64,000 bases of DNA from an uncultured bacterium (GTDB lineage: Bacteria > Patescibacteriota > Minisyncoccia > Phycocordibacterales > PALSA-1337): contig CAIMDG010000001.1 of the NCBI GenBank assembly GCA_903839725.1, positions 107,559 to 171,558 of the forward strand. The letters are read 5' to 3'. This document shows positions 1-64,000 of the stretch, one piece after another (positions within the stretch are counted from its first letter, which is position 1; each line of letters begins with the position of its first letter). The position numbers and the translations under genes were made by a program. The notes beneath the pieces are model-generated. The model did not search any database and had not been told where the DNA came from. It worked only from the letters and a program-made list of their open reading frames with translations.

Positions 1-366
1 TTTGGTAACCCGAAGATTCTCAATGATTTGGATTATGAACAAGATAACGTCATCCCTCTACGTAGATATTTCAAAACTCTTAGCCTCGAAGAAGGGAAGC
101 GTACTATCGATGAGTTCGTAGTGTTCAATCAAATGTTAGTTAAGAATAGTCTCATTGATAAAAGTTTTCTTATTGGCAAAAATTATGGTGTTAATGCTCA
201 AGGAAAAGTAATCCTTATTGATATTGGAGAGCTTTACTCGGCGCCAGAGAGTATCAAAAAGCAACTCGCTTTAAAACCTTGGGATATTGGATATGTTACT
301 TCAACAATTCCCAAAAGATTTCGTAGATATTTTGTTCAGGAAATGAATACACATCTCTGTATATAA
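1..366 (+). CDS. Partial CDS (5' end outside window); C-terminal kinase-like fragment
   Basis: Open frame runs to position 1 with no stop; KVILIDIGE resembles the DFG-like region of small-molecule/protein kinase fold; no firm family call. Confidence 0.35.
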   Translation, partial: FGNPKILNDLDYEQDNVIPLRRYFKTLSLEEGKRTIDEFVVFNQMLVKNSLIDKSFLIGKNYGVNAQGKVILIDIGELYSAPESIKKQLALKPWDIGYVTSTIPKRFRRYFVQEMNTHLCI

Positions 367-369
367 ATA

Positions 370-397
370 TTGACAAACTCACAATAAATTGTATTAT
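370..397 (+). promoter_or_regulatory. Sigma70-like promoter (TTGACA-N16-TATTAT) upstream of HD-domain gene
   Basis: TTGACA at 370-375, TATTAT at 392-397, AGAGGAG RBS at 429-435 before ATG 439. Confidence 0.5.
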
Positions 398-438
398 ACT
401 GAAAGCGGTTAAACAATGAAACAGACAAAGAGGAGATT

Positions 439-1131
439 ATGAGCTCATTTATAGAATATTTAGATCCATCCGTGCAGTTAGGCCCCTTGTTTATGGAGGC
501 GTGCAAAGAGTTGAAGATTGATGATAAACAATCGAGTGTACTACTTGCATTCATGCGAATCGTTGATCTCAAGGACCCTGCGACATCGCGACACGGTATT
601 CGTGTAGCACTGTTGTGTCGTGCGATTGCCCGCTTCATGCATCTCGATCAGAAGGCAGCGTTCTATTCCGGTGCGCTCCATGATGTCGGCAAAGCGCAGA
701 CTGATCCAAAGACGCTTACGAAAACATCTGGTTGGACACAAGCCGACACGGAGGAAATCAGGTCTCATGTGATGGACGGGTATCGTCTCATTCGTGGGCA
801 GTTTGATTTCAGTGCAGAGGTCATCCTCTGGCACCATCGCTTTCAGCCCAACAGCTATCCGGCGGAACTTCCTGGACCACTTCATGAATACAGTCAGGGC
901 ACGAAGGTCATGATCCCACTTTTTGGTCGGATCTTGGCACTGGCGGACCAGTTCGATGCCACGCATCGCATCAATGACAAATTCACCGCCGGCCCGAGTG
1001 CTGTGGGTGAGTGGGTCAAAGAACAGATGTTCAAGCACAACCCAGATCAGCGTGTGCTTATTCAGGAATTGTATGACGCTGACATATTCACCACACGGGT
1101 ATTCGTTCCTGAACCCGAGGTTGCCGCATAA
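439..1131 (+). CDS. HD-domain phosphohydrolase, HD-GYP-like (GYR variant)
   Basis: LHDVGK motif, later HHRF and DGYR motifs typical of HD-GYP/HD superfamily; noticeably high GC relative to neighbours. Confidence 0.7.
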   Translation: MSSFIEYLDPSVQLGPLFMEACKELKIDDKQSSVLLAFMRIVDLKDPATSRHGIRVALLCRAIARFMHLDQKAAFYSGALHDVGKAQTDPKTLTKTSGWTQADTEEIRSHVMDGYRLIRGQFDFSAEVILWHHRFQPNSYPAELPGPLHEYSQGTKVMIPLFGRILALADQFDATHRINDKFTAGPSAVGEWVKEQMFKHNPDQRVLIQELYDADIFTTRVFVPEPEVAA

Positions 1132-1212
1132 TCTCGCAATCTATTTATCGAAGAATATACCAAGGCCCCACAACACTGTGGGGCCTCTTATTTTATGCTA
1201 TTATATATGCAT

Positions 1213-2694
1213 ATGAAAAAACGTTCTTTACTCACATTTTTTAAAAATAAATATACGATTATTGGTATTGTTTTGATCCTTATTATTCTTGGTTATTGGT
1301 ATACCCATAGATCAAGTACAGTGGGCTTCGAGTCTGCAGATGTTGCTATCGGCAATGTTGTAGAAAAAGTTAGTATCACTGGTTCAATTTCTCCACTTTC
1401 CAAAACAGATCTCGCTTTCAAAAAGAGCGGCGTTGTTTCTGTTATTCCTGTGAAAGTTGGTGATCATGTGAAGAGGGGTGATCTGATCGCTTCTCTTGAT
1501 AGTGCTGGCGACAGAGCTGCTCTCGCAAGTGCACAAGCAACTCTTTCTGACATGTCACGTAGTTTGACTCCAGAAGAACTCAATGTGCAAAAGACAGCAC
1601 TCGATACTGCCCAGCAAAATGCTCTGAACGCTGTACATGATGGATATGCAAAATCTCAATCTGCATTGGTCAACTATACTGATACACTTTTTTCAAATCC
1701 TCAAAGCGTCAATCCGACTATTATCATACCGATTGATTCTACAACTCTACAGAGTACTATCAATTCTGAACGTGCCTTGGTTTCAAGTAAGTTGAATCTA
1801 TGGTCTTCTGGATTGACAACAGTACGAACAGATACAATTATGCCATTCATTTCCGAGGTGAATGCTCATCTTGCTGTTATAAAATCATTTATGAGTGATT
1901 TGTCGAGTATTGTCGGACGACTCAATCCTGGAAATTCAGGATTATCACAGTCAAGAATAGATGCATATATGATTTCTATGAATACAGGATTATCGGCAGT
2001 GAATAATGCTATCGATATTGTAACTTCTGCCAAGACAGCACTTCTCGCGGCTCAGTCAAATTATGATCTCAAGATTGCAGGAAACTCATCACAGTCTATA
2101 GCGTCACAAAGAGCAAAAGTTGATCAAGCACAAGCAAATGTGAATGATGATAGTATTTTTGCTTCTATCGACGGGATTGTAACCAAAGCAGATCCGAATG
2201 TCGGTGAATTTGTTGCTGCAGGCCAATCTGGTTTTGCTATTCAAAGCGATGGAGGATTCAAGATTGAGGCGCATGTTCCAGAAGCAGATATAGCTAAAGT
2301 TGCACTCAAGAATAAAGCCGATGTAACTCTCGATGCCTACGGTCAATATACGATTTTCCCTGCGACAATAACAGAGATTGATCCAGCTGAAACAATTCTC
2401 GAAGGAGTTCCTACATACAAAGTTACTTTGCAATTTGATATGCCCGATACTCGTATTCGTTCTGGTATGACTGCGAATACTGACATTTTGACACATGAAG
2501 TTAATGGAGTTCTCGTGGTACCTACTCGAGCAGTTGTTGATGATAATGGCAAGAAGTCAGTTAGAATCGTTGTGTCTGGTGGAAAAACATTTACTTCAGT
2601 TCCTGTTGTTGCTGGACTCAAGGGTTCAGATGGTACAAGTCAGATTATCTCGGGTGTGAAGGAAGGGGACAAGGTTGTCACCTATGTAAAGTAA
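1213..2694 (+). CDS. HlyD-family membrane fusion/periplasmic adaptor protein of ABC efflux system
   Basis: N-terminal TM helix, biotin-lipoyl-like hairpin (VKVGDHVKRGDLIASLD), long coiled-coil, C-terminal beta-barrel; start chosen at MKKRS (ORF opens at 1195). Confidence 0.7.
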   Translation: MKKRSLLTFFKNKYTIIGIVLILIILGYWYTHRSSTVGFESADVAIGNVVEKVSITGSISPLSKTDLAFKKSGVVSVIPVKVGDHVKRGDLIASLDSAGDRAALASAQATLSDMSRSLTPEELNVQKTALDTAQQNALNAVHDGYAKSQSALVNYTDTLFSNPQSVNPTIIIPIDSTTLQSTINSERALVSSKLNLWSSGLTTVRTDTIMPFISEVNAHLAVIKSFMSDLSSIVGRLNPGNSGLSQSRIDAYMISMNTGLSAVNNAIDIVTSAKTALLAAQSNYDLKIAGNSSQSIASQRAKVDQAQANVNDDSIFASIDGIVTKADPNVGEFVAAGQSGFAIQSDGGFKIEAHVPEADIAKVALKNKADVTLDAYGQYTIFPATITEIDPAETILEGVPTYKVTLQFDMPDTRIRSGMTANTDILTHEVNGVLVVPTRAVVDDNGKKSVRIVVSGGKTFTSVPVVAGLKGSDGTSQIISGVKEGDKVVTYVK

Positions 2695-2702
2695 TTTTGT
2701 CA

Positions 2703-2780
2703 TACCGGCGAAGGTCGGTATCCAGAGTTGTAGAACCCAAGAAGTTGTAAAAATGTTTTGGATACCGGCCTTCGCCGGTA
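2703..2780. repeat. 21-bp inverted repeat (1 mismatch) with 36-nt spacer between adaptor and ABC ATPase genes
   Basis: taccggcgaaggtcggtatcc (2703-2723) vs ggataccggccttcgccggta (2760-2780). Confidence 0.8.
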
Positions 2781-2799
2781 AGACACAAAATATAAGTAT

Positions 2800-3519
2800 A
2801 TGAATATCATTGAAGTAAAAAATTTAAAGAAAGCCTATCACGATGGTGTTACAGAAACGGTCGCACTTTCTGGTGTATCATTTTCTGTACGCAAAGGAGA
2901 GTTCGTTGCTATTATGGGACCATCTGGTTCAGGTAAATCAACATTACTTCATCTTCTTGGCTTATTGGACATACCAACGAGTGGCCACTATTCATTCAAC
3001 GGGAAAACAGTAACTTCATATTCGAGTGATGATCTTGCTCGGTTGCGTAATAAGGAAATAGGATTTGTCTTTCAATCATTCAATCTTCTTGCACGTACGA
3101 CTGTTCTCGAGAACGTTAAGCTTCCTCTTGTGTATTCGGAAGTGCCTGAGCATGAATGGAATGAACGTGCCACGAAAGCTATTGAAGCAGTAGGTCTCGG
3201 ACATCGCATTGGACATTATCAAGCGGAACTTTCAGGCGGTGAACGTCAACGTGTTGCTATTGCACGTGCGTTGGTGACTGATCCAGAAGTTATCTTTGCA
3301 GATGAACCAACGGGAAACCTTGACTCAAAATCAGGCAAGAATGTCATGTCAATTATTCAGAAATTGAATCAGATAGATGGTAAGACGGTTGTATTGATTA
3401 CTCACGAGACTTCAACGGCCGAACATGCTGAGCGTATTATCCGTCTTATGGATGGGGAAATAGAGAGTGATACCAAAGTAAAGAATAGACTTTCGGTTGA
3501 TGATGAATACGTAAAATAA
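2800..3519 (+). CDS. ABC transporter ATP-binding protein (MacB/LolD-like)
   Basis: Walker A GPSGSGKST, signature LSGGERQRVAIARAL, Walker B IFADEPTGNLD. Confidence 0.9.
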   Translation: MNIIEVKNLKKAYHDGVTETVALSGVSFSVRKGEFVAIMGPSGSGKSTLLHLLGLLDIPTSGHYSFNGKTVTSYSSDDLARLRNKEIGFVFQSFNLLARTTVLENVKLPLVYSEVPEHEWNERATKAIEAVGLGHRIGHYQAELSGGERQRVAIARALVTDPEVIFADEPTGNLDSKSGKNVMSIIQKLNQIDGKTVVLITHETSTAEHAERIIRLMDGEIESDTKVKNRLSVDDEYVK

Positions 3520-3545
3520 TCACTACGAATCTACATACTATTACC

Positions 3546-4784
3546 ATGAATATCAGACATACATTCAAAACATCATTCACAGGACTTACCACGAATCGTT
3601 CGAGATCGGCTTTAACGATTCTCGGTATCGTGATCGGTATAACCGCTATCATGCTTGTTATTTCTCTTGGAGGAGGAGCACAGGCTCTCATCTTGGGACA
3701 AGTGCAAGGACTCGGTACAAATACTATCGCCATCATTCCGGGACGTGAACCAACAGGGCCTTCAGATGTGAGTGCGTTGTACAGCGATTCGCTCAAACAG
3801 AAAGATATTATTGCGTTACAAAATAAAGCCAATGTTCCTGGATTAAAATCTATCATGCCAACGGTGTTCAGCGGTGGAACTTCTGCATACGACGTCAATG
3901 CATATCAAGTTTCAATATTTGGAGCAACTGAACATCTCGCTGATATCTTTGACCTTCATCCGGACCGTGGAGAATTTTTTACTATGGATGACGTGTTGTC
4001 ACGTAATGACGTGACAGTTATTGGTTCGAAAGTAGTTGAGCACTTGTTTGGAAATGACAATCCTATTGGTCAGAAAATCAAGATTAAAGGTAGAAATTTC
4101 AAAGTTGTTGGAACATTACCTTCGACAGGTGGTGGATCATTGTTCAATTTCGATAATATGACACTGATGCCATATACGACTGCGCAGGATTATTTACTTG
4201 GTATCAAATATTTTAGTCGTATTATTATCCAGACTCAGACTGATGAACAAGTTCCTTCAGCAAGTGCTGATATAGCTCAGACACTTCGTGATTCTCACAA
4301 TATTACTGATCCTGCAAAGGATGACTTTACTGTTCAGACCCAACAAGATCTCGCCAATCGTCTCGGTACTATTACGAGTGCACTCACGTGGTTCTTGGTG
4401 GCAGTTGCTTCGATTGCATTGTTCGTAGGTGGAGTTGGTATCATGAATATTATGCTTGTTTCAGTTACTGAACGTACTCGCGAAATTGGTTTACGCAAAG
4501 CACTCGGTGCAACTGATCGCGACATCCTCTCACAATTCCTTCTAGAAGCAGTCTTGCTTACGGCAATTGGCGGTCTTGTTGGGATCATACTTGGCGCATC
4601 GCTTGCATTTATTATTGCTATTGGGTTATCGAAAGGGCTTGGAGTCAATTGGCAGTTCATATTCCCATGGTCTGGTGCCATTCTCGGACTCGGTGTCTCT
4701 GCACTTATCGGTCTTGTCTTCGGAGGATATCCTGCGAAACAGGCTGCAAAGAAGAGTCCAATTGAGGCATTGAGGTATGAATAA
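3546..4784 (+). CDS. ABC transporter permease, FtsX/MacB family
   Basis: N-terminal TM, large periplasmic domain, C-terminal 3-TM FtsX domain (TERTREIGLRKALGA); adjacent to ABC ATPase. Confidence 0.85.
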   Translation: MNIRHTFKTSFTGLTTNRSRSALTILGIVIGITAIMLVISLGGGAQALILGQVQGLGTNTIAIIPGREPTGPSDVSALYSDSLKQKDIIALQNKANVPGLKSIMPTVFSGGTSAYDVNAYQVSIFGATEHLADIFDLHPDRGEFFTMDDVLSRNDVTVIGSKVVEHLFGNDNPIGQKIKIKGRNFKVVGTLPSTGGGSLFNFDNMTLMPYTTAQDYLLGIKYFSRIIIQTQTDEQVPSASADIAQTLRDSHNITDPAKDDFTVQTQQDLANRLGTITSALTWFLVAVASIALFVGGVGIMNIMLVSVTERTREIGLRKALGATDRDILSQFLLEAVLLTAIGGLVGIILGASLAFIIAIGLSKGLGVNWQFIFPWSGAILGLGVSALIGLVFGGYPAKQAAKKSPIEALRYE

Positions 4785-5922
4785 TATTTTCAACAATATG
4801 AAACAAACAAAGCAGGGAATAACCAAATTGAGCGTTGTCATGATTGTTGTTACAGTGATAATAATTGGCAGTTTGTTATATGTGGCATTTTTTTCTACTC
4901 AAAATTCATTTATAAGAAATAGTGCGCAACTGATCCCTACCAATGAACAAGTTCTCGCACAACGACCCCAGATCGCAGATGCAGATAATTCGTATTATGA
5001 TTTGATAGCTCTCAAAGGATTGATTCCCGCATCTCTACCACAAGTTGTATTGAATTATGCAGCTGGTTCTACTACGTCAGCACAAAACATAAAAGATCTC
5101 AAAAAAATAGTTACACAATATAAGGATGCATTTGCTATTTTCGATGCATCCACCGAAAAACCATATTATTTCTGTGATGACAAAGTAAAAAAGGAAGTAT
5201 GTAATTATTCAGATATACGAAATATAGCTTTATTGAATTCAGTACGATCCGGAATGCTCTTTGAAAATGGTAAGTATGCTGATGCTATGAATATATCCAT
5301 GAATACGTTGAAATTTGCACAAAAACTTCAACAGCCGTCAGATAGTCTCATGGAATATCTCATTTCGCTTGCCGTGAAGAGAATTGCTCTTCAGAGAATT
5401 TCTATAATTTTGAAATCAGGGAAGATATCTCAAGAAGCATTTGTTGCATATCAAAATCTGGTTTCTCAATATGCAGACAATAAAGGTGGTCAAAAAAATG
5501 TCTTAAAAATCGAACAGCTCGGTGGTTTCACTCTCTACATTAACGCAATAACAACAAATGAGTATAAGACATTCTTTTCATATACAGGTGTAGATGAGAA
5601 TGATGCTGATATGAAAAGTGTTGTTAATCGTATGCAGGAAGTAAAAACCAAGAATGCTGAAACATGGGATCCATATACCACATACAATTTGTTGCATGAA
5701 GTGTATTCAAATGAAGTAGCTAATATTGATTTACCTTGTGGCAGTGCGTATCCATCTGTATGGCGTCCAGATGAAACACTCGATTATTCGAAACCTACAA
5801 AAAATATTATAGGGCAATTGATATATGCGAATGCTCTTACTGAACTCAATGATTTGAATGTTCAGCGTTGTTCAATCGATAACCTCACAAATGCAGTTGT
5901 ATCTATGTCTTTTGTGAAATAA
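4777..5922 (+). CDS. Hypothetical membrane-anchored protein, translationally coupled 4th gene of efflux operon
   Basis: ATG overlaps permease stop by 8 nt; single N-terminal TM then 350-aa soluble domain with no recognisable motifs. Confidence 0.5.
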   Translation: MNNIFNNMKQTKQGITKLSVVMIVVTVIIIGSLLYVAFFSTQNSFIRNSAQLIPTNEQVLAQRPQIADADNSYYDLIALKGLIPASLPQVVLNYAAGSTTSAQNIKDLKKIVTQYKDAFAIFDASTEKPYYFCDDKVKKEVCNYSDIRNIALLNSVRSGMLFENGKYADAMNISMNTLKFAQKLQQPSDSLMEYLISLAVKRIALQRISIILKSGKISQEAFVAYQNLVSQYADNKGGQKNVLKIEQLGGFTLYINAITTNEYKTFFSYTGVDENDADMKSVVNRMQEVKTKNAETWDPYTTYNLLHEVYSNEVANIDLPCGSAYPSVWRPDETLDYSKPTKNIIGQLIYANALTELNDLNVQRCSIDNLTNAVVSMSFVK

Positions 5923-6052
5923 CTCGTATATAAGGCTAATCGTAAGCATATAATTGAATATGACTATCTATTTGTCTAATACTATGCTATTATAGTCGTT
6001 CTAGTGGAAATAGTAATTAAGTCGAATTTCTTCACAATAAACAAACAATCCC

Positions 6053-6250
6053 ATGACAGGAATAATCAAAACTCTCACAGATAAAGGATTTGGATTCATT
6101 GCTCGCGAAGGCGAAGTAAAGGACCTCTTCTTTCATTCAAATGACCTCCAAGGTGTATCTTTCGACGCTCTCCGCGTTGGTGATACTCTTTCTTTCGAAG
6201 TCGTTGATGGCCAGAAAGGCCCAAGTGCAAAGAATGTAACACGTGTATAA
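6053..6250 (+). CDS. cspA: Cold-shock protein (CspA family)
   Basis: 65 aa, KGFGFI RNP1 motif, FFHSN...GQKGPSAKNV. Confidence 0.9.
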   Translation: MTGIIKTLTDKGFGFIAREGEVKDLFFHSNDLQGVSFDALRVGDTLSFEVVDGQKGPSAKNVTRV

Positions 6251-6271
6251 TTCACGATACATCTCACAAAA

Positions 6272-6300
6272 AACACCCCGAGCAATCGGGGTGTTTTTTG
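6272..6300 (+). terminator. Rho-independent terminator after csp
   Basis: acaccccgagcaatcggggtg hairpin followed by TTTTTT. Confidence 0.85.
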
Positions 6301-6504
6301 TTGCATACGCAGTAGTGTTCGTATAAATAAAAAACTCACAGAAGACTGTGAGGGGTGTGTCAGGAAGGGAGTCGGTCGGGAGGTTATGAAAGGAGGTGGG
6401 GAACCTCGCTGAAGATTGCACAGCTCCCAACCTGACACAAAAATACTCTAACATATATCTCAATTATTATCAACCCCTCGATGTTTTTCAATCTTAATTC
6501 GCGG

Positions 6505-6628
6505 AGAGACACAGGGGGTGTATGTACTCATTTTCTGCGCAAGTTTAGAGACACATACATTACACCGCGTACCCCAATGTTTACAAACTTGCGCAGAAAA
6601 TGAGTACATACACCCCCTGTGTTCTGTG
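6505..6628. repeat. Palindromic intergenic repeat, family copy A (inverted orientation relative to B/C)
   Basis: Long near-perfect hairpin; core ctcattttctgcgcaagttt...aaacttgcgcagaaaatgag shared with copies at 26407 and 29272. Confidence 0.85.
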
Positions 6629-6674
6629 CTTATAAAAGATGAAAAACATCTTATTTTCTGCTAAAGTGTGACGT

Positions 6675-8978
6675 ATGAACGAGCCATCAAAGATTCCTGC
6701 AAAATTCCTCAAACCATACGACCCAGCTTCAACTGAGGATCGTATCTATTCTTTGTGGGAAAAGAGTGGTTTTTTTAATCCAGATCATTTGCCTGAACGT
6801 AATAAACAAGGCGAACCTTTCTCTATTGTATTGCCACCACCAAATGTGACAGGAACTCTACATATGGGTCACGCTGCAATGTTGGCCATCGAAGATATTA
6901 TGATTCGTTACAAGCGCATGAAGGGATACCGCACACTCTGGGTTCCTGGTACGGATCACGCCGCCATTGCAACTCAATCAAAAGTTGAAAAACAAATTGA
7001 AAAAGCAGAAGGTAAACGTCGTCATGATCTCGGTCGTGAAGAGTTGTTGAAGCGCGTCAATGCTTTTGCTCAGGAAAGTCATGACACTATCGTCAATCAA
7101 GTTCGCAAGATGGGTGCATCGATTGATTGGTCACGTGAAGCATTCACTCTCGATCAACATCGCAATCTTGCAGTGCGTACTGCATTCAAGACTATGTATG
7201 ATCTCGGTCTCATTTATCGTGGTTCAAAAGTTGTCAATTGGGATCCAAAAGGTCAGACCACTATTTCTGATGATGAAATAGTGTATGAGACTAGAAAAGC
7301 AAAACTCTATACATTCAAGTATTCAAAAGATATTCCAATTTCCATTTCAACAACACGTCCCGAGACCAAGCTCGGTGATGCTGCTATTGCAGTTCATCCT
7401 GACGGTCCTCGCTATCAGTCATATATTGGAAAAGAGTTTGATGCAGTATTCGCCGGCGAAGCCATTCACGTCAAAGTTATCGCTGATACTGCGGTTGAAA
7501 AAGAATTCGGAACTGGTGCGCTTGGCGTAACACCTGCACATAGTAGTATCGACTGGGATATGGCACAACGTCATAATCTTCCAATGAAACAAGTTATCGA
7601 TGAATTTGCTCGTATGACTGTTGGTAATGAAGCAATCAAAGGCAAGAAAGTTACCGAAGCTCGCGCGGCAGTCGTTGAATGGCTTAAGGCTGAAGGTCTT
7701 CTCGAAAAAGAAGAAGATATTGACCAGAATGTCGCTACCGCTGAACGTACAGGTGGTATTATCGAGCCATTACCTAAGTTGCAATGGTTCGTTGGTGTGA
7801 ACACGCCGTTCGTATTGGCCCATTCTACTATTCCTGGAATTGCGTCAGGATCAAAAACAACATTGAAGGAAATCATGCTCCAGTCAGTCAAGAGTCGTGC
7901 CATCACTATCATTCCTGATCGTTTTGAACGCGTGTATTTCAATTGGATTGAGAATTTGCGTGACTGGTGTATTTCACGACAGATTTGGTACGGACATCGT
8001 ATACCAGTGTGGTACAAAGAAATCTCAAATCTCAAATCTGAAATCTCAAAATCGGGAACAGCGACAGCGGGAGAGAGTGAGGTGTATGTTGGTATAGAGG
8101 CTCCAATTGGTGAAGGATGGTCTCAAGATGAAGATACACTCGACACATGGTTCTCATCTGGCTTGTGGACATTCTCGACATTGGGCTGGCCCCGCTCTGC
8201 CGAGGCTTCACAGGGCAAGCCTGATGATTTCAGTCTCTTCCATCCAACGAGTGTACTCGAAACAGGATACGATATTATTTTCTTCTGGGTTGCGCGCATG
8301 ATTCTTATGACAGGATGTTTGATCGGAGAAGTTCCATTCAAGACAGTGTATCTACACGGTCTCGTTCGTGATGGTAAGGGAAGAAAGATGTCCAAGTCAC
8401 TCGACAATATTATCGACCCTCTCGATATGATTGCAAAATACGGAGCTGATGCGACACGCTTGTCACTCATTATTGGTACAGGACCAGGTAATGATATGAA
8501 ATTGTCAGAAGATAAGGTGAAGGGGTATAAGAATTTTTCAAATAAGATTTGGAATATTACTCGTTTTATATTGTCCGCTGCAGCAGGTGAACGTTTTGGT
8601 TCTACAGATGTTCCCGCTATTACGTATGACCCTGCATTCAAAGCGTGGTCTTCTGTTGAACTTGCTCATATCAAAGTCTTGAATGATCTCATCGCTGAAG
8701 TTTCAAAAGAAATGGATGAATTCAAGTTTTATCTTGTAGGAGAAAAGTTGTACCACTATATATGGCATGAATTGGCAGATAAGATTCTTGAAGAGAGTAA
8801 ATCTATATTAAGTGGGGACGATCTCCAGGCTCGTACTTCTCGCATTCAGTTTTTATTGCATAGTCTGAACACTTCGCTTCGACTCATTCATCCATTCATG
8901 CCGTACGTTACTGAGGAAATATGGCAAGAAATGGAGAATACACACCTATTGATCGTTGAAGAGTGGCCACGAGCATAG
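6675..8978 (+). CDS. valS: Valine--tRNA ligase (short form, 767 aa)
   Basis: PPPNVTGTLHMGHA class I HIGH region, KMSKS (GKGRKMSKSLDN), WCISRQ motif; length shorter than typical ValRS. Confidence 0.85.
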   Translation: MNEPSKIPAKFLKPYDPASTEDRIYSLWEKSGFFNPDHLPERNKQGEPFSIVLPPPNVTGTLHMGHAAMLAIEDIMIRYKRMKGYRTLWVPGTDHAAIATQSKVEKQIEKAEGKRRHDLGREELLKRVNAFAQESHDTIVNQVRKMGASIDWSREAFTLDQHRNLAVRTAFKTMYDLGLIYRGSKVVNWDPKGQTTISDDEIVYETRKAKLYTFKYSKDIPISISTTRPETKLGDAAIAVHPDGPRYQSYIGKEFDAVFAGEAIHVKVIADTAVEKEFGTGALGVTPAHSSIDWDMAQRHNLPMKQVIDEFARMTVGNEAIKGKKVTEARAAVVEWLKAEGLLEKEEDIDQNVATAERTGGIIEPLPKLQWFVGVNTPFVLAHSTIPGIASGSKTTLKEIMLQSVKSRAITIIPDRFERVYFNWIENLRDWCISRQIWYGHRIPVWYKEISNLKSEISKSGTATAGESEVYVGIEAPIGEGWSQDEDTLDTWFSSGLWTFSTLGWPRSAEASQGKPDDFSLFHPTSVLETGYDIIFFWVARMILMTGCLIGEVPFKTVYLHGLVRDGKGRKMSKSLDNIIDPLDMIAKYGADATRLSLIIGTGPGNDMKLSEDKVKGYKNFSNKIWNITRFILSAAAGERFGSTDVPAITYDPAFKAWSSVELAHIKVLNDLIAEVSKEMDEFKFYLVGEKLYHYIWHELADKILEESKSILSGDDLQARTSRIQFLLHSLNTSLRLIHPFMPYVTEEIWQEMENTHLLIVEEWPRA

Positions 8979-9104
8979 TCATATAGATGTATCCCTATTG
9001 CTCAATAGGGTGTGACCTTAGTTGTCCACACGAGTATTGTCAACAGGTTGGCTTGTTTTAGGATATAATTGAGGAATAGTTTTAATAACTCGTTTATATT
9101 TCTT

Positions 9105-12056
9105 ATGAAAAAATCATATATCTATCTCGTAGGCTTCACCTTTCTCTTTGTTTTGGGATTGTCATTCGTTACGGGATCGAGATTGATTGCTCAGGCACAA
9201 ACAGTAACACCTCTCAGTGGTTGGGCATGGTCATCAACTATAGGATGGCTCAGTTTTAATTCTTCAAATACAGAAATTGCAGCAGTAACAACATCACCTT
9301 ACTCCGTAAAGATTACAGTTGATTCAACTGGTAATACTGCAACATTGAGTGGCCAAGCATGGTCACCAAATATTGGTTGGGTTAGTTTTGATGCTGCAGA
9401 TGTGACAAATTGTCCAGTGGGTACATGTACTCCAACGATTAATTTGAATACAGGAGTAGTTTCTGGTTGGGCAAAAGCGCTTGCAGGAGATGGGACGATG
9501 GGATGGGATGGTTGGATAGGGCTTGCATCCACTACATGGGGAGTTTCGTATACAAAAACAACTGGAGCTTTTGGTGGATATGCATGGGGAAGTACGAACG
9601 TTGGTTGGTTATCTTTTGCAAATGTAACATGTCCATCATGTGTCGTTGCTTTGAATGTAACAAATGTAACTGTTGGTATTGGAGCTGGTAAAGTCACAAG
9701 TTCACCTTCAGGTATCGATTGTGGCATCATTTGTTCATCACAATATAGTCTGAATACCTCTGTAACATTGACAGAAGTACCAAGTGCTAATTCAACATTT
9801 ACTGGTTGGGGAGGAGCATGTAGTGGTACTGCAACGACGTGTACAGTTTCGATGAGTCAGGCAAAAAATGTTACCGCAACTTTCAGTTTGGTACCGATCA
9901 CTGTTTCTGTAAATACAACAGGTCCAGGTACTGTTACAAGTAATTTAGGAGGTATCTCATGTTCTGATGGAAATGCTGGTATATGTAGTAGTACATATGT
10001 CGCAGGCACAAATGTAACATTTACCCAAACACCAGCTGCAGGTGGAAATACATTCCAAGGCTGGGGAGGAGCATGTACAGGTACAGCGACAACATGCAGT
10101 ATTACCGTGAAAGGACATTCCGGTGATTTTGCTGCTACAACATACAATCAATGGAAGAGCCTATCTTTCTCAGCTTCTGAAATCGCTTCTGGTATAGCTG
10201 ATGAAATGTCAGACCCAGATAACGATACTGTACCAAATATCTATGAGTATGCTATCGGAACTGATCCACATGTCTTGAATCCTACTGTGGCAAATAAGAT
10301 GGCTGTGTTCCGTGGTTATAAGTCAGGAAACAATTTTGCATTTGATCACAAACTCAATACAAACCGCACAGATATAACATTTAAGGTTGGGGTAAAAACA
10401 GACCTCAGTACACCTTGGATTTATTATCCAGATGCATCTTCATTTACTGAAACTCAAAAAACGATTGATTCAGCAACAAAGTTGGTTACTGACAAAGCTG
10501 TAACTTCTTTCATGAGTGTTTCGTCAATGTATTTTGTATTCGGTATAAATAAAGGAGGTGTAGATTATTGGGCACCAGCTGCAATTTCTCCTGCCCCTAG
10601 CTTCGGTTCAGACCCAGGAACACCGGCATCAATCCTTCCATTCGTTACAGCAACATTCGTAGGAAATCCAACTCTCACACTCAATAAGAACGGTAGTGGA
10701 TCAGTTACCGATTCATCAGTTGCACCTGGCTCACCTCTCCTGCATTGCGGAACAGCGATAACAACCATACCATGTAGTAGTTCTCAGTACCCATTGAATA
10801 CCGTTGTCACTTTGACAGCTGTTCCTGCGACTGGATATACATTTACCGGTTGGAGTGGTGGAGGATGTGATGCGAATGGTCTTACCACATGTACAGTTAC
10901 TATGGATGTAAGTAAGACTGTTACAGCAACATTTACTACAGTTCCAGTTGATCTTAATGTGACAGTAACCGGCACCGGAGGCATAGTTGTTGGTGGAGGT
11001 ATATCATGTACTTCTACTGGAGGTACATCTTGTTCCGCTACGAGTCCTTCAGGAACTGTAGTGACACTGACAGCAGCTACAACATCTACCGGTATTACAT
11101 TTACAGGTTGGGGCGGAGATTGTCTCTCGAATGCAACTTCTCCAACATGTGTATTGACATTAAGTGCTACAAAAAATGTAACTGCAGTATTCGATGTTGT
11201 CGAATCTAATCTTACGGGAACATGTTCAATACCTGCGACTGCGGCTTATGCACCAATAACAATATCTGCAACTCTTAGCCCTGCTCCATCAGGTGCAAGT
11301 TGGCTCCAAACTTTCTTCTATTTCACTACACCAGGTACCTATAGTCCAACAGTTATTCTTTCGAGAAGTTCAACAGATCAGGTTGATGTTCCTTGCGGAC
11401 AAATTATTATCGCAGCTCCTGGTCCGATAGGAGGAGGGTCAGGAAATCTTACAGGAAGATGCTCATTTAGTCAGTCATCATATCCATGGTCATCTACCTT
11501 GAGTCTTACCCCAATACTCTCGAATACTTCTGGTGGTTCTGGAACTGGTTATTACTTCACACCATCGACTCTCAGTGGATTCACTCCTGGTAGTACAAAT
11601 CAACCTACAGTTACATTGCATGATGATGCCGGCAATAGTGTACCGATTACCTGTGATACATTCACCGTTGGCCTACCTGGTACCGTAACTCTTATTTCGG
11701 GCACATATAAGTTGTCTGTAGCTGGTACTCCAAGTTTGGCAAGTCAGGGAACACGAACTTCTGTTATTTCAAATAACAATGGACCAATCTATGCATATTG
11801 GCTCAGTTCGAGTGCTGGATGTACTATAAATGTGACACGCGCCTCTCTTGTCAAGACAAATCTCTATCTTACTCAATGGGCTCAGAATGGATTGCCTGTT
11901 ACAACTACGTTTGCCAAGAATGATATTAACCTTAAAAAGATATTGATGGTGGGTATACCAGATGATGATTGGAGTCTCCAGTTGATGTGCGGCGGAGTTC
12001 TGAAGGGTCCTAAGGTCAACATAACAGAAAGTGGATCAACAGTAACAGAGATATAA
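9105..12056 (+). CDS. Large secreted/cell-surface protein with Listeria-Bacteroides-type repeat domains
   Basis: Signal/TM at N-terminus; four N-terminal SGWAWSSTIGWLSF-type repeats; at least four 65-80 aa repeats with pattern C..C..Y..VTLTA.P...F.GWGG.C....C.V.M...K.V.A.F; ORF opens at TTG 9069, ATG 9105 preferred. Confidence 0.8.
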   Translation: MKKSYIYLVGFTFLFVLGLSFVTGSRLIAQAQTVTPLSGWAWSSTIGWLSFNSSNTEIAAVTTSPYSVKITVDSTGNTATLSGQAWSPNIGWVSFDAADVTNCPVGTCTPTINLNTGVVSGWAKALAGDGTMGWDGWIGLASTTWGVSYTKTTGAFGGYAWGSTNVGWLSFANVTCPSCVVALNVTNVTVGIGAGKVTSSPSGIDCGIICSSQYSLNTSVTLTEVPSANSTFTGWGGACSGTATTCTVSMSQAKNVTATFSLVPITVSVNTTGPGTVTSNLGGISCSDGNAGICSSTYVAGTNVTFTQTPAAGGNTFQGWGGACTGTATTCSITVKGHSGDFAATTYNQWKSLSFSASEIASGIADEMSDPDNDTVPNIYEYAIGTDPHVLNPTVANKMAVFRGYKSGNNFAFDHKLNTNRTDITFKVGVKTDLSTPWIYYPDASSFTETQKTIDSATKLVTDKAVTSFMSVSSMYFVFGINKGGVDYWAPAAISPAPSFGSDPGTPASILPFVTATFVGNPTLTLNKNGSGSVTDSSVAPGSPLLHCGTAITTIPCSSSQYPLNTVVTLTAVPATGYTFTGWSGGGCDANGLTTCTVTMDVSKTVTATFTTVPVDLNVTVTGTGGIVVGGGISCTSTGGTSCSATSPSGTVVTLTAATTSTGITFTGWGGDCLSNATSPTCVLTLSATKNVTAVFDVVESNLTGTCSIPATAAYAPITISATLSPAPSGASWLQTFFYFTTPGTYSPTVILSRSSTDQVDVPCGQIIIAAPGPIGGGSGNLTGRCSFSQSSYPWSSTLSLTPILSNTSGGSGTGYYFTPSTLSGFTPGSTNQPTVTLHDDAGNSVPITCDTFTVGLPGTVTLISGTYKLSVAGTPSLASQGTRTSVISNNNGPIYAYWLSSSAGCTINVTRASLVKTNLYLTQWAQNGLPVTTTFAKNDINLKKILMVGIPDDDWSLQLMCGGVLKGPKVNITESGSTVTEI

Positions 12057-12072
12057 AAATATATTTCTACAC

Positions 12073-12100
12073 AAAAAACCCAGCAATGGGGTTTTTTGTT
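12073..12100 (+). terminator. Rho-independent terminator after surface protein gene
   Basis: aaaaaacccagcaatggggttttttg. Confidence 0.8.
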
Positions 12101-12248
12101 GTACATGTTTGGGTGAGGATGTAAGGTTTGTTATATGTAGTACGGCCCAAGCGGCATTTCACAAATTTTTGTCAAAGTACAGGTGGATTATGTGGTTTTT
12201 TGATTCTGAATAAATGATGTACTTTAATGTTATAGATAGGGAGATACT

Positions 12249-13175
12249 CTATAAGTTTTCATTCTTAATCTTTGAATATGCTTTCTTAAGCTCAAGTGTT
12301 AATTTCTCGATATGTTCATTTTGTTTTATCTCATGCAAAGTTCCTCGGATTATTAGTATTCCAAATACTATACTTATAATGAGTAAACTTGCTTCCTCTA
12401 TCGTGGTGTGCACGTCCTTTGCCCCACAAATGCGAATAATCGAGATTATCCATAATGCAAACATGACTAACTCGATGGCGATGACTTTAATATTAAAGAG
12501 CATATGTCGAGTAATTGAGTATGTCATAAGGAAAATCCAGAAAATTGCTGATATAGGACCAAGCCAATTCAAATCAAAATATCCAAATCGGGGTAATATT
12601 ATAGATATGGTAAATGGAATAATTGAACCAAATAATATTAATAAGAATACATATTTAATTTGATTTTTTATTAAAATTTCAATACATTTCTTGTAATCAT
12701 TAAATAGTTTAACTAGACCAATAGTAAATGAGGAAAGAAAATATACTTCAAAAAGTAATGATAGTGGTCCAAAATGCCAACCCCAGGATGATACTGAGTT
12801 GAGATTATATACATCATATACAATTAAGTTAGTAAAAAAGAATAGGTAAAATAATATTATTTCCCAAGCAATTAAAATTATCTGTAAAATTTTTGAAGGT
12901 GCTTTGTTGTGCGGGTATATAAAAAAGAAGTTTAAAAATGATGAAGCAATGAGACTTCCTACAAAATACGTAAATCTGTTTAAAAATGTAGCTACTGTGT
13001 GATTGTTTGTTGAAATTAGGAATCCCATTCCAGTCATCCATATACATGCTAAAAGAATACTAAACCCAAAAGATTTTCCAGATTTATTTTGCGTGCTTAC
13101 ATATGTAAGAATTGTTAAGCATGCAACTATAAGGGCTGTAAGCCAAATAAACATTGAGTATATAGAAATTGTCAT
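12249..13175 (-). CDS. Stand-alone 7TM sensor-domain protein paralogous to the N-terminal domains of the two downstream histidine kinases (no kinase domain)
   Basis: 7 predicted TM helices; C-terminus LHEIKQNEHIEKLTLELKKAYSKIKNENL aligns with HK linker YREISQREKIEKLATDLQKANDRLLELDRQ and stops where the DHp domain would begin. Confidence 0.6.
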   Translation of the reverse strand: MTISIYSMFIWLTALIVACLTILTYVSTQNKSGKSFGFSILLACIWMTGMGFLISTNNHTVATFLNRFTYFVGSLIASSFLNFFFIYPHNKAPSKILQIILIAWEIILFYLFFFTNLIVYDVYNLNSVSSWGWHFGPLSLLFEVYFLSSFTIGLVKLFNDYKKCIEILIKNQIKYVFLLILFGSIIPFTISIILPRFGYFDLNWLGPISAIFWIFLMTYSITRHMLFNIKVIAIELVMFALWIISIIRICGAKDVHTTIEEASLLIISIVFGILIIRGTLHEIKQNEHIEKLTLELKKAYSKIKNENL

Positions 13176-13329
13176 AATATTTGGTAATTATAATACCTGA
13201 TTAAATTTAATGCTAAGTAGGATTGAATATTGAATATTCAGGGTAATCATGCTTAATTATTCAATCAATAATTTAATACAAAGTATTTTATGTAAGGCTT
13301 CATGTTAGTCAATATGTTATAATCTATTA

Positions 13330-14148
13330 ATGGTAAATTTCGAGGAACAATTTTGTACAAAAAGAAGTATAAATTTCTATGGAAGATCTATATCGTTCGT
13401 AGATGTGACTCCACCCATGCTCATAAGCAATATTCCTATTATTATTGCTCCTGGTTGGGGAGAAACGCCAAAAACCTTCAAAGATTTAATACACTTGTTA
13501 TTTGACGCCGGATTTCGAGTGGTTTCGATGACACATCCACGACAAGATTTGAAGTTAATTACTAGAAGTAATATTTCTAGATTAGAATCACAAAAAGCTG
13601 AAATTATTTTAACAGTATTAAAATTTCTTGGTATTGAAAAGGTAAACGTTGTAGCTCACTCAGAGGGTGCCATAAACTCAGTTATTGCGGCGCACATGAA
13701 ACCTACTTTATTTAAAAATATATTACTTGTGGGACCAGGGGGGCTTGTTGAAAATGAAAATTTTACTGAATTAGCAGGTAGGTTTATTGGTAATATGATT
13801 CAAGGCGGAGGTCAAATATTTACGGATTCTGTCGCGCGAAAGTATATTATCAGATCAGGGTTGGAAACTTTTAAATATTTTCTTATGAATCCAGTCATGG
13901 GACTTCTAGAAGGGAGTGCAATATCCAGAACGCATCTACAAGATTTTTTGGTTGATTTACATTCAAATAATATAACTATAGGAGTAATTCATGGCGTAGA
14001 TGATATAGTTTTTCCACTCAAGAAAATGAAATCATTGACTGAATTAAAATGGATTAGCTTTTATTCAGTTGAGGGTGATCATAGTGACATATATGATCAT
14101 TCAGAGAAGTATATTACCTTTATTCAAAAAAGATTTACTGATAATTAA
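13330..14148 (+). CDS. Alpha/beta-hydrolase fold protein
   Basis: PGWGET N-terminal motif, nucleophile elbow VVAHSEGA (sm-x-Ser-x-sm), size 272 aa; AT-rich gene. Confidence 0.6.
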   Translation: MVNFEEQFCTKRSINFYGRSISFVDVTPPMLISNIPIIIAPGWGETPKTFKDLIHLLFDAGFRVVSMTHPRQDLKLITRSNISRLESQKAEIILTVLKFLGIEKVNVVAHSEGAINSVIAAHMKPTLFKNILLVGPGGLVENENFTELAGRFIGNMIQGGGQIFTDSVARKYIIRSGLETFKYFLMNPVMGLLEGSAISRTHLQDFLVDLHSNNITIGVIHGVDDIVFPLKKMKSLTELKWISFYSVEGDHSDIYDHSEKYITFIQKRFTDN

Positions 14149-14159
14149 GATTTAATGAA

Positions 14160-14831
14160 ATGAATAAATTTTATATAATTAGTTTACTTATTCAGCAAAA
14201 GTTACCTTGGGTTCCGGTAAGAATATTGTTAGTTTTATTTGCTCATTTCAAAGTAACTGGATTAGAAAATCTAAAGGGTATTAAAGGTAATGCCATTTTT
14301 GCTTGTAATCATGCTAGCGAACTAGATATTCCGCTTCTTCCAGCCGCAATACCTTTTTGGTCACATTTTTCCCCAATGTTATACGCATCTCGAGAAAGTG
14401 GTTTTTATGGGGGATCCGGATGGCGAAGACATTTTTATGGCGGTGTATTTTTTAATTTTTTAGGATCATATCCTGTGGTAGTTGGCTTACGAAATTATAA
14501 AAAAGCACTATCTCATCAAATTCGTATTATTAATACTGGTAATAGCTTATGTATTTTCCCTGAAGGAAGAACTACACCAAACGGCATAATCCAAGGTGCA
14601 AAAGGTGGGGTAGCTTATCTTGCGTATATAACAAATGTTCCAATAGTTCCCGTTAAACTCGGTGGAACTTTTAGATTTTCAATAAAGAATTTTCTATTAA
14701 GAAAAATTAAATTATCGGTTAGTTTTGGCAAACCCATATATTTATCTGTAAATAATGAAGTAGATATACCAATCAAAGAGTGCAAGGATAGGGCAAATGA
14801 GGTTATGGATGTAATTAAAAAGATGGTATAA
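14160..14831 (+). CDS. 1-acyl-sn-glycerol-3-phosphate acyltransferase-like (PlsC family) lysophospholipid acyltransferase
   Basis: HX4D motif NHASELD, FPEGRTT motif III, N-terminal membrane anchor. Confidence 0.7.
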   Translation: MNKFYIISLLIQQKLPWVPVRILLVLFAHFKVTGLENLKGIKGNAIFACNHASELDIPLLPAAIPFWSHFSPMLYASRESGFYGGSGWRRHFYGGVFFNFLGSYPVVVGLRNYKKALSHQIRIINTGNSLCIFPEGRTTPNGIIQGAKGGVAYLAYITNVPIVPVKLGGTFRFSIKNFLLRKIKLSVSFGKPIYLSVNNEVDIPIKECKDRANEVMDVIKKMV

Positions 14832-14841
14832 TTTAATTACC

Positions 14842-15717
14842 ATGAAAGGAGTTTTCATCGACAATGATCATACGGTTGGATATGAAACCAACTCAATTTT
14901 TCGTAAAATATTTAATCTTATTTTTATACCTGTATTGTATATTTTTCCATCTAGAGCGGTACATATTTTAAAAAAAATTCATGTATCAACAGAAGAGATG
15001 GTTGCTCATGCTGGAACACATAGGGCAATGGAAGTAATTTACGATGTCAACCCTCGGCCCAAAGCAAATTATTTTCAAAATTTGTTTCTGTCAGTATGGC
15101 TGGGAATGAATAACTCAAAGGCTGTGAGGAATAGGCTTAGAATGGTTAAAAAGGAAATCAAAAGGAAAATACATAAACTTTCTGAACTGAATAAAGAAAT
15201 AAAAATTATTAATATTGCTTCTGGATCAGCCCGTGCTGTATTTGAATCTATTCATGAGGTTCCTTTGAAAAATGATACAAAACTATCTGCTGTTTTTGTT
15301 GATAAAAATTATGAGGCAATTGCCTTCAGTCAACAGCTAGCCAGTACTCATAGGTTTCTCCCATCTTTTAGATGGGTAAATGATTATGCTCATAATTATT
15401 TAAATAACAATGAGAATAAGTCAAAGTTCAATATCGCAGAAGTTGTCGGTTTGCTGGAATACTTAAGTGATAAAGATGCAATAAATATTTTCTTATTAAT
15501 TTATGAGTGTTTAGATTCTGATGGTATTCTCATTACAACAAATATTGTTAGTAATTTTGAAAGTACATTTATATCAAATTCTGTTGGATGGAAAATGAAC
15601 CATCGCAATGTTGATGAGTTGTCTTCGCTTCTAATCGAGGCAGGGTTTAAATTGGACAAGATGAATATTTATTATGAGCCTCAACGAATACACTGCGTAA
15701 TAGTGGCTCAAAAATGA
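14842..15717 (+). CDS. Hypothetical protein, possible class I SAM-dependent methyltransferase
   Basis: IINIASGSARAV resembles MTase motif I, VFVDKNYEA resembles motif II; weak. Confidence 0.35.
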   Translation: MKGVFIDNDHTVGYETNSIFRKIFNLIFIPVLYIFPSRAVHILKKIHVSTEEMVAHAGTHRAMEVIYDVNPRPKANYFQNLFLSVWLGMNNSKAVRNRLRMVKKEIKRKIHKLSELNKEIKIINIASGSARAVFESIHEVPLKNDTKLSAVFVDKNYEAIAFSQQLASTHRFLPSFRWVNDYAHNYLNNNENKSKFNIAEVVGLLEYLSDKDAINIFLLIYECLDSDGILITTNIVSNFESTFISNSVGWKMNHRNVDELSSLLIEAGFKLDKMNIYYEPQRIHCVIVAQK

Positions 15718-17342
15718 ACCCAGTTAATCTATTTGCCATATCAGCCTTAGTTAATGGAATCGTCTCTATTACATTTGGACTGCTTGTTATTTCTAAAAAT
15801 TGGAGAGACAGAATGAACCAGATATTCTTCTTAATGACTGTTTTTTTAGCTATTTGGTCTTTTTCATACTGGCAGTGGCAATTGGCAACTAGTTATGATA
15901 CAGCATTACTGTGGGTTAAATTGTTATCGATTGGATCACTGTTTATTCCAATATTTTTTTACAATTGGGTTATAAAATTAATTAATGAAGAAAGTCTTCT
16001 TAATAGAGTTGTCTTATGGTCTTGTTACATAACATCTTTTTGTATTCTTTTTTTTGTTAATTCTAATTTGTATATTTCCGGATTAGAAAATAAATCTTTT
16101 TTTCAGTTTTGGCCTAGTTCAGGTGTGGTCTATGATATATATTTTTGTTATATATATTTTGGCCTAATTTTGTATACAGTTTATATATTGTTTCGTACTT
16201 ATTTTATAACCAAAGATAGAGATAAAAAAGGACAGTTATTGTATATAATTATTAGTTGCGTTCTTGGCTTTGGTGGAGTTATAACAGATTTTCCTCTTTG
16301 GTGGGATATTAACATACCACCATATGGTAATTTTTTAGCCGCTGTTTTTCCTCTATTACTAGGTTATTCAATTTTAAAGTACAAGTTATTTAATGTCCGA
16401 GCTATTGTTTCTGAAATTCTTGTATTTTTTATTTCAATCGTTTTGTTAATTGAAGCAATTTTATCAGTTTCCGTCCTGGAAGCAGTAGTAAAATTTTCGG
16501 TATTTATTATTGTTTCAATTTTTGGGTATATACTTATTCGCTCTGTATACAGAGAAATCTCCCAGCGCGAAAAAATCGAAAAACTCGCCACTGACCTCCA
16601 GAAAGCCAATGACCGCCTTCTCGAACTTGATCGTCAGAAGTCAGAATTCGTCTCATTCGCTACACACCAACTTCGCGCACCTCTAACTGCCATGAAAGGG
16701 TATGCCTCTCTCATTTTGGAAGGGGATTTGGGGGCTATTAGTGACCAGCTCCGTCAGGCAATTTCTCGAATATTTGAATCATCGAAGACATTGGCAAATA
16801 TAGTTGATGACTATTTGAACCTTACTCGTATTGAGTTGGGAACAATGAAATATGCATTTGATACAGTTGATCTGAAGACGGTTGTTGAAGATGTTATCGG
16901 AGAGCTTGGGCCAAATATCAAGAAAGATGGGCTTGAATTCACATTCAAGGCTGAGGATATGGGTGATCAATGGGATTGGCGTGTTACGGCGGACCGAGAC
17001 AAGCTTAAGCAAGTTATTGCAAACTTGGTCGACAATTCGATCAAATATACGTTACAAGGCTGGGTTCACGTGACATTGTCTTTTGACCGACCTAAGCATA
17101 AGTTTCTTTTTAGAGTAGAAGATAATGGTATAGGTATAGCCTCAGAGACACTACCATTGCTATTCAACAAATTTAGTCGTGCGGGAAATGCCAATAAGAC
17201 AAATATCAAGGGTACAGGACTTGGTTTGTTCGTGGCAAAACAAATTATTGACTCGCATCATGGTGCCATATACGCAACGTCACCAGGTGAAGGTAAAGGA
17301 TCGACATTTACCGTTGAATTAGAACCATTCGCTAAAGCATAA
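15714..17342 (+). CDS. 7TM sensor histidine kinase (HisKA + HATPase_c)
   Basis: 7 TM helices, H-box SFATHQLRAPLTAMKGY, N-box/G-boxes (NLVDNSIKYT, EDNGIGI, GTGLGLFVAKQI); start overlaps previous gene by 4 nt. Confidence 0.85.
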   Translation: MNPVNLFAISALVNGIVSITFGLLVISKNWRDRMNQIFFLMTVFLAIWSFSYWQWQLATSYDTALLWVKLLSIGSLFIPIFFYNWVIKLINEESLLNRVVLWSCYITSFCILFFVNSNLYISGLENKSFFQFWPSSGVVYDIYFCYIYFGLILYTVYILFRTYFITKDRDKKGQLLYIIISCVLGFGGVITDFPLWWDINIPPYGNFLAAVFPLLLGYSILKYKLFNVRAIVSEILVFFISIVLLIEAILSVSVLEAVVKFSVFIIVSIFGYILIRSVYREISQREKIEKLATDLQKANDRLLELDRQKSEFVSFATHQLRAPLTAMKGYASLILEGDLGAISDQLRQAISRIFESSKTLANIVDDYLNLTRIELGTMKYAFDTVDLKTVVEDVIGELGPNIKKDGLEFTFKAEDMGDQWDWRVTADRDKLKQVIANLVDNSIKYTLQGWVHVTLSFDRPKHKFLFRVEDNGIGIASETLPLLFNKFSRAGNANKTNIKGTGLGLFVAKQIIDSHHGAIYATSPGEGKGSTFTVELEPFAKA

Positions 17343-17346
17343 TTAT

Positions 17347-18888
17347 ATGAATTTATTTGCTGCATCATGTCTTGTTCTTTCTCTCAGTAGTATCCTATTT
17401 AGTTTTATTCTCTACAGAAGTGATCCGTTGAATAAAGTAAATAAATATTGGTTCATTTCAAGTCTCGTCTTTTCTCTATGGTCATTCGGTCTATTTGAGA
17501 TTGCACTTACATCCGATGATTCCATGGCCTTCTTCTGGCAGAACATGATCAATGTATCAGCCGTATTCATTCCCTTGGTATATGTATTTTTTCTCTTTGA
17601 ATTCCTCGGACTCAAGCAACGAAAGATGCGTATCGGGTTGTTTGTCTTGGCAGCAGCATTCTCTGAATTTAGTCTGACTCCATTGTTCCAACAAGGCATA
17701 ACAATGACAAAAGGTTTCTTCTGGATCAATCCAGGACCATACTATTTGCTGTTTCCAGTCTATTTCATGGTCTATGCAATCATATCAGTATCTCTCCTCG
17801 TTGTTTCCTATGGAAATTCAGAAAAGGGTAGTCCTATGAGAAAGCAGATACGTAATATGATCATCGGAAGTTTGATTGGCTATTTGGGTGGAGTTACAAA
17901 CTTTTTTCCTGAAATATTCGGAGACTATCCATACGGTAACTATTTGATCATTTTTTACATTATATTCATGATCTATGGCGTTATACGCTATAGAAGTTTG
18001 AATGTAAAAACTATTTCAACACAACTATTTTCAGGAGCTTTGATATCAGTGGTATTCTTCAATTTTATGCGTTCAGTTAATCTGGAAGATTGGATAGTTA
18101 ATTCAATTGTCCTCATTCTCGTTATTACATTTAGTATGATCTTGGTTATTGCAAATGATCACTTGAACGAAACTAACCGAGAAAAGTCAGAGTTCGTATC
18201 ATTTGCTACGCACCAACTTCGCGCACCACTAACTGCTATGAAAGGGTACGGTTCGCTTATTCTCGAGGGAGACATGGGTGAAGTAAACCCAGAAGTTCGC
18301 CAGGCAGTTTCTCGTATGTTCGAATCAACCAAGACCCTCGCCAGTATTGTTGATGACTATCTTGATGTAACTCGTATCGAATTGGGAACCATGAAATACA
18401 TATTTGACCGTGTTGATCTCAAATTGTTGATTGAAGATGTTATCGCTGAACTCAAACCAAATCTCAAACGTGAAGGTGTTGCTTTTGACTTTAAGATTGA
18501 AGAAATGGGTCAGCAGTGGGATTGGTCAGTAAAAGCGGATCGCAACAAATTGAAGCAAGTTATTGCAAATCTATTGGACAATTCAGTGAAGTATACCTTG
18601 CAAGGTTTTGTGCACGTCTCATTGTCTTTTGATAGAAAGAAACATAAGTTTGTATTTAAAATCGAAGATACTGGAGTAGGTATTGCACCAGAGGTTCTTC
18701 CAACACTCTTCAATAAATTCATCCGCGCCGGTAATGCGAATACTGCCAATGTTAAAGGTACTGGTTTGGGTCTTTATGTTGCAAAACAAATTGTTGAAGG
18801 TCATCGTGGAGCAATTCGTGCTTCATCTGCCGGAGAAGGAAAAGGCTCAATATTTGTAGTTGAGCTCAATCCATTCGAGATTCTCTAA
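17347..18888 (+). CDS. 7TM sensor histidine kinase, tandem paralogue
   Basis: Same architecture; kinase domain about 70% identical to the upstream HK at protein level, nucleotide similarity obvious by eye. Confidence 0.85.
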   Translation: MNLFAASCLVLSLSSILFSFILYRSDPLNKVNKYWFISSLVFSLWSFGLFEIALTSDDSMAFFWQNMINVSAVFIPLVYVFFLFEFLGLKQRKMRIGLFVLAAAFSEFSLTPLFQQGITMTKGFFWINPGPYYLLFPVYFMVYAIISVSLLVVSYGNSEKGSPMRKQIRNMIIGSLIGYLGGVTNFFPEIFGDYPYGNYLIIFYIIFMIYGVIRYRSLNVKTISTQLFSGALISVVFFNFMRSVNLEDWIVNSIVLILVITFSMILVIANDHLNETNREKSEFVSFATHQLRAPLTAMKGYGSLILEGDMGEVNPEVRQAVSRMFESTKTLASIVDDYLDVTRIELGTMKYIFDRVDLKLLIEDVIAELKPNLKREGVAFDFKIEEMGQQWDWSVKADRNKLKQVIANLLDNSVKYTLQGFVHVSLSFDRKKHKFVFKIEDTGVGIAPEVLPTLFNKFIRAGNANTANVKGTGLGLYVAKQIVEGHRGAIRASSAGEGKGSIFVVELNPFEIL

Positions 18889-18900
18889 CGCGATAGATAT

Positions 18901-28289: not shown

Positions 28290-29213
28290 TTAGAGCCAGC
28301 GTTTTTTCTTGAATACCCACCAAATTGCTGTTGCCATAAAGAACATGATGATAAGGATCAGAGTCCATCCATAAGGAAAATTGATCAAAGGGACGCGAAG
28401 TGCGGGGATTGTGAATAAGGCCGCAAGGAATGTAACCGGCTGAAATATGAACGTAGCCAAGGTCAAAACACGCATAGTCTCGTTTTGCTTTGAATTGAGA
28501 AGGGAATCGTTCGTTTCGCGAAGGTCGTCGATCAATTCACGAGCATTCGCTGAAAGTTCATAGATCTGCTCGAAATCTACTTTGATATCACGAACATATG
28601 AAACATATTCCTTGCCAAATAAGTCTTTTTCAACACTGGTTACCATGTCATCCCAGATATCACGATGTATGCGTGCTGTTTGTCTGAAGTCGATAAGTTC
28701 ACGGTTGAGATTTGAGAGGACTTCAACCATCTCACGTTCATCTCCTTTGAATATATGATTTTCTGAAGCAGTAAGGGCACCATTGATATTTTCTAGATCA
28801 TTGATCATGCCAGAATAGATACGCTTGATCATGTAGTAGAAAAGGTGGCCAGCGTGTTCGATCTTTTGGCCCTTGTCGAGAATAGCATTGGCGTCGAATA
28901 TTTTTGCAAAGTAATCAATCTGTTCGATAGTTTCTGCACGAGCAGTAATAAGGAAATTTTTACCAATAACGAAGTCAACTTCACGATCAACAATAGTGTA
29001 GATACCATCAACACGCACACGTACAGGTACAGTGAGAACGATCATAATGTACTCTTCGTAGAAGTCTATTTTTGCGCGAGAAGGAGAATCTTTGAGTTCT
29101 TCTCCAATCAATGGGTTGAGTCCATATCTTTTGATAACACCAGATATTTCCTCATTGTTGGGCGATTGTAAATCTAACCATACGAGATTGCGATGTGTGT
29201 GGGTAGTGATCAT
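28290..29213 (-). CDS. CorA-like divalent cation transporter family protein (non-canonical motif)
   Basis: Cytoplasmic alpha/beta domain plus two C-terminal TM helices; position of GMN motif reads LIN (PLINFPYGW). Confidence 0.65.
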   Translation of the reverse strand: MITTHTHRNLVWLDLQSPNNEEISGVIKRYGLNPLIGEELKDSPSRAKIDFYEEYIMIVLTVPVRVRVDGIYTIVDREVDFVIGKNFLITARAETIEQIDYFAKIFDANAILDKGQKIEHAGHLFYYMIKRIYSGMINDLENINGALTASENHIFKGDEREMVEVLSNLNRELIDFRQTARIHRDIWDDMVTSVEKDLFGKEYVSYVRDIKVDFEQIYELSANARELIDDLRETNDSLLNSKQNETMRVLTLATFIFQPVTFLAALFTIPALRVPLINFPYGWTLILIIMFFMATAIWWVFKKKRWL

Positions 29214-29271
29214 GTGTATGATTATAGCGATTTATAGTAGGGGCTGCAATGAGTAGCGCAAAGTTAAGTGG

Positions 29272-29397
29272 AACCCTGCACACAGGGGTAGTATTCTCAT
29301 TTTCTGCGCAAGTTTGTAAACATTGGGGTACGCGGTGTAATGTAAGCGTCTCTAAACTTGCGCAGAAAATGAGAATACTACCCCTGTGTGCAGGGTT
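29272..29397. repeat. Palindromic intergenic repeat, family copy C
   Basis: aaccctgcacacaggggtagtattctcattttctgcgcaagttt...aaacttgcgcagaaaatgagaatactacccctgtgtgcagggtt followed by TTTTT. Confidence 0.85.
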
Positions 29398-29438
29398 TTT
29401 GCTTTTATGCGATAATATCAATACATAATTTTTTACAC

Positions 29439-30647
29439 ATGAATACAAACAATAAGAATTTCTTGTATGCGTCAATTGGTATACCCGCAGTTATCATTGG
29501 TTTTTTTGTTGGTGTGTATGTAAATGAAAAACATGGCGTTTCTTCGATGACGGCAGAACTCAATAACACATCACTTGCTACGAGTGAACAATTTTCTACA
29601 TTTTGGGAGGCATGGAAAACTCTTGATAACAAATCTGTCTTTGCGGCTAGTACCACTCCGCAGGATAAAGTATACGGCGCGATAAAGGGACTCGCATCAT
29701 CATACGGAGACCCATACACCGTATTTTTCCCACCGGTAGAAGCTAAGATGTTCCAGGAAGATATTGCGGGGAATTTTGGTGGAGTTGGTATGGAAATTGG
29801 TATCAAGGAACATCAGTTGGTAGTAGTTACTCCAATAAAGAATAGTCCCGCATTCAAGGCGGGAGTCAAGACAGGAGATCTTATCATTAAGATTAATGGT
29901 AAAGAAACAACCGACTTGGCAGTTGATCAAGCTGTTAAACTTATCCGTGGTGAACCCGGTACCGTTGTTAAAATAATATTCTTGCCCAAGGATGCCGCCA
30001 AGACTGTTGAGCGTAGTATCACTCGTGCCATTATTGACATTCCAACACTTGAAACTGATACAAAACCAGGAGGTGTATTTGTAATTCGCTTGTTTACATT
30101 TACTGCAAATTCAGCAAGCCTATTCAGAACAGCACTTCGTCAATTTATAATGTCTGGTAATAATAAACTCGTTCTTGACCTTCGCGGTAATCCAGGAGGA
30201 TATCTTGATGCTGCATGGGACATGGCCTCATGGTTCCTTCCTACCGGAAAGACTGTGGTTACTGAAGATTTTGGTAAGAATCAATCTCCAAATGTATTTC
30301 GAAGTAAAGGATATGATGTATTTGCAGGCAAGAATTTGCACATGATGATTCTTGCTGATGGTGGCTCTGCTTCTGCTTCTGAAATTCTTGCAGGCGCTCT
30401 TCAAGAGCAGGGTATAGCCAAGCTTGTTGGAACCAAAACCTTCGGTAAGGGTTCAGTCCAAGAATTGATCTCAATTACTCCTGATACCTCACTCAAAGTC
30501 ACTATTGCTCGATGGTTGACTCCTCAGGGCCACAATCTGTCACATGATGGCCTAGAACCTGATTATAAGGTAGAGATGACCGACAAAGATATTGAAGCAA
30601 AAAAAGATCCTCAGATGGATAAGGCCGTCCAATTGTTAAATCAATAG
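29439..30647 (+). CDS. ctpA: Carboxyl-terminal processing protease (S41 family)
   Basis: N-terminal TM, PDZ domain, S41 motifs DLRGNPGGYLDAA and GSASASEILAGAL...TFGKGSVQ; ORF opens at 29388 inside repeat, start trimmed to MNTNNK. Confidence 0.85.
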   Translation: MNTNNKNFLYASIGIPAVIIGFFVGVYVNEKHGVSSMTAELNNTSLATSEQFSTFWEAWKTLDNKSVFAASTTPQDKVYGAIKGLASSYGDPYTVFFPPVEAKMFQEDIAGNFGGVGMEIGIKEHQLVVVTPIKNSPAFKAGVKTGDLIIKINGKETTDLAVDQAVKLIRGEPGTVVKIIFLPKDAAKTVERSITRAIIDIPTLETDTKPGGVFVIRLFTFTANSASLFRTALRQFIMSGNNKLVLDLRGNPGGYLDAAWDMASWFLPTGKTVVTEDFGKNQSPNVFRSKGYDVFAGKNLHMMILADGGSASASEILAGALQEQGIAKLVGTKTFGKGSVQELISITPDTSLKVTIARWLTPQGHNLSHDGLEPDYKVEMTDKDIEAKKDPQMDKAVQLLNQ

Positions 30648-30727
30648 GCCTAAAGAAGTAACTTTATTCAAGTAGACATTTCCTGAAAAACAGGTACATT
30701 AGATGTATTAGAAATTCACATAAACTC

Positions 30728-31171
30728 ATGAAAATAATCCTCCTCAAAGATGTTCCAAAGCTCGGTAAGAAGTTTGATATCAAGAATGCTAGCGATGGTC
30801 ATGCACTCAACTTGCTCATTCCTCAAGGTTTGGCAATCATTGCAACAGCCGATGCGGTCAAACGTGTTGAGCTTGAAAAGAAGCAAGAAGAAGCCAAGAA
30901 GAAGATTCACGAAGAATTACTCGCTGAGAATCTCAAAGGTTTGAGCGAAGTTACACTTACTATCGTTGCCAAAGCCAACCCAAAGGGTCATCTCTTTGCT
31001 GGTTTACACGCAGACGCAATTGCTACTGAATTACAAAAGCAAACTCGTCTCCAAGTTGATCCTTCATTTATTCAGATCAAGCAACCTATCAAAGAAGTTG
31101 GTGAGCATATTCTCGAAGTCAAAGCAGCAGGGAAGTCTGTTAAGTTCAAATTGGTTATCGCGAAGGCATAA
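30728..31171 (+). CDS. rplI: 50S ribosomal protein L9
   Basis: MKIILLKDVPKLGKKFDIKNASDGHALNLLIPQGLA. Confidence 0.9.
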   Translation: MKIILLKDVPKLGKKFDIKNASDGHALNLLIPQGLAIIATADAVKRVELEKKQEEAKKKIHEELLAENLKGLSEVTLTIVAKANPKGHLFAGLHADAIATELQKQTRLQVDPSFIQIKQPIKEVGEHILEVKAAGKSVKFKLVIAKA

Positions 31172-31202
31172 TTGTTAAATCTACACGCTAGATATAAATT
31201 TC

Positions 31203-31709
31203 ATGGATGAAAAAGTTATATTAGTTGATACGAACGATACTGTCATCGGAGAAGCATTGCGTTCAAAGGCTCATGCCGAGAGCTTGCTTCATCGCATTGT
31301 TGCAATTTATCTCACCAGATCAACAGGTGAAATTTTGGTGCAAGAACGAATGAGCGGAAAGTTCGATCACTCAGCCGCAGGTCACATGAATCCGGGCGAA
31401 ACTCAGTTGGCCGCAGCACAACGTGAACTATGTGAAGAATTGGGTGTCTGTGGAAATGATGTATCTCTAATTGAGATTGGTAATGCGATAAGTGGTGGAA
31501 CTGAAAGGGAGAAGTTTTATCATATGGCTAAAGTTTATGAGTATGCTGGTGAACCAAAAGAACTTCAATTGCAAGAAGTAAAAAGTGTTCACTGGGAACA
31601 ACCGTTGGATGTGTGGCAAAAGATGAAAGATGATCCTGAATGGAAGATGTATACAGGAGGTTTCAGATCAACACTTGAACTATTTCTTAAACACAAGAAG
31701 CTGATATAA
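31203..31709 (+). CDS. NUDIX hydrolase
   Basis: Nudix box GHMNPGETQLAAAQRELCEELGV. Confidence 0.75.
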   Translation: MDEKVILVDTNDTVIGEALRSKAHAESLLHRIVAIYLTRSTGEILVQERMSGKFDHSAAGHMNPGETQLAAAQRELCEELGVCGNDVSLIEIGNAISGGTEREKFYHMAKVYEYAGEPKELQLQEVKSVHWEQPLDVWQKMKDDPEWKMYTGGFRSTLELFLKHKKLI

Positions 31710-31736
31710 AAAAAGAGGCCTGAGGCCTCTTTTTTG
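31710..31736. terminator. Bidirectional rho-independent terminator between nudix (+) and rpmA (-)
   Basis: aaaaaagaggcctgaggcctcttttttg. Confidence 0.85.
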
Positions 31737-32015
31737 TTATTTAGTGACGATGTGAACAATGTTCTTGCGGACAATGTCATTGTTATAACTTGTCTTGCGC
31801 TTGGTACTGAAATGAACAACACCATCTTTGAGAGCAAAGAGGGTATAGTCTTTACCTGAACCAACATTCTTACCAGGAAGGCATGTTGTGCCACGCTGAC
31901 GGAGGATGATCTGACCTGAAGTGATTCTTTGACCATGATTGGCCTTAACTCCAAGGTATTTTGGATTTGAATCGCGACCGTTCTTTGTTGATCCTGCTGC
32001 TTTCTTATGTGCCAT
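31737..32015 (-). CDS. rpmA: 50S ribosomal protein L27
   Basis: [24 protein letters not shown]... Confidence 0.9.
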
Positions 32016-32077
32016 GGTAGTGGGTGATTGGGGTTAATTAAGTCGAGAAAGTATACCATAGCGTTTAAAATATGCAA

Positions 32078-32268
32078 GGAAATAGACCTAAAATGGCTCG
32101 TATCTCTTCAAGAAGTCCTGAAATACATACAATTAGCAGGACGCGGATATTTTTCTGCTGAAAAATTCCTAGTGCTCGCCTCAGTCAGGCTCGCAGTGTC
32201 CTGCTAATTGTATGTATTTCAGGACTTCTCCTCAACTGACGATTATTAGCCATTTTAGGGCTATTTCC
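32078..32268. repeat. Nested long inverted repeats (outer 20-bp arms enclosing inner 31-bp arms)
   Basis: Outer ggaaatagacctaaaatggc (32078-32097) vs gccattttagggctatttcc (32249-32268); inner gaagtcctgaaatacatacaattagcaggac (32112-32142) vs gtcctgctaattgtatgtatttcaggacttc (32198-32228). Confidence 0.85.
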
Positions 32269-32440
32269 AGCAGGGAGGGCGGTAATGTGGCTTAAAATAA
32301 GGGTATTTTGTACCTAAAATATGGCTCTGTTAAGCCGTATAAAGAGGGTAGGGGTATTGACTTTTGGGTTGCGAGGTGCTAGTATATACCGACAAATGAG
32401 CGAACGTAAGCACCATGCTTACCAAGCTCGTTTTTAAATT

Positions 32441-32926
32441 ATGATTGAACTTACAACTGGTGTCGCGTTTCTCGTGTCGTCTTTGTATGCTGCAGGACAA
32501 CCTCAGCAAGCTCAAATGACAATTCAGACAGTCGAACCTACAGTAGCAACGAGTACTACTATAGAAGCTACAAGCACAGCAAGCTCATTCACAGATTCAA
32601 AAACCGTTGAAGCATATCTCCGTAAGGAATATGTAGATACGCCTATTCTCGTCGAAGTCGCTCGTTGCGAATCGACATTCCGTCAGTATGACAGCACTGG
32701 TAATGTTATCCGTGGTAGAGTCAACTCCGCTGACGTCGGTGTGATGCAGATCAATGAAAAGTATCACTCTGACCAGGCACTCAAGCTTGGATACAATATA
32801 TACACCGTAGAGGGTAACGTGGCATATGCCAAGTACCTCCACACCAAGTTTGGACTACAACCATGGAACTCATCATCACCATGTTGGTCACATCATACTG
32901 GATCTGAGCTAGCTATTAACAAATAG
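32441..32926 (+). CDS. Secreted lytic transglycosylase-like (SLT/lysozyme-like domain) protein
   Basis: Signal/TM N-terminus; SLT family-1 motifs ARCESTFRQ (catalytic Glu) and VGVMQIN. Confidence 0.6.
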   Translation: MIELTTGVAFLVSSLYAAGQPQQAQMTIQTVEPTVATSTTIEATSTASSFTDSKTVEAYLRKEYVDTPILVEVARCESTFRQYDSTGNVIRGRVNSADVGVMQINEKYHSDQALKLGYNIYTVEGNVAYAKYLHTKFGLQPWNSSSPCWSHHTGSELAINK

Positions 32927-33224
32927 AAATCGGGGCATCTTTGATACATGAAGTATAAAGGTGCCTCAGAAGAAAAAACGCATTGTCTTAAACGATGCGT
33001 TTTTTCTTGCTCAAAATATTTTGGTAGAAATATATTTCCGTAAGATGTGTTGACGGGGTAGTAAGGCAAAGTTGGTTCTTATGAGAATGTCTTGTGGGGG
33101 CGTTTATAATATATAGTGTCGCACAATATATCTTTTGGGTAGGTAATATATATGATGTTGGGCCATATACTAATACACGGGACTCCCCCGATGATTTACA
33201 ATTTATATGATTCTCGACCATGAA

Positions 33225-33770
33225 CTACTTTGTGCAGATATATACGAATGCTGGAGGAATATTCAGCGGAACAAATTGTGTACGTACATCCCTGAAATAT
33301 TTCTTGAGATCTTTTCTATTAAGCAGTGAATATTGGTATTGAATGAACTTCCCTGTTGGACTCATATTTTCGGCAATAATCGATAATATGGCATTGGTAT
33401 CATTCTTGCCTAATGAAGCAAATGGTAGGCTTGAGATCACATAGTCGACGTGTGAAATATTGTGCGCACGAATATGTTCACGTACATTCTGGGCAAAGTC
33501 TTGTATGAGAATAGTATTGGGTCGCACTGATTTGTTCATGGATATAAGCTTCGGGTTTATCTCAAATGACAGGACGAGGGTTTTGTTAGAAATCTTCTTT
33601 TCGAGGTGACGAGTAACGCATCCTTCACCGGCACCAAGTTCAATGATGCAGGTGGCATTGGGATCGACTGTTCTAATGAGTTTTTTGATCAGGAAGCGCT
33701 GAGATGGCAAGAAACTTCCCGTAGTTCGGAAGTCCTTGAATGATTGAACAAAAAATGATAAATTGCGCAT
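33225..33770 (-). CDS. Class I SAM-dependent methyltransferase
   Basis: Motif I IIELGAGEGCVT, acidic end of beta2 LSFEINP; 181 aa. Confidence 0.6.
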   Translation of the reverse strand: MRNLSFFVQSFKDFRTTGSFLPSQRFLIKKLIRTVDPNATCIIELGAGEGCVTRHLEKKISNKTLVLSFEINPKLISMNKSVRPNTILIQDFAQNVREHIRAHNISHVDYVISSLPFASLGKNDTNAILSIIAENMSPTGKFIQYQYSLLNRKDLKKYFRDVRTQFVPLNIPPAFVYICTK

Positions 33771-33787
33771 TGATATAAGGATATACT

Positions 33788-33818
33788 AAAAAAGGCACTA
33801 TAGTAAGTGCCTTTTTTA
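33788..33818. terminator. Bidirectional rho-independent terminator
   Basis: aaaaaaaggcactatagtaagtgcctttttt. Confidence 0.75.
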
Positions 33819-33830
33819 TTTGATTGTATG

Positions 33831-34136
33831 TTATGGCGTCGACGTTGCTGTACTCGTACCATTTATTTTGTTGTGACCAATATTCTTGATACTTTCCATT
33901 GCAGGATCCCAGATGAGGTTTATGAACACTTGGTTCCATAGATATGTTGCTGGTTGTTTGAGGTATGCATTCCAGAAGCTGACAGTACCAGTTGTTGTGT
34001 ATGAAATATTGTCTTGTGTGACTGGAGAGTTGATGACCGATCGTAGACTGATGCCGAAGTAACTGAGGATGAGGAGGCCGACAATGATGAGAATAATAAT
34101 TTTAATAAATCCCTTTTGATTAGACTGTATATTCAT
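33831..34136 (-). CDS. Hypothetical small membrane protein
   Basis: 101 aa from MNIQSNQKGFIKIIILIIVGLLIL (one TM); longer 156-aa form overlaps the palindrome at 34196-34322 and was trimmed. Confidence 0.35.
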   Translation of the reverse strand: MNIQSNQKGFIKIIILIIVGLLILSYFGISLRSVINSPVTQDNISYTTTGTVSFWNAYLKQPATYLWNQVFINLIWDPAMESIKNIGHNKINGTSTATSTP

Positions 34137-34195
34137 GGGTATATTGTAACGTATTATAAAGGTATGGTGTAGTGTGTTTATACACAGATAGTTTA

Positions 34196-34322
34196 AACTA
34201 CCAATATATATGAGCTTTGCCGAAACATCAGTGACGTGCAAATATACATGCCTAAAGAACAAAATAATTAAACGAAATCCCGCTGGGAATTGTTTCGGCA
34301 AAGCTCATATGTATTGGTAGTT
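34196..34322. repeat. Long inverted repeat (32-bp arms, 1 mismatch, 63-nt loop) downstream of M23 peptidase gene
   Basis: aactaccaatatatatgagctttgccgaaaca vs tgtttcggcaaagctcatatgtattggtagtt. Confidence 0.85.
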
Positions 34323-34331
34323 CCGTACCTA

Positions 34332-35615
34332 TTAGAGATAAGATAGGGGGTTCAGGTATGCATTGTAGTCGGCAAATGGTATGACTGCCCCGATACAATG
34401 TGATGCAGGGAAAGCACTACGTGTAATGGAAGTGATGCGTATACCATCACTTGCATATACTCCGAAGTGTAAGTGTGGACCAGTGACATTTCCTGTGTTT
34501 CCACTGTAGCCAATGATTTCTCCTGTGCTCACTGACTCACCAGTGCGCACGCTCTGCAATGATAAATGGGCATATAGCGTTGAAAGACCATTTGAATGTT
34601 TGACCATGATCCATTTTCCGTATGAGTAGCAACCGGGTATTGCACTAGTATTACTTACACCGATGACAGTGCCAGACAAAGCTGATTTGATAGGAGTTCC
34701 GATTGATGCACGAAAGTCTACGCCGTTGTGCCCTTTCCCACTGTAAATTTGAGGATTTTTTGCTGAAAAATCGGTATTACCAAAATATTGTGTGACGATA
34801 GGGTTGTCGAGTGGCCAGGATAAAACTCCTGAACCAGTATGTGGTAGGTTCGAAGTATTTATTTTCAAGTGAAGTTGTGATTCGTAGCTATCGATTTCAC
34901 GTTGAATTGCGTCCGCCTGAGCTTGTCTATCAGCAACTATTTTCTTGTATTGAGATTCTGACTGTTTGGTTTGAGCGAGTAAAGCATTTTTCTCGGCAGT
35001 AGTGGAAAGTACAACTGAACGTTGATCTTTGATTTGATTGTTAAGTTTGACGAGATCATCTTTTGCTTTTTGGCTTGCGGCACGATTGGTCTCGAGCTTC
35101 GTTTTTGTTGCACGCAAGGAATCTATCTTATCAAATAAATTTTTCTGTATAGATTCGAGGTGATCGAGTGAATTCCATGTATCGCCCAATGATTGGCTTG
35201 AAAGGATAAGCTCTGGAATACTTTGACTGCCAAGCTGATCAAGAGTGCTAAATGTGTAGCTGATGATACGTTGATCATCAGTAATAGTACTTTCTTTGTT
35301 TGATATCTGACCGGTTAATTCTTGAATTTCGAGATTTTTAGAAGCAATTTTATTCTCAGTAATCTTGATATCTGCCGCAAGTTTTTTCTGTGTCAAATCG
35401 AGAGATTTAATCGTTGAAGCAAGAGAGCTTGCTTGACTACCTATGGTATCAAGTTGTTTTTGATATCCTTGAATTTCCTTCTGTAGGGCTTGAATGTCAG
35501 CTGTGCGTTGGTCAATTTTTGATTGGAGATTGGTTGTCTGGGCGTATGATCCAGGAATAAAAAGCAGTGAAATGAAACTGATTAAGACAACCTTATAAAA
35601 TCGAGGGTGTGTCAT
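34332..35615 (-). CDS. M23 family peptidoglycan DD-metalloendopeptidase with N-terminal coiled-coil (EnvC-like)
   Basis: Signal peptide, about 250 aa coiled-coil, M23 motifs HNGVDF (HxxxD) and HLHFGV (HxH). Confidence 0.85.
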   Translation of the reverse strand: MTHPRFYKVVLISFISLLFIPGSYAQTTNLQSKIDQRTADIQALQKEIQGYQKQLDTIGSQASSLASTIKSLDLTQKKLAADIKITENKIASKNLEIQELTGQISNKESTITDDQRIISYTFSTLDQLGSQSIPELILSSQSLGDTWNSLDHLESIQKNLFDKIDSLRATKTKLETNRAASQKAKDDLVKLNNQIKDQRSVVLSTTAEKNALLAQTKQSESQYKKIVADRQAQADAIQREIDSYESQLHLKINTSNLPHTGSGVLSWPLDNPIVTQYFGNTDFSAKNPQIYSGKGHNGVDFRASIGTPIKSALSGTVIGVSNTSAIPGCYSYGKWIMVKHSNGLSTLYAHLSLQSVRTGESVSTGEIIGYSGNTGNVTGPHLHFGVYASDGIRITSITRSAFPASHCIGAVIPFADYNAYLNPLSYL

Positions 35616-35618
35616 ACA

Positions 35619-36980
35619 TCATGACAATTTTTTAATTGCAGTAGCTATTCGAAGGAGAGATTCTTCTCTGCCGATAAGTGATGCTGATGTAAATGGATCA
35701 GGTGAACGTTCTTGTCCGGTGAGTGCAACGCGCAATGGCCAGAGCACATCTCCTTTGCCGTTGGCTTCAGCGTAGGGCCACAAGGCACTTTTGACTGCAT
35801 CTGCAGTGAATTCTGTTTGAGTCAAGTTGGTGAGTATAGTAGAAGACTCTTCTAGGTGCTTTTTGGCTATGCTTGGGTCTGGATTCTTTTTCCAGAGAAG
35901 CATATTTGAATCATACGAAGAGATATTATGAATAAAAGCGAGTTCCCCGTTCACGTCAAATAGTTTTTGAATATCACCGAAAGTACTTATTTTCTCACGC
36001 AATACAGGGATAAGTTTCTTGAATTGTTCACTGTGAGTATGAAGCCATTCAGGGATGAAAGTTTCTGCATAGGTACTAAATTCCTCATCAGAAAGTTTCG
36101 CAATGTATTCACGATTGAACCATAGAAGCTTTTCTTCATCGAATATTGCCCCACTTTTCTGAACTCGTTCAAGAGAAAAATCTTTGATGATTTCTGGGAG
36201 TGTAAGTATTTCACGATCATCAGACGGATGCCAGCCAAGTAATGCAAGGTAGTTGATAACGGCCTGTGGTACATATCCACGTTGACGATATTCGGTGATA
36301 GGAAGTGCGCCTTTGCGCTTGGAAAGTTTTGAACGATCTGTAGAAAGAAGAAGTGGAATATGAGCATATCGTGGTATAGGAAAACCAAGTGCTTCATAGA
36401 GCAATATATGTCGTGGTGTATTGGAGATATGATCTTCCCCGCGAATAATGTGGGTAATTCCCTCTTCCGCATCATCAATAACTACTGCGAGATGGAATAC
36501 AGGTTCATTCAAGCTTCGCGCAATCACGAAGTCTCCAAGTTCTGTCGTATCAAATTCGATACGTCCACGTATGAGATCTTCGAAGATGACTTTCTTATTT
36601 GGATTTTTGAAACGGATGACTGTATCACGGCCAGCTTTTTTTGCAGGATCGACAACCTCGCCAGCTGCTTCACGGCGCTCAATTTCATTTGAAATATATG
36701 CATAACCAGAATCAATAAGCTTTTTAATATATTGAGCATGAACATCTGCACGGTCAGATTGACGCTCCATTTTGTCATATTTCAACCCAAGCCAATTGAG
36801 ACTATCGATGATATTGTCTTCATATTCTTTCTTGGAACGCTCTTTGTCAGTATCTTCAATACGTAAGATAAATGCACCATCATGTTGATGGGAAAAAATA
36901 TAGGCAAATAGAGCGGTGCGGTAATTGCCTGCATGAAGGTATCCTGTAGGTGATGGGGCAAATCTAGTTATGATTGACAT
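35619..36980 (-). CDS. gltX: Glutamate--tRNA ligase
   Basis: RFAPSPTGYLHAGNYRTALF, KLSKRKG (KMSKS), 453 aa. Confidence 0.85.
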   Translation of the reverse strand: MSIITRFAPSPTGYLHAGNYRTALFAYIFSHQHDGAFILRIEDTDKERSKKEYEDNIIDSLNWLGLKYDKMERQSDRADVHAQYIKKLIDSGYAYISNEIERREAAGEVVDPAKKAGRDTVIRFKNPNKKVIFEDLIRGRIEFDTTELGDFVIARSLNEPVFHLAVVIDDAEEGITHIIRGEDHISNTPRHILLYEALGFPIPRYAHIPLLLSTDRSKLSKRKGALPITEYRQRGYVPQAVINYLALLGWHPSDDREILTLPEIIKDFSLERVQKSGAIFDEEKLLWFNREYIAKLSDEEFSTYAETFIPEWLHTHSEQFKKLIPVLREKISTFGDIQKLFDVNGELAFIHNISSYDSNMLLWKKNPDPSIAKKHLEESSTILTNLTQTEFTADAVKSALWPYAEANGKGDVLWPLRVALTGQERSPDPFTSASLIGREESLLRIATAIKKLS

Positions 36981-37010
36981 GGGTATATTCTAGCAAAATA
37001 TCGATAATAT

Positions 37011-37036
37011 AAAAACTGCCCTTTCGAGCAGTTTTT
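37011..37036. terminator. Rho-independent terminator (bidirectional)
   Basis: aaaaactgccctttcgagcagttttt. Confidence 0.7.
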
Positions 37037-37055
37037 ATGTGAAATGTGTCAGAGA

Positions 37056-37565
37056 TTACCCTTTGATTTCATTTCCAACTGAGATAGAAGCGTGGAAGAT
37101 TTGCATAATGATATTTCCTGCTGCGTTTTTGAGAGGAAGATCCTTTGCAACATTGAACTTCTTGTCTCCATCATCAGCGTGAATCATTGCGTAGTATGTT
37201 CCTCCATCGATCATTGATTTTGTAAGTGTAATTCTGCCTGGGTTAATTCCTGAAGCAAAATATGCAGAACCGATGATATCACCTGGCTTACCACTCGCAT
37301 CTGAATGAATGACGACCCATCCTGGAGATGAAAGTTGAACTGAGGTGAGATATACGACGTTGCCTGGATATTGATCCAAGAGAGACACACGGTTGATATT
37401 GCCAGCCGAGTCTTGCATAGCTGTCGTATCGTCAGTAGCTGTAGTATCTGATGTATCAGTCTTTTTATTATTGAAGATTGATATGCCAAGAATAATAAGA
37501 AGGATGATAATAACGACGGTTACAACCCACTGCCATGACTTAATAGTACTTTGATTTGGATTCAT
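37056..37565 (-). CDS. Hypothetical membrane-anchored secreted protein
   Basis: N-terminal TM (WQWVVTVVIIILLIILGISI), Thr/Asp-rich linker, beta-rich domain; lies upstream of murG. Confidence 0.5.
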   Translation of the reverse strand: MNPNQSTIKSWQWVVTVVIIILLIILGISIFNNKKTDTSDTTATDDTTAMQDSAGNINRVSLLDQYPGNVVYLTSVQLSSPGWVVIHSDASGKPGDIIGSAYFASGINPGRITLTKSMIDGGTYYAMIHADDGDKKFNVAKDLPLKNAAGNIIMQIFHASISVGNEIKG

Positions 37566-37684
37566 ACAATAAAATTATTAATGAATAATATAGCGACTTT
37601 TGGAACATAAGTATACCACTGATTTGATACAGGAAATAATAACAACATATAAATTGTTCTGCTACAAATATGGCTTAAATACTG

Positions 37685-38818
37685 TTATTTTTCATGCTCT
37701 AAGGCAATATTGAGTATAGCGTCACCTATAACAGAGGCACTATCGAGTCGAGCAAACTGCTTTGCATGTTCCTTCATGGCTGCCGTGATACTTGCTGAAC
37801 CATGTATACGCTCAATCTCTTCAATGAGAACATGTGAACTGAGGTTGTCTTCTTCGATAACGAGAGCTGCACCTGTCTTTGCATACGCAAAAGCATTTGT
37901 TATTTGATCATGACTTATCGTTGCCGGTAATGGAATGATGATGGATGGTATACCCCATGCAGCAATTTCAAAAATAGTTGAACCTGCACGAGATATCACA
38001 ATGTCGGCAACTCCAGCAGACATGCGCATTGCGAGTGTATCCAAATAATCGAATGGATGATATCGGTATGAAGATGGGTGATCTTTTAGTATAAGGTTTG
38101 AAGTTGATTGTATCTCCTGAATATTTTTCTTACCTGTCTGGTGAATGACTTGATAGCGGTTGAGAAGTTCAGGTAAACTTGTGAGGATAGTGTCATTGAT
38201 CGTCACTGCCCCTTGAGATCCGCCGAGAATGAGAATAACTGGAACATGTTGTTCTAGTTTCAAGAATTCGAAAGCACCATTGGTCATAGGTTGTGCTATT
38301 TCGGAGCGGATCGGATTGCCGGTGTATGCAATTTTATCTTTGTTTACTTTGAAGTACTGTGCAGCTTCAGGGTAAGAGATTGCAATTTTACGTGCAAATT
38401 TTGATGCCCATGCATTGACGCGACCCGGTTTGCTGTCTGATTCATGGATAATAACAGGTATACGAAGAAGTCGTGCTGCAAATAATGCAGGGAAACTCGC
38501 ATATCCACCTTTGCCGAATACTACATCGGGATAAATAGAAAACATTTGTATGGTTGCTGATATCACTCCGTATATAGTCTTGAATATGTCTGTAAAATTC
38601 AATATTGAAAAATAGCGGCGCATCTTCCCTGTCGGAATTGCAACATATTCAATATCATTATCAAATAATGCTCGTGCATTATATTCTGTTGGTGACATGA
38701 AGAAAAACTGTGGAGGGAGAATCTTGGTCTCAGTTACTTTGTGACGAATTGCCTGTGCAATTGCGATGATAGGGTAAAAATGGCCTCCTGTGCCTCCTCC
38801 AGTAAATAGTATTTTCAT
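37685..38818 (-). CDS. murG: Undecaprenyldiphospho-muramoylpentapeptide beta-N-acetylglucosaminyltransferase MurG
   Basis: MKILFTGGGTGGHFYPIIA, GT-B fold length 377 aa. Confidence 0.9.
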   Translation of the reverse strand: MKILFTGGGTGGHFYPIIAIAQAIRHKVTETKILPPQFFFMSPTEYNARALFDNDIEYVAIPTGKMRRYFSILNFTDIFKTIYGVISATIQMFSIYPDVVFGKGGYASFPALFAARLLRIPVIIHESDSKPGRVNAWASKFARKIAISYPEAAQYFKVNKDKIAYTGNPIRSEIAQPMTNGAFEFLKLEQHVPVILILGGSQGAVTINDTILTSLPELLNRYQVIHQTGKKNIQEIQSTSNLILKDHPSSYRYHPFDYLDTLAMRMSAGVADIVISRAGSTIFEIAAWGIPSIIIPLPATISHDQITNAFAYAKTGAALVIEEDNLSSHVLIEEIERIHGSASITAAMKEHAKQFARLDSASVIGDAILNIALEHEK

Positions 38819-38860
38819 GGAGATATTATAATACGAATAGTACGTAAGGAGAATACCCTA

Positions 38861-39958
38861 CTATCTACTATGTTTTGAAATGTTTGCAATAATTCCTGCT
38901 GCCATGAGGGTAATAATAAGTGCAGTTCCCCCGTGTGAGATGAATAGTAGCGGCATACCGGATAGTGGTATGAGTCCGAGCATTGCGGCAATATTCATAA
39001 ATGACTCAGTGATAATCAGAATAGCGATGCCTATGGCAACGAGTGAACCGAAGATATCTGGAGATCTATTACCTATTCGAAATACACTAGTAGCAAAGGC
39101 AAGATATAACAGCAGAAGAAGTAAGGTACCAATAAAACCGAACTCTTCACCTGCAACAGCGAAGATTGAATCATCTGTTGGCTGAGGTAAGTAACCAAAT
39201 TTTTGAATACTCTGACCGAAGCCTCGTCCAGTGATTTGTCCCGAACCTATAGCGATAAGTGACTGATTGATTTGGTATCCAGCACCTTGAGTGTCAGCAG
39301 ATTTGTTAAAAAATGTCTGTACGCGCTTCATGGCATAGGGACGAGTATAGATAACTCCAGCAACAAGAATTGCCATGATACAACCTGCAATAGCCATATG
39401 ACGCAGTGGTACACCGGCAATAATGAGCATAACGAGTCCTGTGCCAGCAATAACGACAAGTGTATCAGTGTCAGACTGAGCCAAAAGTAATAGACTTAAT
39501 ATTGCGACAATAACTAGATATGGCATCAATCCAAATTTAATTGTTTTGATTTTATCTTTTGCAAAATATATCCATGCAGCAAGATATATGATAAACCCAA
39601 TTTTTAGCAATTCAGATGGCTGGAATGAAATCGAACCAATACTGAGCCAACGTGTTGCGCCACCATGAAGATGTGAAAATGCTGGAATGAATAACAGAAG
39701 GTTGATAACAATGGCGCCAATAAAAATAAATAAAGCACTTTTTCTAATCCAGGTGTATGGTAATTTTGAACATACAAAGAACGCAATGATACCAAGTACA
39801 AGACTGATCGCCTGTTTGAGTGCAGTTGCTTCAAAACTGGAATTATTTTGTGCAAGAAGACCAAGTGAAGCTGAAAGGAATATAATAAAACCACCCACAG
39901 TAAGCAGTGATACTGAGATAAGAAAAAAGCGATCTATCTTTTTTGTGTGTGCCCCCAT
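38861..39958 (-). CDS. ftsW: SEDS-family peptidoglycan glycosyltransferase FtsW/RodA
   Basis: 10-TM SEDS protein; adjacent to murG. Confidence 0.8.
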   Translation of the reverse strand: MGAHTKKIDRFFLISVSLLTVGGFIIFLSASLGLLAQNNSSFEATALKQAISLVLGIIAFFVCSKLPYTWIRKSALFIFIGAIVINLLLFIPAFSHLHGGATRWLSIGSISFQPSELLKIGFIIYLAAWIYFAKDKIKTIKFGLMPYLVIVAILSLLLLAQSDTDTLVVIAGTGLVMLIIAGVPLRHMAIAGCIMAILVAGVIYTRPYAMKRVQTFFNKSADTQGAGYQINQSLIAIGSGQITGRGFGQSIQKFGYLPQPTDDSIFAVAGEEFGFIGTLLLLLLYLAFATSVFRIGNRSPDIFGSLVAIGIAILIITESFMNIAAMLGLIPLSGMPLLFISHGGTALIITLMAAGIIANISKHSR

Positions 39959-40647
39959 TACTCTTCTATTGTAGCATCAGGAGCGGTTGTTGTTTCAGTC
40001 TGTGGAACTGTGGATTGCTTGAATGTCTCAATATCTTGTTTGACTTGAGTGTATTCAGGTAAGTCTTCGATCTTGGATATACCGAGATGCGAAAGTAATG
40101 CGAGTGTTGTCTTGTAGAGAAAACTGCGTGCATCTTTTGGATTGTCTATACGCTCTACAAGTCCTCGAATGAGTAGGTTTCTCAAAATGAATTGTGAATT
40201 GACTCCACGAATATAATCTATGTCAGCGCGGGAGATTGGTCCTTGATACAGGACGATCGAAAGTGTTTCAAGTCCTGCTTTTCCGAGATCGCGCGTAAGC
40301 TCTTCTTTGGTAAGTTGTTCTATCAGTGGTGAAAGTTCTTTTGCTGTACCGAGCATAACTTCTTCGTCGGTCTGAACGAGGGTAAGTCCTCTTCCCTTCA
40401 AGTTCTGTTCTAATTCCTGCACACCTGCTTTTACAGTAGGAATGTCTGTATGTAAAAGAGATGCCAGTTTCTTGAATGAGACTGGTTCTGCTTTCCAGAA
40501 GAGGATAGCTTCGAGTTGGGCACTGAGGTTCATGGGGTAATTATAGTGGAAAATGAGGATTGTGTCATGGGCATGTTGGGTAAAAGAAAAGCCCCACCTA
40601 AATGAGCGTGGAAGCTCTTCATGGTGGGACAAGGATTTTGCACTCAC
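39958..40647 (-). CDS. scpB: Segregation and condensation protein B
   Basis: Tandem winged-helix ScpB sequence (LSIVLYQGPISRADIDYIRGVNSQFILRNLLIRGLVERI). Confidence 0.85.
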   Translation of the reverse strand: MSAKSLSHHEELPRSFRWGFSFTQHAHDTILIFHYNYPMNLSAQLEAILFWKAEPVSFKKLASLLHTDIPTVKAGVQELEQNLKGRGLTLVQTDEEVMLGTAKELSPLIEQLTKEELTRDLGKAGLETLSIVLYQGPISRADIDYIRGVNSQFILRNLLIRGLVERIDNPKDARSFLYKTTLALLSHLGISKIEDLPEYTQVKQDIETFKQSTVPQTETTTAPDATIEE

Positions 40648-41150
40648 TTGAACTTAAGGATTGTCGCGTAAGTTGCCGCCATACCCAGTGGGACGATCAG
40701 AAATAACACGAGAGTCTTTAAGTTTTCTGCACTCTCTGCTTTTTCCTTAGTGTCAAGCCCCTTTTTGAAGAATACATCCCTCGGGTGAATACCGAATGCC
40801 CAGAGTAAGAACGTCGCGAACCCGCCCATGCAGGCAACCGCGCAGATGTTCAGGAAGATAAAACCAACGAATCTCGGCCCGTCCGAAATCGGTAGGTCAT
40901 CCGGGTTCTTCATCAAGTTAACCAACGCCTGGGCAAAAAAGATTGCCATGCCCATGAACAGCAATGCAACAAAAGATTTACCAAATGTCGCACTGAGTGA
41001 TTTTTTTGAGTTTGTCGTTTTCATAATTTTGAATTGTGGTGTGAGAGACAACAAAGCTTCATGCCTTGCGATCCCACTTCCACAATCCAATGTATCAATG
41101 ATCTTGTTTGGACTGTAAGTATTATAGCACGTTTGATACCTAATTGTCAA
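40644..41150 (-). CDS. Hypothetical membrane protein inserted between scpA and scpB
   Basis: 168-aa ORF with 3-4 TM helices; overlaps scpB start by 4 nt; real start may be internal MKTTNSKK. Confidence 0.45.
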   Translation of the reverse strand: MTIRYQTCYNTYSPNKIIDTLDCGSGIARHEALLSLTPQFKIMKTTNSKKSLSATFGKSFVALLFMGMAIFFAQALVNLMKNPDDLPISDGPRFVGFIFLNICAVACMGGFATFLLWAFGIHPRDVFFKKGLDTKEKAESAENLKTLVLFLIVPLGMAATYATILKFK

Positions 41151-41217
41151 TGTATAAAAACCCCTTAATTAGAGGTTATATTCAACTTTGAACTTTTCAT
41201 TGTAAACTTATAATTTT

Positions 41218-41964
41218 TTAATACCTCGGAACCCCAACCTCTTTCGTCTCCATCTGAATATCATCAAATGTCTTTTCTTGTGTTACGTGCAATACTCCCT
41301 CTTTGACCAATTCAAGCATAGCGAGAAAACTGACAATCACATTCACACGGTTTTCTTTGTGATCTTTGGTGAACTCTTTGAAACTCATGCGTAAATGACT
41401 GGTGATACGTGTGGTGAGTGTGCCAATCATTTCTTCAAGGCTCATGACTTTCTCGACAACGTGTTTTGGTAAAGTATCTTTCTTTGGTAAACGATTGATT
41501 AAATCTTTGAGTGAGAATAGTGCGCTCTCGAGAGTAAATTTCGGATCGGGTGCAAATACAGGACTAACAGGGCGAGATTGTGATTGCTCGAATATCATTT
41601 CAGCACCAAATAGTTTTTGGATATGTACAGAAGCTTCTTTGACGCGTTTGTATATCTTGAGGCGTGTTTCAAGGTCTTGCATATCCCCTTTTTCTTCCTC
41701 GGTCAGACTCAATTCTGGCAAGAGTGATTTTGATTTGATAAGAAGGAGTGTTGATGCGACGAGAATGAAATGTGCTGATTCATCCATTGGCATATTCTCG
41801 AATTGGCGCACATGAGAAATGAAGTCATCAGTAACTTTGGCAAGTGCAATATCACTGATGAACAGTTTTTTCTTTTCAATAAGGTCGAGCAGGAGGTCGA
41901 GTGGACCTTCGAAAGAGTGAGTTTTAACAGTGAATGGCATGGTGAAGAAACTAGAGCACACCAA
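41218..41964 (-). CDS. scpA: Segregation and condensation protein A
   Basis: FEGPLDLLLDLIEKKKLFISDIALAKVTDDF. Confidence 0.85.
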   Translation of the reverse strand: MVCSSFFTMPFTVKTHSFEGPLDLLLDLIEKKKLFISDIALAKVTDDFISHVRQFENMPMDESAHFILVASTLLLIKSKSLLPELSLTEEEKGDMQDLETRLKIYKRVKEASVHIQKLFGAEMIFEQSQSRPVSPVFAPDPKFTLESALFSLKDLINRLPKKDTLPKHVVEKVMSLEEMIGTLTTRITSHLRMSFKEFTKDHKENRVNVIVSFLAMLELVKEGVLHVTQEKTFDDIQMETKEVGVPRY

Positions 41965-42904
41965 TAGCTTGTTTCGTTGCAGTGAGTTTTTCGTCAGCTA
42001 TCTTTTTTGCCATCTTTGCGCCTTTCGCGAGAATCTTGTGTACCTTCTTGGGACTTTGGGCAAGCTTGGCACGTCTCTCACGCATTGGTTGTATGAAGGC
42101 ATCAATATCCTCGATAAGGGCATCTTTGAGAGCTTTGTATCTACCTTTGTTGGCGTCATAGAGAGGCTTAAGTTCAGCTTCTGTTTTGAAGAGTTTGTGA
42201 ATGGCATATACATTTGCCGGAATATCAGAACCAGAATCAGTCACGATACTCATGACTGCTTTTGTGATTTCTTCGCGTGAAGCAAAGAGTGGGATGATAT
42301 TGTTGTAACTCTTGGACATTTTGCGACCATCTATTCCAGGAATAACTGCAACATCCTTCAGGATCAAATCTTCTGGTAGTTTGAATGTTTCAGTCTTGAA
42401 TACATGGTTGAATTTCTGAGCAATATCACGTGCATATTCAACGTGCTGCTTCTGATCCTGGCCCACTGGAACTACATCGGTGTTGTAAAGTAGAATATCG
42501 GCTGCCATAAGTACTGGATAGTTGAATGTTCCCACATTGATCTCTTTGTCTTTCGCTTCAGCGTCCTTGAATGCATGCGCGCGCATGAGGTATGGCATTG
42601 TTACGAGTGTATCGAATATCCATGCCAACTCAGTGTGTGCAGAAACATCACTTTGCTTGAATAGAACTGACTTCTTTGGATCAAGACCTATGGCGAGATA
42701 GTCGAGCGCTAACTCAAGGGTGAGATTCTTCATCTGCTCTTTGTCTTGAATGAGATTGAGTGCATGATAGTCAGCAATCATAAAATGACATTGATAATTT
42801 CCAGAGTTCTGGAGATCGACGAATTGCTTCATAGCACCAAAATAATTACCAATATGCGCTGTGCCGGTAGGTTTGACGCCTGAAAGTAGGTTTTTCTTTG
42901 ACAT
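41951..42904 (-). CDS. trpS: Tryptophan--tRNA ligase
   Basis: GVKPTGTAHIGNYFGAM HIGH region, KMSKS (GRKMSKSYNN); ORF opens at 43024 but start trimmed to MSKKNLL. Confidence 0.9.
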   Translation of the reverse strand: MSKKNLLSGVKPTGTAHIGNYFGAMKQFVDLQNSGNYQCHFMIADYHALNLIQDKEQMKNLTLELALDYLAIGLDPKKSVLFKQSDVSAHTELAWIFDTLVTMPYLMRAHAFKDAEAKDKEINVGTFNYPVLMAADILLYNTDVVPVGQDQKQHVEYARDIAQKFNHVFKTETFKLPEDLILKDVAVIPGIDGRKMSKSYNNIIPLFASREEITKAVMSIVTDSGSDIPANVYAIHKLFKTEAELKPLYDANKGRYKALKDALIEDIDAFIQPMRERRAKLAQSPKKVHKILAKGAKMAKKIADEKLTATKQAIGVL

Positions 42905-43117
42905 GTGATAATAGTACCAAAAATATAGATGGTATGCTAATCTAGTCACAAATCTATGAAAACAAAGGTACTGCTGATTCCTCGGAATCATATTGTGAAT
43001 AGCGCTCCGTCTGAAGGTCGTCACGAAAAGCGAACTACACTATTTGATAGAAGGAAGGTCATTAGCCACGGCTTCATGAACGACGGCGGTTTTAAGCTCA
43101 TTGCACGTAGAACAGGG

Positions 43118-43150
43118 CGGGTCGTATGACCGCCTTTTTTGTTTGCGTAG
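43118..43150 (+). terminator. Terminator-like hairpin plus T-run in + orientation with no upstream + gene
   Basis: gggcgggtcgtatgaccgccttttttg. Confidence 0.4.
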
Positions 43151-43320
43151 ATATCTATCCCCTATTACATATTGAGTCGCATCTTTCTATTATTTTGTTG
43201 AATTATGTTCTATTTTCATGATTTTCTTACGAATAATTGTTTCGTAAAAGTACTATTGACCTAAATCACATTTTATGTCAATATCATCATCAGACAGTCA
43301 ACCCTGAACCCCTATTTACA

Positions 43321-44241
43321 ATGAAACTAGAACGAATGCTCGAGAAAGCCCGTGCCTTAGCTGGGCCATTTCGCGTCACTGATGGTGAGTCATTTCGCCT
43401 CCGTGACTATAATTCTGACTACACGCTTAACTTCAAGAAGAATGAGCGTAAGAGTGGAAAACGCAAAGCAGCCAAGCTGCTCAAGCTTGCATTACGCATG
43501 ATGCGTGAGCAGCATGAAAAGCTCTACGCTGAAGGCAAACAAGGCCTCGTGATCATTTTCCAGGCCCTCGACGCCGGTGGCAAAGACAGTGCCATCAAGC
43601 ACGTGATGTCCGGCGTGAATCCGCAGGGCTGCCAAGTGCACCCTTTCAAAGCCCCTTCAGCAGAAGAACTTGGCTGGGATTTTCTTCGCCGTTGTGCGAT
43701 GCATTTACCCAAGCGTGGACAAATCGGTATTTTCAACCGGTCTTACTATGAGGAAACCCTCGTAGTCCGTGTCCATCCAGAAATCTTGGCCGGTCAGAAG
43801 TTGCCGGCCTCGGTTATCAGCAACAAGATCTGGAAGCAGCGCTTCCAAGATATTCGCGCTTTTGAACGCTACTTGACTCACCAGGGCTTCACGGTCATCA
43901 AGTTCTTCTTGAACGTTTCAAAGAAGGAACAGAAGCGTCGCTTCCTTGATCGGATCGAAATCCCGAAGAAGAACTGGAAGTTCTCTGCATCTGATATCCA
44001 CGAGCGCTGCTTTTGGAACAAGTATCAGAAGTCCTTCGAGGACATGATCAGACACACGGCTCACAAGCGTGCGCCGTGGTATGTGGTCCCCGCGGATCGC
44101 AAATGGTTCACGCGACTCATTGTCGCTTCAGTGATCATTGATACGCTTCGCCGGATGAATCCGGAATATCCGGAAGTTGATGCCAAAGGACGCAAAGCCC
44201 TCCTCGCTGCATTTCATGGCGATGGACGGAAGAAGAAGTAA
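43321..44241 (+). CDS. ppk2: Polyphosphate kinase 2 family (polyphosphate:nucleotide phosphotransferase)
   Basis: PPK2 motifs FQALDAGGKDSAIKHV (Walker A-like), IFNRSYYEE, lid region; ORF opens at 43237, start MKLERMLEK preferred; high GC. Confidence 0.85.
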   Translation: MKLERMLEKARALAGPFRVTDGESFRLRDYNSDYTLNFKKNERKSGKRKAAKLLKLALRMMREQHEKLYAEGKQGLVIIFQALDAGGKDSAIKHVMSGVNPQGCQVHPFKAPSAEELGWDFLRRCAMHLPKRGQIGIFNRSYYEETLVVRVHPEILAGQKLPASVISNKIWKQRFQDIRAFERYLTHQGFTVIKFFLNVSKKEQKRRFLDRIEIPKKNWKFSASDIHERCFWNKYQKSFEDMIRHTAHKRAPWYVVPADRKWFTRLIVASVIIDTLRRMNPEYPEVDAKGRKALLAAFHGDGRKKK

Positions 44242-44255
44242 AACTTCGCGCAAAC

Positions 44256-44297
44256 AAAAAGGCCGCACCAGCAATGGGGCGGCCTTTCATTCTTTTT
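44256..44297 (+). terminator. Rho-independent terminator after ppk2
   Basis: aaaaaggccgcaccagcaatggggcggcctttcattcttttt. Confidence 0.8.
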
Positions 44298-44342
44298 GAG
44301 TTCGAGGTGAAGCATCCAAGGTCAGGCCTTGTTGATGGCTTT

Positions 44343-45245
44343 TTATATTCCCTCGCCTTTTAATTCCTCAATAAGTTTCTGTGCATTCTTGGAAAGTTTT
44401 CGTGGCATTTCAATATGTGTAACGATAAGCAAATCTCCTCTTTTACCACCAGTACCAAATACACTACCTGTATGTTCGTATGGCACACCTTTTCCCTTTG
44501 CTCGAAGAATCTCACCATGAGATGTTCCTGCGGGAATTTTGAGTTCAATAGTACCATCAAGTGTTTCGACATTCATGACACCGCCAGCGAGAGCTGTGGT
44601 AAGTTTGATAGGTAATTCCATAACCAGATTGAATCCTTCCTTGCGGAATGCTGGATGATCTTTGACCCAGATACGGACAATGAGATCTCCTTTACCACCA
44701 GCACCTTCTTCGCCTTCACCACCAACACGAAGTCCTTGCCCGTTCTCTATTCCTGGAGGAATCTTTACTGCAAGGCGTTTGCCATTCACGAACACTTCTT
44801 TCTCAAGACCAAAGATAGAGTCCTTGAATGAAAGCTCAACATCTACTTGAATATTCCTGCCCTTGCGAGGTCGACGTGCACCTCCGCCGCCAAAGAATTC
44901 ACTGAAAATATCTCCGAGATCAAACTCAACACCACCTTGTCCGAAACCTCCTTGTTGGAATCCTGAGAAATCAAAACCACCAAATCCTTGTCCACCATTG
45001 AATCCTCCTTGACCAGGGTTGAAACCACCACCAGTTGAACCGAAGGTATCATATTGCTTGCGCTTGGTATCATCTGAGAGCACTGAGTATGCTTCACTAG
45101 CTTCTTTGAACTTCTGTTCAGCTCCGGTATTGCCCTTATTCTTGTCAGGATGATGTTCATGTGCGAGTTTACGAAACGCCTTTTTAATCTCATCTGGTGT
45201 GGCGCTTTTGTCGACTCCGAGTATTTTGTAGTAATCTTTGGACAT
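44343..45245 (-). CDS. dnaJ: Chaperone DnaJ (J-domain, G/F region, C-terminal domains; no Cys-rich zinc finger)
   Basis: [11 protein letters not shown]...HPDKN J-domain with HPD, Gly/Phe-rich linker, CTD; no CxxCxGxG repeats; ORF opens at 45416, start trimmed. Confidence 0.85.
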
Positions 45246-45369
45246 GTTGACGGTTAATTTAACACATGGTAAGGTTTTTAACAAATGAAGTGAGTATATT
45301 CTACTTTCTTCCTTCTGTGAATTTTCCAATTTATAGAAGTTCGAACAACAAACAATTGAAATAAAGATT

Positions 45370-45699
45370 ATGAATATTGATAAGATTCTTCCTCCAAAAG
45401 TGTCAAAGGAACTCAAGAAACACGGATTTAAGACTGTTCAAAGTTGTGTTGCCGCTGGAGAGATTGAGTTACTACGAATCAAAGGAATCGGACCGGGCAG
45501 ATTTGAACTGATTGAGGTGGAAGCAATTACGAAGCTCAATTTATCGTCGTGGACCACTGATTGGAAAAAGATTGCTCTGCTCAAATTTCTTCTTGGAAAA
45601 TATGGTCCTACAGGCTCTAGTCGGAAGGCGCGTATTACAGTTTGGGAGGCACGTAAATTTGTATTAATACTCGAATCTGAAGGAAAGCTGAAATACTAA
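45370..45699 (+). CDS. Hypothetical small helix-hairpin-helix protein
   Basis: [15 protein letters not shown] HhH motif; 109 aa. Confidence 0.45.
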
Positions 45700-45718
45700 T
45701 TTCACATCGCCTGTTCTC

Positions 45719-45776
45719 AAATACCCCCGTTCGTCCCCCCGAGTTATACTCAAAGGGACTATACGGGGGTATTTTA
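45719..45776. terminator. Bidirectional terminator hairpin (12-bp stem, 32-nt loop) between HhH gene and dnaK
   Basis: aaatacccccgt ... acgggggtatttt. Confidence 0.7.
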
Positions 45777-45780
45777 TTAA

Positions 45781-47688
45781 CTACTTCTTCTCCTTAAATT
45801 CCGCATCCTTCACATCCCCTTCCGGTCCGCCAGCTGGCGGATTTTGCTCGCCTTTATTTGCACCAGGAGCACCCGCAGGAGCTTCTTGCTTCATATACTG
45901 ACCAATCTTCTGAATCTCTGTTGAAAGAGCTTCAGAAGCCTTTTTAATAGCTTCTACACTTGGGTTGGCATTGTCCTTTGCAGTCTTCAAATCAGCTATC
46001 TTATCTTCAATAGCCTTTCTCAAATCAGCAGGAACTTTGTCACCAGCATCTTTGAGAGACTTCTCTGATGTGTAGATGAGCTGTTCAGCAATATTCTTTG
46101 CCTCAACAGCCTCGTGCTTCTTTTTATCTTCAGCTTCATGTGCCGCTGCTTCTTGTTTCATCTTTTCAACTTCTTCCTTTGAGAGGCCTGAAGAAGCAGT
46201 GATCTTAATCGAGTTAGCTTTACCAGTTGCTTTATCTTTTGCAGTTACACTGAGGATACCGTTAGCATCAACATCGAATGACACTTCAACTTGTGGCATA
46301 CCGCGAGGTGCTGGTGGAATACCGTCGAGAATGAATCGGCCAAGTGACTTGTTGTCGCCCGCCATTGGTCGTTCACCTTGTGTGATGTGAATTTCTACTG
46401 ATGTCTGATTGTCGGCAGCAGTTGAGAAGGTTTGAGATTTTTGGGTAGGAACAGTGGTGTTCTTTTCGATCAATTTTGTCGCAACACCACCCATAGTTTC
46501 GATTCCGAGAGACAATGGAATAACGTCCAAGAGAAGGACATCTTTCACGTCGCCACCAAGGATTCCTCCTTGAATAGCCGCGCCCACCGCAACCACTTCG
46601 TCAGGATTCACACCCATGTGTAGATCCTTACCGAAGAACTTCTTGACCGCATCCTGGAGGGCTGGCATACGTGTCTGGCCGCCCACCATGACGATTTCAT
46701 TGATATCACCTACCTTGAATGGTGAAGCCTCAATTGCACGCTTAGTGATCGCTATAGCGCGATCTACGAATTCCTGGGTCATCTGTTCGAGCTGTGCACG
46801 AGTAAGAGTGATAAGAAGGTGCTTTGGTCCATCTGCACCTGAGGTGACGAATGGGATATTGATTTCTGTTTGCACTGCAGTTGAAAGCTCAATTTTTGCT
46901 TTTTCTGCTGCTTCATCCAAACGCTGGAGTGCGAGAGCGTCTGTTTTGAGATCGATACCATTTTCTTTCTTGAATGTATCTGCAAGCCAGTTGACGATCT
47001 TTGCATCGATATCACGTCCACCGAGGTGCGAGTCACCGTCTGTAGACTTTACTTCGATCACATCATCACCAACTTCGAGTACTGAGATATCGAATGTACC
47101 TCCACCGAAGTCGAAGACTGCGATCTTCTCGTCTTTCTTCTTACTGAAACCGTATGCGAGAGCTGCTGCTGTAGGTTCGTTGATAATACGCTTCACATCG
47201 AGACCGGCAATCTTTCCAGCATCCTTTGTGGCCTGACGTTGTGAATCGTTGAAGTACGCTGGAACAGTAATGACAGCTTCTGTGATCTTTTCACCGAGAC
47301 GAGCTTCAGCATCATTCTTCAACTTCTGGAGAATCATAGCTGATACTTCTTCTGGGCGGAGCCAGTTGCCGGCAAGGTTCACTTCAATACCTCCATTTGA
47401 TGACTTGCGAACTTCAAAGGAAACGTTCTTGATATCTTTCTGAACAGAAGGTTCATCAAAAGTGTGACCCATGAATCTCTTGATTTGGAAGATTGTGTTT
47501 TTTGGGTTTGTGACTGCTTGACGCTTTGCGAGCAAACCGACAAGTCTTTCGCCTGTTTTTGATTGGGCAACAATCGAAGGTGTTGTACGCTGACCTTCTG
47601 CGTTTTCGAGAACCTTTGGAACACCCGCTTCCATCACTGCGACAGCTGAGAATGTGGTTCCGAGGTCGATTCCGATTATTTTACTCAT
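45781..47688 (-). CDS. dnaK: Chaperone protein DnaK (Hsp70)
   Basis: [26 protein letters not shown], full Hsp70 length 635 aa. Confidence 0.95.
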
Positions 47689-47911
47689 ATGTTATGTGTG
47701 GTTAATTTATGTTTAAGTGTTGATAATGTAATGCGAATCAACTAATAATGCGAATCTACGAATAATGCTTTGTTTTAGGCTTTTACCGATGCGCGAACTC
47801 GGTATTGACAATTAGGTATGAAGGAACGAGAACAAGTAATAAATGATCAATGCTCAATAACACAATATTCAATGGTATGACCCACTTGATAATTGCGTCA
47901 TTGAAAATTGA

Positions 47912-48241
47912 TTATTTACTCGGAGCTCTCGTTGGTTGACTCGTGAAGAAAAAGAGTTCGTTAAAAGGAGAAACGACTGGAGTATACGCAGGAATGTATT
48001 CGGTGACGACGTCATTCTGTGGAACTGAAACAGGAAGACAAACTGCATCTTGAGTATTGAATGAATTCTTTGAAATAGGCTTCGCAGAAACAAGTGTACC
48101 CTTCACTTCCCCGTTTACGAGAGCCACAAAGAAGATAAGCTTGAATTGCTGGCCAGCTTGGTCAGTGAAGACTTTCTCTATAAATCGGCCTCCTTGGTGT
48201 ACCTGAAGAGCCTGATTCTTTGGGGTATATGCAGTAAGCAT
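47912..48241 (-). CDS. Hypothetical protein between dnaK and grpE
   Basis: 109 aa from MLTAYTPKNQ; ORF opens at GTG 48286 but a TTTACA-N16-TATAAT promoter lies inside that extension. Confidence 0.4.
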   Translation of the reverse strand: MLTAYTPKNQALQVHQGGRFIEKVFTDQAGQQFKLIFFVALVNGEVKGTLVSAKPISKNSFNTQDAVCLPVSVPQNDVVTEYIPAYTPVVSPFNELFFFTSQPTRAPSK

Positions 48242-48251
48242 AAGTAGGAAT

Positions 48252-48279
48252 ATTATACCGTCAAAATTTGTTTTGTAAA
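48252..48279 (-). promoter_or_regulatory. Sigma70-like promoter (TTTACA-N16-TATAAT) for the 47912-48241 gene and downstream dnaK
   Basis: minus-sense tttacaaaacaaattttgacggtataat. Confidence 0.5.
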
Positions 48280-48406
48280 TACTCACCTAGGATATGACAT
48301 TGAGTTTAGATTTCGCGTAAAAATTCATCAAAATTTTATTCTATTTTCATCGAATCTTCATTTCGTTTTGATACGATTTGTTGTACGAAAGATACATTCT
48401 TTCGTC

Positions 48407-64000: not shown

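Follow-up and report, generated by a model that had tools for sequence, protein, structure and literature searches.

The 64-kb stretch of DNA analysed here (hereafter the window) comes from a bacterium that protein homologues place in the Paceibacterota/Parcubacteria (CPR), near 'Candidatus Taylorbacteria'. Its genes are housekeeping genes only (aminoacyl-tRNA synthetases, dnaB, recR, ribosomal proteins, dnaK/dnaJ/grpE, secY, and cell-wall genes), and no transposase or recombinase gene is found in it. Three copies of a palindromic element lie between these genes, each built of two long inverted arms around a 38-nt loop. Copy A lies between csp and valS and ends 47–53 nt upstream of the valS start codon (ATG at 6675), copy B is flanked by dnaB (24909–26285, minus strand) and a 98-aa ORF (26614–26910, plus strand), and copy C is flanked by corA (28290–29213, minus strand) and ctpA (ATG at 29439). 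These are the neighbours given in the original prediction.

Copy A (6509–6622, minus orientation) forms a 38-bp perfect stem from its left arm (6509–6546) and right arm (6585–6622), with a loop (6547–6584) that reads GTAAAC...GTCTCT on the minus strand. Copy B (26408–26527, plus orientation) has a perfect stem of 37 bp (26412–26448 paired with 26487–26523) around its loop (26449–26486), and pairing runs on beyond this stem to 26408/26527 with one mismatch. Copy C (29272–29397, plus orientation) has 44-bp arms (29272–29315 and 29354–29397) and a loop at 29316–29353. All three copies are thus where they had been predicted, with perfect stems, and the 20-mer CTCATTTTCTGYRCAAGTTT occurs six times in the window as three inverted pairs, against a chance expectation of 0.06. 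The first 29 nt of the loop occur exactly three times. Folding energies of copies A–C are −77 to −91 kcal/mol on either strand (z −12 to −20). Further predicted details hold as well: the outer arms differ among copies yet are self-complementary in each, and copy B carries GTAC for GCGC on both arms. The centre, said to be non-palindromic, has no significant self-complementarity when the loop is tested as a palindrome, and in copy A it is indeed the reverse complement of that in copies B and C. With palindromic arms, such an inverted centre is equivalent to the whole element lying in the opposite orientation.

Start codons are 32–122 nt from all copies, and copies B and C, as well as a fourth copy (D) found in a sister species and described below, lie between divergently transcribed genes. 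The genes valS, ctpA, rmuC, and yqeY each have an extended −10-like motif, TGnTAnnnT, 7–30 nt before the ATG; the motifs are conserved in relatives, and their sequence suggests extended −10 promoters. The putative valS promoter (TGCTAAAGT, 6659–6667, plus strand) follows copy A and is retained by the sister species; that of ctpA (TGCGATAAT, 29408–29416, plus strand) is 11 nt past copy C and conserved in three species. The same motif, also conserved across species, is present at 19394–19402. Since the predicted promoters are downstream of the elements, the elements would sit just upstream of promoters and outside the mRNAs, and copy A would, as far as the sequence can tell, be outside the valS transcript. 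Such short distances from −10-like motif to start codon suggest leaderless or very short-leader mRNAs.

Other features of the window deserve mention here. A 54-nt direct repeat (78% identical) occurs twice, at 48324–48377 and at 26562–26615, the latter just downstream of copy B and upstream of the 98-aa ORF, where three species retain it. A conserved structured stretch, GTGTCAGGAAGG...CCAACCTGACAC, at 6335–6455 (L130 9678–9760 in the sister species) separates the csp terminator from copy A and has a promoter-like site (6491–6463) and a terminator-like site (6352–6335) on the minus strand. This stretch may be a small RNA; it has no match in Rfam, even in E-value mode. Two tandem paralogous HisKA_7TM histidine kinase genes at 15714–18888 share DNA blocks that are 71–76% identical (repeats D1/D3).

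For comparison, we used assemblies of a sister species (the GROS21-1 assemblies, hereafter G2; loci L125, L130, and L150), whose CysS and ValS proteins are 86% and 93% identical to those of the window. Fourfold-degenerate sites differ by 42–56% between the two, i.e., they are close to saturation. Full elements nonetheless occupy the orthologous positions at valS (site A, L130 9831–9951) and dnaB (site B, L125 11736–11854) in G2, giving copies A' and B'. G2 has an extra full copy, D, between yqeY and rmuC (L125 19409–19527), where the window has an empty 39-nt spacer (19372–19410). At site C, all that G2 keeps is a stretch of about 30 nt matching copy C's right arm; the left arm and the loop are gone. 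In a more distant relative (L129, 74% identical), site B is empty and site C holds a simple 21-bp hairpin, an arm of which aligns with the outermost part (about 12 bp) of the copy C stem; an older hairpin therefore encloses copy C. Copy A, too, probably lies within a pre-existing inverted repeat: 11 bp at 6480–6490 (GATGTTTTTCA) pair with 6640–6650 (TGAAAAACATC) around it, and both halves are conserved in G2. An older inverted repeat thus surrounds the copy at two of the four sites, A and C. Sites B, C, and D show presence/absence polymorphism between related genomes, and in relatives of 74–81% identity the family is absent from the same promoters.

Six full copies are therefore known in two species (A, B, and C in the window; A', B', and D in G2), about 100–125 bp in size with loops of 38–39 nt and arms of 30–44 bp that can pair as a hairpin or a cruciform. 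Their density is three per 64 kb in the window, and three plus one remnant per roughly 65 kb in G2. A covariance model made from the six copies, a check proposed in the original prediction, found no further members in about 280 kb (the window, G2, and four further relatives). That prediction was also exposed to the chance that the family had no further copies or was a decayed member of a known insertion sequence (IS) family; what we found was additional copies in G2, covariation upheld across all six, and neither target-site duplications nor known IS ends. The flanks of all six copies lack direct repeats, and where the flanks of copies resemble each other, the resemblance is an inverted one. 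The insertions lack sharp boundaries. Assemblies of the same population from other samples have identical copies, and several of their short contigs start or end inside copy B.

In an alignment of the six copies from the two species, covering 38 stem pairs (225 cells), 99.1% of cells are paired. Both-sided changes occur in 20 of the 38 pairs (45 cells) and one-sided changes in none, and the only departures from Watson–Crick pairing (one G.U and two mismatches) are confined to the outer end of copy D, which is decaying. None of 500 shuffles scored as high, and slid registers came nowhere close. Indels, too, have their mirror image in the opposite arm. The orthologous copies A/A' and B/B' differ at 4–7 positions per arm, and all of their stems are perfect. 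A 40-bp stem hardly feels one mismatch, and RNA stems normally pass through wobble intermediates; copying of one arm from the other therefore explains this exact, wobble-free symmetry better than selection for pairing does. The original prediction left the choice between covariation and arm-to-arm conversion open, and the conversion half of it is the better fit: 45 double-sided changes, no one-sided change, and a single G.U are not what selected covariation would be expected to leave. Template switching is well established as a process that does this, homogenising the arms of inverted repeats and maintaining perfect hairpins, as well as inverting spacers and extending palindromes (PMC8604942, PMC8794818). 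Compensatory changes have also been reported in REPIN hairpins (PMC3116915).

Seventeen of the 38 stem pairs are invariant and fall in the blocks GG, TCATTTTC, AA, and TTT (the last two as AA.TTT). With neutral sites about 50% diverged, this invariance points to sequence constraint or to continuing exchange among copies, and it could equally well reflect a host function. A variable hexamer within the arm is a 6-bp palindrome in four of the six copies (window 6538–6543 and 26440–26445; in G2, the arm of B' on L125): TGCGCA in A and C, TGTACA in B, and CTGCAG, one base leftward, in the site-B copy of G2. These small palindromes could be chance, or a trace of local template switching or of restriction-site-like selection.

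The loops behave differently from the stems. Within one genome they are 85–92% identical with an unambiguous orientation (the arms are 69–94% identical), while between genomes only the loop ends, G.AAAC and GTCTCT, are clearly shared and the centre is near neutral divergence. Loops of one genome thus resemble each other more closely than the variable blocks of the stem do, although they change quickly from one genome to the next—a pattern that counts against simple copy-and-paste followed by decay, because that model does not predict it. The pattern might come from copy-to-copy conversion that uses the invariant blocks, or from copies being replaced at favoured sites. Orientation is informative too: the loops of sites A and B are opposite to each other in the window and co-oriented in G2, and the flanks are collinear, so at least one loop has been flipped or replaced at an orthologous site. 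This conclusion is robust, as it uses only relative orientations within each genome. More tentatively, the two parts of the loop disagree when species are compared: the ends match one way round, while the centre gives a weakly better alignment (P about 0.03) when reverse-complemented. The GKAAAC...GTCTCT strand, but not its complement, could form a 5-bp helix that includes G.U pairs where the loop meets the stem. The complementarity of the loop to the rest of the window or to the sister loci is limited to chance-level 10-mers.

Searches for known relatives of the family found none. Rfam gives no match at gathering thresholds, which sets aside the curated RNA families, and its E-value mode gives only generic miRNA-precursor hairpins well below threshold. 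A 17-base arm pattern had at least 116 single chance matches in contigs of species genomes, with a paired arm in none of the matches listed, and the paired-arm pattern in JGI metagenomes found two unrelated hairpins and no family member. Two scans of viral contigs gave nothing or chance matches without a second arm, blastn of copy C against plasmids and phages gave no match, and no parent IS with the same ends was matched in plasmids, phages, viral contigs, or JGI metagenomes. The outer arms do not occur elsewhere in the window as 'empty' CAGGGG...CCCCTG hairpins. The original prediction had named RAYT or IS200-like transposase genes as something to look for: no RAYT (IS200-like Y1 transposase) gene is present in the 64-kb window or in about 65 kb of the sister genome, and neither these nor the flanking sequence analysed contain a transposase or other candidate partner gene. 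The prediction that the element is REP/MITE-like with no known family is upheld by its dispersal, by its presence/absence and decay between sister species, and by the lack of a match in Rfam, phages, plasmids, or metagenomes.

Several established classes were compared with the element. REPINs are doublets of REP sequences that form hairpins and are mobilised by RAYT transposases (Bertels & Rainey 2011, PMC3116915). The likeness is considerable: both are intergenic, non-coding, and about 100 nt long, with two inverted arms around a short spacer forming a long hairpin; in both, compensatory changes are common, target-site duplications are lacking, and solo remnants occur. However, our arms have no REP-like sub-palindrome and do not self-fold—taken one at a time, they are no more stable than shuffled sequence (z −1.7 to +0.1), so we rejected them as REP units—and the element also differs in its perfect 37–44 bp stems, its low density (three per 64 kb), the lack of a visible RAYT, and a loop that is conserved within the genome, whereas in a REPIN conservation is lowest in the spacer. 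In a REP-RAYT system each unit is a short imperfect palindrome able to fold by itself, the repeats flank the RAYT gene, and a genome holds tens to hundreds of copies. MITEs (Correia/NEMIS, RUP, ERIC, and similar) share with the element small size, non-autonomy, terminal inverted repeats, proximity to promoters, and variable presence, but here the collections searched held no related IS, the arms account for some two-thirds of the element and never carry uncompensated mismatches, and the flanks form inverted, not direct, repeats. A DDE-type MITE was rejected because the target-site duplication that defines it is absent at all six copies. The element is thus a demonstrated member of neither the MITE nor the REPIN class.

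Other comparisons concern mechanism or target choice. Homogenisation of quasipalindromes by template switching (Ripley 1982; PMC8604942; PMC8794818) accounts for the perfect arms, the mirrored multi-nucleotide and indel changes, spacer inversion, and outward growth of the palindrome, but it is a mutational mechanism and not an element family, and it leaves the same 100 nt at four loci and the likeness of loops within a genome unexplained. TIGR arrays (TIGR-Tas, PMC12045711), in which tandem repeat units adjoin a Tas (Nop-domain) gene, were set apart on layout, as the copies are single, dispersed among housekeeping genes, and form no tandem array. A parallel can also be drawn with mobile elements that target palindromes. 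IS1397 and ISKpn1 insert in REP loops and class C group II introns insert after terminators, which resembles copy C, and probably A, at the centre of a pre-existing inverted repeat; those elements are autonomous and protein-coding, however, and only a non-coding hairpin is present here. Integron attC sites, T-box leaders, retron msd, invertons, and DNA-uptake sequences were also weighed and rejected, as there is no cassette, reverse transcriptase, or recombinase nearby and the copies are single and at low density.

The studied family is not the only source of long hairpins in these genomes. The window has three unrelated long perfect hairpins, all absent from G2. The one at 2695–2788, between RND-adaptor and ABC ATPase genes, has two inverted 30-nt units around a 34-nt spacer, and its units fold alone (ATACCGGCGAAGGTCGGTAT; arm z −2.7), making it REPIN-doublet-like. 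Another at 54590–54691, between secY and infA, has 26-bp arms and a GC-rich 50-nt loop; the corresponding spacer in G2 is 73 nt with no hairpin, and the right edge of the insertion is at ...AGTT|GTC in both genomes. The last, at 34196–34322 and directly 3' of an M23 peptidase gene, has 32-bp arms. Different hairpins are found at the same positions in L129 and in an 81% relative (L131): L129 has one with 40-bp perfect arms and a 37-nt loop at the M23 peptidase site (2818–2934), and L131 has two in its csp–valS spacer, the site of copy A (121–411), the first with perfect arms of 34 bp that enclose another hairpin, the second with 37-bp arms and a 37-nt loop (301–411). The latter was considered as a family member on account of its same architecture and rejected, as the covariance model misses it. 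Hairpin gain and loss seem to be general in this clade.

One further hairpin makes a useful control for the studied family. About 100 nt upstream of rpmA (L27), a 32–33-bp perfect hairpin with a loop of about 55 nt is found in both species (32111–32229 in the window; L125 6096–6214). Many of its stem positions differ between species and the stem is perfect in both, but here, in contrast to the studied family, strong conservation extends to the loop. The hairpin has the look of something functional and is a candidate cis-regulatory element or leader.

Our preferred explanation, which we hold with slightly better than even confidence, is a lineage-specific family of non-coding palindromic repeats that works like a MITE or REPIN and whose arms are kept matched by template switching. 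Four unlinked loci share about 100 nt, including the non-palindromic loop, and this, together with the gain at D, the truncation at C in G2, and the absence from the outgroup, is what a dispersed repeat that is mobile, or recently was so, would show. Gain, loss, and truncation of copies would take place between genes, directly ahead of promoters, with spread presumably depending on a trans-acting factor that is encoded outside the window and reads the invariant stem blocks and loop ends. Once a copy has settled, template switching between its arms during replication would either copy each new mutation across or erase it, keeping the stem perfect without selection, and the same process could invert the loop. 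The repeat family itself, its Watson–Crick stems with purely double-sided changes, the occupancy of orthologous sites with gain and decay between species, the missing target-site duplications, and the likeness of loops within a genome were observed directly; from these patterns we infer mobility by way of a trans-acting factor, the homogenising role of template switching, and the lack of an RNA function. Against the preferred explanation count the lack of a transposase or other partner gene in the window and the flanking sequence analysed, the missing target-site duplications and sharp boundaries, the low density of copies, the behaviour of the loops, and the 17 invariant stem pairs, which a host function would explain equally well.

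The main rival, which we consider unlikely, is that the copies are cis-regulatory palindromic operators, possibly extruding as cruciforms, bound by a lineage-specific dimeric host protein that controls the adjacent divergent promoters, with the invariant arm blocks and loop ends as its predicted binding sites. The position of all copies directly upstream of putative promoters and close to start codons, the invariance of 17 stem pairs and the loop ends between such diverged species, and the occupancy of sites A and B in both species are what an operator would show. However, the neighbouring genes (valS, dnaB, corA/ctpA, and rmuC/yqeY) have no evident functional link; the same promoters do without the element at site D in the window and in the 74–81% relatives, and with half of it at site C in G2; the orientation and centre of the loop are unconserved between species; and a 40-bp perfect stem far exceeds the needs of an operator. 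Rather unlikely, too, is a separate reading, that of an element type not described before in CPR bacteria: units in single-stranded hairpin form would home into the apex of existing promoter-adjacent hairpins, with the exposed 38-nt loop read by, or rewritten from, a genome-specific trans factor. Such a mechanism would account for the likeness among loops of one genome, their near-neutral divergence between genomes, and their flipping in place, alongside 17 invariant stem pairs. On this reading the elements might also act as promoter-proximal cruciform switches.

A structured non-coding RNA (an sRNA or 5' leader), its hairpin kept by selection on RNA pairing, is improbable. The very stable folds, the strong covariation, and the possible strand-specific helix at the base of the loop fit such an RNA, but RNA stems would not be expected to show so little wobble (one G.U) and no one-sided change, copies A and B keep no fixed orientation to each other across the two species (both points speak against structured RNAs in general), the copies are upstream of their neighbours' putative promoters, the loop centre is near neutral, Rfam yields only sub-threshold generic hairpins, and the copies have no promoter or terminator in common. 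The original prediction's 'REP/MITE-like or structured RNA' is thereby narrowed: its first part stands, while its second is disfavoured by the missing wobble, the unconserved orientation, and the location upstream of predicted transcripts. We rate as equally improbable that the copies are non-mobile hairpins which grew in place by template switching and resemble each other through gene conversion between loci or convergence. The nesting of A and C in older inverted repeats, the unrelated species-specific hairpins in the same genomes, and loops that behave as if homogenised within a genome favour local growth, whereas the roughly 100 nt of homologous sequence at four unlinked loci, non-palindromic loop included, does not. 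As that shared sequence entails at least one copying event between loci, local growth differs from our preferred explanation mainly in mechanism. The chance that the copies are bidirectional intrinsic transcription terminators is very small: a T-run follows copy C, which was flagged as terminator-like, but A and B have no T-run, B, C, and D are between divergent genes with nothing to terminate, and the stems are far longer and the 38-nt loops far larger than those of terminators.

CPR/Patescibacteria genomes are tiny and usually called repeat-poor, and their sets of DNA-repair genes are reduced. Our literature search found no description of a comparable repeat family in this group. The elements have practical consequences, as they break metagenome assemblies and could serve as strain markers. 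They are also a clean natural case of 40-bp hairpins that diverge at many positions without ever carrying a mismatch, and hence a caution that 'compensatory changes' are not proof of a functional RNA. For organisms with reduced repair, they provide material to study template-switch homogenisation, loop flipping, and hairpin-targeted insertion.

Follow-up and report, generated by a model that had tools for sequence, protein, structure and literature searches.

The AT-rich patch at positions 12100–16560 of the stretch of DNA analysed here (64 kb, hereafter the window) probably represents one allele of a hypervariable cassette of enzymes and a sensor domain, endemic to Paceibacteria-type Patescibacteria, in which the enzymes and the sensor would share a hydrophobic molecule. 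The original prediction listed a kinase-less 7TM sensor paralogue, an alpha/beta-hydrolase, a PlsC-type acyltransferase, a methyltransferase-like protein and the 7TM domain of the kinase HK1 in this patch, all of which were matched in a Pfam search, and read them as a horizontally acquired module of membrane-lipid remodelling and sensing. The combination of an exchangeable block with a constant kinase half points to a matched sensor/small-molecule or lipid system in these ultra-small Patescibacteria.

The predicted shift in base composition was readily confirmed, as the patch has a GC content of 0.308 against 0.416 for the remainder of the window (z = −6.6), while the lowest value in 507 sliding windows of the same size (non-overlapping positions) was 0.392. 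The patch is an extreme outlier in tetranucleotide usage also, indeed the strongest, with a correlation to the rest of the window of 0.30 where all other segments reach 0.76–0.89, and a 300-nt GC profile places its edges at approximately 12000 and 16500. It had been cautioned that transmembrane coding lowers GC but that the soluble enzymes were AT-rich as well, and this holds: the soluble enzymes have a GC of 0.32–0.33, with 0.35–0.40 at codon positions 1 and 2 (GC12; typically ~0.45) and 0.20–0.26 at third positions (GC3; typically ~0.35). Since amino-acid composition and synonymous sites are both shifted, transmembrane coding alone cannot account for the dip. The 7TM region of HK1 has a GC of 0.25–0.30, and that of its paralogue HK2 lies mostly at 0.35–0.40 with a single 300-nt window at 0.31; the GC step, GC3 included, falls inside the HK1 gene at the linker between the 7TM and DHp domains, within one reading frame.

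Such a strong deviation in GC and tetranucleotides, together with the lack of the block in the sister genome L060, would fit a genomic island of the classical kind that came in recently from a distant donor whose AT-richness it retained, as originally proposed. A comparison of 40–45 relatives with genome GC of 0.30–0.54 renders this reading very unlikely. The methyltransferase gene lies below its flanks in 45 of 45 relatives (mean −0.065) and the kinase 7TM sensor in 41 of 41 (mean −0.077), while the kinase core differs by a mean of +0.008; GC12 and GC3 are both reduced in the cassette genes of the relatives, methyltransferase GC follows that of the host flanks (r = 0.88), and the alternative cassette of L060 is likewise AT-rich. 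The cassette genes are low in GC in whichever host they occur, which is no trace of recent import, and because the same offset and the step within the kinase recur in all 40–45 relatives, AT-richness is no mark of foreign origin; an island from an AT-rich donor is largely refuted by this constant offset. Furthermore, the cassette family is almost confined to Patescibacteria (one of 53 genome loci derives from a bin labelled Pseudobdellovibrionaceae), and no integrase, tRNA, flanking repeat or viral copy was found for the cassette. Of the claimed horizontal acquisition, the discrete exchanged block at which the sister differs is upheld, while low GC as a foreign signature is not.

The exchange is most apparent against L060, whose proteins are close to those of the window (LeuRS 91%, RmuC 98% and L21 97%; flanking proteins 81–98%) and whose corresponding flanks show 78–88% nucleotide identity. 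Blastn detected no DNA homology to L060 over positions 13193–16565, and homology restarts at 16566, in the 7TM/DHp linker (HK1 residue ~285) and coincident with the GC step. At this site L060 carries two acyltransferases, a HAD hydrolase and another sensor domain, the alpha/beta-hydrolase and the methyltransferase both being absent from its locus. A second, independent sister pair (L066 and L067) displays the same pattern, with enolase and kinase core 97% and 98% identical, and acyltransferase, methyltransferase and sensor at 28%, 44% and 25%; homology restarts at kinase residue ~272, the same junction as between the window and L060. These alignments demonstrate an exchange by recombination, the recurrent right breakpoint of which is the coiled-coil linker between the last TM helix and the H-box. 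A breakpoint in this linker means that the sensor domain and upstream enzyme genes are grafted onto a resident kinase core. An assembly artefact is excluded because both gene orders recur, that of the window in independent assemblies and that of L060 in L064 and other contigs. Regarding the direction of exchange, replacement in L060 is favoured by the methyltransferase-kinase pair that occupies this site in the outgroups L005, L011 and L012, and acquisition in the lineage of the window by the location of the closest relatives of its cassette, which lie elsewhere and with other cores. The original prediction stood against normal composition and conserved synteny of the block in all relatives; neither was found, the block being replaced in L060 and its nearest relatives residing in unrelated contexts.

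HK1 (15714–17342, plus strand; HisKA_7TM, HisKA and HATPase_c in Pfam) is accordingly divided at position 16566. Its sensor half (15714–16565), a type-A 7TM domain and the start of the linker, closes the exchanged cassette on the right; residues 1–270 are 17–30% identical to those of L060, and the sensor is 71–78% identical to those of L065, L057, L062 and L006. The resident part (16566–17342, plus strand), consisting of the DHp domain with H-box SFATHQLRAPLT and the catalytic ATPase core (HisKA, HATPase_c), shares 94–95% amino acid identity with the L060 HK1 core and has the GC of the genome (0.41–0.43). HK2 (17347–18888, plus strand) is a tandem paralogue with the same domain architecture and another 7TM sensor type; at 87% identity to HK2 of L060 (90–91% in the sensor) it is vertically conserved. 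The cores of HK1 and HK2 share ~71–75% protein identity, and their DNA marks them as old paralogues. No response regulator was found within the 64-kb window.

On the left, the locus is flanked by a hypervariable gene of normal GC (0.419) for a 995-aa surface protein with InlB B-repeat/Flg_new_2 domains (Pfam; 9069–12056, plus strand), which shows 48–50% amino acid identity and patchy DNA homology (64–67%) to L060, compared to 91% for LeuRS, encoded just upstream. The intergenic spacer (12057–12248) between this gene and the convergent orphan 7TM gene contains a hairpin, AAAAAACCCAGCAATGGGGTTTTTT, at approximately 12075–12099 with an A-run and a T-run on either side, as noted by direct reading of the sequence; neither a kinase-domain remnant (tblastn with kinase cores) nor an Rfam match was found in this spacer. 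The orphan gene (12249–13175, minus strand) encodes a kinase-less protein of 308 aa with HisKA_7TM as its sole Pfam match, which terminates in the coiled-coil linker just short of the expected H-box position and whose alignment with HK1 ends at the linker. Its orthologues in L060 and L064 are 70% and 66% identical, and kinase-less homologues of 300–323 aa were found down to 42% identity, alongside homologues of 404–408 aa with 7TM and HisKA domains only and a full kinase of 538 aa. Its sensor type recurs in L011, L012 and L062 (33–40% identity), there as part of full-length kinases with divergent transcription, and the protein is presumably a degenerate former kinase that may modulate sensing. 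The divergent intergenic region that follows (13176–13329; 154 nt, GC ~0.26) presumably holds the promoters of the orphan gene and of the hydrolase-acyltransferase-methyltransferase-HK1-HK2 operon; promoter-like hexamers are present at 13312–13285 and 13216–13187 (minus strand), such matches not being enriched over shuffled sequence.

The three enzymes are encoded on the plus strand, and none has a predicted transmembrane helix. The alpha/beta-hydrolase (13330–14148, 272 aa; Abhydrolase_1 at 28.1 bits, cut-off 25.8) has a nucleophile elbow, A-H-S111-E-G, along with D225 and H251, which are invariant in a 27-sequence alignment. Its AlphaFold2 model (pLDDT 83) resembles generic lidded esterases, C-C hydrolases and proteins of the RsbQ/KAI2 type, a generic fold that is not specifically lipase-like. 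The acyltransferase (14160–14831, 223 aa) belongs to the PlsC-type LPLAT superfamily (PF01553, E = 1.4e-16), possesses the motifs NHASELD (HX4D) and FPEGRT, and has Thermotoga PlsC (5kym) as its best solved relative. It scores 49 bits against the TIGR00530 equivalog, below the cut-off of 103 and about equal to its score against the Aas acyltransferase domain, and is not a PlsC equivalog. The methyltransferase (14842–15717, 291 aa) is a class I SAM-dependent enzyme of the Methyltransf_20 family (PF12147, 43 bits against 21), with 382 clusters at E < 1e-30. Its AlphaFold2 model (pLDDT 88) is closest to 3ocj of Bordetella parapertussis, with small-molecule O-, C- and N-methyltransferases next in rank, and is again of a generic fold; membership of PF12147 gives it a fold and no function, and no characterised member of this family was found in the literature searched. 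The label 'lipid-modifying' derives from the family assignment of the acyltransferase, the only one of the three in a lipid-type family; a lipid role is plausible.

A methyltransferase and an esterase-type hydrolase adjoining membrane receptors might also recall CheR and CheB, with the methyltransferase acting on the 7TM kinase or its paralogue and the hydrolase serving as methylesterase to tune sensitivity, and a hydrolase-methyltransferase fusion does exist (P0144, to which the hydrolase is 32% identical over 234 aa). This we consider highly improbable, since the methyltransferase fold is of the small-molecule type, CheR not being among the matches listed, since the hydrolase is present at only eight of 53 genome loci, and since in-frame acyltransferase-methyltransferase fusions (L014, L043 and L049; further such fusions in P0148, P0220 and P0234) have no place in such a scheme. 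The existence of fusions of both kinds shows that hydrolase, PlsC-type acyltransferase and Methyltransf_20 enzyme are functionally linked.

In relatives the cassette occupies diverse positions: between LeuRS and YqeY in the window, L005, L011 and L012, downstream of dnaJ at 11 loci, beside ruvA in L062, and, in L065, inside the spc ribosomal-protein operon between rplE and rpsN. Its parts are shuffled as well. The sensors of L057, L062 and L006 are ~73% identical to that of the window and their cores ~32% (78% and 58%, respectively, in L065), sensor identity shows no correlation with core identity over 40 loci (Spearman 0.09), and three sensor types and two core types are intermixed within single methyltransferase clades. 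Nor does a change of sensor always bring new enzymes with it: in the pairs L014/L021 and L023/L026, methyltransferase and core are 65–74% identical and the sensor alone differs. As read from these comparisons, sensor type, kinase-core type and methyltransferase lineage demonstrably reassort across the group. The hydrolase is found in seven of 13 loci with a type-A sensor and in none of 27 others (Fisher's exact p = 9e-5), and in L066 the hydrolase, at 74% identity, accompanies another sensor type. The variable partner genes in relatives include those for a Zn-dependent phospholipase C, a PLD-like protein, a HAD hydrolase and inositol-1-phosphate synthase, which share a lipid theme.

The locus could alternatively be a recombination hotspot of fast-evolving accessory genes, in which the sensors are unrelated to the enzymes and the acyltransferase serves ordinary phospholipid synthesis. 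The acyltransferase follows the dnaK-dnaJ operon in those 11 loci like a housekeeping gene, methyltransferase and sensor identities correlate weakly overall (0.28), and the kinases lack a local response regulator. We nevertheless regard such incidental adjacency as unlikely: in 47 of 53 genomes, despite genomic contexts of at least five kinds, a 7TM kinase lies directly 3' of the methyltransferase, the methyltransferase stop codon overlaps the HK1 start (ATGA), the enzymes were swapped together with the sensor in two independent sister pairs, the acyltransferases of the locus are, unlike a housekeeping orthologue, only 26–28% identical between the window and each of the two at the L060 locus, and fusions join acyltransferase and hydrolase to the methyltransferase. 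The fusions and the almost constant position of the kinase also bear out the original view that the three enzymes and the sensor form one module.

Under the preferred interpretation of a hypervariable cassette, the three enzymes would act together on a hydrophobic molecule, adding or removing acyl groups and methylating it; a membrane lipid or lysolipid taken from the host cell is the most plausible candidate. The co-inherited 7TM domain would detect their substrate or product in the membrane and the conserved kinase core would signal to a response regulator whose gene lies elsewhere. Exchange of the cassette would probably proceed by homologous recombination following DNA uptake, with the conserved kinase-core DNA as one anchor.

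A less probable, though by no means negligible, explanation is a signalling cassette akin to the pherotypes of agr, com and Cqs, in which the enzymes produce a hydrophobic signal that diffuses and is recognised specifically by the co-varying 7TM domain. CqsS and LuxN, multi-pass transmembrane kinases for hydrophobic autoinducers, provide precedent, and the sister species pair different enzyme sets with different sensors. The hydrolase is weakly similar in sequence to the signalling hydrolases RsbQ, KAI2 and D14, although the RsbQ/KAI2 likeness exists only at the generic alpha/beta-hydrolase level. Variable synthesis genes and a variable sensor half with a constant kinase half correspond to the agrB-agrD-agrC layout (PMC10482373). 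Against this explanation, a response regulator is absent nearby (64-kb window), the enzymes are unlike known autoinducer synthases, and the methyltransferase is sometimes kept while the sensor alone is swapped. If it were true, the cassettes would define communication or recognition groups among bacteria or with hosts.

Among known systems, the hypervariable cassette described here resembles staphylococcal agr, in which the polymorphic segment comprises the ligand-making genes and the membrane sensor half and stops short of a conserved cytoplasmic kinase half (PMC10482373). The patch likewise varies in its upstream genes and the HK1 sensor half, but these upstream genes encode enzymes (hydrolase, acyltransferase, methyltransferase or HAD) rather than a peptide precursor and processing protease, the sensor belongs to the HisKA_7TM type, and no response regulator is adjacent; variation is between species, with relocation and kinase-core swaps. 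Pherotypes comparable to the agr specificity groups exist in pneumococci (comC/comD and blpC/blpH).

Phospholipid remodelling in the manner of the Lands cycle, in which a lysophospholipid acyltransferase of the PlsC/LPLAT superfamily cooperates with a lipase, is exemplified by Chlamydia CT775, reported to act on host-derived lysolipids (PMC5693948). The patch is predicted to pair a PlsC-superfamily acyltransferase (HX4D) with a serine hydrolase in comparable fashion, in an organism reported to be without lipid synthesis and proposed to use the lysolipids of its neighbours (PMC11665869), although the former falls under the PlsC equivalog cut-off and the latter is not specifically lipase-like, and, unlike the known systems, it includes a Methyltransf_20 enzyme and a sensor kinase as integral parts.

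In the DesK-DesR/des system of Bacillus subtilis, a kinase sensing the state of the membrane is encoded beside a lipid-modifying desaturase gene; DesK spans the membrane with five helices, has its regulator alongside and controls the desaturase gene. Here too a polytopic kinase without an extracellular domain adjoins the gene for a putative membrane-lipid-modifying enzyme, an analogy which suggests that sensing inside the bilayer may be coupled to lipid editing. The sensor of the patch, however, has seven helices, its enzymes lie upstream in the same operon and no regulator is local, and the co-variation of the sensor with the enzyme set points to a specific ligand rather than to bulk membrane properties.

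The AT-rich patch (window 12100-16560) and the sequence that follows it encode a set of genes in divergent orientation. The minus strand carries the gene of a kinase-less HisKA_7TM protein identified by Pfam (12249-13175; the orphan 7TM protein), and the plus strand encodes an alpha/beta-hydrolase (13330-14148; Abhydrolase_1), an acyltransferase (14160-14831; PF01553, with HX4D and FPEG motifs), a methyltransferase (14842-15717; PF12147) and the tandem histidine kinases HK1 (15714-17342) and HK2 (17347-18888). The start of HK1 overlaps the methyltransferase stop and HK2 begins four bases past HK1; as the gaps between successive genes are 11, 10, -4 and 4 nt, the genes from the hydrolase to HK2 are regarded as a single operon. 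The gene list of the original prediction (a 7TM paralogue, hydrolase, acyltransferase, methyltransferase and the 7TM domain of HK1) is borne out by the Pfam matches. A 149-aa ORF (12214-12663, plus strand), antisense to and wholly inside the orphan 7TM gene, was not counted as a gene because the orphan gene has a Pfam match and conserved orthologues.

The deviant composition that had been proposed for the patch is supported by both sliding-window GC and tetranucleotide analysis. Its GC content is 0.308 compared to 0.416 for the remainder of the 64 kb (z = -6.6 against same-sized sliding windows, which elsewhere in the window never fall below 0.392), and its tetranucleotide correlation with the remainder is 0.30 compared to 0.76-0.89 for all other segments, making it by far the strongest outlier. 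Transmembrane coding was ruled out as the cause: as the original prediction had held, the soluble enzymes are also AT-rich (GC 0.32-0.33, with both GC12 and GC3 low), GC3 is itself shifted, and the sensor half of HK2 is clearly less AT-rich than that of HK1. Recent gene conversion between the two kinases was likewise rejected as the source of the GC step within HK1, since their cores (the DHp and catalytic ATPase halves) are only ~70% identical in DNA, as judged by eye from an alignment, and are thus old paralogues.

A scan of GTDB species genomes with the methyltransferase yielded 53 loci, and these establish that low GC characterises the gene family and is not peculiar to this genome. In all 45 relatives compared, the methyltransferase gene has a lower GC than its flanks (mean difference -0.065), and so does the 7TM part of the downstream kinase in all 41 loci compared (-0.077), whereas the kinase core is not consistently different (+0.008). 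GC12 and GC3 are shifted alike across these loci, the GC of the methyltransferase follows that of its flanks (r = 0.88) over a host range of 0.30-0.54, and a GC step inside the kinase gene is also present in L065, L066 and the sister-species locus L060. Because the low GC is shared by relatives at every host GC, it is not readable as the fingerprint of a donor. A general AT-ward drift of flexible, less constrained genes might be its source; such drift would leave unexplained the GC3 step, which falls within one reading frame, that of the kinase gene. As a practical caution, a sharp AT-rich patch can be a stable trait of genes in a flexible family and need not signal recently acquired foreign DNA. 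The window also holds a GC-rich counterpart to the patch at 20951-23558, where the genes for TPM_phosphatase, LemA and a 293-aa product with no Pfam match have a GC content of about 0.50-0.51 against the window mean of 0.416; TPM is just 81% identical to its counterpart in L060, compared to 96-98% for the neighbouring genes.

Evidence for exchange of the block comes from L060, which was retrieved via the orthologue of the orphan 7TM protein and has the same neighbourhood as the window: CSD, LeuRS and a surface protein, and further on YqeY, RmuC, L21, TPM and LemA. Protein identity between the two is 91% for LeuRS, 98% for RmuC, 97% for L21, 90% for YqeY, 87% for HK2, 95% for the HK1 core and 70% for the orphan 7TM protein. 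In L060 the stretch from the orphan gene to the HK1 core is occupied by genes for an acyltransferase and a HAD hydrolase and by another 7TM domain, and an additional acyltransferase gene lies beyond the orphan gene; the acyltransferases at the two loci are just 26-28% identical. Using blastn, no homology to window 13193-16565 was detected in L060, and homology restarts at 16566, with 78-88% nucleotide identity onward. Position 16566 corresponds to HK1 residue 285 or thereabouts, in the coiled-coil linker ~25 residues ahead of the H-box; the GC step and the end of the patch as it was first drawn both fall at this point. By residue windows, HK1 is 17-30% identical to its L060 counterpart over residues 1-270 and 70-100% thereafter, and the reverse pattern is seen against the kinase of L057, a locus elsewhere (50-93% over 1-240, 10-50% after), as well as that of L006, save for the linker window 271-300 at 63%.

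The same layout is found in a second, independent sister pair, L066 and L067, which are alike in enolase (97%), UbiE (93%), kinase core (98%) and hydrolase (81%) and unlike in acyltransferase (28%), methyltransferase (44%) and sensor (25%), with DNA homology restarting at about kinase residue 272. In both pairs the enzymes and the sensor are swapped together, such that the synthesis genes and the sensor half of the kinase are variable and the kinase half is conserved. In the locus pairs L014/L021 and L023/L026 the sensor is swapped alone, and the methyltransferase-to-sensor correlation is low (Spearman 0.28). The gene orders of the window and of L060 are repeated in independent assemblies, so they are not assembly chimeras.

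Two further features of the sister locus were observed. The sensor that replaces the type A sensor of HK1 in L060 (L060:4966-6570) shares 46% identity with the HK2 sensor and may derive from the neighbouring paralogue and not from outside. The surface protein at window 9069-12056 (995 aa, InlB B-repeat domains, TTG start) is merely 48-50% identical to its sister counterpart next to a LeuRS at 91%, and in L060 these two genes are separated by an additional gene of 196 aa, which indicates that the variable region reaches to the left of the patch, at normal GC.

Across relatives, the cassette (hydrolase, acyltransferase, methyltransferase and HK1 sensor half) both reassorts and relocates. Sensor and core identity are uncorrelated across 40 loci (Spearman 0.09), and single methyltransferase clades contain several different pairings of the three sensor types with the two core types. 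The nearest relatives of the cassette (70-77% identity for the hydrolase, 76-82% for the acyltransferase, 64-71% for the methyltransferase and 71-78% for the sensor) adjoin ruvA in L062, lie between a glycosyltransferase gene and iPGM in L057, and in L065 interrupt the spc ribosomal-protein operon between rplE and rpsN. The spc operon is among the most conserved gene arrays of bacteria; in L065 the insert between the L5 and S14 genes measures 7.3 kb (L065:8301-15622) and contains the hydrolase, acyltransferase, methyltransferase and 7TM kinase together with an AspRS gene and two small ORFs. In 11 other loci an acyltransferase-methyltransferase-kinase block follows dnaJ, and the LeuRS-to-YqeY site of the window is also that of L005, L011 and L012.

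Homologues of the methyltransferase are almost exclusively patescibacterial, the 53 loci being labelled Taylor-, Yonath-, Zambryski-, Nomura- and Azambacteria, 'Paceibacterota' and similar, and the cassette originates within this same bacterial group. A contig from a bin labelled Pseudobdellovibrionaceae (L052), a predatory lineage of Bdellovibrionota, encodes a divergent 7TM kinase, hydrolase and methyltransferase with 24-34% identity to the window proteins; either the module occurs in more than one phylum or the contig was wrongly binned. At window 1195-5922 there is a MacA/MacB-like export system (HlyD, ABC ATPase and MacB_PCD/FtsX permease), followed by a 381-aa ORF with a GC content of 0.342 and no Pfam family. 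In L021, L025 and L030 the surroundings of the methyltransferase-kinase locus include homologues of this ATPase (60-61%) and permease (about 40%), so the transporter may be functionally associated with the cassette.

A mobile element was rejected as the vehicle, there being no tRNA gene anywhere in the 64-kb window, no significant terminal repeats of the block, no integrase or transposase among its genes by Pfam, no viral contig found with the methyltransferase and no Rfam family in window 11000-20000. Exchange would instead proceed by recombination after DNA uptake, for which the conserved kinase-core sequence could provide one anchor. On a Yonathbacteria contig (L059:5191-5868), an IS200-type Y1 transposase and four genes, including those for an inositol-1-phosphate synthase and a second methyltransferase, separate the acyltransferase gene (after dnaJ) from the methyltransferase-kinase pair, in what looks like an insertion into the block.

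Concerning the direction of the swap, the presence in outgroups of a methyltransferase-kinase pair at this site favours replacement in L060, whereas the closer relationship of the window cassette to copies elsewhere with other cores than to that of the syntenic L005 would fit acquisition in the lineage of the window. L064 is nearer to L060 than to the window and so does not serve as an outgroup, and as the locus DNA compared holds no housekeeping genes common to the window and L057, L062 or L065, species and cassette distances are not comparable for these loci. The horizontally acquired module of the original prediction stands as an exchanged cassette, but its AT-richness does not stand as a foreign mark.

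Structural comparison is of limited help in assigning a function to the three enzymes. The acyltransferase exceeds the PF01553 cut-off (61 versus 23 bits), contains NHASELD and FPEGRT in its translation and has PlsC (5kym) as its nearest solved structure, but falls below the cut-off of TIGR00530, the equivalog of 1-acyl-sn-glycerol-3-phosphate acyltransferase (49.2 versus 102.95 bits), and the acyltransferase domain of Aas scores about equally. The hydrolase matches Abhydrolase_1 at 28.1 bits (cut-off 25.8), its triad S111, D225 and H251 is invariant in 27 sequences, and its AlphaFold2 model (pLDDT 83) is that of a generic lidded alpha/beta-hydrolase, with Foldseek matches (E about 1e-13) to esterases, C-C hydrolases, lactonases, haloperoxidases and KAI2/RsbQ proteins. 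A specific relationship to RsbQ/KAI2 was rejected, the sequence matches being weak and the structural likeness a generic one. The methyltransferase is a class I SAM enzyme with a Rossmann fold and scores 43.1 bits against PF12147 (cut-off 21), with A126, G128 and R131 of its SAM-binding SIASGSAR motif invariant and the rest nearly so, and with an invariant D154; its model (AlphaFold2, pLDDT 88) is closest to the uncharacterised 3ocj, followed by small-molecule methyltransferases. A Kyte-Doolittle scan at the usual threshold detected no N-terminal membrane anchor in the acyltransferase or methyltransferase, and no literature was found on PF12147 (Methyltransf_20) or on this gene association.

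The three enzymes are tied together by gene fusions: the acyltransferase is fused in frame to the methyltransferase in L014, L043 and L049, as well as in three more representative protein clusters (P0148, P0220 and P0234), and one hydrolase-methyltransferase fusion (P0144) retains the AHSEGA nucleophile elbow. Of 53 genomes, 47 have a 7TM kinase directly after the methyltransferase, and in four of the other six the contig ends there; a same-strand acyltransferase lies upstream in 42 of the 53. The hydrolase is present in seven of 13 loci with the type A sensor and in none of 27 others (Fisher's exact p = 9e-5), with L066 a later-found exception to this pairing. Variable partner genes in relatives include those for a Zn-dependent phospholipase C, a PLD-like protein, a HAD hydrolase and inositol-1-phosphate synthase. 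In the window itself, a GDSL-family lipase/acylhydrolase gene (24270-24905) between recR and dnaB, ~8 kb from the cassette, possibly encodes another lipid-acting enzyme.

HK1 and HK2 match HisKA_7TM, HisKA and HATPase_c and possess the H-box FATHQLRAPL and the DNS..Y, EDNGIGI and GTGLGL motifs. Despite these two complete kinases, no response regulator or receiver domain was detected in the 64 kb by tblastn with CheY, PhoB and Spo0F, and among loci L001-L057 a receiver domain is found nearby only in L053/L054 and L019. The product of 12249-13175 has HisKA_7TM as its sole Pfam match, without a kinase domain, and its sensor type is that of divergently transcribed full-length kinases in L011, L012 and L062 (33-40% identity). 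Its homologues form a series from full kinase (538 aa) through 7TM plus HisKA (404-408 aa) to 7TM alone (300-323 aa), and the protein ends at the linker where the cassette breakpoints also fall. Since homologues with the 7TM part alone persist at identities as low as 42%, and L061 has two of them, the protein is a retained kinase-less receptor and not a fresh pseudogene. Mention of HisKA_7TM was found in two census-type papers only.

Based on these findings, we conclude that the block is a real exchangeable module joining three cooperating enzymes to a membrane sensor. On the favoured reading, the enzymes would act together to edit a hydrophobic and probably lipid molecule, which the sensor inherited with them would detect in the membrane, and the generic kinase core would pass the signal to a distant regulator. 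Lipid biosynthesis is reportedly absent from Patescibacteria, which may use the lysolipids of their neighbours (PMC11665869, PMC12455944), and according to a 2024 review no mechanism of lipid uptake or breakdown has been identified in them (PMC11665869); a lipid-editing and sensing function fits these reports. Of the lipid-remodelling and sensing module originally predicted, the linkage of the enzymes to one another and to the 7TM kinase holds, while the lipid role itself is no more than plausible. The locus is in this respect a widespread, conserved and experimentally tractable candidate for lipid handling in Patescibacteria, in which a membrane sensor kinase is hard-wired to a PlsC-type acyltransferase that is itself fused, physically or genetically, to a methyltransferase and hydrolase. 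Whatever its function, it provides a clean natural case of sensor-domain grafting, with a recurrent junction in the TM7-DHp linker marked by a compositional step within one reading frame, which is of use in understanding how two-component sensors gain new inputs and in the engineering of chimeric kinases.

A close parallel is the hypervariable region of agr in staphylococci, which has the same layout of variable synthesis genes and kinase sensor half next to a conserved kinase half (PMC10482373). It is conceivable, if rather unlikely, that Paceibacteria possess an agr-like, enzyme-based recognition system in which each cassette makes a specific lipid-like molecule and supplies the matching intramembrane 7TM receptor, plugged into a common kinase core by recombination at a fixed junction; lineages would then have distinct 'chemotypes' with which to sense self, kin or the membrane of a lipid-supplying host. 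In contrast to agr, enzymes replace the peptide precursor, the sensor belongs to a different family, no regulator is adjacent, and the cassette also moves to other loci and onto other kinase cores. The likeness to DesK-like sensors of lipid homeostasis is one of functional analogy only. Compared with a classical genomic island, the block shows two of the four defining features, namely deviant composition and replacement at a syntenic site in a close relative, but its deviation is not genome-specific, and neither mobility genes nor a tRNA target nor flanking repeats accompany it. We rate it as a variation on two known phenomena, polymorphic sensor cassettes and the shuffling of kinase domains.

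Follow-up and report, generated by a model that had tools for sequence, protein, structure and literature searches.

The window (the whole stretch of DNA that was analyzed, 64 kb in length) carries on its reverse strand a short gene that encodes a kinase-less membrane protein. Next to it, on the forward strand, lies a divergent operon of three enzyme genes followed by two full 7TM histidine kinases, HK1 and HK2, which are 45% identical to each other. The features of the locus and the evidence for each are listed below.

12066..12105, reverse strand: hairpin and U-tract between convergent genes, a plausible bidirectional intrinsic terminator (sequence; RNA fold -15.2 kcal/mol, z = -2.9)
12249..13175, reverse strand: short gene, kinase-less protein with nine predicted transmembrane (TM) helices; ATG start, 308 aa, stop codon 12249-12251 included
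12252..12335, reverse strand: predicted cytoplasmic tail helix, residues 281-308 (AlphaFold2 helix 255-307, heptad register, alignment to HK1 284-302)
12336..12491, reverse strand: TM8-TM9 hairpin, residues 229-280, with a near-invariant intramembrane Glu235 (hydropathy, AlphaFold2, BLASTP to HK1, near-invariant columns)
12489..13145, reverse strand: HisKA_7TM module, residues 11-229 (TM1-TM7; β-hairpin 119-135 in the outer TM4-TM5 loop)
13187..13216, reverse strand: promoter-like site TTAGCA-18 nt-TATAAT (consensus scan; TATAAT 11 nt ahead of the ATG)
13330-14148, forward strand: α/β-hydrolase (Pfam, NCBIfam)
14160-14831, forward strand: PlsC/AGPAT-type acyltransferase (Pfam, NCBIfam)
14842-15717, forward strand: Methyltransf_20 (Pfam, NCBIfam)
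15714..17342, forward strand: HK1, full 7TM histidine kinase, 542 aa (Pfam HisKA_7TM, HisKA, and HATPase_c)
15714-16565 and 16566-17342, forward strand: sensor half (low GC, nonorthologous to that of the sister species L003) and kinase half of HK1 (comparison with L003; GC 0.291 versus 0.425)
17347..18888, forward strand: HK2, full 7TM histidine kinase, 513 aa (Pfam HisKA_7TM, HisKA, and HATPase_c)

The short protein belongs to the Pfam family PF16927 (HisKA_7TM), which it matches with 39.1 bits (gathering score, 28.6), its residues 11-229 covering positions 3-222 of the 224 in the model. The precomputed Pfam annotation of an identical protein, P0001, likewise gives PF16927. No Pfam match to HisKA was found in it at an E value of ≤0.1, and none to HATPase_c. 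With neither a DHp (HisKA) domain and its phospho-acceptor histidine nor an HATPase_c domain, the short protein is not a class I (HisKA-type) sensor histidine kinase. NCBIfam holds no name for it, nor do other public sources. Public gene calls start the protein at Met8; we favor the ATG at 13175 because the N-terminal motif M-x-ISIYS is kept among orthologues, and the real start of one of them (P0002) also lies upstream of its public gene call. A role in anti-phage defense was considered and rejected, since PADLOC gives no match for the short gene or for the three operon enzymes.

By BLASTP, the short protein is 32% identical to HK1 (E = 1e-14), its residues 170-303 aligning with HK1 172-302. 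A tblastn search widens the HK1 match to residues 72-303 (E = 1e-18) and also recovers HK2 (E = 9e-9). The Pfam HisKA match of HK1 begins at residue 308 and its phospho-acceptor histidine is His318; L308, the final residue of the short protein, aligns with HK1 R307, so that the protein ends one residue ahead of the HisKA boundary and 11 residues before the histidine. An earlier note on this DNA had described a kinase-less paralogue of 7TM histidine kinases whose linker ends exactly where the DHp domain would begin. Both descriptions are borne out, and the similarity, which the note had allowed might vanish on proper alignment, persists.

That note counted seven TM helices. The hydropathy profile has nine peaks, and two AlphaFold2 models, one with 10 sequences (pLDDT 76, pTM 0.70) and one with 23 (pLDDT 88, pTM 0.77), agree on helices at residues 5-27, 31-55, 59-86, 95-114, 140-163, 167-196, 205-222, 229-251, and 255-307 and on a β-hairpin at 119-135. 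The short protein is accordingly predicted to have nine TM helices, seven of them within the Pfam domain and two, TM8 (229-251) and TM9 (255-280), beyond it, and the positive-inside rule fits an N-out/C-in topology. The TM8-TM9 hairpin is the part most like HK1. The tail helix, a coiled-coil stub of ∼28 residues, is predicted to run unbroken from TM9 and is equivalent to the signaling helix/linker of the kinases, with heptad core positions E282, Q285, I289, L292, L296, A299, and I303. L292 and L296 are near-invariant in kinases and kinase-less forms alike; E282 and Q285 are also near-invariant. Within the clade, conservation is highest in TM7, in TM8 with Glu235, in the inner "HxLFN" loop, and in the outer loop between TM6 and TM7, whose motif is GYFDLNW (majority fraction 0.94). 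The continuation TM7-"HxLFN"-TM8-TM9-linker is common to the short protein and the adjacent full kinases.

No solved homologue of the short protein was found by sequence, and it matches no enzyme or transporter family by sequence or fold. Foldseek searches of the PDB with the predicted structure returned sub-threshold matches only, all of them receptor-type 7TM bundles, with an identity of 4-14% for those of GPCR type. Judged by significant sequence or profile similarity, the short protein is not a homologue within the GPCR superfamily. The resemblance to the GPCR 7TM fold is structural only and rests on a predicted structure that has two extra TM helices, and nothing indicates homology or G-protein-like partners.

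The short gene is intact and under purifying selection. A truncated pseudogene had been one of the readings offered in the earlier note, with a degraded or frameshifted HisKA/HATPase region to be sought downstream. Two kinds of tblastn query were used, the kinase halves of HK1, HK2, and P0012 and the DHp tails belonging to P0004, P0007, and P0009 (a word size of 2, with E allowed up to 10 in one search and up to 1 in the other; window region 11000-12250 covered), and neither detected a DHp or CA remnant in the window or behind any orthologue. In the 64-kb window the kinase halves matched HK1 and HK2 alone. Only 192 nt separate the short gene from the next, convergent gene (9069..12056); the candidate terminator hairpin between the two was spotted by eye and then folded, and a strict consensus terminator scan does not flag it.

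A protein identical to the short protein occurs on at least 10 metagenomic contigs from several metagenomes, and on the two contigs with comparable DNA (L001 and L002) the gene is identical to that of the window at the nucleotide level. Orthologues in related genomes are near-identical in length (307 and 307 aa at 70% and 66% identity, against 308 aa in the window), with one of 323 aa at 46% identity. The ratio ω (NG86), obtainable solely for two pairs because dS is saturated in most others, is 0.13 for P0002-P0003 and 0.10 for the window protein and P0003. Control values from the same species pair are 0.025 for the HK2 sensor and 0.022 for the HK1 kinase half, so that the ω of the short gene is 4 to 5 times theirs; the gene is therefore constrained, yet more relaxed than the true kinases. 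The promoter-like site lies so close to the ATG that a near-leaderless transcript is predicted. A TATAAT-like box also stands 5 to 14 nt ahead of the start codon in L003, L005, L006, L011, L016, L009, and L020, as it does in the window. A mirrored box serves the divergent operon, and the divergent intergenic regions measure merely 29 to 154 bp, which suggests co-regulation. Taken with the absence of a kinase remnant, the near-equal lengths, the low ω, and the conserved boxes, the pseudogene reading does not hold. What stands of the alternative raised in the same note, a stand-alone decoy or modulator sensor, is the stand-alone sensor as an architecture: intact, maintained, and kinase-less.

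At least 10 species, with identities down to ∼30 to 45%, keep the divergent placement beside an operon that combines an acyltransferase with a full 7TM kinase, and this placement is therefore ancestral. A full 7TM kinase lies a few kilobases away on the opposite strand in every locus with enough flanking sequence (the window, L003, L005, L006, L014, L017, L019, L020, and L021). A PlsC/AGPAT-type acyltransferase gene directly adjoins the short gene, or a longer relative that retains the DHp domain only, in at least 10 species, in divergent or convergent orientation and sometimes on both sides. Besides the PlsC-type acyltransferase and/or other acyl- or amine-modifying enzymes, the operon encodes one or two full 7TM kinases at its end. 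Its enzyme slot varies between species, always holding enzymes that modify acyl groups, lipids, amines, or small molecules, as follows.

Window: α/β-hydrolase and Methyltransf_20
L003: HAD-IB
L005: acyl-ACP-reductase-like
L006, L017, and L021: BioF/Kbl/serine-palmitoyltransferase-type α-oxoamine synthase
L014: GNAT and SAM-methyltransferase
L019 and L020: AdoMet decarboxylase

The gene that follows P0009 (L006:7721-8620) had seemed a candidate for a second 7TM gene but proved on inspection not to be one. Searches by tblastn with the receivers of CheY, PhoB, OmpR, Spo0F, and NarL, which are of limited sensitivity, found no receiver domain or response regulator at an E value of ≤0.01 in the 64-kb window or in 21 loci.

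Homology searches and local domain mapping identified three architectures among close relatives: a 7TM-only form of 300 to 325 aa, a DHp-only form of about 399 to 423 aa, and the full kinase of ∼530 to 575 aa. The DHp-only form consists of the 7TM region, a long coiled coil, and a DHp domain with an intact His box (HHLRTP/HELRTP), and has no ATPase domain. Stand-alone proteins limited to TM1-8 (∼250 to 270 aa) are also present among the relatives, and approximately 10 representatives (P0014-P0018, P0025, P0035, P0036, P0058, and P0124) fuse 2 to 4 tandem 7TM modules to one kinase. The family members come from Patescibacteria ("Candidatus Paceibacteria," "Candidatus Taylorbacteria," and MAGs labeled "Saccharibacteria").

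One syntenic slot, conserved in Patescibacteria genomes of the Paceibacteria type, holds, in different lineages, a full kinase (570 aa), a DHp-only protein (404 to 414 aa, with the His box kept), or a 7TM-only protein (300 to 325 aa) such as that encoded by the short gene. P0160 (full, 570 aa, in L022), P0004 (DHp-only, 408 aa), and P0008 (7TM-only, 311 aa) share this slot, with a divergent acyltransferase upstream and Aminotran_5, DUF4446, IF-2, and RbfA downstream, and L022 shows the same arrangement, with a full 7TM kinase nearby. Their first 300 residues are 70 to 73% identical to one another, and the three-taxon branch lengths are near-equal. The derivation from a third histidine kinase proposed in the earlier note is supported by the complete 570-aa kinase in this slot. 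Each truncated form is cut at a domain boundary, one behind DHp helix α2 and the other ∼25 to 30 residues past TM9. Since three forms in one slot reach such mutual identity, truncation at these boundaries has recurred.

In a first neighbor-joining (NJ) tree, the CA-less proteins formed a clade (92% bootstrap) apart from the adjacent full kinases, with short and DHp-bearing forms interleaved inside it. A larger NJ tree of 93 representatives has unresolved deep nodes, and only pairs with 99 to 100% support were relied on. It contains sister groups of mixed architecture: P0138 (short) with P0125 (full) at 100%, and P0157 with P0109 and P0072 at 99%. These mixed pairs are only 36 to 48% identical and are therefore not recent breaks. 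A Fitch count on this tree gives 16 architecture changes, an overestimate because of the unresolved deep nodes. All members of the subclade formed by the window protein, P0002, P0003, and P0005 are short, at identities as low as 46%, so the short state has been kept for a long time. As read from these comparisons, truncations at exact domain boundaries had several independent origins. We are highly confident that the short gene is a maintained kinase-less orthologue of a "third" histidine kinase, with a history of recurrent clean truncation.

A variable block of low GC content occupies 12249-16565, with the short gene at one of its edges. The GC content is 0.29 to 0.33 from the short gene through the HK1 sensor half and 0.425 in the HK1 kinase half, and L003 has the same pattern. 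DNA homology to this sister species extends over 12298-13192 at 71%, is absent from 13193-16565, and resumes at 16566, which is codon ∼285 of HK1, at the TM9/linker junction. The kinase half of HK1 is 94% identical to its L003 orthologue and the sensor half only 27%, while HK2 is 84 to 90% identical throughout. A sensor-plus-enzyme cassette has therefore been swapped, the kinase linker marking one of the breakpoints, and the HK1 sensor half and the operon enzymes have been replaced relative to the sister species. The short gene is just within the low-GC block and outside the replaced segment. The earlier note took the divergent placement at the island edge as a hint of cassette shuffling of sensor domains; the placement itself is ancestral, as described above, while the edge position is correct and the HK1 end of the block does bear a real sensor replacement.

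The overall explanation that best accounts for these observations, to which we assign a probability of roughly 0.45, is that the short protein is a maintained 9-TM former kinase that acts as an auxiliary sensor or modulator of the neighboring 7TM kinases. The 7TM part is equally constrained whichever C-terminal modules are present, which argues for a retained function without need of phosphotransfer. Under the proposed mechanism, the short protein would still sense a signal, extracytoplasmic or within the membrane and plausibly lipid related, and would still dimerize through TM8/TM9 and the coiled-coil stub. It would associate in the membrane with the neighboring full 7TM kinases and tune their output, working by protein-protein contact. 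The neighboring 7TM kinase is the best-supported partner because of the constant co-location and the very short shared promoter regions, and because similarity to HK1 peaks in TM7-TM9 and the linker, where kinases normally dimerize. The tandem 7TM modules fused to one kinase further suggest, by Rosetta-stone reasoning, that kinase-less modules work with a kinase-bearing one. The short clade is only 18 to 30% identical to the neighboring kinases over the sensor region and its outer-loop motif GYFDLNW differs from theirs, so a simple decoy for the same ligand is unlikely.

Several observations count against a modulator. Histidine-kinase paralogues are generally insulated against heterodimerization, chiefly via the DHp domain, and DHp-based specificity is absent in the short protein. 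The tandem fusions are TM1-8 units that lack TM9 and the tail, the ω value indicates relaxed constraint relative to the true kinases, and the receiver searches detected no response regulator in the 64 kb or in the related loci. The mechanism proper, an auxiliary sensor subunit or a negative modulator of the neighboring full 7TM kinases, is therefore put forward tentatively, at somewhat less than even odds.

The main rival to the modulator model is a kinase-independent, lipid-related role, in which the task of the 9-TM module would be to bind or handle a lipid or an amphiphilic substrate or product, or to scaffold the PlsC-type acyltransferase. The short protein would act alone, as a homodimer, and the kinases would merely have co-opted the module as a sensor. 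The direct adjacency of the acyltransferase in at least 10 species agrees with it, as do the variable slot that always encodes acyl- or amine-modifying enzymes (SPT-like, acyl-ACP-reductase-like, HAD-IB, GNAT with SAM-MT, AdoMet decarboxylase, and α/β-hydrolase), the stand-alone TM1-8-only proteins, and the near-invariant Glu235 with the conserved outer loops. Patescibacteria are commonly regarded as unable to make fatty acids de novo and as remodeling the lipids that they scavenge, a background that also fits. However, a full 7TM kinase is nearby as constantly as the acyltransferase, and the coiled-coil stub is kept with a near-invariant core that a pure enzyme or scaffold would not need; the exclusively receptor-type fold matches and the lack of any enzyme or transporter family match point the same way. 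We consider this role unlikely on balance, while still giving it substantial weight. The short protein could instead signal to a separately encoded soluble DHp-CA module, so that the phosphorelay would be kept in trans. In favor of this, the tail reaches precisely to the DHp boundary, a coiled-coil stub is able to dock onto the helices of a partner, and the stretch analyzed covers only 64 kb of the genome. Such a split kinase is nevertheless improbable: no stand-alone DHp or CA open reading frame occurs in the window or in any of ∼20 related loci, the DHp-only intermediates point to stepwise loss rather than a split, and signal transmission normally requires a DHp four-helix bundle continuous with the signaling helix.

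Two further readings were considered. The short gene could be a reservoir of sensor cassettes, an inverted recombination donor that swaps its 7TM sensor onto the HK1 kinase at the linker. The geometry is suitable, with the short gene and HK1 in inverted orientation and the low-GC block reaching from the 3′ end of the short gene to the HK1 linker, exactly where the HK1 sensor was replaced relative to L003. In addition, the kinase parts of P0012 and P0013 are nearly identical (by eye, over the available length of P0013) and their sensors only 39% identical. Between the linker-coding segments (12249-12340 and 16560-16620), however, there is no inverted repeat, only AT-rich chance matches, and all independent contigs of this species have the same orientation, the gene DNA of L001 and L002 being identical. 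On these two grounds an active inversion shufflon was rejected. No recombinase gene was noticed beside the locus. The short clade is moreover of long standing as an orthologous group and has a promoter and conserved motifs of its own, and the donor reading as a whole is very improbable. The remaining reading, a decaying remnant of the third kinase in which disabling mutations have not yet accumulated, would account for a lineage that clearly lost first CA and then DHp, for an ω above that of the neighboring kinases, and for recurrent truncation, as expected of a dispensable kinase. It is strongly disfavored, with hardly any probability left to it, by an intact open reading frame whose length is conserved across 46 to 70% identity (the window protein, P0002, P0003, and P0005), which makes the short state old; by an ω of ∼0.1, far from neutral; by a short form that is not accelerated relative to its full-length and DHp-only sisters; by conserved promoter-like boxes; and by the lack of any kinase remnant downstream in the tblastn searches.

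Non-kinase membrane proteins encoded beside a kinase and tuning its activity by TM contacts include YycH/YycI with WalK, LiaF with LiaS, and SaeP/SaeQ with SaeS. These are not paralogues of the kinase sensor, whereas the short protein is a homologous sensor module. RetS, which acts on GacS in Pseudomonas, is a kinase-dead or truncated sensor kinase that remains functional through a paralogous kinase and that, unlike the short protein, keeps its DHp domain. The same difference separates the short protein from ChrS_CA-fs of Corynebacterium glutamicum, a functional CA-less pseudokinase for which two-hybrid assays showed ChrS-HrrS heterodimers (PMC9491836). ChrS_CA-fs is a truncated sensor kinase that functions via a paralogous kinase, as proposed for the short protein; it retains the DHp domain as contact surface and arose by mutation in the laboratory, whereas the short gene is old and conserved and any contact made by its product would be via TM helices and the juxtamembrane coiled coil.

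HisKA_7TM (PF16927), the N-terminal 7TM sensor region of histidine kinases, is listed by Galperin et al. (2018, PMC5847659) among the sensor domains that kinases of archaea and bacteria carry. The short protein has this domain and the same TM7-TM9-linker continuation as the adjacent full kinases, without any kinase. In the literature searched, HisKA_7TM is mentioned in censuses only, and the domain is experimentally uncharacterized. Nonenzymatic histidine kinase-like proteins with "HisKA, no HATPase" ("possible incomplete histidine kinases") have been described for archaea (PMC5847659). P0004, P0007, and P0009 (404 to 408 aa) are of this type, with a sensor, a DHp domain with the conserved histidine, and no ATPase. 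The short protein shares their clade and slot but has also lost DHp, which places it outside that class, and the phosphatase or phosphotransfer roles proposed for the class therefore cannot apply to it. We found no description in the literature searched of stand-alone HisKA_7TM proteins, of their conserved slot, or of a series from full to DHp-only to sensor-only forms.

A wider reading, which we regard as doubtful, is that kinase-less HisKA_7TM proteins are stand-alone receptors with a GPCR-type seven-helix core that signal purely through protein-protein contact. Each would be a sensor subunit acting in trans on paralogous 7TM kinases, and those kinases would control a hypervariable cassette for lipid or amine modification. 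The recurrent, clean origin of the kinase-less proteins from full kinases in Patescibacteria would then reflect selection for receptor/co-receptor pairs rather than decay, for which, if this reading is true, the truncated and decoy receptors of animals would offer an analogy.

In annotation and in general thinking, a histidine kinase is usually an indivisible unit of sensor and kinase, and truncated members are written off as pseudogenes. The occurrence of full, DHp-only, and sensor-only forms in one slot, with the sensor equally constrained, suggests that the sensor module has a selectable function without phosphotransfer, and such genes should be annotated neither as histidine kinases nor as pseudogenes. 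If the modulator role is true, it would represent a simple and widespread route to multi-input receptors in tiny genomes and would help to reveal what the HisKA_7TM domain senses. Its conserved association with acyltransferases and other lipid enzymes suggests that this signal may be the state of the membrane lipids, in bacteria that are believed to rely on lipids scavenged from elsewhere.

Histidine kinase HK1 (15714-17342, + strand) differs from its orthologue in the sister species (locus L003) mainly in the sensor, with the kinase half 94% identical and the 7TM sensor half (15714-16565) only 27% identical between the two proteins. When the interval 13193-16565 of the window was compared with L003:6966-9914, DNA homology was found to return exactly from position 16566, which is the junction between TM9 and the linker of HK1 and also the point where the GC content rises from 0.29 to 0.425. 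The operon enzymes encoded between the short kinase-less gene and HK1 (α/β-hydrolase, PlsC/AGPAT-type acyltransferase, and Methyltransf_20) are likewise non-homologous to those of L003. From these sequence comparisons, the interval 13193-16565 looks like the replacement of a sensor-plus-enzyme cassette with its breakpoint at the kinase linker.

Another pair of homologous kinases, P0012 (538 aa) and P0013 (438 aa, partial), may likewise have had their sensors swapped; alternatively, the kinase half may have undergone gene conversion. Their 7TM sensor regions share just 39% identity. In the alignment, judged by eye, the two appear almost identical from the DHp domain into the first part of CA, a likeness that covers only the length available in the partial P0013.

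On its other side, the short gene faces a convergent neighbor, and an antisense open reading frame (ORF) is recorded as lying wholly within its 3′ half.

Features beside and opposite the short gene
9069-12056, + strand, convergent neighbor of the short gene, 995 aa, TTG start
12214-12663, + strand, antisense ORF in the 3′ half of the short gene, 149 aa

The neighbor contains Flg_new_2/List_Bact repeat domains and, judged by eye, an N-terminal hydrophobic stretch resembling a signal peptide or membrane anchor. It shares 48 to 51% identity with its L003 counterpart, compared with 77 to 81% for the nearby housekeeping DNA (4162-8968), and seems to encode a surface protein that evolves rapidly. 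The antisense ORF is probably spurious and lies in AT-rich DNA.

The divergent genes are separated by just 29 to 154 bp in the window (13176-13329) and in the related loci L003, L005, L006, L011, L014, L016, L017, and L020. A TATAAT-like box is located 5 to 14 nt from the start codon of the short gene in most of these loci, and a mirrored box precedes the first start codon of the operon in several. No Shine-Dalgarno sequence was apparent by eye in the divergent intergenic regions of the window and the related loci, which suggests that they hold back-to-back near-leaderless promoters. Searches by tblastn with five canonical receivers found no response-regulator domain in the window (1-64000) or in L001 to L021, and Pfam/NCBIfam scans identified none fused to HK1 or HK2. 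The 7TM kinases of the window and loci appear to be orphans, at least locally.

The 7TM module also occurs in other arrangements. The genome GCA_040384025.1 (L005) encodes two kinase-less paralogues (L005:3893-4828 and L005:5802-6728) of 311 and 308 aa with 45% identity, separated by 1 kb with two small ORFs of unknown function. A putative stand-alone class of ∼250 to 271 aa comprises TM1-8 only, and many of its members share the C-terminal motif "...LLLF(I/V)SIFI", located inside TM8. In some histidine kinases, two to four tandem TM1-8 modules precede one DHp-CA.

Proteins with TM1-8 only or with tandem modules
TM1-8 only: P0085, P0087, P0090, P0092, P0103, P0105, P0121, P0142, P0151, plus others
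Tandem-module kinases, 1,495-1,561 aa: P0014, P0015, P0016
Tandem-module kinase, 1,205 aa: P0017
Tandem-module kinases, 935-1,254 aa: P0018, P0025, P0035, P0036, P0058, P0124

With up to ∼32 or more TM helices, the tandem-module kinases are reminiscent of the multi-GPCR-domain proteins reported for eukaryotes.

Follow-up and report, generated by a model that had tools for sequence, protein, structure and literature searches.

In a 64-kb stretch of DNA (the window) from a small-genome (Patescibacteria-type) bacterium, two adjacent genes, HK1 and HK2, encode intact sensor histidine kinases that probably descend from an old tandem duplication, and HK1 is a mosaic of a core transmitter and an enzyme and sensor block that was most likely exchanged by homologous recombination. 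The HK1 transmitter, from position 16,566 onwards, is part of the vertically inherited core locus, and the HK1 sensor with the three genes 5' of it forms a low-GC block, a four-gene unit that recurs elsewhere in Paceibacteria. The right crossover would lie in the strongly conserved DNA for the signalling helix and H-box, and the left crossover in the intergenic region adjoining a kinase-less 7TM gene, t7. The mechanism of exchange is inferred, and the recipient lineage may be that of the window genome.

HK1 (15714-17342, plus strand, 542 aa) and HK2 (17347-18888, plus strand, 513 aa) lie in tandem, 4 nt apart. Both open reading frames were recovered as given in an earlier sequence-only reading, with HisKA_7TM, HisKA and HATPase_c domains in each and the same domain order: 7-TM sensor, signalling helix, DHp, ATPase. 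Three window proteins belong to the HisKA_7TM family (PF16927), scoring 54.8 bits (HK1), 48.4 bits (HK2) and 39.1 bits (t7) with the Pfam gathering score of 28.6 bits as cutoff. The DHp domain (PF00512, HisKA) scored 53.2 bits in HK1 and 50.8 bits in HK2, and the GHKL ATPase domain (PF02518, HATPase_c) 94.2 and 84.9 bits. The H-box, SFATHQLR, contains the predicted phospho-accepting histidine, His318 in HK1 (16665-16667) and His289 in the transmitter that follows the B-type HisKA_7TM sensor of HK2 (18211-18213). The ATPase N, G1, F and G2 boxes of HK1 read DNSIKYT, EDNGIGI, LFNKFSRA and GTGLGL, with equivalents in HK2. On these motifs, both proteins are predicted HisKA-type (class I) sensor histidine kinases with the catalytic motifs intact. 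A crude hydropathy scan gave 8-10 peaks, several of them overlapping, a helix count that is not rigorous.

The two modules of HK1 have different relatives. The cassette-derived sensor module (15714-16565, plus strand, residues 1-284) is an A-type HisKA_7TM domain, with PF16927 matched over residues 16-228; the transmitter module (16566-17342, plus strand) carries PF00512, PF02518, His318 and the ATPase boxes. When HK1 was compared with its syntenic orthologues in L006 and L018, sliding nucleotide identity rose from approximately 0.4-0.5, the level of unrelated sequence, to 0.8-0.92 across codons 279-289 (16548-16578), where REISQ is followed by REKIEKLA at the exit from the membrane and the start of the signalling helix. 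BLASTN homology began at 16566 for L006 and 16563 for L018 and continued at 80-92% nucleotide identity. With the non-syntenic cassette copies in L017 and L019, identity was 0.70-0.83 over most of the sensor half and fell beyond the junction, in the kinase half; for L019 it extended only to approximately 16,395 and dipped to 0.5-0.65 near 15,950-16,050. At the amino acid level, the HK1 sensor is 76-80% identical to sensors in L017, L019, L022, L026, P0002 and P0025 and 24-28% identical to those of the syntenic orthologues. The transmitter, 94.5% identical to that of L006 and 91.8% to that of L018, is inherited vertically with the flanking core genes.

Separate trees of the sensor and kinase domains were incongruent at 98-100% bootstrap support: the clade of window, L006 and L018 HK1 kinases received 98% in the kinase tree and 0% in the sensor tree, and the A-type sensor clade 100% in the sensor tree and 0% in the kinase tree. 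Clustering of 119 homologues paired the cluster of A-type sensors with 22 kinase clusters and that of HK1-type kinases with 13 sensor clusters, counts in which modularity is inflated because the homologues were picked by their similarity to HK1 or HK2. The coincidence of the breakpoints is also partly forced, since the sensors are unrelated and homology must start where family-wide conservation starts. These sequence comparisons support the earlier proposal that HK1 is a chimera joined at the 7TM/DHp border, but the foreign unit is larger than the sensor cassette then envisaged.

The swapped unit is a 3.4-kb block (13,193-16,565) comprising three enzyme genes and the sensor. Cassette gene 1 encodes an alpha/beta-hydrolase (13330-14148, plus strand, PF00561; GC3 z = -4.8) that is 65-73% identical in amino acids to cassette gene 1 of L010, L016, L017, L019 and L023. 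Cassette gene 2 encodes a PlsC-type acyltransferase (14160-14831, plus strand, PF01553, with TIGR00530 below its cutoff; GC3 z = -5.8) that is 62-79% identical in the cassette copies. The third gene (14842-15717, plus strand, PF12147) encodes a class I SAM-dependent methyltransferase of the Methyltransf_20 family, and its stop codon overlaps the HK1 start (ATGA). An AlphaFold2 model of this protein had a pLDDT of 87, and the best PDB folds were 3ocj and small-molecule O-/C-methyltransferases. In every locus examined, Methyltransf_20 lies directly 5' of a kinase with an A-type sensor.

The block is absent from the syntenic site of the closest relatives, occurs in other contexts elsewhere and deviates at synonymous sites. 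Positions 13339-16853 align at 68-73% nucleotide identity to blocks at non-syntenic sites, and the four genes were found in the ribosomal-protein operon of L017, L023 and L024 and at other places in L019-L021 and L010. The left junction falls within 13193-13339, the intergenic (divergent promoter) region between t7 and the hydrolase: homology to the L006 synteny ends at 13192, and homology to the non-syntenic cassette copies begins at 13339-13432. The nearest known cassette copy is only 70-75% identical in nucleotides, with saturated dS, so no donor could be named and the event could not be dated. No Pfam match to an integrase or transposase was found in the block, no tRNA gene in the 64-kb window, and no flanking repeats around the block by repeat finder; a classical integrative island or mobile element, lacking all three, was rejected.

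Two resident genes lie to the left of the block. The kinase-less HisKA_7TM protein t7 (12249-13175, minus strand, 308 aa), in a low-GC stretch and overlooked in the sequence-only reading, lies on the strand opposite to the cassette operon and is transcribed away from it. A coiled-coil linker, HIEKLTLELKKAYSKIKNEN, forms the C-terminal end of t7, which has no DHp or ATPase domain; no kinase remnant was found downstream of it. A gene of the same length in L006 is 70% identical to t7 in amino acids and 70.6% in nucleotides, and the L012 gene 38%; in L011, the sensor type of t7 sits on a full-length kinase. Farther left, a large surface-type protein with InlB B-repeat (Flg_new_2) domains (9069-12056, plus strand, PF18998) forms the left part of the low-GC3 zone (z = -6.2). 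Its gene is syntenic with L006 and fast-diverging, with patchy identities of 64-67% in nucleotides and 42-56% in amino acids versus flanks at approximately 80% in nucleotides.

On the right, a YqeY-family gene (18901-19371, minus strand, PF09424) is the first of a conserved flank, YqeY, RmuC, L21, RecR and DnaB, that marks the syntenic locus across Paceibacteria and is kept in L006, L012, L018, L025, L028, L029, L030 and the P0031 locus. L006 and L018 share the HK1 kinase, HK2, YqeY and RmuC with the window, and their upstream genes and sensors are unrelated to those of the window: acyltransferase-HAD and a B'-type sensor in L006, and a 362-aa protein and a C-type sensor in L018. The conserved kinase module carries different sensor types, joined at the same motif, REKIEKLA, in at least nine related genomes, and at least six alternative blocks occur at the chromosomal slot. 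Directly 5' of each sensor type is an enzyme gene particular to it, with start and stop codons that overlap or nearly do so; Methyltransf_20 was paired with the A-type in all loci, HAD with B' in 2/2 and Transglut_core with S8 in 2/2. Because the same slot carries other blocks of enzyme(s) and matching 7TM sensor joined at the same motif, the output would appear to be held constant while the input is swapped.

The abrupt compositional switch that had been noted in HK1 at about 16560 is real and persists at synonymous sites. In 200-nt windows, G+C rises from 0.25-0.33 (15900-16599) to 0.43-0.47 (16500-16799), and the sensor half of HK1 has a GC of 0.288 and a GC3 of 0.223 versus 0.428 and 0.385 in the kinase half. 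No break is present in HK2, whose sensor (GC 0.353, GC3 0.367) is less AT-rich, as the sequence-only reading had it. A larger low-GC stretch, overlooked in that reading, begins at about 12,060 and ends on the right at the break (1-kb windows of 0.30-0.33 versus approximately 0.41 elsewhere). Given its amino acids and the codon usage of the window itself, the HK1 sensor should have a GC3 of 0.370; the observed value was 0.194 (z = -6.2). By the same measure z lay between -4.3 and -6.2 in the cassette genes, and the HK1 kinase half was close to expectation (z = +0.35). Low GC3 also occurs outside the swapped block, with t7 and Flg_new_2, both resident genes, just as low, and the alternative cassettes of L006, L018, L027 and L028 likewise have less G+C than the kinase halves they adjoin, so the break could partly reflect a general property of a flexible region rather than recent arrival.

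It is very improbable that there is no chimera and that the G+C drop follows only from the amino acids and codons that make up a hydrophobic 7-TM domain. GC1 does drop in both sensors (0.34 and 0.37, versus 0.54-0.56 in the kinase halves), as expected for segments rich in Phe, Ile, Leu and Tyr, and A-type kinases of other genomes also have a sensor GC3 below that of the kinase. The conditioned deficit, however, is strong in the HK1 sensor and slight in that of HK2 (z = -1.25), so amino-acid composition, which the sequence-only reading had named as the explanation that would refute its proposal, does not account for the shift; the three soluble upstream enzymes share the deficit, comparative DNA alignments place the homology break at the same spot, and within one cassette type the break is strong in L028 but weak in L030. 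A purely compositional reading is contradicted by this GC3 test and by the incongruent trees. Hardly any credence attaches to an artefact in which contigs of two organisms were joined in the conserved H-box region, although the window comes from a metagenomic assembly, the joint adjoins the most conserved DNA of the family and several assemblies break within the low-GC block. The exact HK1 protein occurs on nine contigs, and the joint is spanned, at 99.97-100% identity, by contigs that differ in sample and in naming scheme, one of them beginning inside the sensor at 16159; the block is flanked on both sides by L006-syntenic segments, so two mis-joins would be needed, and the reading frame is intact. 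Less remote, but still unlikely, is the reverse polarity, under which the window would keep the ancestral order of Methyltransf_20 followed by an A-type HK1 and L006 and L018 would have replaced their sensor blocks, leaving HK1 a mosaic only by comparison and not itself recombinant. The distant syntenic loci of L012 and L025 (LeuRS identity 59-63%) have Methyltransf_20 followed by an A-type kinase beside YqeY, and an A-type sensor is also present in P0003, which is the closest outgroup of the kinase tree; the A-type may consequently be ancestral at the slot, and three states in three close genomes require two changes under either polarity. Against this, the synonymous composition of the cassette departs from that of the HK1 kinase half and the right flank, the closest sensors (76-80%) sit on kinases only 32-69% identical, and the A-type sensors on the closest kinases are only 57-62% identical. 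The HK2 sensor, moreover, is B-type, its nearest non-orthologue being L006 HK1 (57% overall), and the syntenic site of L029 holds acyltransferase-HAD followed by a B'-type kinase; these two observations favour a B-type ancestor of the duplicated pair.

The duplication itself is old. A nucleotide alignment of the kinase halves gave 68.7% identity (45% at third positions) and the proteins are 71-73% identical, in agreement with the figure of about 70% and the evident DNA similarity reported earlier; the repeat finder matched 16605-17051 to 18151-18597 at 71-76%, and the sensor halves are only approximately 24% identical. The further claim that the duplication was recent is unsupported, since dS between the kinase halves is saturated (2.87; dN 0.22) and L006 and L018, the closest syntenic relatives, both possess the pair already. 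For comparison, dN between the HK1 orthologues of the window and L006 is 0.035. There is little chance that recent duplication or ongoing gene conversion keeps the kinase halves alike, a reading in keeping with the tandem spacing and with a 60-nt H-box stretch that is 90% identical in the two genes but contradicted by orthologues that are much closer (83-95%) than paralogues (72% in both the window genome and L006), as well as by the third-position identity and dS. The DNA similarity of HK1 and HK2 is what protein-level constraint alone yields. HK2 is an old tandem paralogue of HK1 inherited vertically as a whole; it is 86-87% identical overall to its L006 orthologue and 84% to that of L018, with both halves conserved. 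A tandem duplication remains plausible as the ultimate origin, because, orthologues aside, the HK2 kinase half matches HK1-clade kinases best (72-74%). The two kinase domains are mutually nearest non-orthologous relatives, and a neighbour-joining tree places the HK2 clade as sister to a group made up of P0003 and the HK1 clade. The duplication would predate the split of the window genome from its two closest sampled relatives.

A receiver domain was absent from all six frames of the 64 kb when searched with a self-built REC profile (best E 0.12), and PF00072 had no match in the called genes of approximately 5.7-29 kb or in 40 further ORFs of at least 120 aa. No receiver-domain gene was found among the called neighbours of related loci either. 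The description of the kinases as orphans consequently holds for the 64 kb and the related-locus neighbourhoods. Since the partner-recognition helix HQLRAPLTAMKGY is identical in HK1 and HK2, both probably phosphorylate the same unlinked response regulator, and with none found in the regions searched the signalling output is conjecture.

Capsule and O-antigen switching and the exchange of CdiA/Rhs C-terminal toxins with their immunity genes proceed by cassette replacement via conserved flanks. As in those systems, a variable, AT-richer block lies within conserved DNA without mobility genes, one of its boundaries interrupts a gene where a conserved peptide motif is encoded, and the variable portion of the protein is accompanied by a partner gene. 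Here, by contrast, the variable part is the N-terminal input domain of a signalling protein, the partner is an enzyme, and no conflict or immunity function is indicated for the block. Intramembrane-sensing kinases such as BceS, with the BceAB transporter, and LiaS, with LiaF, rely on an accessory protein. By analogy, the sensor here appears almost wholly membrane-embedded and has a linked neighbour gene specific to its type, but with 7 TM rather than 2 TM, and with putative partners that are soluble-looking enzymes (methyltransferase, HAD, transglutaminase-core, SDR, aminotransferase).

HK1 is a clear local case of the domain shuffling known in sensor kinases. In lineage-specific kinase expansions, shuffled domains and kinases that are not linked to a regulator are typical (Alm, Huang & Arkin 2006, PMC1630713). 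Shared with those expansions are a duplicated kinase domain with different upstream sensor regions, drawn from sources more distant than the kinase domain, in an operon without a response regulator. In contrast to them, comparison of close relatives narrows the HK1 exchange to 30 nt, the unit that moves comprises neighbouring enzyme genes as well as the sensor, at least six alternative blocks occupy one slot, and the bacterium is a Patescibacterium with a reduced genome, from a group in which kinases are very scarce (0.289 per 100 genes, PMC10805038). HisKA_7TM sensor kinases have been described mainly from archaea and Firmicutes (PMC5847659), with no known signal. HK1 and HK2 share with them an N-terminal 7-TM region followed directly by HisKA and HATPase_c, and differ in having a conserved kinase-less family member nearby and sensor subtypes that co-vary with the 5' enzyme gene.

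Enzyme and sensor may be functionally coupled, and the signal that the sensor detects is probably membrane-associated and related to the enzyme with which the sensor is translationally coupled. We tentatively suggest, as a possibility somewhat short of an even chance, that Paceibacteria keep one kinase output module at a fixed slot and exchange blocks of enzyme and matching 7-TM sensor there, each HisKA_7TM subtype sensing or docking with its partner enzyme. The pairs would be Methyltransf_20 with A, HAD with B' and transglutaminase-core with S8, other types being matched by SDR, aminotransferase or an unknown protein, in an arrangement formally like the exchange of toxin-immunity modules in CDI/Rhs loci. 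The conserved kinase-less paralogue t7 could, on this reading, be a further modulator of the same kinases. If so, each HisKA_7TM subtype would sense the activity or product of its own partner enzyme, or dock with that partner, and input specificity would evolve by cassette swapping at the REKIEKLA signalling-helix motif.

The kinase genes HK1 (15714-17342, + strand, 542 aa) and HK2 (17347-18888, + strand, 513 aa) adjoin one another, and both products score above the curated Pfam cutoffs for HisKA_7TM (PF16927), HisKA (PF00512) and HATPase_c (PF02518). The H-box histidine (His318 of HK1, 16665-16667; His289 of HK2, 18211-18213) and the N, G1, F and G2 boxes are intact in both. In NCBIfam the transmitter halves group with PhoR/WalK-type kinases but match no specific equivalog, and nearly all named homologues carry annotations as MAG proteins of Patescibacteria or Paceibacterota. 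Identity between the kinase halves is 71-73% in protein and 68.7% in DNA, in line with the similarity described in the sequence-only reading (about 70% in protein, visible also in DNA), and that between the sensor halves is ~24%. The first DHp helix after the histidine is identical in HK1 and HK2 (HQLRAPLTAMKGY), which suggests a common partner; no other form of this helix is as common in the kinase family. No receiver domain is encoded within the 64-kb window, as had been stated, and the accompanying description of the pair as orphan kinases holds at the level of this neighbourhood, the regulator search having covered the window and 10-kb flanks of related loci. The sole other signalling-type domain seen in the window belongs to a stand-alone HD-domain protein (439-1131) with weak HD_5/HDOD matches. 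The literature on two-component systems in Patescibacteria yielded kinase frequency data only.

The tandem duplication had been proposed to be recent. The kinase halves of HK1 and HK2 differ with a dN of 0.22 and a saturated dS of ~2.9, against a dN of 0.035 and a dS of 1.4 for the HK1 kinase half between the window and L006, which together with L018 is the closest syntenic relative. The tandem pair is present in both L006 and L018, where HK2 has been inherited intact (sensor 86-90%, kinase 82-83% identical). The dN and dS values, with the orthologue and paralogue identities, rule out a recent duplication or gene conversion, of which there was no sign between HK1 and HK2; the duplication is old. 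A tandem origin is itself reasonable, because the kinases nearest to the HK2 kinase half are those of the HK1 clade (72-74%), with no database protein nearer.

HK1 is a chimera. Synteny between L006 and the window runs from LeuRS through DnaB, at ~76-87% nucleotide identity, and the HK1 counterpart in L006, P0024, is 95% identical to HK1 in the kinase half but just 24% in the sensor. By BLASTN, homology between the window and L006 ends at 13192 and restarts at 16566; in the interval from the kinase-less 7TM gene to the kinase half of HK1, L006 has different genes, for an acyltransferase and a HAD hydrolase, together with a sensor of the B'-type, one of several HisKA_7TM subtypes. The third syntenic locus, L018, carries a gene for a 362-aa unknown protein and a C-type sensor, and its homology to the window restarts at 16563. 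Codon-wise sliding identity places the switch at codons 279-289 (nt 16548-16578), between REISQ and REKIEKLA, and so maps the break to the TM/DHp junction at which the sequence-only reading had put it (~16560). The window's own sequence from 13339 to ~16560 matches, at 68-73% nucleotide identity, a four-gene block (hydrolase, acyltransferase, Methyltransf_20 and a kinase with an A-type sensor) at unrelated sites: within the ribosomal-protein operon, in the L5/S8 interval (L017, L023, L024), beside a glycosyltransferase (L019-L021), and at further sites in L010, L016, L022 and L026. In L017 (5571-9620), and likewise in L023 and L024, the block and an AspRS gene split the operon between L5 and S8, an unusual interruption for so conserved an operon.

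Bootstrapped NJ trees built separately from the sensor and kinase halves are in conflict. The HK1 genes of the window, L006 and L018 cluster in the kinase tree (98% bootstrap), whereas in the sensor tree the window HK1 groups with A-type sensors, that of L006 with HK2 and B-type sensors, and that of L018 with the homologue P0046 (100% bootstrap each). The chimeric origin suggested earlier for HK1 is thus borne out by the alignments to both relatives, the cassette copies, the conflicting trees and the GC3 shift. In a set of 119 full-length homologues, sensors of the A-type cluster occur on kinases from 22 clusters, and kinases of the HK1-type cluster carry sensors from 13 clusters, an apparent mixing inflated by the choice of this set for similarity to HK1. 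P0003 (from a 3.4-kb ENA contig, known from the protein alone), in which an A-type sensor was independently fused to an HK1-type kinase, has a P0062-like variant of the last TM and linker. Its joint apparently lies ~10-15 residues downstream of the window's joint position, suggesting more than one workable fusion point.

In 200-nt windows, G+C climbs from 0.25-0.33 to 0.43-0.47 around 16,500-16,600. GC3 rises from 0.223 in the sensor half of HK1 to 0.385 in its kinase half; HK2 has no such step (0.367 sensor, 0.342 kinase), its 7TM domain being less AT-rich than that of HK1, as had been noticed. When expected GC3 was computed from the window's own codon usage and the amino-acid content of each segment, the HK1 sensor gave 0.194 observed versus 0.370 expected (z = -6.2), with z = +0.35 for the HK1 kinase half and z = -1.25 for the HK2 sensor. 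The abrupt switch is therefore real, and an effect of amino-acid composition alone is ruled out. It is the right boundary of an extended low-GC stretch that the sequence-only reading had missed (12-16 kb, 0.30-0.33 versus ~0.41 elsewhere, 1-kb windows), which holds, in order, t7 (minus strand), an alpha/beta-hydrolase, a PlsC-type acyltransferase, Methyltransf_20 and the HK1 sensor, with GC3 z-scores of -4.3 to -6.2. The exchanged block is not delimitable by composition alone, because t7 and Flg_new_2, both resident genes, match the cassette in third-position AT-richness. Flg_new_2 (9069-12056; GC3 very low, z = -6.2) encodes a 995-aa InlB-B-repeat surface-type protein which, at 42-56% amino-acid identity to its L006 orthologue, diverges much faster than neighbouring genes. 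The TPM_phosphatase and LemA genes and a 293-aa gene next to them (20951-23558) are GC-rich outliers and deviate in the direction opposite to the cassette (GC 0.46-0.49, GC3 0.53-0.57, z = +4.7 to +6.0).

A related kinase occupies the same slot, beside YqeY, RmuC, L21, RecR and DnaB, in L012, L025, L028, L029, L030 and the P0031 locus. The sensor type co-varies with the gene directly 5' of the kinase, the stop and start codons usually overlapping or nearly so: Methyltransf_20 for the A-type in all loci examined, including sensors merely 37-44% identical; HAD for the B'-type (L006, L029); a transglutaminase-core gene, preceded by flavoprotein and DFP genes, for the S8-type (L028 and L030, sensors 74% identical); an SDR epimerase for the P0031 type; a class V aminotransferase for the P0043 type (L027, where the kinase is not beside YqeY); and the 362-aa protein gene for the C-type. 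All these types join the kinase at a conserved R-E-[KR]-I-E-x-L-A motif, a common breakpoint that in part follows from the start of family-wide conservation. GC3 steps up sharply at the joint in L006 (0.23 to 0.50), L018 (0.27 to 0.57), L027 (0.23 to 0.59) and L028 (0.24 to 0.40), and the step is weak in L029 and L030, though L030 has the same cassette type as L028; this pattern fits exchange with later amelioration better than an intrinsic sensor property.

On the + strand, the hydrolase, acyltransferase, Methyltransf_20, HK1 and HK2 genes lie -4 to +11 nt apart and so probably form one operon; predictions of promoters and terminators did not surpass those from shuffled sequence. The structure model of Methyltransf_20 (pLDDT 87) points to no substrate. 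By fold it comes closest to small-molecule O-/C-methyltransferases and to an uncharacterised protein from Bordetella, and a lipid (cyclopropane-type) methyltransferase is unsupported; searches gave no PDB sequence match and no NCBIfam match, and no literature on PF12147 was found. The kinase-less HisKA_7TM protein t7 (12249-13175, - strand, 308 aa) ends in a coiled-coil linker. A fresh truncation is ruled out by the lack of a kinase remnant downstream and by same-length genes in L006 (70% amino-acid identity) and L012 (38%); in L011 its sensor type is carried by a full-length kinase. As a stand-alone protein, t7 may modulate either of the two kinases HK1 and HK2. A ~115-nt intergenic repeat (6509-6622, 26408-26527 and ~29278-29391; also L006 21358-21460) forms a long hairpin with 45-49-bp arms of 92-93% complementarity and a 22-24-nt loop; three copies occur in the window, none being expected by chance, and neither the repeat nor the rest of the window matched Rfam.

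The architecture would be consistent with a membrane-embedded 7-TM sensor acting through the signalling helix on DHp/ATPase autophosphorylation, and thence on an unlinked regulator. Homologous recombination would have replaced whole blocks of enzyme genes and sensor, with one crossover in the conserved signalling-helix/H-box DNA. An assembly chimera is ruled out by contigs from several independent samples that carry the exact HK1 and HK2 and span the joint at 99.97-100% identity. Independent assemblies of this organism show recurrent breaks in the low-GC cassette, with starts at 12995 (L002), 13909 (L001/L004) and 16159 (L005), a pattern that could come from poor coverage of AT-rich DNA or from cassette heterogeneity between strains. 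Insertion of a mobile element was rejected, as the block encodes no integrase and is not flanked by repeats, and the window has no tRNA gene. As to direction, the window lineage is somewhat favoured as the recombinant. The reverse, in which the relatives are recombinant, is the rather less probable reading; it draws support from the more distant L012 and L025, where an A-type sensor with Methyltransf_20 also fills the slot. No cassette donor closer than ~75% nucleotide identity is known, and the loci of the donor-like L017 and L019 have no housekeeping gene in common with the window by which relatedness could be calibrated.

Lineage-specific kinase expansion is typified by duplicated kinases whose sensor regions are shuffled and which lack a regulator beside them (PMC1630713), all features of the present pair. 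HisKA_7TM has been catalogued as a sensor domain (PMC5847659), and CPR bacteria have few kinases (PMC10805038); the window is thus a well-resolved instance of a known process. Three elements are less familiar: partner enzyme genes are transferred along with the sensor, a fixed chromosomal slot takes many alternative blocks, and a kinase-less paralogue is conserved. Enzyme-sensor coupling is hypothesised from co-variation and tight gene packing.

Sensor-kinase domain shuffling is normally inferred from domain lists over distant genomes. Here the exchange is directly visible, with the joint mapped to ~30 nt and alternative alleles in close relatives, and the sensor demonstrably moves together with neighbouring enzyme genes. 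The joint is also a naturally tolerated fusion point for the engineering of chimeric kinases. If enzyme and sensor do work as a pair, this would provide a first handle on the signals detected by HisKA_7TM sensors, and would show symbiotic, reduced-genome, kinase-poor bacteria retuning their inputs while keeping a single output.

Follow-up and report, generated by a model that had tools for sequence, protein, structure and literature searches.

Bacterial MITEs of the Correia/NEMIS, ERIC/IRU, RUP and RPE families are non-coding sequences of 100-155 bp whose ends pair into one long stem-loop. They occupy intergenic regions in both orientations, their presence varies between related genomes, and they sometimes adjoin promoters or carry promoter or terminator activity (PMC2229807). 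The palindromic elements described here resemble these families in size, hairpin shape, dispersal and the occurrence of filled and empty sites, their size and shape falling within the range of bacterial MITEs (PMC2229807). They differ from them in several respects. Stems of the families listed above contain mispairs and reach 4-24 contiguous pairs, against 38-44 contiguous Watson-Crick pairs in the elements studied here. The 5'-TA-3' termini and the A+T-richness of bacterial MITEs are both missing, the ends being G+C-rich (CAGGGG.../...CCCCTG), and there is neither a clear target duplication nor a known partner transposase. The distribution of conserved sequence is the reverse of that expected from a transposase-bound terminal inverted repeat, as internal parts are conserved whereas the outer ends vary most. 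Finally, in contrast to MITE families, loops of one genome resemble each other and those of different genomes have diverged.

Three other sets of known sequences and processes invite comparison. REP/BIME sequences with their RAYT transposases are also palindromic, intergenic, able to form a hairpin as single-stranded DNA and species-specific in sequence; REPs measure 20-40 bp and carry a GTAG or CGTC head (PMC3733652). This assignment was rejected: the present elements, at 114-126 bp, are three to four times longer, they show no GTAG or CGTC at their ends, and the search for a RAYT/Y1 gene was negative. The attC sites of integrons, such as the 123-126 bp repeats of Vibrio cholerae, are similar to our elements in length and in forming an imperfect-to-good palindrome with a variable centre. 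An attC site works as folded single-stranded DNA, and attC sites show array-wide sequence similarity within a genome. This candidate was likewise discarded, as the elements lack RYYYAAC/GTTRRRY core sites (their ends read AACCCTG...CAGGGTT, followed by TTTG), have perfect arms with no extrahelical bases, and come without cassette array or integrase amid housekeeping neighbours on mixed strands. Also set aside were CRISPR, retron and DGR hairpins and HUH nick sites (the sequence TTACATTAC resembles the geminivirus nonanucleotide), on the grounds that diagnostic motifs or partner genes are missing or that the sister species does not share the motif. Intrastrand template switching in inverted repeats has two known outcomes: loops flipped between close relatives and restored arm complementarity. 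The flipped loop and the perfect arms of our elements resemble these outcomes, as known from chloroplast non-coding hairpins and from quasipalindrome template switching. These are, however, mutational processes and not a family of elements, and they would explain the perfection of the palindromes but not their identity.

The element under study, copy C, is a 126-base palindrome with perfect arms in the genome of an uncultivated, ultra-small bacterium of the Patescibacteria. It lies in a 64-kb stretch of DNA (hereafter, the window; G+C 40.9%). The nearest matches of the window's CysS, ValS and DnaK proteins come from MAGs labelled Pacebacteria, Parcubacteria, Taylorbacteria or Paceibacterota, which identifies the organism as a CPR bacterium. 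Comparisons were made with a sister species (86% identity to the window for CysS, 91% for ValS and 95% for DnaK) and with an outgroup contig, L011 (74% for CysS). The family to which copy C belongs, already recognised in the earlier note, has two further members in the window, copies A and B, and three in about 65 kb of sister sequence (contigs L007, L012 and L019), a density of approximately one per 21 kb (Table 1). The elements are about 105-126 bp long, with arms of 38-44 bp around an asymmetric loop of 38-39 nt. Their G+C content ranges from 0.37 to 0.49 (0.41 in the window). All are non-coding and shorter than 200 bp, and only spurious ORFs cross them. The family appears restricted to this Paceibacteria (Patescibacteria/CPR) lineage.

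A covariance model built from the six copies was run on some 285 kb of DNA from the window and its relatives; it recovered only those six and the identical copies of same-strain contigs, among which a single loop SNP was seen. Part of copy B is found at 12696-12795 of contig L002, which continues beyond it. Two scans of viral contigs and a blastn search of phages and plasmids found no relatives of the elements. Two broader pattern scans gave matches that were rejected. The loop-anchor pattern hit one GTDB species representative (L004) by chance, in a place with no palindrome, and the inner-stem pattern hit two palindromes in JGI metagenomes (L005 and L006) that are unrelated to the family.

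Table 1. Positions of copy C, its surroundings and the other members of the family (window coordinates unless a contig is named)
Feature	Position	Strand	Description
corA	28290..29213	-	307 aa, PF01544
corA promoter-like block	29221..29249	-	TTGCAG (29249-29244), 17 nt, TATAAT (29226-29221); kept in sister; putative role
Copy C, left arm	29272..29315	.	44 nt; outer 11 nt AACCCTGCACA site-specific
Near-invariant blocks in left arm of copy C	29296-29304; 29310-29315		CTCATTTTC; AAGTTT
Copy C, loop GTAAACATTGGGGTACGCGGTGTAATGTAAGCGTCTCT	29316..29353	+	38 nt, asymmetric; sets orientation of the element
Copy C, right arm	29354..29397	.	44 nt; covers -35 position of putative ctpA promoter
T-run TTTTT	29396..29400	+	ancestral ctpA-upstream sequence; not a family feature
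ctpA extended -10-like block TGCGATAAT	29408..29416	+	conserved in three species, by eye; putative promoter role
ctpA	29439..30647	+	402 aa, Peptidase_S41 + PDZ (CtpA-type protease)
Copy A	6509..6622	-	upstream of valS; loop on - strand
Copy B	26408..26527	+	between dnaB (-) and 98-aa ORF (+)
Sister copy at site A	L012 9831-9951		ortholog of copy A, loop flipped
Sister copy at site B	L007 11736-11854		ortholog of copy B
Sister copy between rmuC and yqeY	L007 19409-19527		window counterpart without element

Copy C occupies the region between the divergent corA and ctpA genes and has the longest arms of the family, both as the earlier note had it. The arms are 100% complementary over their 44 bp, compared to 38 bp, also perfect, in copy A and 43 bp with two mismatches in copy B. 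Within the window, the 44-mer occurs at these two places only (none expected from 100 shuffles). The first two T of the TTTTT run that follows are the final two bases of the right arm. Folding energies were calculated at -94.2 kcal/mol (z = -15.4) for the element as single-stranded RNA and at -56.9 kcal/mol (z = -16.7) as single-stranded DNA. The longest ctpA ORF starts inside the right arm, at GTG 29388. Trimming this ORF call, as was done in the earlier note, is justified, since gene calls on identical contigs predict the 402 aa product (ATG 29439) and cross-species conservation begins at the same place. Other gene calls that run into elements include a 438 aa ctpA in L007 and an 86-aa ORF across site B in the P0004 contig.

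Promoter-like blocks are found upstream of both neighbours. They were taken from cross-species conservation and not from a consensus promoter scan; the two-hexamer scan yielded no match to TGCGATAAT and no convincing candidate within the elements or next to them. The loop sequence TTGTAA-18-TAATGT was rejected as a promoter, as the sister loops lack the final T of the -10 hexamer. The corA ATG stands 7 nt downstream of TATAAT, hence the corA transcript is apparently leaderless. The TGCGATAAT block precedes the ctpA ATG by 22 nt. In the three-species alignment, both blocks lie outside copy C and face away from it, copy C filling the gap between them. The ctpA promoter would work through its extended -10 block independently of a -35, with TTTTT forming part of its upstream region; the right arm covers the -35 position, for which such a promoter would have no need. 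Any effect of copy C on corA or ctpA expression would be a by-product, which may involve cruciform extrusion, displaced upstream DNA or chance termination of stray + strand transcripts.

Pairing in the arms is almost complete and survives extensive sequence change. The six copies together hold only 4 mismatches in 246 pairs. Arms differ by 10-35% between copies, indels included, yet they stay Watson-Crick paired: in an alignment of 33 pairs (193 pair cells) 99.5% of the cells are paired, and none of 500 shuffles reached the pairing values of the alignment. Sliding the partner by one to three columns makes pairing fall to 35-55%. Fifteen of the 33 pairs vary, all of them on both sides, with no one-sided change and no G-U pair, and indels in one arm are mirrored in the other. 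The two-sided changes, the mirrored indels and the lack of wobble pairs suggest that the palindrome is maintained at the DNA level and not by selection on RNA. The perfection of the arms may come from arm-to-arm templated correction in DNA, through an intrastrand hairpin or template switching.

Different portions of the elements evolve in different ways. The TCATTTTC block is invariant in all six copies and AAGTTT nearly so (AATTTT in the copy sisD), these internal parts being the most conserved and the outer arm the most variable. Outer arms match by site: those of copy B and its sister ortholog are 88% identical, and ATTCTC is common to copy C and the remnant present at site C in the sister species. 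Any two loops of one genome are 2-6 nt apart, those of different genomes at least 15 nt; that of copy C is nearly identical in A and B and about 40% different in the sister species. With orthologous intergenic flanks 67-71% identical, the arms are conserved at least as well as the flanks and the loops at most at flank level, that is, they evolve at least at the flank rate. The grouping of loops by genome and of outer arms by site, clear in the six copies that make up this small sample, indicates that copies of one genome exchange their centres or get replaced. Gene conversion may exchange the central part, or copies may be replaced at hotspot sites. As the loop is asymmetric (GTAAAC...GTCTCT), each copy has an orientation. 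In the window, copy A points the opposite way from B and C. The loop at site A is flipped between the species, the best match to the model being on the - strand in the window and on the + strand in L012; valS is on the + strand in both.

Comparison with the relatives revealed gain, loss and decay of copies. In the rmuC/yqeY intergenic region, the sister species has a copy; in the window the two genes are 39 bp apart and no vestige of the element is seen. The flanks of this sister copy show a possible, diverged 8-bp duplication (CTGTTTCA / ATTTTCCA), with 18 extra nt on one side; the empty-site counterpart reads ATGTTCCA. No target-site duplication is visible at A, B or C. At site B, about 165-190 bp, element included, are missing from outgroup L011, and a further relative has only 167 bp there (as read from the gene table). 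At site C of the sister species the left flank is joined to the right arm (...GTGCAAGGTGGC, AAAAAGAGAATGCTGCCCCTGTGGTGCGTGGTT and TTTATTTTTATGCGATAAT in succession); this remnant has neither the loop nor the left arm, and its right arm runs outward from CAGAAAATGAG. The outer right arm of copy C, CCCCTGTGTGCAGGGTT, has orthologous sequence at the same site in the sister species (L007) and in L011. In L011 the orthologous sequence is the right arm (TGTAATGCGTGGTT) of a hairpin with a 21-bp stem and a 3-nt loop. This shared outer arm suggests that copy C lies within an older palindrome specific to this site or is joined to it. Both the window species and the sister have kept copies A and B.

Two observations were made immediately around the elements. 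Solo sequences that resemble the inner arm adjoin copies A and C (CTTATTTTCTGCTAAAGTGT at 6650-6669, matching at 16 of 20 positions, and GCGCAAAGTTA at 29256-29266); older copies, or the process of insertion, may have left them behind. The "outer" inverted repeats around A and B were considered as proof of insertion into palindromic targets, an idea that was abandoned as they consist in part of back-to-back -10 boxes.

Other long perfect palindromes, unrelated to the family, come and go in the same manner, and the lineage as a whole seems to be marked by long palindromes. Intergenic examples, 94-166 bp long with near-perfect arms of 26-40 nt, lie at 2695-2788, 34196-34322 and 54590-54691 of the window and in relatives (L011 2818-2934; L013 121-286 and 301-411). 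The first and the last of those in the window are absent from the sister species, and the first, at 2695-2788, consists of two inverted REP-like hairpins (TACCGGCGAAGGCCGGTA). A nested long hairpin is located upstream of rpmA (L27) at 32078-32268, with an inner palindrome at 32111-32229. Its arms (32 nt in the window, 33 nt in the sister, L007 6059-6246) are 100% complementary in each species despite many differences; its loop is 100% conserved over about 35 nt, and a small inner stem covaries (GCCT/AGGC versus GGGC/GCCC). The rpmA-upstream hairpin is probably a separate functional element or leader.

Several additional features of the window were recorded. Upstream of infA, some 100 nt (about 54480-54590, - strand) are 100% identical to L019 at about 2810-2900 and include TTGACG-17-TAGTAT, an unusually conserved leader. 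A G+C-rich candidate small RNA beside copy A (6335-6445, - strand) is conserved in the sister (L012, about 9640-9760) and has no Rfam match; its promoter-like sequence, TTGATA-17-TAGAGT preceded by TG, spans 6473-6445 and its terminator 6352-6335. A tRNA-like element of 73 nt (GGGGTGG...GCGGGTTCGATCCCCGTCCACTCCA, 48407-48479, + strand) has a G3:U70 acceptor stem. A second GGAGTGG 65 nt downstream (48543-48549) may indicate a reduced or permuted tmRNA, and a terminator follows at 48611-48640; ARAGORN found nothing, and the Rfam scores were 30.6 bits for tmRNA (gathering threshold 47) and 17 bits for tmRNA_permuted. A direct repeat of 54 nt (26562-26615 and 48324-48377, 78% identical), which L011 and the sister species also conserve, makes up the leader of the 98-aa ORF next to copy B and recurs ahead of the tmRNA-like gene, perhaps as a leader or regulatory motif common to both. 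Lastly, the edge of the window carries a gene for a Mrr_cat restriction-endonuclease-like protein (63177-63965, - strand). Unlike the other window proteins tested, it has no exact copy in the contig index and may thus be strain-variable.

We favour, with a probability of roughly 55%, the interpretation that the elements form a new, low-copy, MITE-like palindromic repeat of promoter spacers, kept perfect by DNA-level templating. The earlier note did not raise the idea of a mobile or decaying palindromic repeat. The gain, loss and decay of copies between sister species make a MITE-like selfish repeat the most likely identity, as opposed to a purpose-built terminator. The gap between two head-to-head promoters would be where copies lodge, being tolerated there by a compact genome. 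The resemblance to MITEs extends to the terminal inverted repeats (the whole element is one, with its 38-44 bp arms), to the dispersal in either orientation (three copies in the window, with A inverted, and three in the sister), to the filled and empty sites (rmuC/yqeY, site B in L011 and the half-copy at C) and to the small, non-coding nature of the elements. No transposase, integrase or reverse transcriptase gene was found in the 64-kb window by gene tables and Pfam scans. Weighing against the MITE-like interpretation are the lack of a clean target duplication, the atypical termini and base composition, the low copy number, the head-to-head bias (see below), the retention of A and B and the small sample of two species plus outgroups. 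In addition, the invariant inner blocks, together with arms conserved at least as well as the flanks, could reflect a binding site with a host function.

Such a function is the core of a rival explanation, by which the elements are host DNA sequences that insulate or co-regulate the two promoters of a divergent pair, either by cruciform extrusion under negative supercoiling between the diverging units or through the binding of a dimeric, fast-evolving factor to the symmetric blocks. The earlier note had proposed an insulator or operator role, and the placement of copy C between two outward-facing, conserved promoter-like blocks agrees with it, as does the overlap of the right arm with the ctpA -35 position. 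All four occupied sites are head-to-head intergenic regions, a category that accounts for 10 of the 66 intergenic regions in the window (15%) and about 36% of intergenic bases; this bias (about 0.01 by length) is suggestive. Strict Watson-Crick pairing, the TCATTTTC and AAGTTT blocks, the conservation of the arms relative to flanks and the maintenance of A and B in both species all point the same way, and the likeness of loops within a genome would fit co-evolution with one trans-acting factor. Yet occupancy varies: corA/ctpA has a half-copy in the sister, rmuC/yqeY has none in the window, outgroups are without the family, and seven of the ten head-to-head regions in the window have no copy. 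The orientation of the loop at site A is not conserved, and site A is head-to-head only if the predicted - strand small RNA is real. Moreover, cruciform extrusion is kinetically unfavourable with a 38-nt unpaired centre. On balance we regard a host role of this kind as unlikely, though less so than the rivals discussed below. A related proposal, a DNA-level module specific to the divergent promoter spacers of these CPR bacteria, with perfect arms, a loop rewritten in concert genome-wide and occasional inversion, appears rather improbable to us; the alternative to it is the ordinary neutral decay of a MITE.

Action at the RNA level could take the form of a long-hairpin small RNA, a 5'-leader attenuator or, for copy C, an intrinsic terminator that stops + strand read-through or antisense transcription before ctpA. 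The RNA hairpin would be very stable, and known MITEs act as RNA hairpins (PMC2229807). To the left of B lies a conserved block, perhaps an ancestral promoter, in which case B would belong to a leader. The terminator idea, put forward in the earlier note, draws on the likeness of copy C to Rho-independent terminators, with a hairpin followed by TTTTT; a terminator scan picks out a small terminal hairpin plus the T-run, and a stable hairpin running directly into a U-run is physically present in copy C, not in the other five copies. The stem of 44 bp, the loop of 38 nt and the position upstream of both neighbours set copy C apart from such terminators, and the evident terminators of this lineage are short G+C hairpins with A/T tracts, stems of 7-21 bp and loops of 2-5 nt. 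The T-rich stretch is present upstream of ctpA in the sister (GTGGTTTTTATTTTTATGCGATAAT) and in L011 (GTGGTTGCTACTTTTATGCGATAAT), which makes it older than the full palindrome, and it sits just upstream of the conserved ctpA -10 block. Since the T-run is ancestral and confined to one copy in six, and no + strand gene lies upstream of copy C to be terminated, both neighbours being transcribed away from it, the terminator proposal is disfavoured. Copy C is unlikely to be a dedicated terminator, and its terminator look is a coincidence of the corA/ctpA site alone; a stray + strand transcript would probably stop there. For the RNA-level explanation as a whole, the finding of no G-U pair and no one-sided change in 193 pair cells, though 15 pairs vary, is atypical, the corA and ctpA promoter-like blocks lie outside the element and point away from it, and the loop flips between orthologs. 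Rfam gave no match on the window at gathering thresholds and, at permissive E-values, only generic miRNA-precursor hairpins at about half their thresholds. We thus give an RNA role a slim chance. Still smaller is the likelihood of an invertible switch, in which the arms would flip a loop carrying a weak promoter-like sequence (TTGTAA-18 nt-TAATGT) and toggle transcription between neighbours. Loop orientation does differ between the orthologous A copies of the two species and, within the window, between A on the one hand and B and C on the other. However, A, B and C each have a single orientation throughout six independent same-species assemblies (a weak test, these being consensus assemblies), the promoter-like hexamers are not conserved in the sister loops (TTGGAA ... 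TATGCC), the window has no recombinase gene, and standard recombinase synapsis needs an invertible segment of more than 38 bp. The last possibility, stand-alone guide-RNA-like units akin to the stem-loop tigRNAs of TIGR-Tas, we find scarcely credible. TIGR-Tas is common in CPR bacteria, and stem-loop TIGR units are palindrome-flanked hairpins in Patescibacteria (10.64898/2026.09.09.750476); the loop of 38-39 nt is near the 36-nt tigRNA size. Such units are characterised by a box C and a box D flanking two variable spacers and by a tandem array next to a Nop-domain tas gene, none of which is seen here: no loop has a box C (RUGAUGA) or box D (CUGA) on either strand, the copies are singletons dispersed some 3 and 20 kb apart with no tandem array, their loops are nearly identical within a genome, and the window contains no Nop-domain or Tas gene.

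The genomes of CPR/Patescibacteria are tiny and tightly packed, and their mobile and repeated DNA is little characterised. Enteric bacteria destroy very long perfect palindromes. The present CPR genomes tolerate them, and gain and lose them within the time that separates sister species. The palindromes also lead gene prediction astray, as with the ctpA start inside the element and the sister's 438-aa call through the remnant, and they break assemblies, given that contigs end inside them; contig L008 of this lineage, for one, ends (at 11804) within the palindrome. At corA/ctpA, the analysis separates promoter bases from passenger bases. If the module with a loop rewritten in concert were real, it would imply a trans-acting partner that recognises or templates the loop, candidates being a structure-specific recombinase, a HUH-type enzyme or an RNA or DNA template. 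A loop that depends on a dedicated partner would amount to a new system of DNA-hairpin recognition; should there be none, the family would illustrate how arm-to-arm correction and loop inversion take place naturally in palindromes of bacteria.

What the first reader, a model, noticed from the sequence alone, without database searches (positions are those of the whole stretch)
32078..32268. Nested long inverted repeats (IR within IR) in the rpmA | SLT-protein intergenic region
An outer 20-bp IR (1 mismatch) encloses an unrelated inner 31-bp perfect IR with a 55-nt loop. A third partial copy of the outer arm (acctaaaatatggctc) lies at about 32320. The structure is different in sequence from the A/B/C family. 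It suggests MITE-into-MITE insertion or a complex cruciform or attachment site.
Basis: seen in the sequence. Interest (0 to 1): 0.5.

Follow-up and report, generated by a model that had tools for sequence, protein, structure and literature searches.

The report
Conserved-core long hairpin element family
The nested inverted repeats are real and form one long, interrupted hairpin whose tip carries a small, highly conserved three-way-junction motif; the same motif, on stems of unrelated sequence, occurs in more than a hundred intergenic sites of ultra-small (Patescibacteria/CPR) bacteria and matches no catalogued RNA family.

Summary
The inner repeat is 32 nt, perfect, with a 55-nt loop. The outer repeat is 21 nt with one mismatch. 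Neither arm recurs in the window.

"MITE into MITE" is not the best reading. The informative part is the 55-nt loop. In an 84%-related species the same rpmA|SLT spacer carries a hairpin with 35-nt perfect arms of different sequence. Its loop is almost identical, and all six internal differences form three compensatory pairs.

A scan with 21 specified bases of the loop found at least 120 metagenome loci. Each has the same core flanked by its own complementary arms, up to 43 bp and often perfect. Some loci hold up to 6 copies in 13 kb.

Covariation supports a three-way junction: P1, the long variable stem, plus P2 and P3. Arm mismatches are G·U/G·A on one strand only, the window's minus strand. 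Outer repeats beyond an internal loop recur in the family. They appear to arise as inverted copies of one flank.

Best reading (about 0.5): a strand-specific structured small RNA on a long duplex stalk. The main rival is a REP/MITE-like single-stranded DNA element. There is no Rfam match and no literature hit. No promoter was found and the function is unknown.

The parts
32078..32098 (.). Outer left arm (GGAAATAGACCTAAAATGGCT). Ancestral flank that abuts the rpmA -35 box and contains one copy of the AAAATGGCTC motif.
   Evidence: I2; aligns with GGGGAAAGGCCTA...AAAATATGAGCC of L022, which has no hairpin.
32248..32268 (.). Outer right arm, an inverted copy of the left arm with one mismatch.
   Evidence: No counterpart in the relatives that lack the element.
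32111..32142 (.). Inner left arm. This is the 3' strand of the long stem P1 when read on the minus strand.
   Evidence: 32 nt, perfect.
32198..32229 (.). Inner right arm. This is the 5' strand of P1 when read on the minus strand.
32143..32197 (-). Conserved 55-nt core. Read on the minus strand: ACUGCGA-GCCU-GACUG-AGGC-GAGCACU-A-GGAAUUUUUC-AGCA-GAAAAAU(A)UCC-GC.
   Evidence: 46 of 53 positions identical to L019, with 3 compensatory pairs. This is the core shared by the whole family.
32145..32169 (-). P2 hairpin: 10 bp with one bulged base and a 4-nt loop.
   Evidence: These 25 nt (21 specified bases, loop left open) found at least 120 metagenome loci. Diverged members keep the pairs through changes on both sides.
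32171..32197 (-). P3 hairpin: a 4-bp stem (32178-32181 with 32187-32190) extended through tandem G·A pairs.
   Evidence: 3 of the 4 stem pairs and 2 to 3 of the extension pairs show changes on both sides. Window GCCU/AGGC against L019 GGGC/GCCC.
32130..32210 (-). Match to the family covariance model R1 (core plus the inner 13 bp of P1).
   Evidence: 91.1 bits, E = 8e-20, minus strand. It is the only significant hit in the 64-kb window.
32050..32077 (-). Probable rpmA promoter: -35 TTGCAT at 32077-32072 and extended -10 TGGTATACT at 32058-32050. It lies immediately outside the outer arm.
   Evidence: Read. Conserved in the relatives aligned. It falls below the threshold of the consensus scan.
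32313..32327 (+). It is part of a conserved upstream block of the SLT-like gene, not part of the hairpin.
   Evidence: D9.

Best explanation
The 191-nt nested repeat is one copy of a widespread, uncatalogued family of Patescibacteria hairpin elements. Each copy is a conserved ~55-nt apex that folds, on one strand only, into a three-way junction. P3 is a short G+C-rich hairpin entered through tandem G·A pairs. P2 is an A/U-rich 10-bp hairpin with a bulged base. The apex sits on a long stem, P1, whose sequence is free to vary as long as it pairs.

In the window the structured strand is the minus strand, the same sense as rpmA. The 'outer' repeat is simply P1 continuing beyond a 12/18-nt internal loop.

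Most likely mechanism (inferred, not shown):
- The minus strand is transcribed into a ~120-190-nt hairpin RNA.
- The conserved apex is the functional part, a binding platform for a trans-acting factor.
- The long near-perfect duplex serves as a processing stalk (RNase III type), a stabilising stalk, or a hairpin terminator.

The stems lengthen and stay perfect through a DNA-level process in which one flank is copied in inverted orientation to the other side (fold-back or template-switch synthesis). That process produced the outer repeat here.

Shown: the family, the fold, its strand specificity, and the origin of the arms in three comparisons. Inferred: transcription, processing, and the existence of a partner factor.
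For: (1) Orthologous copy. L019 (SLT protein 84% identical) has, at the same site, a hairpin with 35-nt perfect arms only ~55-60% like the window's, with mirrored indels. Its loop is 46/53 identical and all 6 internal differences are 3 compensatory pairs. rpmA third codon positions differ at 33%.

(2) Family. All show the same core between locus-specific complementary arms. 22 of 53 copies with arms of 20 nt or more are perfect.

(3) Fold. RNAalifold independently predicts P1, P2 and P3. Pair counts give 93% of cells paired against 75% in shuffles and 37-57% when the partners are slid. P3 and P2 covary in diverged members.

(4) Strand. In arms of 79 copies, mismatches read on the minus-sense strand are G·U 53 and G·A 33, against A·C 11 and C·U 6 (binomial P = 1e-7 for G·U against A·C). 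The bias extends at least 24 bp from the core and does not depend on flanking gene orientation.

(5) The same P3+P2 module also sits in the T-loop of tRNA-like and tmRNA-like mini-structures, directly downstream of and co-oriented with a tRNA-Ser gene and a tmRNA gene. That is a second scaffold for the same module, which fits an RNA better than a DNA site.

(6) The core evolves much more slowly than neighbouring coding DNA in orthologous pairs (flanks 72-89% identical, cores nearly identical).

(7) A frequent 1-nt indel in the P3 loop rules out a coding frame.

(8) An exact outer repeat of 10 nt or more in the 50-nt flanks occurs in 16% of members against 0.7% of shuffled flanks.

(9) Filled-versus-empty comparisons show one arm is ancestral flank and the other its inverted copy: L199 against L207, L164 against L215, and the window against L022.
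Against: - No sigma-70-like promoter is enriched upstream in the inferred RNA sense: 13 of 72 copies against 9-16 of 72 in the three control placements.
- No expression data were available.
- In co-directional gene contexts the structured strand is antisense to the neighbouring genes 25:8. That needs an independent antisense transcript.
- G·T and G·A are also the least destabilising mismatches in single-stranded DNA, so the strand asymmetry does not prove RNA.
- Long perfect 30-40-bp duplexes, multi-copy clustering (6 copies in 13 kb) and a nested insertion are more typical of selfish DNA repeats.
- P2 is invariant in the main alignment by construction of the search pattern.
- P1 pairing was partly selected for when I defined the arms.
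- The fold-back origin of arms rests on only three comparisons.
Confidence: 0.5

Rival explanations
1. The element is a dispersed palindromic DNA element, a REP/BIME- or MITE-like selfish repeat. Its conserved core would be the recognition site, folded on one DNA strand, for a trans-acting HUH nuclease or recombinase encoded elsewhere. The long arms would be by-products of hairpin-templated DNA synthesis.
For: - Multi-copy, with up to 6 copies in 13 kb.
- Presence/absence between related genomes.
- One copy is nested inside another element's arms.
- 25 nt of P2 are identical across lineages as distant as Taylorbacteria and a Wildermuthbacteria-like genome, which suggests spread or homogenisation.
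- No promoter signal.
- Element orientation correlates with GC skew, 41:17, as expected for replication-coupled single-stranded DNA elements.
- Perfect arms and mirrored indels need a DNA-level process.
- G·T and G·A are the most stable DNA mismatches (established knowledge).
Against: - No conserved terminal repeats and no direct target duplication.
- No transposase, recombinase or other recurrent protein within 2.5 kb of ~110 copies. Neighbours are housekeeping genes.
- The orthologous window and L019 copies have kept the core under purifying and compensatory change while synonymous sites diverged 33%. That is not expected for a decaying selfish copy.
- The structured strand is complementary to the G-rich (leading/coding) strand. 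This is the opposite of IS200/IS605-type elements, whose active strand lies on the lagging-strand template (plus established knowledge).
- The module also occurs inside tRNA-like scaffolds co-oriented with tRNA and tmRNA genes.
Confidence: 0.27
2. The hairpin is a locus-specific cis-regulatory structure of the divergent rpmA / SLT-like gene pair. It could be a leader, an operator array or a supercoil-absorbing cruciform insulator between two back-to-back promoters.
For: - It lies exactly between the probable rpmA promoter (32050-32077, minus strand) and the SLT promoter (32357-32385, plus strand).
- The outer arms each carry a copy of the AAAATGGCTC motif, which is repeated in the conserved upstream block of the SLT-like gene.
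- It is conserved in position in three related species.
Against: - The same core occurs at more than 100 unrelated loci next to many different genes.
- About 70 related species keep the rpmA/SLT pair and both promoters without any such hairpin.
- The hairpin lies upstream of both promoters, not in either 5' UTR as far as the promoters can be placed.
Confidence: 0.1
3. The repeats flank an invertible DNA segment (an inverton). The 55-nt core, or the 149-nt segment inside the outer repeat, would flip between the repeats and switch something on or off.
For: - Two same-species contigs from different samples show the core in the flipped orientation relative to one flank: L005 (7 nt of evidence) and L012 (22 nt).
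- Several contigs of this species and of the L019 species end inside the hairpin.
- The geometry of the outer repeat (21-nt arms, 149 nt between them) resembles known switches (my own knowledge).
Against: - Both flipped junctions sit at contig ends. Fold-back library chimeras, or de Bruijn ambiguity at a 32-nt perfect repeat, produce exactly the same junctions. Logan contigs (k = 31 by my own knowledge, not a tool result) break exactly at the arm.
- All 9 contigs that span the whole hairpin have the reference orientation.
- L019 and L014 have the same orientation.
- 9 of 9 duplicate loci of other family members from different samples show no flip.
- The arm mismatch asymmetry is tied to core orientation, which could not persist if the core flipped often.
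- The arms are not conserved, as recombinase sites would be.
- No recombinase gene was seen nearby.
Confidence: 0.04
4. The hairpin is a functionless palindrome produced by replication errors (quasi-palindrome correction), and any resemblance to other loci is coincidental.
For: - The window holds several other long unique hairpins: 34196-34322, 54590-54691 and 2695-2788.
- The arms seem to arise by inverted copying of flanks.
Against: - The core is conserved, with compensatory changes, across species and across more than 100 loci.
- The covariance model scores the window copy at 91 bits.
Confidence: 0.03

Closest known systems
REP/BIME and ERIC-type repetitive extragenic palindromes of enterobacteria
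   Same: Dispersed, intergenic and multi-copy. Often sits just after stop codons. Forms hairpins, sometimes in paired opposite orientation. A BIME can carry a conserved protein-binding motif between two palindromic units.
   Different: In those families the palindromic arms are the conserved part. Here the arms are unique to each copy and only the apex is conserved. The stems are far longer (20-43 bp, often perfect). No RAYT-like gene was seen.
Bacterial MITEs (for example Correia/NEMIS, RUP)
   Same: Small and non-coding, with inverted-repeat ends. Intergenic, with presence/absence between relatives. One nested case was seen (L143).
   Different: There are no shared terminal repeats and no direct target-site duplication. 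The internal core rather than the termini is conserved. Orthologous copies are under purifying and compensatory selection.
Stalk-flanked processed RNAs (rRNA processing stems cut by RNase III) and natural 'tRNA-scaffold' RNAs
   Same: A functional RNA is presented on a long duplex whose sequence is free to drift as long as it pairs. The same module also occurs inside a tRNA-like scaffold next to tRNA and tmRNA genes.
   Different: Neither processing nor transcription has been shown here. The element is multi-copy. The stems are more perfect than RNA function alone requires.
ssoA-type single-strand origins of rolling-circle plasmids
   Same: A long, strand-specific, orientation-dependent hairpin with a variable stem and a short conserved element at the apex.
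   Different: Those lie on plasmids and act on the displaced single strand. This element is chromosomal and multi-copy, sits on the strand complementary to the G-rich strand, and has no plasmid or Rep context. The resemblance is recalled from memory, not tested.
Invertons (invertible promoters flanked by inverted repeats)
   Same: Intergenic inverted repeats of about 20-30 nt flanking a short segment, with assembly breaks at the site.
   Different: No contig spanning the whole hairpin has a flipped allele. The repeat sequences are not conserved. No recombinase was seen.

Membership tests
Family defined here (conserved-core hairpin; covariance model R1) | Significant match to the model of the P1/P3/P2 three-way junction | tested here: met
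   window 32130-32210, minus strand, 91.1 bits, E = 8e-20. The L019 orthologue scores 96.7 bits.
Family defined here (conserved-core hairpin; covariance model R1) | Core flanked by locus-specific complementary arms | tested here: met
   32-nt perfect arms that are unique in the window.
MITE | Terminal inverted repeats shared between copies | tested here: not met
   The arms have no other copy in the window or in 1.4 Mb of fetched loci. Arms differ between all family members.
MITE | Direct target-site duplication flanking the element | tested here: not met
   Reading: no direct repeat at 32078/32268 or at 32111/32229. Filled-versus-empty comparisons show inverted, not direct, duplication.
MITE | Multiple copies in the same genome | tested here: inconclusive
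   One copy in the 64-kb window. The source genome is not in the genome collection. Other genomes have up to 6 copies in 13 kb.
MITE | A related autonomous element or transposase | tested here: inconclusive
   No recurrent protein within 2.5 kb of about 110 copies. Whole genomes could not be searched.
REP/BIME | Short conserved imperfect palindrome with an associated RAYT transposase | tested here: not met
   The arms are not conserved. No such gene was seen nearby.
Any Rfam 15 family | Score at or above the gathering threshold | tested here: not met
   Whole window: 0 hits. Region 31980-32480 at E up to 10: one chance-level miRNA hit elsewhere in the spacer. Ten family loci: only tRNA, rRNA and intron hits elsewhere in those loci.
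Inverton | Both orientations present, each supported across both junctions | tested here: inconclusive
   Flipped junctions appear only at two contig ends. All 9 contigs spanning the whole hairpin, and 9 of 9 duplicate loci elsewhere, are unflipped. Raw reads were not available.
Inverton | A site-specific recombinase that acts on the repeats | not tested
   Neighbouring genes with Pfam hits on record are a PDZ/S41 peptidase, L9, NUDIX, L27, an M23 peptidase and a tRNA synthetase; the SLT-like gene and two small ORFs have none. The rest of the window was not scanned for recombinases.
Intrinsic terminator | Hairpin followed by a U tract at the 3' end of a gene | tested here: not met
   The window copy lies between the 5' ends of two divergent genes, and the terminator scan does not call it. 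On the minus strand a U-rich stretch (UUGCAUAUUUU) does follow the outer stem. Many other members sit 0-30 nt after a stop codon.
Retron ncRNA (a1/a2 repeats enclosing the msr-msd hairpin) | Adjacent reverse transcriptase gene | tested here: not met
   The flanking genes are rpmA and the SLT-like gene. No recurrent neighbour protein in the family.

The most novel reading that the evidence does not exclude
A previously unrecognised class of Patescibacteria small RNA. It would be a compact three-way-junction module displayed on two interchangeable scaffolds: a self-extending, near-perfect long duplex, or the T-loop of a tRNA/tmRNA-like mini-structure. Its genes would multiply through the genome, and its stems would grow by fold-back copying of flanking DNA, so that each copy acquires a unique stem.
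Probability: 0.35. Interest if true: 0.75.

Novelty: new variant of a known kind. Interest (0 to 1): 0.62.

Why it matters
If the family is what it appears to be, it adds an abundant, strongly conserved non-coding element to a huge and poorly understood branch of bacteria with tiny genomes, where every retained non-coding feature is likely to matter.

Its architecture, with a conserved apex on a free but perfect stem, is the reverse of classical bacterial repeats. It may also expose a mechanism by which palindromes grow from flanking DNA.

There is a practical point as well. These 30-40-bp perfect repeats break metagenome assemblies and can create fold-back contig ends. That fragments CPR genomes exactly at such sites.

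The covariance model built here gives a direct way to annotate the family and to test expression in existing metatranscriptomes.

Tried and rejected
- Other copies of either arm. None in the window with up to 3 mismatches. None in the fetched loci.
- Rfam, tRNA and tmRNA scans of the window and region. Nothing relevant.
- Viral contigs scanned with the core pattern. 0 hits.
- Literature searches by topic and by the literal sequence. Nothing.
- Conserved neighbouring protein. None found.
- Promoter enrichment upstream in either sense, T-tract after the hairpin, and -10-like motifs. No convincing signal.
- MFE-based measure of 'extra outer pairing'. It proved uninformative because shuffled A/T-rich flanks also pair. 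I replaced it with an exact-run test.
- An alternative pairing that extends P2 (GCAC/GUGC). Rejected in favour of the P3 extension, because the observed covariation (CUUG..GCAC to CUAG..GCUC, and C-G to A-U) fits the latter (reading).
- Coding potential of the core. Rejected because of the frequent 1-nt indel in the P3 loop.
- Hammerhead-like reading of the junction. Rejected by inspection: the joining strands are only 1, 1 and 3 nt and the core nucleotides differ.
- The other long hairpins of the window (34196-34322, 54590-54691, 2695-2788 and the A/B/C family). No relatives among the fetched loci.
- L016 (78% relative). It keeps a 16-bp stem at the site but has no recognisable core even with filters off. 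I could not decide between decay of the core and a pre-existing hairpin.

Full report
**Observation**

The sequence contains two nested inverted repeats.
- Inner repeat: 32111-32142 / 32198-32229, 32 nt, perfect, with a 55-nt loop.
- Outer repeat: 32078-32098 / 32248-32268, 21 nt, one mismatch, 149 nt between the arms.

Neither arm occurs elsewhere in the 64-kb window with up to 3 mismatches, and no shuffle reproduced the pairs. The 207-nt region folds at about -108 kcal/mol on either strand, against -47 for shuffles.

The repeats lie between the 5' ends of rpmA (minus strand, 31737-32015) and a 161-aa SLT-like gene (plus strand, 32441-32926). Homologues of the SLT-like protein place the organism among Candidatus Taylorbacteria / Paceibacteria, within Patescibacteria. 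Rfam and tRNA scans found nothing.

**Local comparative picture**

The divergent rpmA / SLT arrangement is kept in about 76 related loci fetched from the genome and contig collections. The spacer ranges from 139 to 445 nt.

Two things are conserved in the relatives aligned:
- a probable rpmA promoter (TTGCAT ... TGGTATACT on the minus strand, 32077-32050);
- a ~155-nt block upstream of the SLT-like gene (32285-32440), holding repeated AAAATATGGCTC motifs, a TTGACT-17-TAGTAT promoter and a leader hairpin followed by a U run.

A long hairpin between these two conserved parts exists only in the window's species, in L019 (84% SLT identity) and, in degenerate form, in L016 (78%).

The key observation is in L019. 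Its hairpin has 35-nt perfect arms that are only about 55-60% like the window's and carry mirrored indels. Its loop is 46/53 identical, and all six internal differences make three compensatory pairs in a 4-bp stem (GCCU/AGGC to GGGC/GCCC). Over the same divergence, third codon positions of rpmA differ at 33%. So the 'loop' is the conserved, structured part and the arms are the free part.

**The family**

I scanned JGI metagenome contigs with GGATATTTTTCNNNNGAAAAATTCC, which is 21 specified bases of the loop. IMG/VR returned none.

In nearly every locus the same ~55-nt core is flanked by complementary arms unique to that locus. Arms reach 43 bp, and 22 of 53 copies with arms of 20 nt or more are perfect.

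A covariance model built from 66 copies gave these results:
- the window copy scores 91 bits on the minus strand and is the only copy in the window;
- the L019 orthologue scores 97 bits, and two weaker copies lie in other Taylorbacteria-type genomes;
- 123 copies were found in 740 kb of the metagenome loci, with up to six in 13 kb in L136.

L136's proteins are closest to Wildermuthbacteria-like Patescibacteria, so the family spans distant lineages.

No protein family recurs within 2.5 kb of the copies; the neighbours are housekeeping genes. I found no description in Rfam 15 or in the searchable literature.

**Structure and strand**

RNAalifold and my own reading agree on a three-way junction:
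- P1, the long variable stem;
- P3, GCGC-GAC(U)G-GCGC, entered through tandem G·A pairs and a short extension;
- P2, GGAAUUUUUC-AGCA-GAAAAAU(A)UCC.

Three of the four P3 pairs and two or three extension pairs show changes on both sides. P2 covaries in the diverged copies found by the model.

Mismatches in the arms are strongly asymmetric. Read on the strand complementary to GGATATTTTTC (the window's minus strand) they are G·U 53 and G·A 33, against A·C 11 and C·U 6 (P = 1e-7 for G·U against A·C). The bias extends at least 24 bp from the core and holds whatever the orientation of the flanking genes. So one particular strand is the selected, folded molecule.

A frequent 1-nt indel in the P3 loop excludes a reading frame.

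**Context**

- Copies are intergenic and often sit 0-30 nt from a stop codon.
- In runs of co-directional genes the structured strand is antisense to the genes 25:8.
- The structured strand is complementary to the G-rich strand 41:17.
- No sigma-70-like promoter is enriched upstream in either sense.
- A second architecture carries the same P3+P2 module inside the T-loop of tRNA-like and tmRNA-like mini-structures. These lie immediately downstream of, and in the same orientation as, a tRNA-Ser gene and a tmRNA gene.

**The outer repeat**

Exact outer repeats of 10 nt or more in the 50-nt flanks occur in 16% of members, against 0.7% with shuffled flanks. An interrupted, 'nested' stem is therefore a trait of the family.

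In the window the left outer arm is ancestral. It aligns with the sequence next to the rpmA -35 box in L022, which lacks the hairpin, and it includes the first AAAATATG(A/G)GC motif. The right outer arm has no counterpart in relatives lacking the element and is its inverted copy.

Two filled-versus-empty comparisons elsewhere show the same pattern, with one arm being an inverted copy of pre-existing flank on the other side: L199 against L207 and L164 against L215.

Together with the perfect arms and mirrored indels, this points to fold-back or template-switch copying as the way stems grow and stay perfect. This step is inference from three cases.

**Inversion**

Several contigs of this species and of the L019 species end inside the hairpin. 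Two, L005 and L012, carry 7 and 22 nt of the core in flipped orientation next to one flank. Fold-back chimeras and graph ambiguity at a 32-nt perfect repeat give identical junctions.

Against real inversion:
- all nine contigs that span the hairpin are unflipped;
- nine of nine duplicate loci of other members are unflipped;
- the strand asymmetry of the arms is tied to core orientation.

I rate real inversion as unlikely.

**Verdict**

The finding is real. It is not an ordinary terminator, a known RNA or a classical MITE.

- Best supported (about 0.5): a member of a new family of strand-specific structured elements, most likely small RNAs displayed on a long duplex stalk.
- Main rival (about 0.27): a REP/MITE-like element that acts as single-stranded DNA.
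- Weakly supported: a locus-specific regulatory role, an invertible switch, or a functionless palindrome.

The function of the conserved apex is unknown. Neither transcription nor processing has been shown.

Noticed in passing
window 32285-32440: A ~155-nt block upstream of the SLT-like gene is nearly invariant in the two closest relative species and recognisably conserved in the nine more distant relatives aligned. It holds two to three direct copies of AAAATATGGCTC, one of them forming the palindrome TATGGCTC-N6-GAGCCATA. It also holds a TTGACT-17-TAGTAT promoter and a leader hairpin (GAGC..GUAAGCA-CCA-UGCUUAC..GCUC) followed by UUUUU just before the ATG. The outer leader stem covaries (GAGC/GCUC to CAGG/CCUG). 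This looks like an operator array plus an attenuator-like leader, or a small RNA.
   Followed up: partly
window 6509-6622, 26408-26527, 29272-29397: This is the 'A/B/C' family: three ~115-125-nt hairpins with 44-49-nt arms that share sequence in both arms and loop. It is a conventional palindromic repeat family, unrelated to the element studied here. No relatives were found among the fetched loci.
   Followed up: partly
window 34196-34322; L016 5768-5884: A unique hairpin (32-nt arms, 63-nt loop) lies between a 101-aa gene and the M23 peptidase gene. The 78% relative L016 has an unrelated 40-nt perfect hairpin at the same position, and L019 has none. Long unique hairpins seem to turn over at fixed intergenic sites in this lineage.
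   Followed up: partly
window 54590-54691 and 2695-2788: Two further long unique inverted repeats: 26-nt arms with a 50-nt G+C-rich loop, and 30-nt arms with a 34-nt loop. Not examined further.
   Followed up: no
L005 1-39; L012 1-54; L006, L007, L014 and L015 contig ends: Metagenome contigs of this species and its relative repeatedly end inside the 32-35-nt perfect repeat. Two carry fold-back or flipped junctions. These hairpins are a practical cause of fragmentation, and possibly of chimeric ends, in CPR assemblies.
   Followed up: partly
L193 594-740 and 8915-9050: The same P3+P2 module is inserted in the T-loop of mini tRNA-like structures. These copy the acceptor and T-arm sequences of the tRNA-Ser gene and the tmRNA gene lying just upstream. 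They could be a tRNA-scaffold version of the RNA or a scar of insertion into a duplicated tRNA 3' part.
   Followed up: partly
L143 1050-1310; L155 4748-4933; L136 2339-2536: A variant core (GGAUUUUUUGA-AGCU-UAAAAAAUCC ... GGCU-CGUC-AGCC) occurs next to canonical copies in opposite orientation. In L143 a 17+5-nt outer repeat encloses both cores.
   Followed up: partly
L104, L119, L126, L136, L173, L186, L209 (arms); L122 and L140 (outer stems): Within closely related copies the stems are mostly conserved, apart from an 8-13-bp patch that differs completely between copies yet stays complementary. I have no explanation for this.
   Followed up: no
L003 3174-3710 and an unfetched contig from sample ERZ1426659, compared with window 34332-35615: Same-species contigs differ in the M23 peptidase gene, which is 178 or 174 aa there against 427 aa in the window. 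This suggests structural variation or a mis-assembly nearby.
   Followed up: no
L021, L023, L025, L028, L052, L076, L046 (rpmA-SLT spacers): Other lineages with long spacers carry unrelated inserts that share a TGTCAA (TTGACA on the minus strand) at a similar place. This may be an extra minus-strand promoter. L057 has a different G+C-rich long hairpin there.
   Followed up: no
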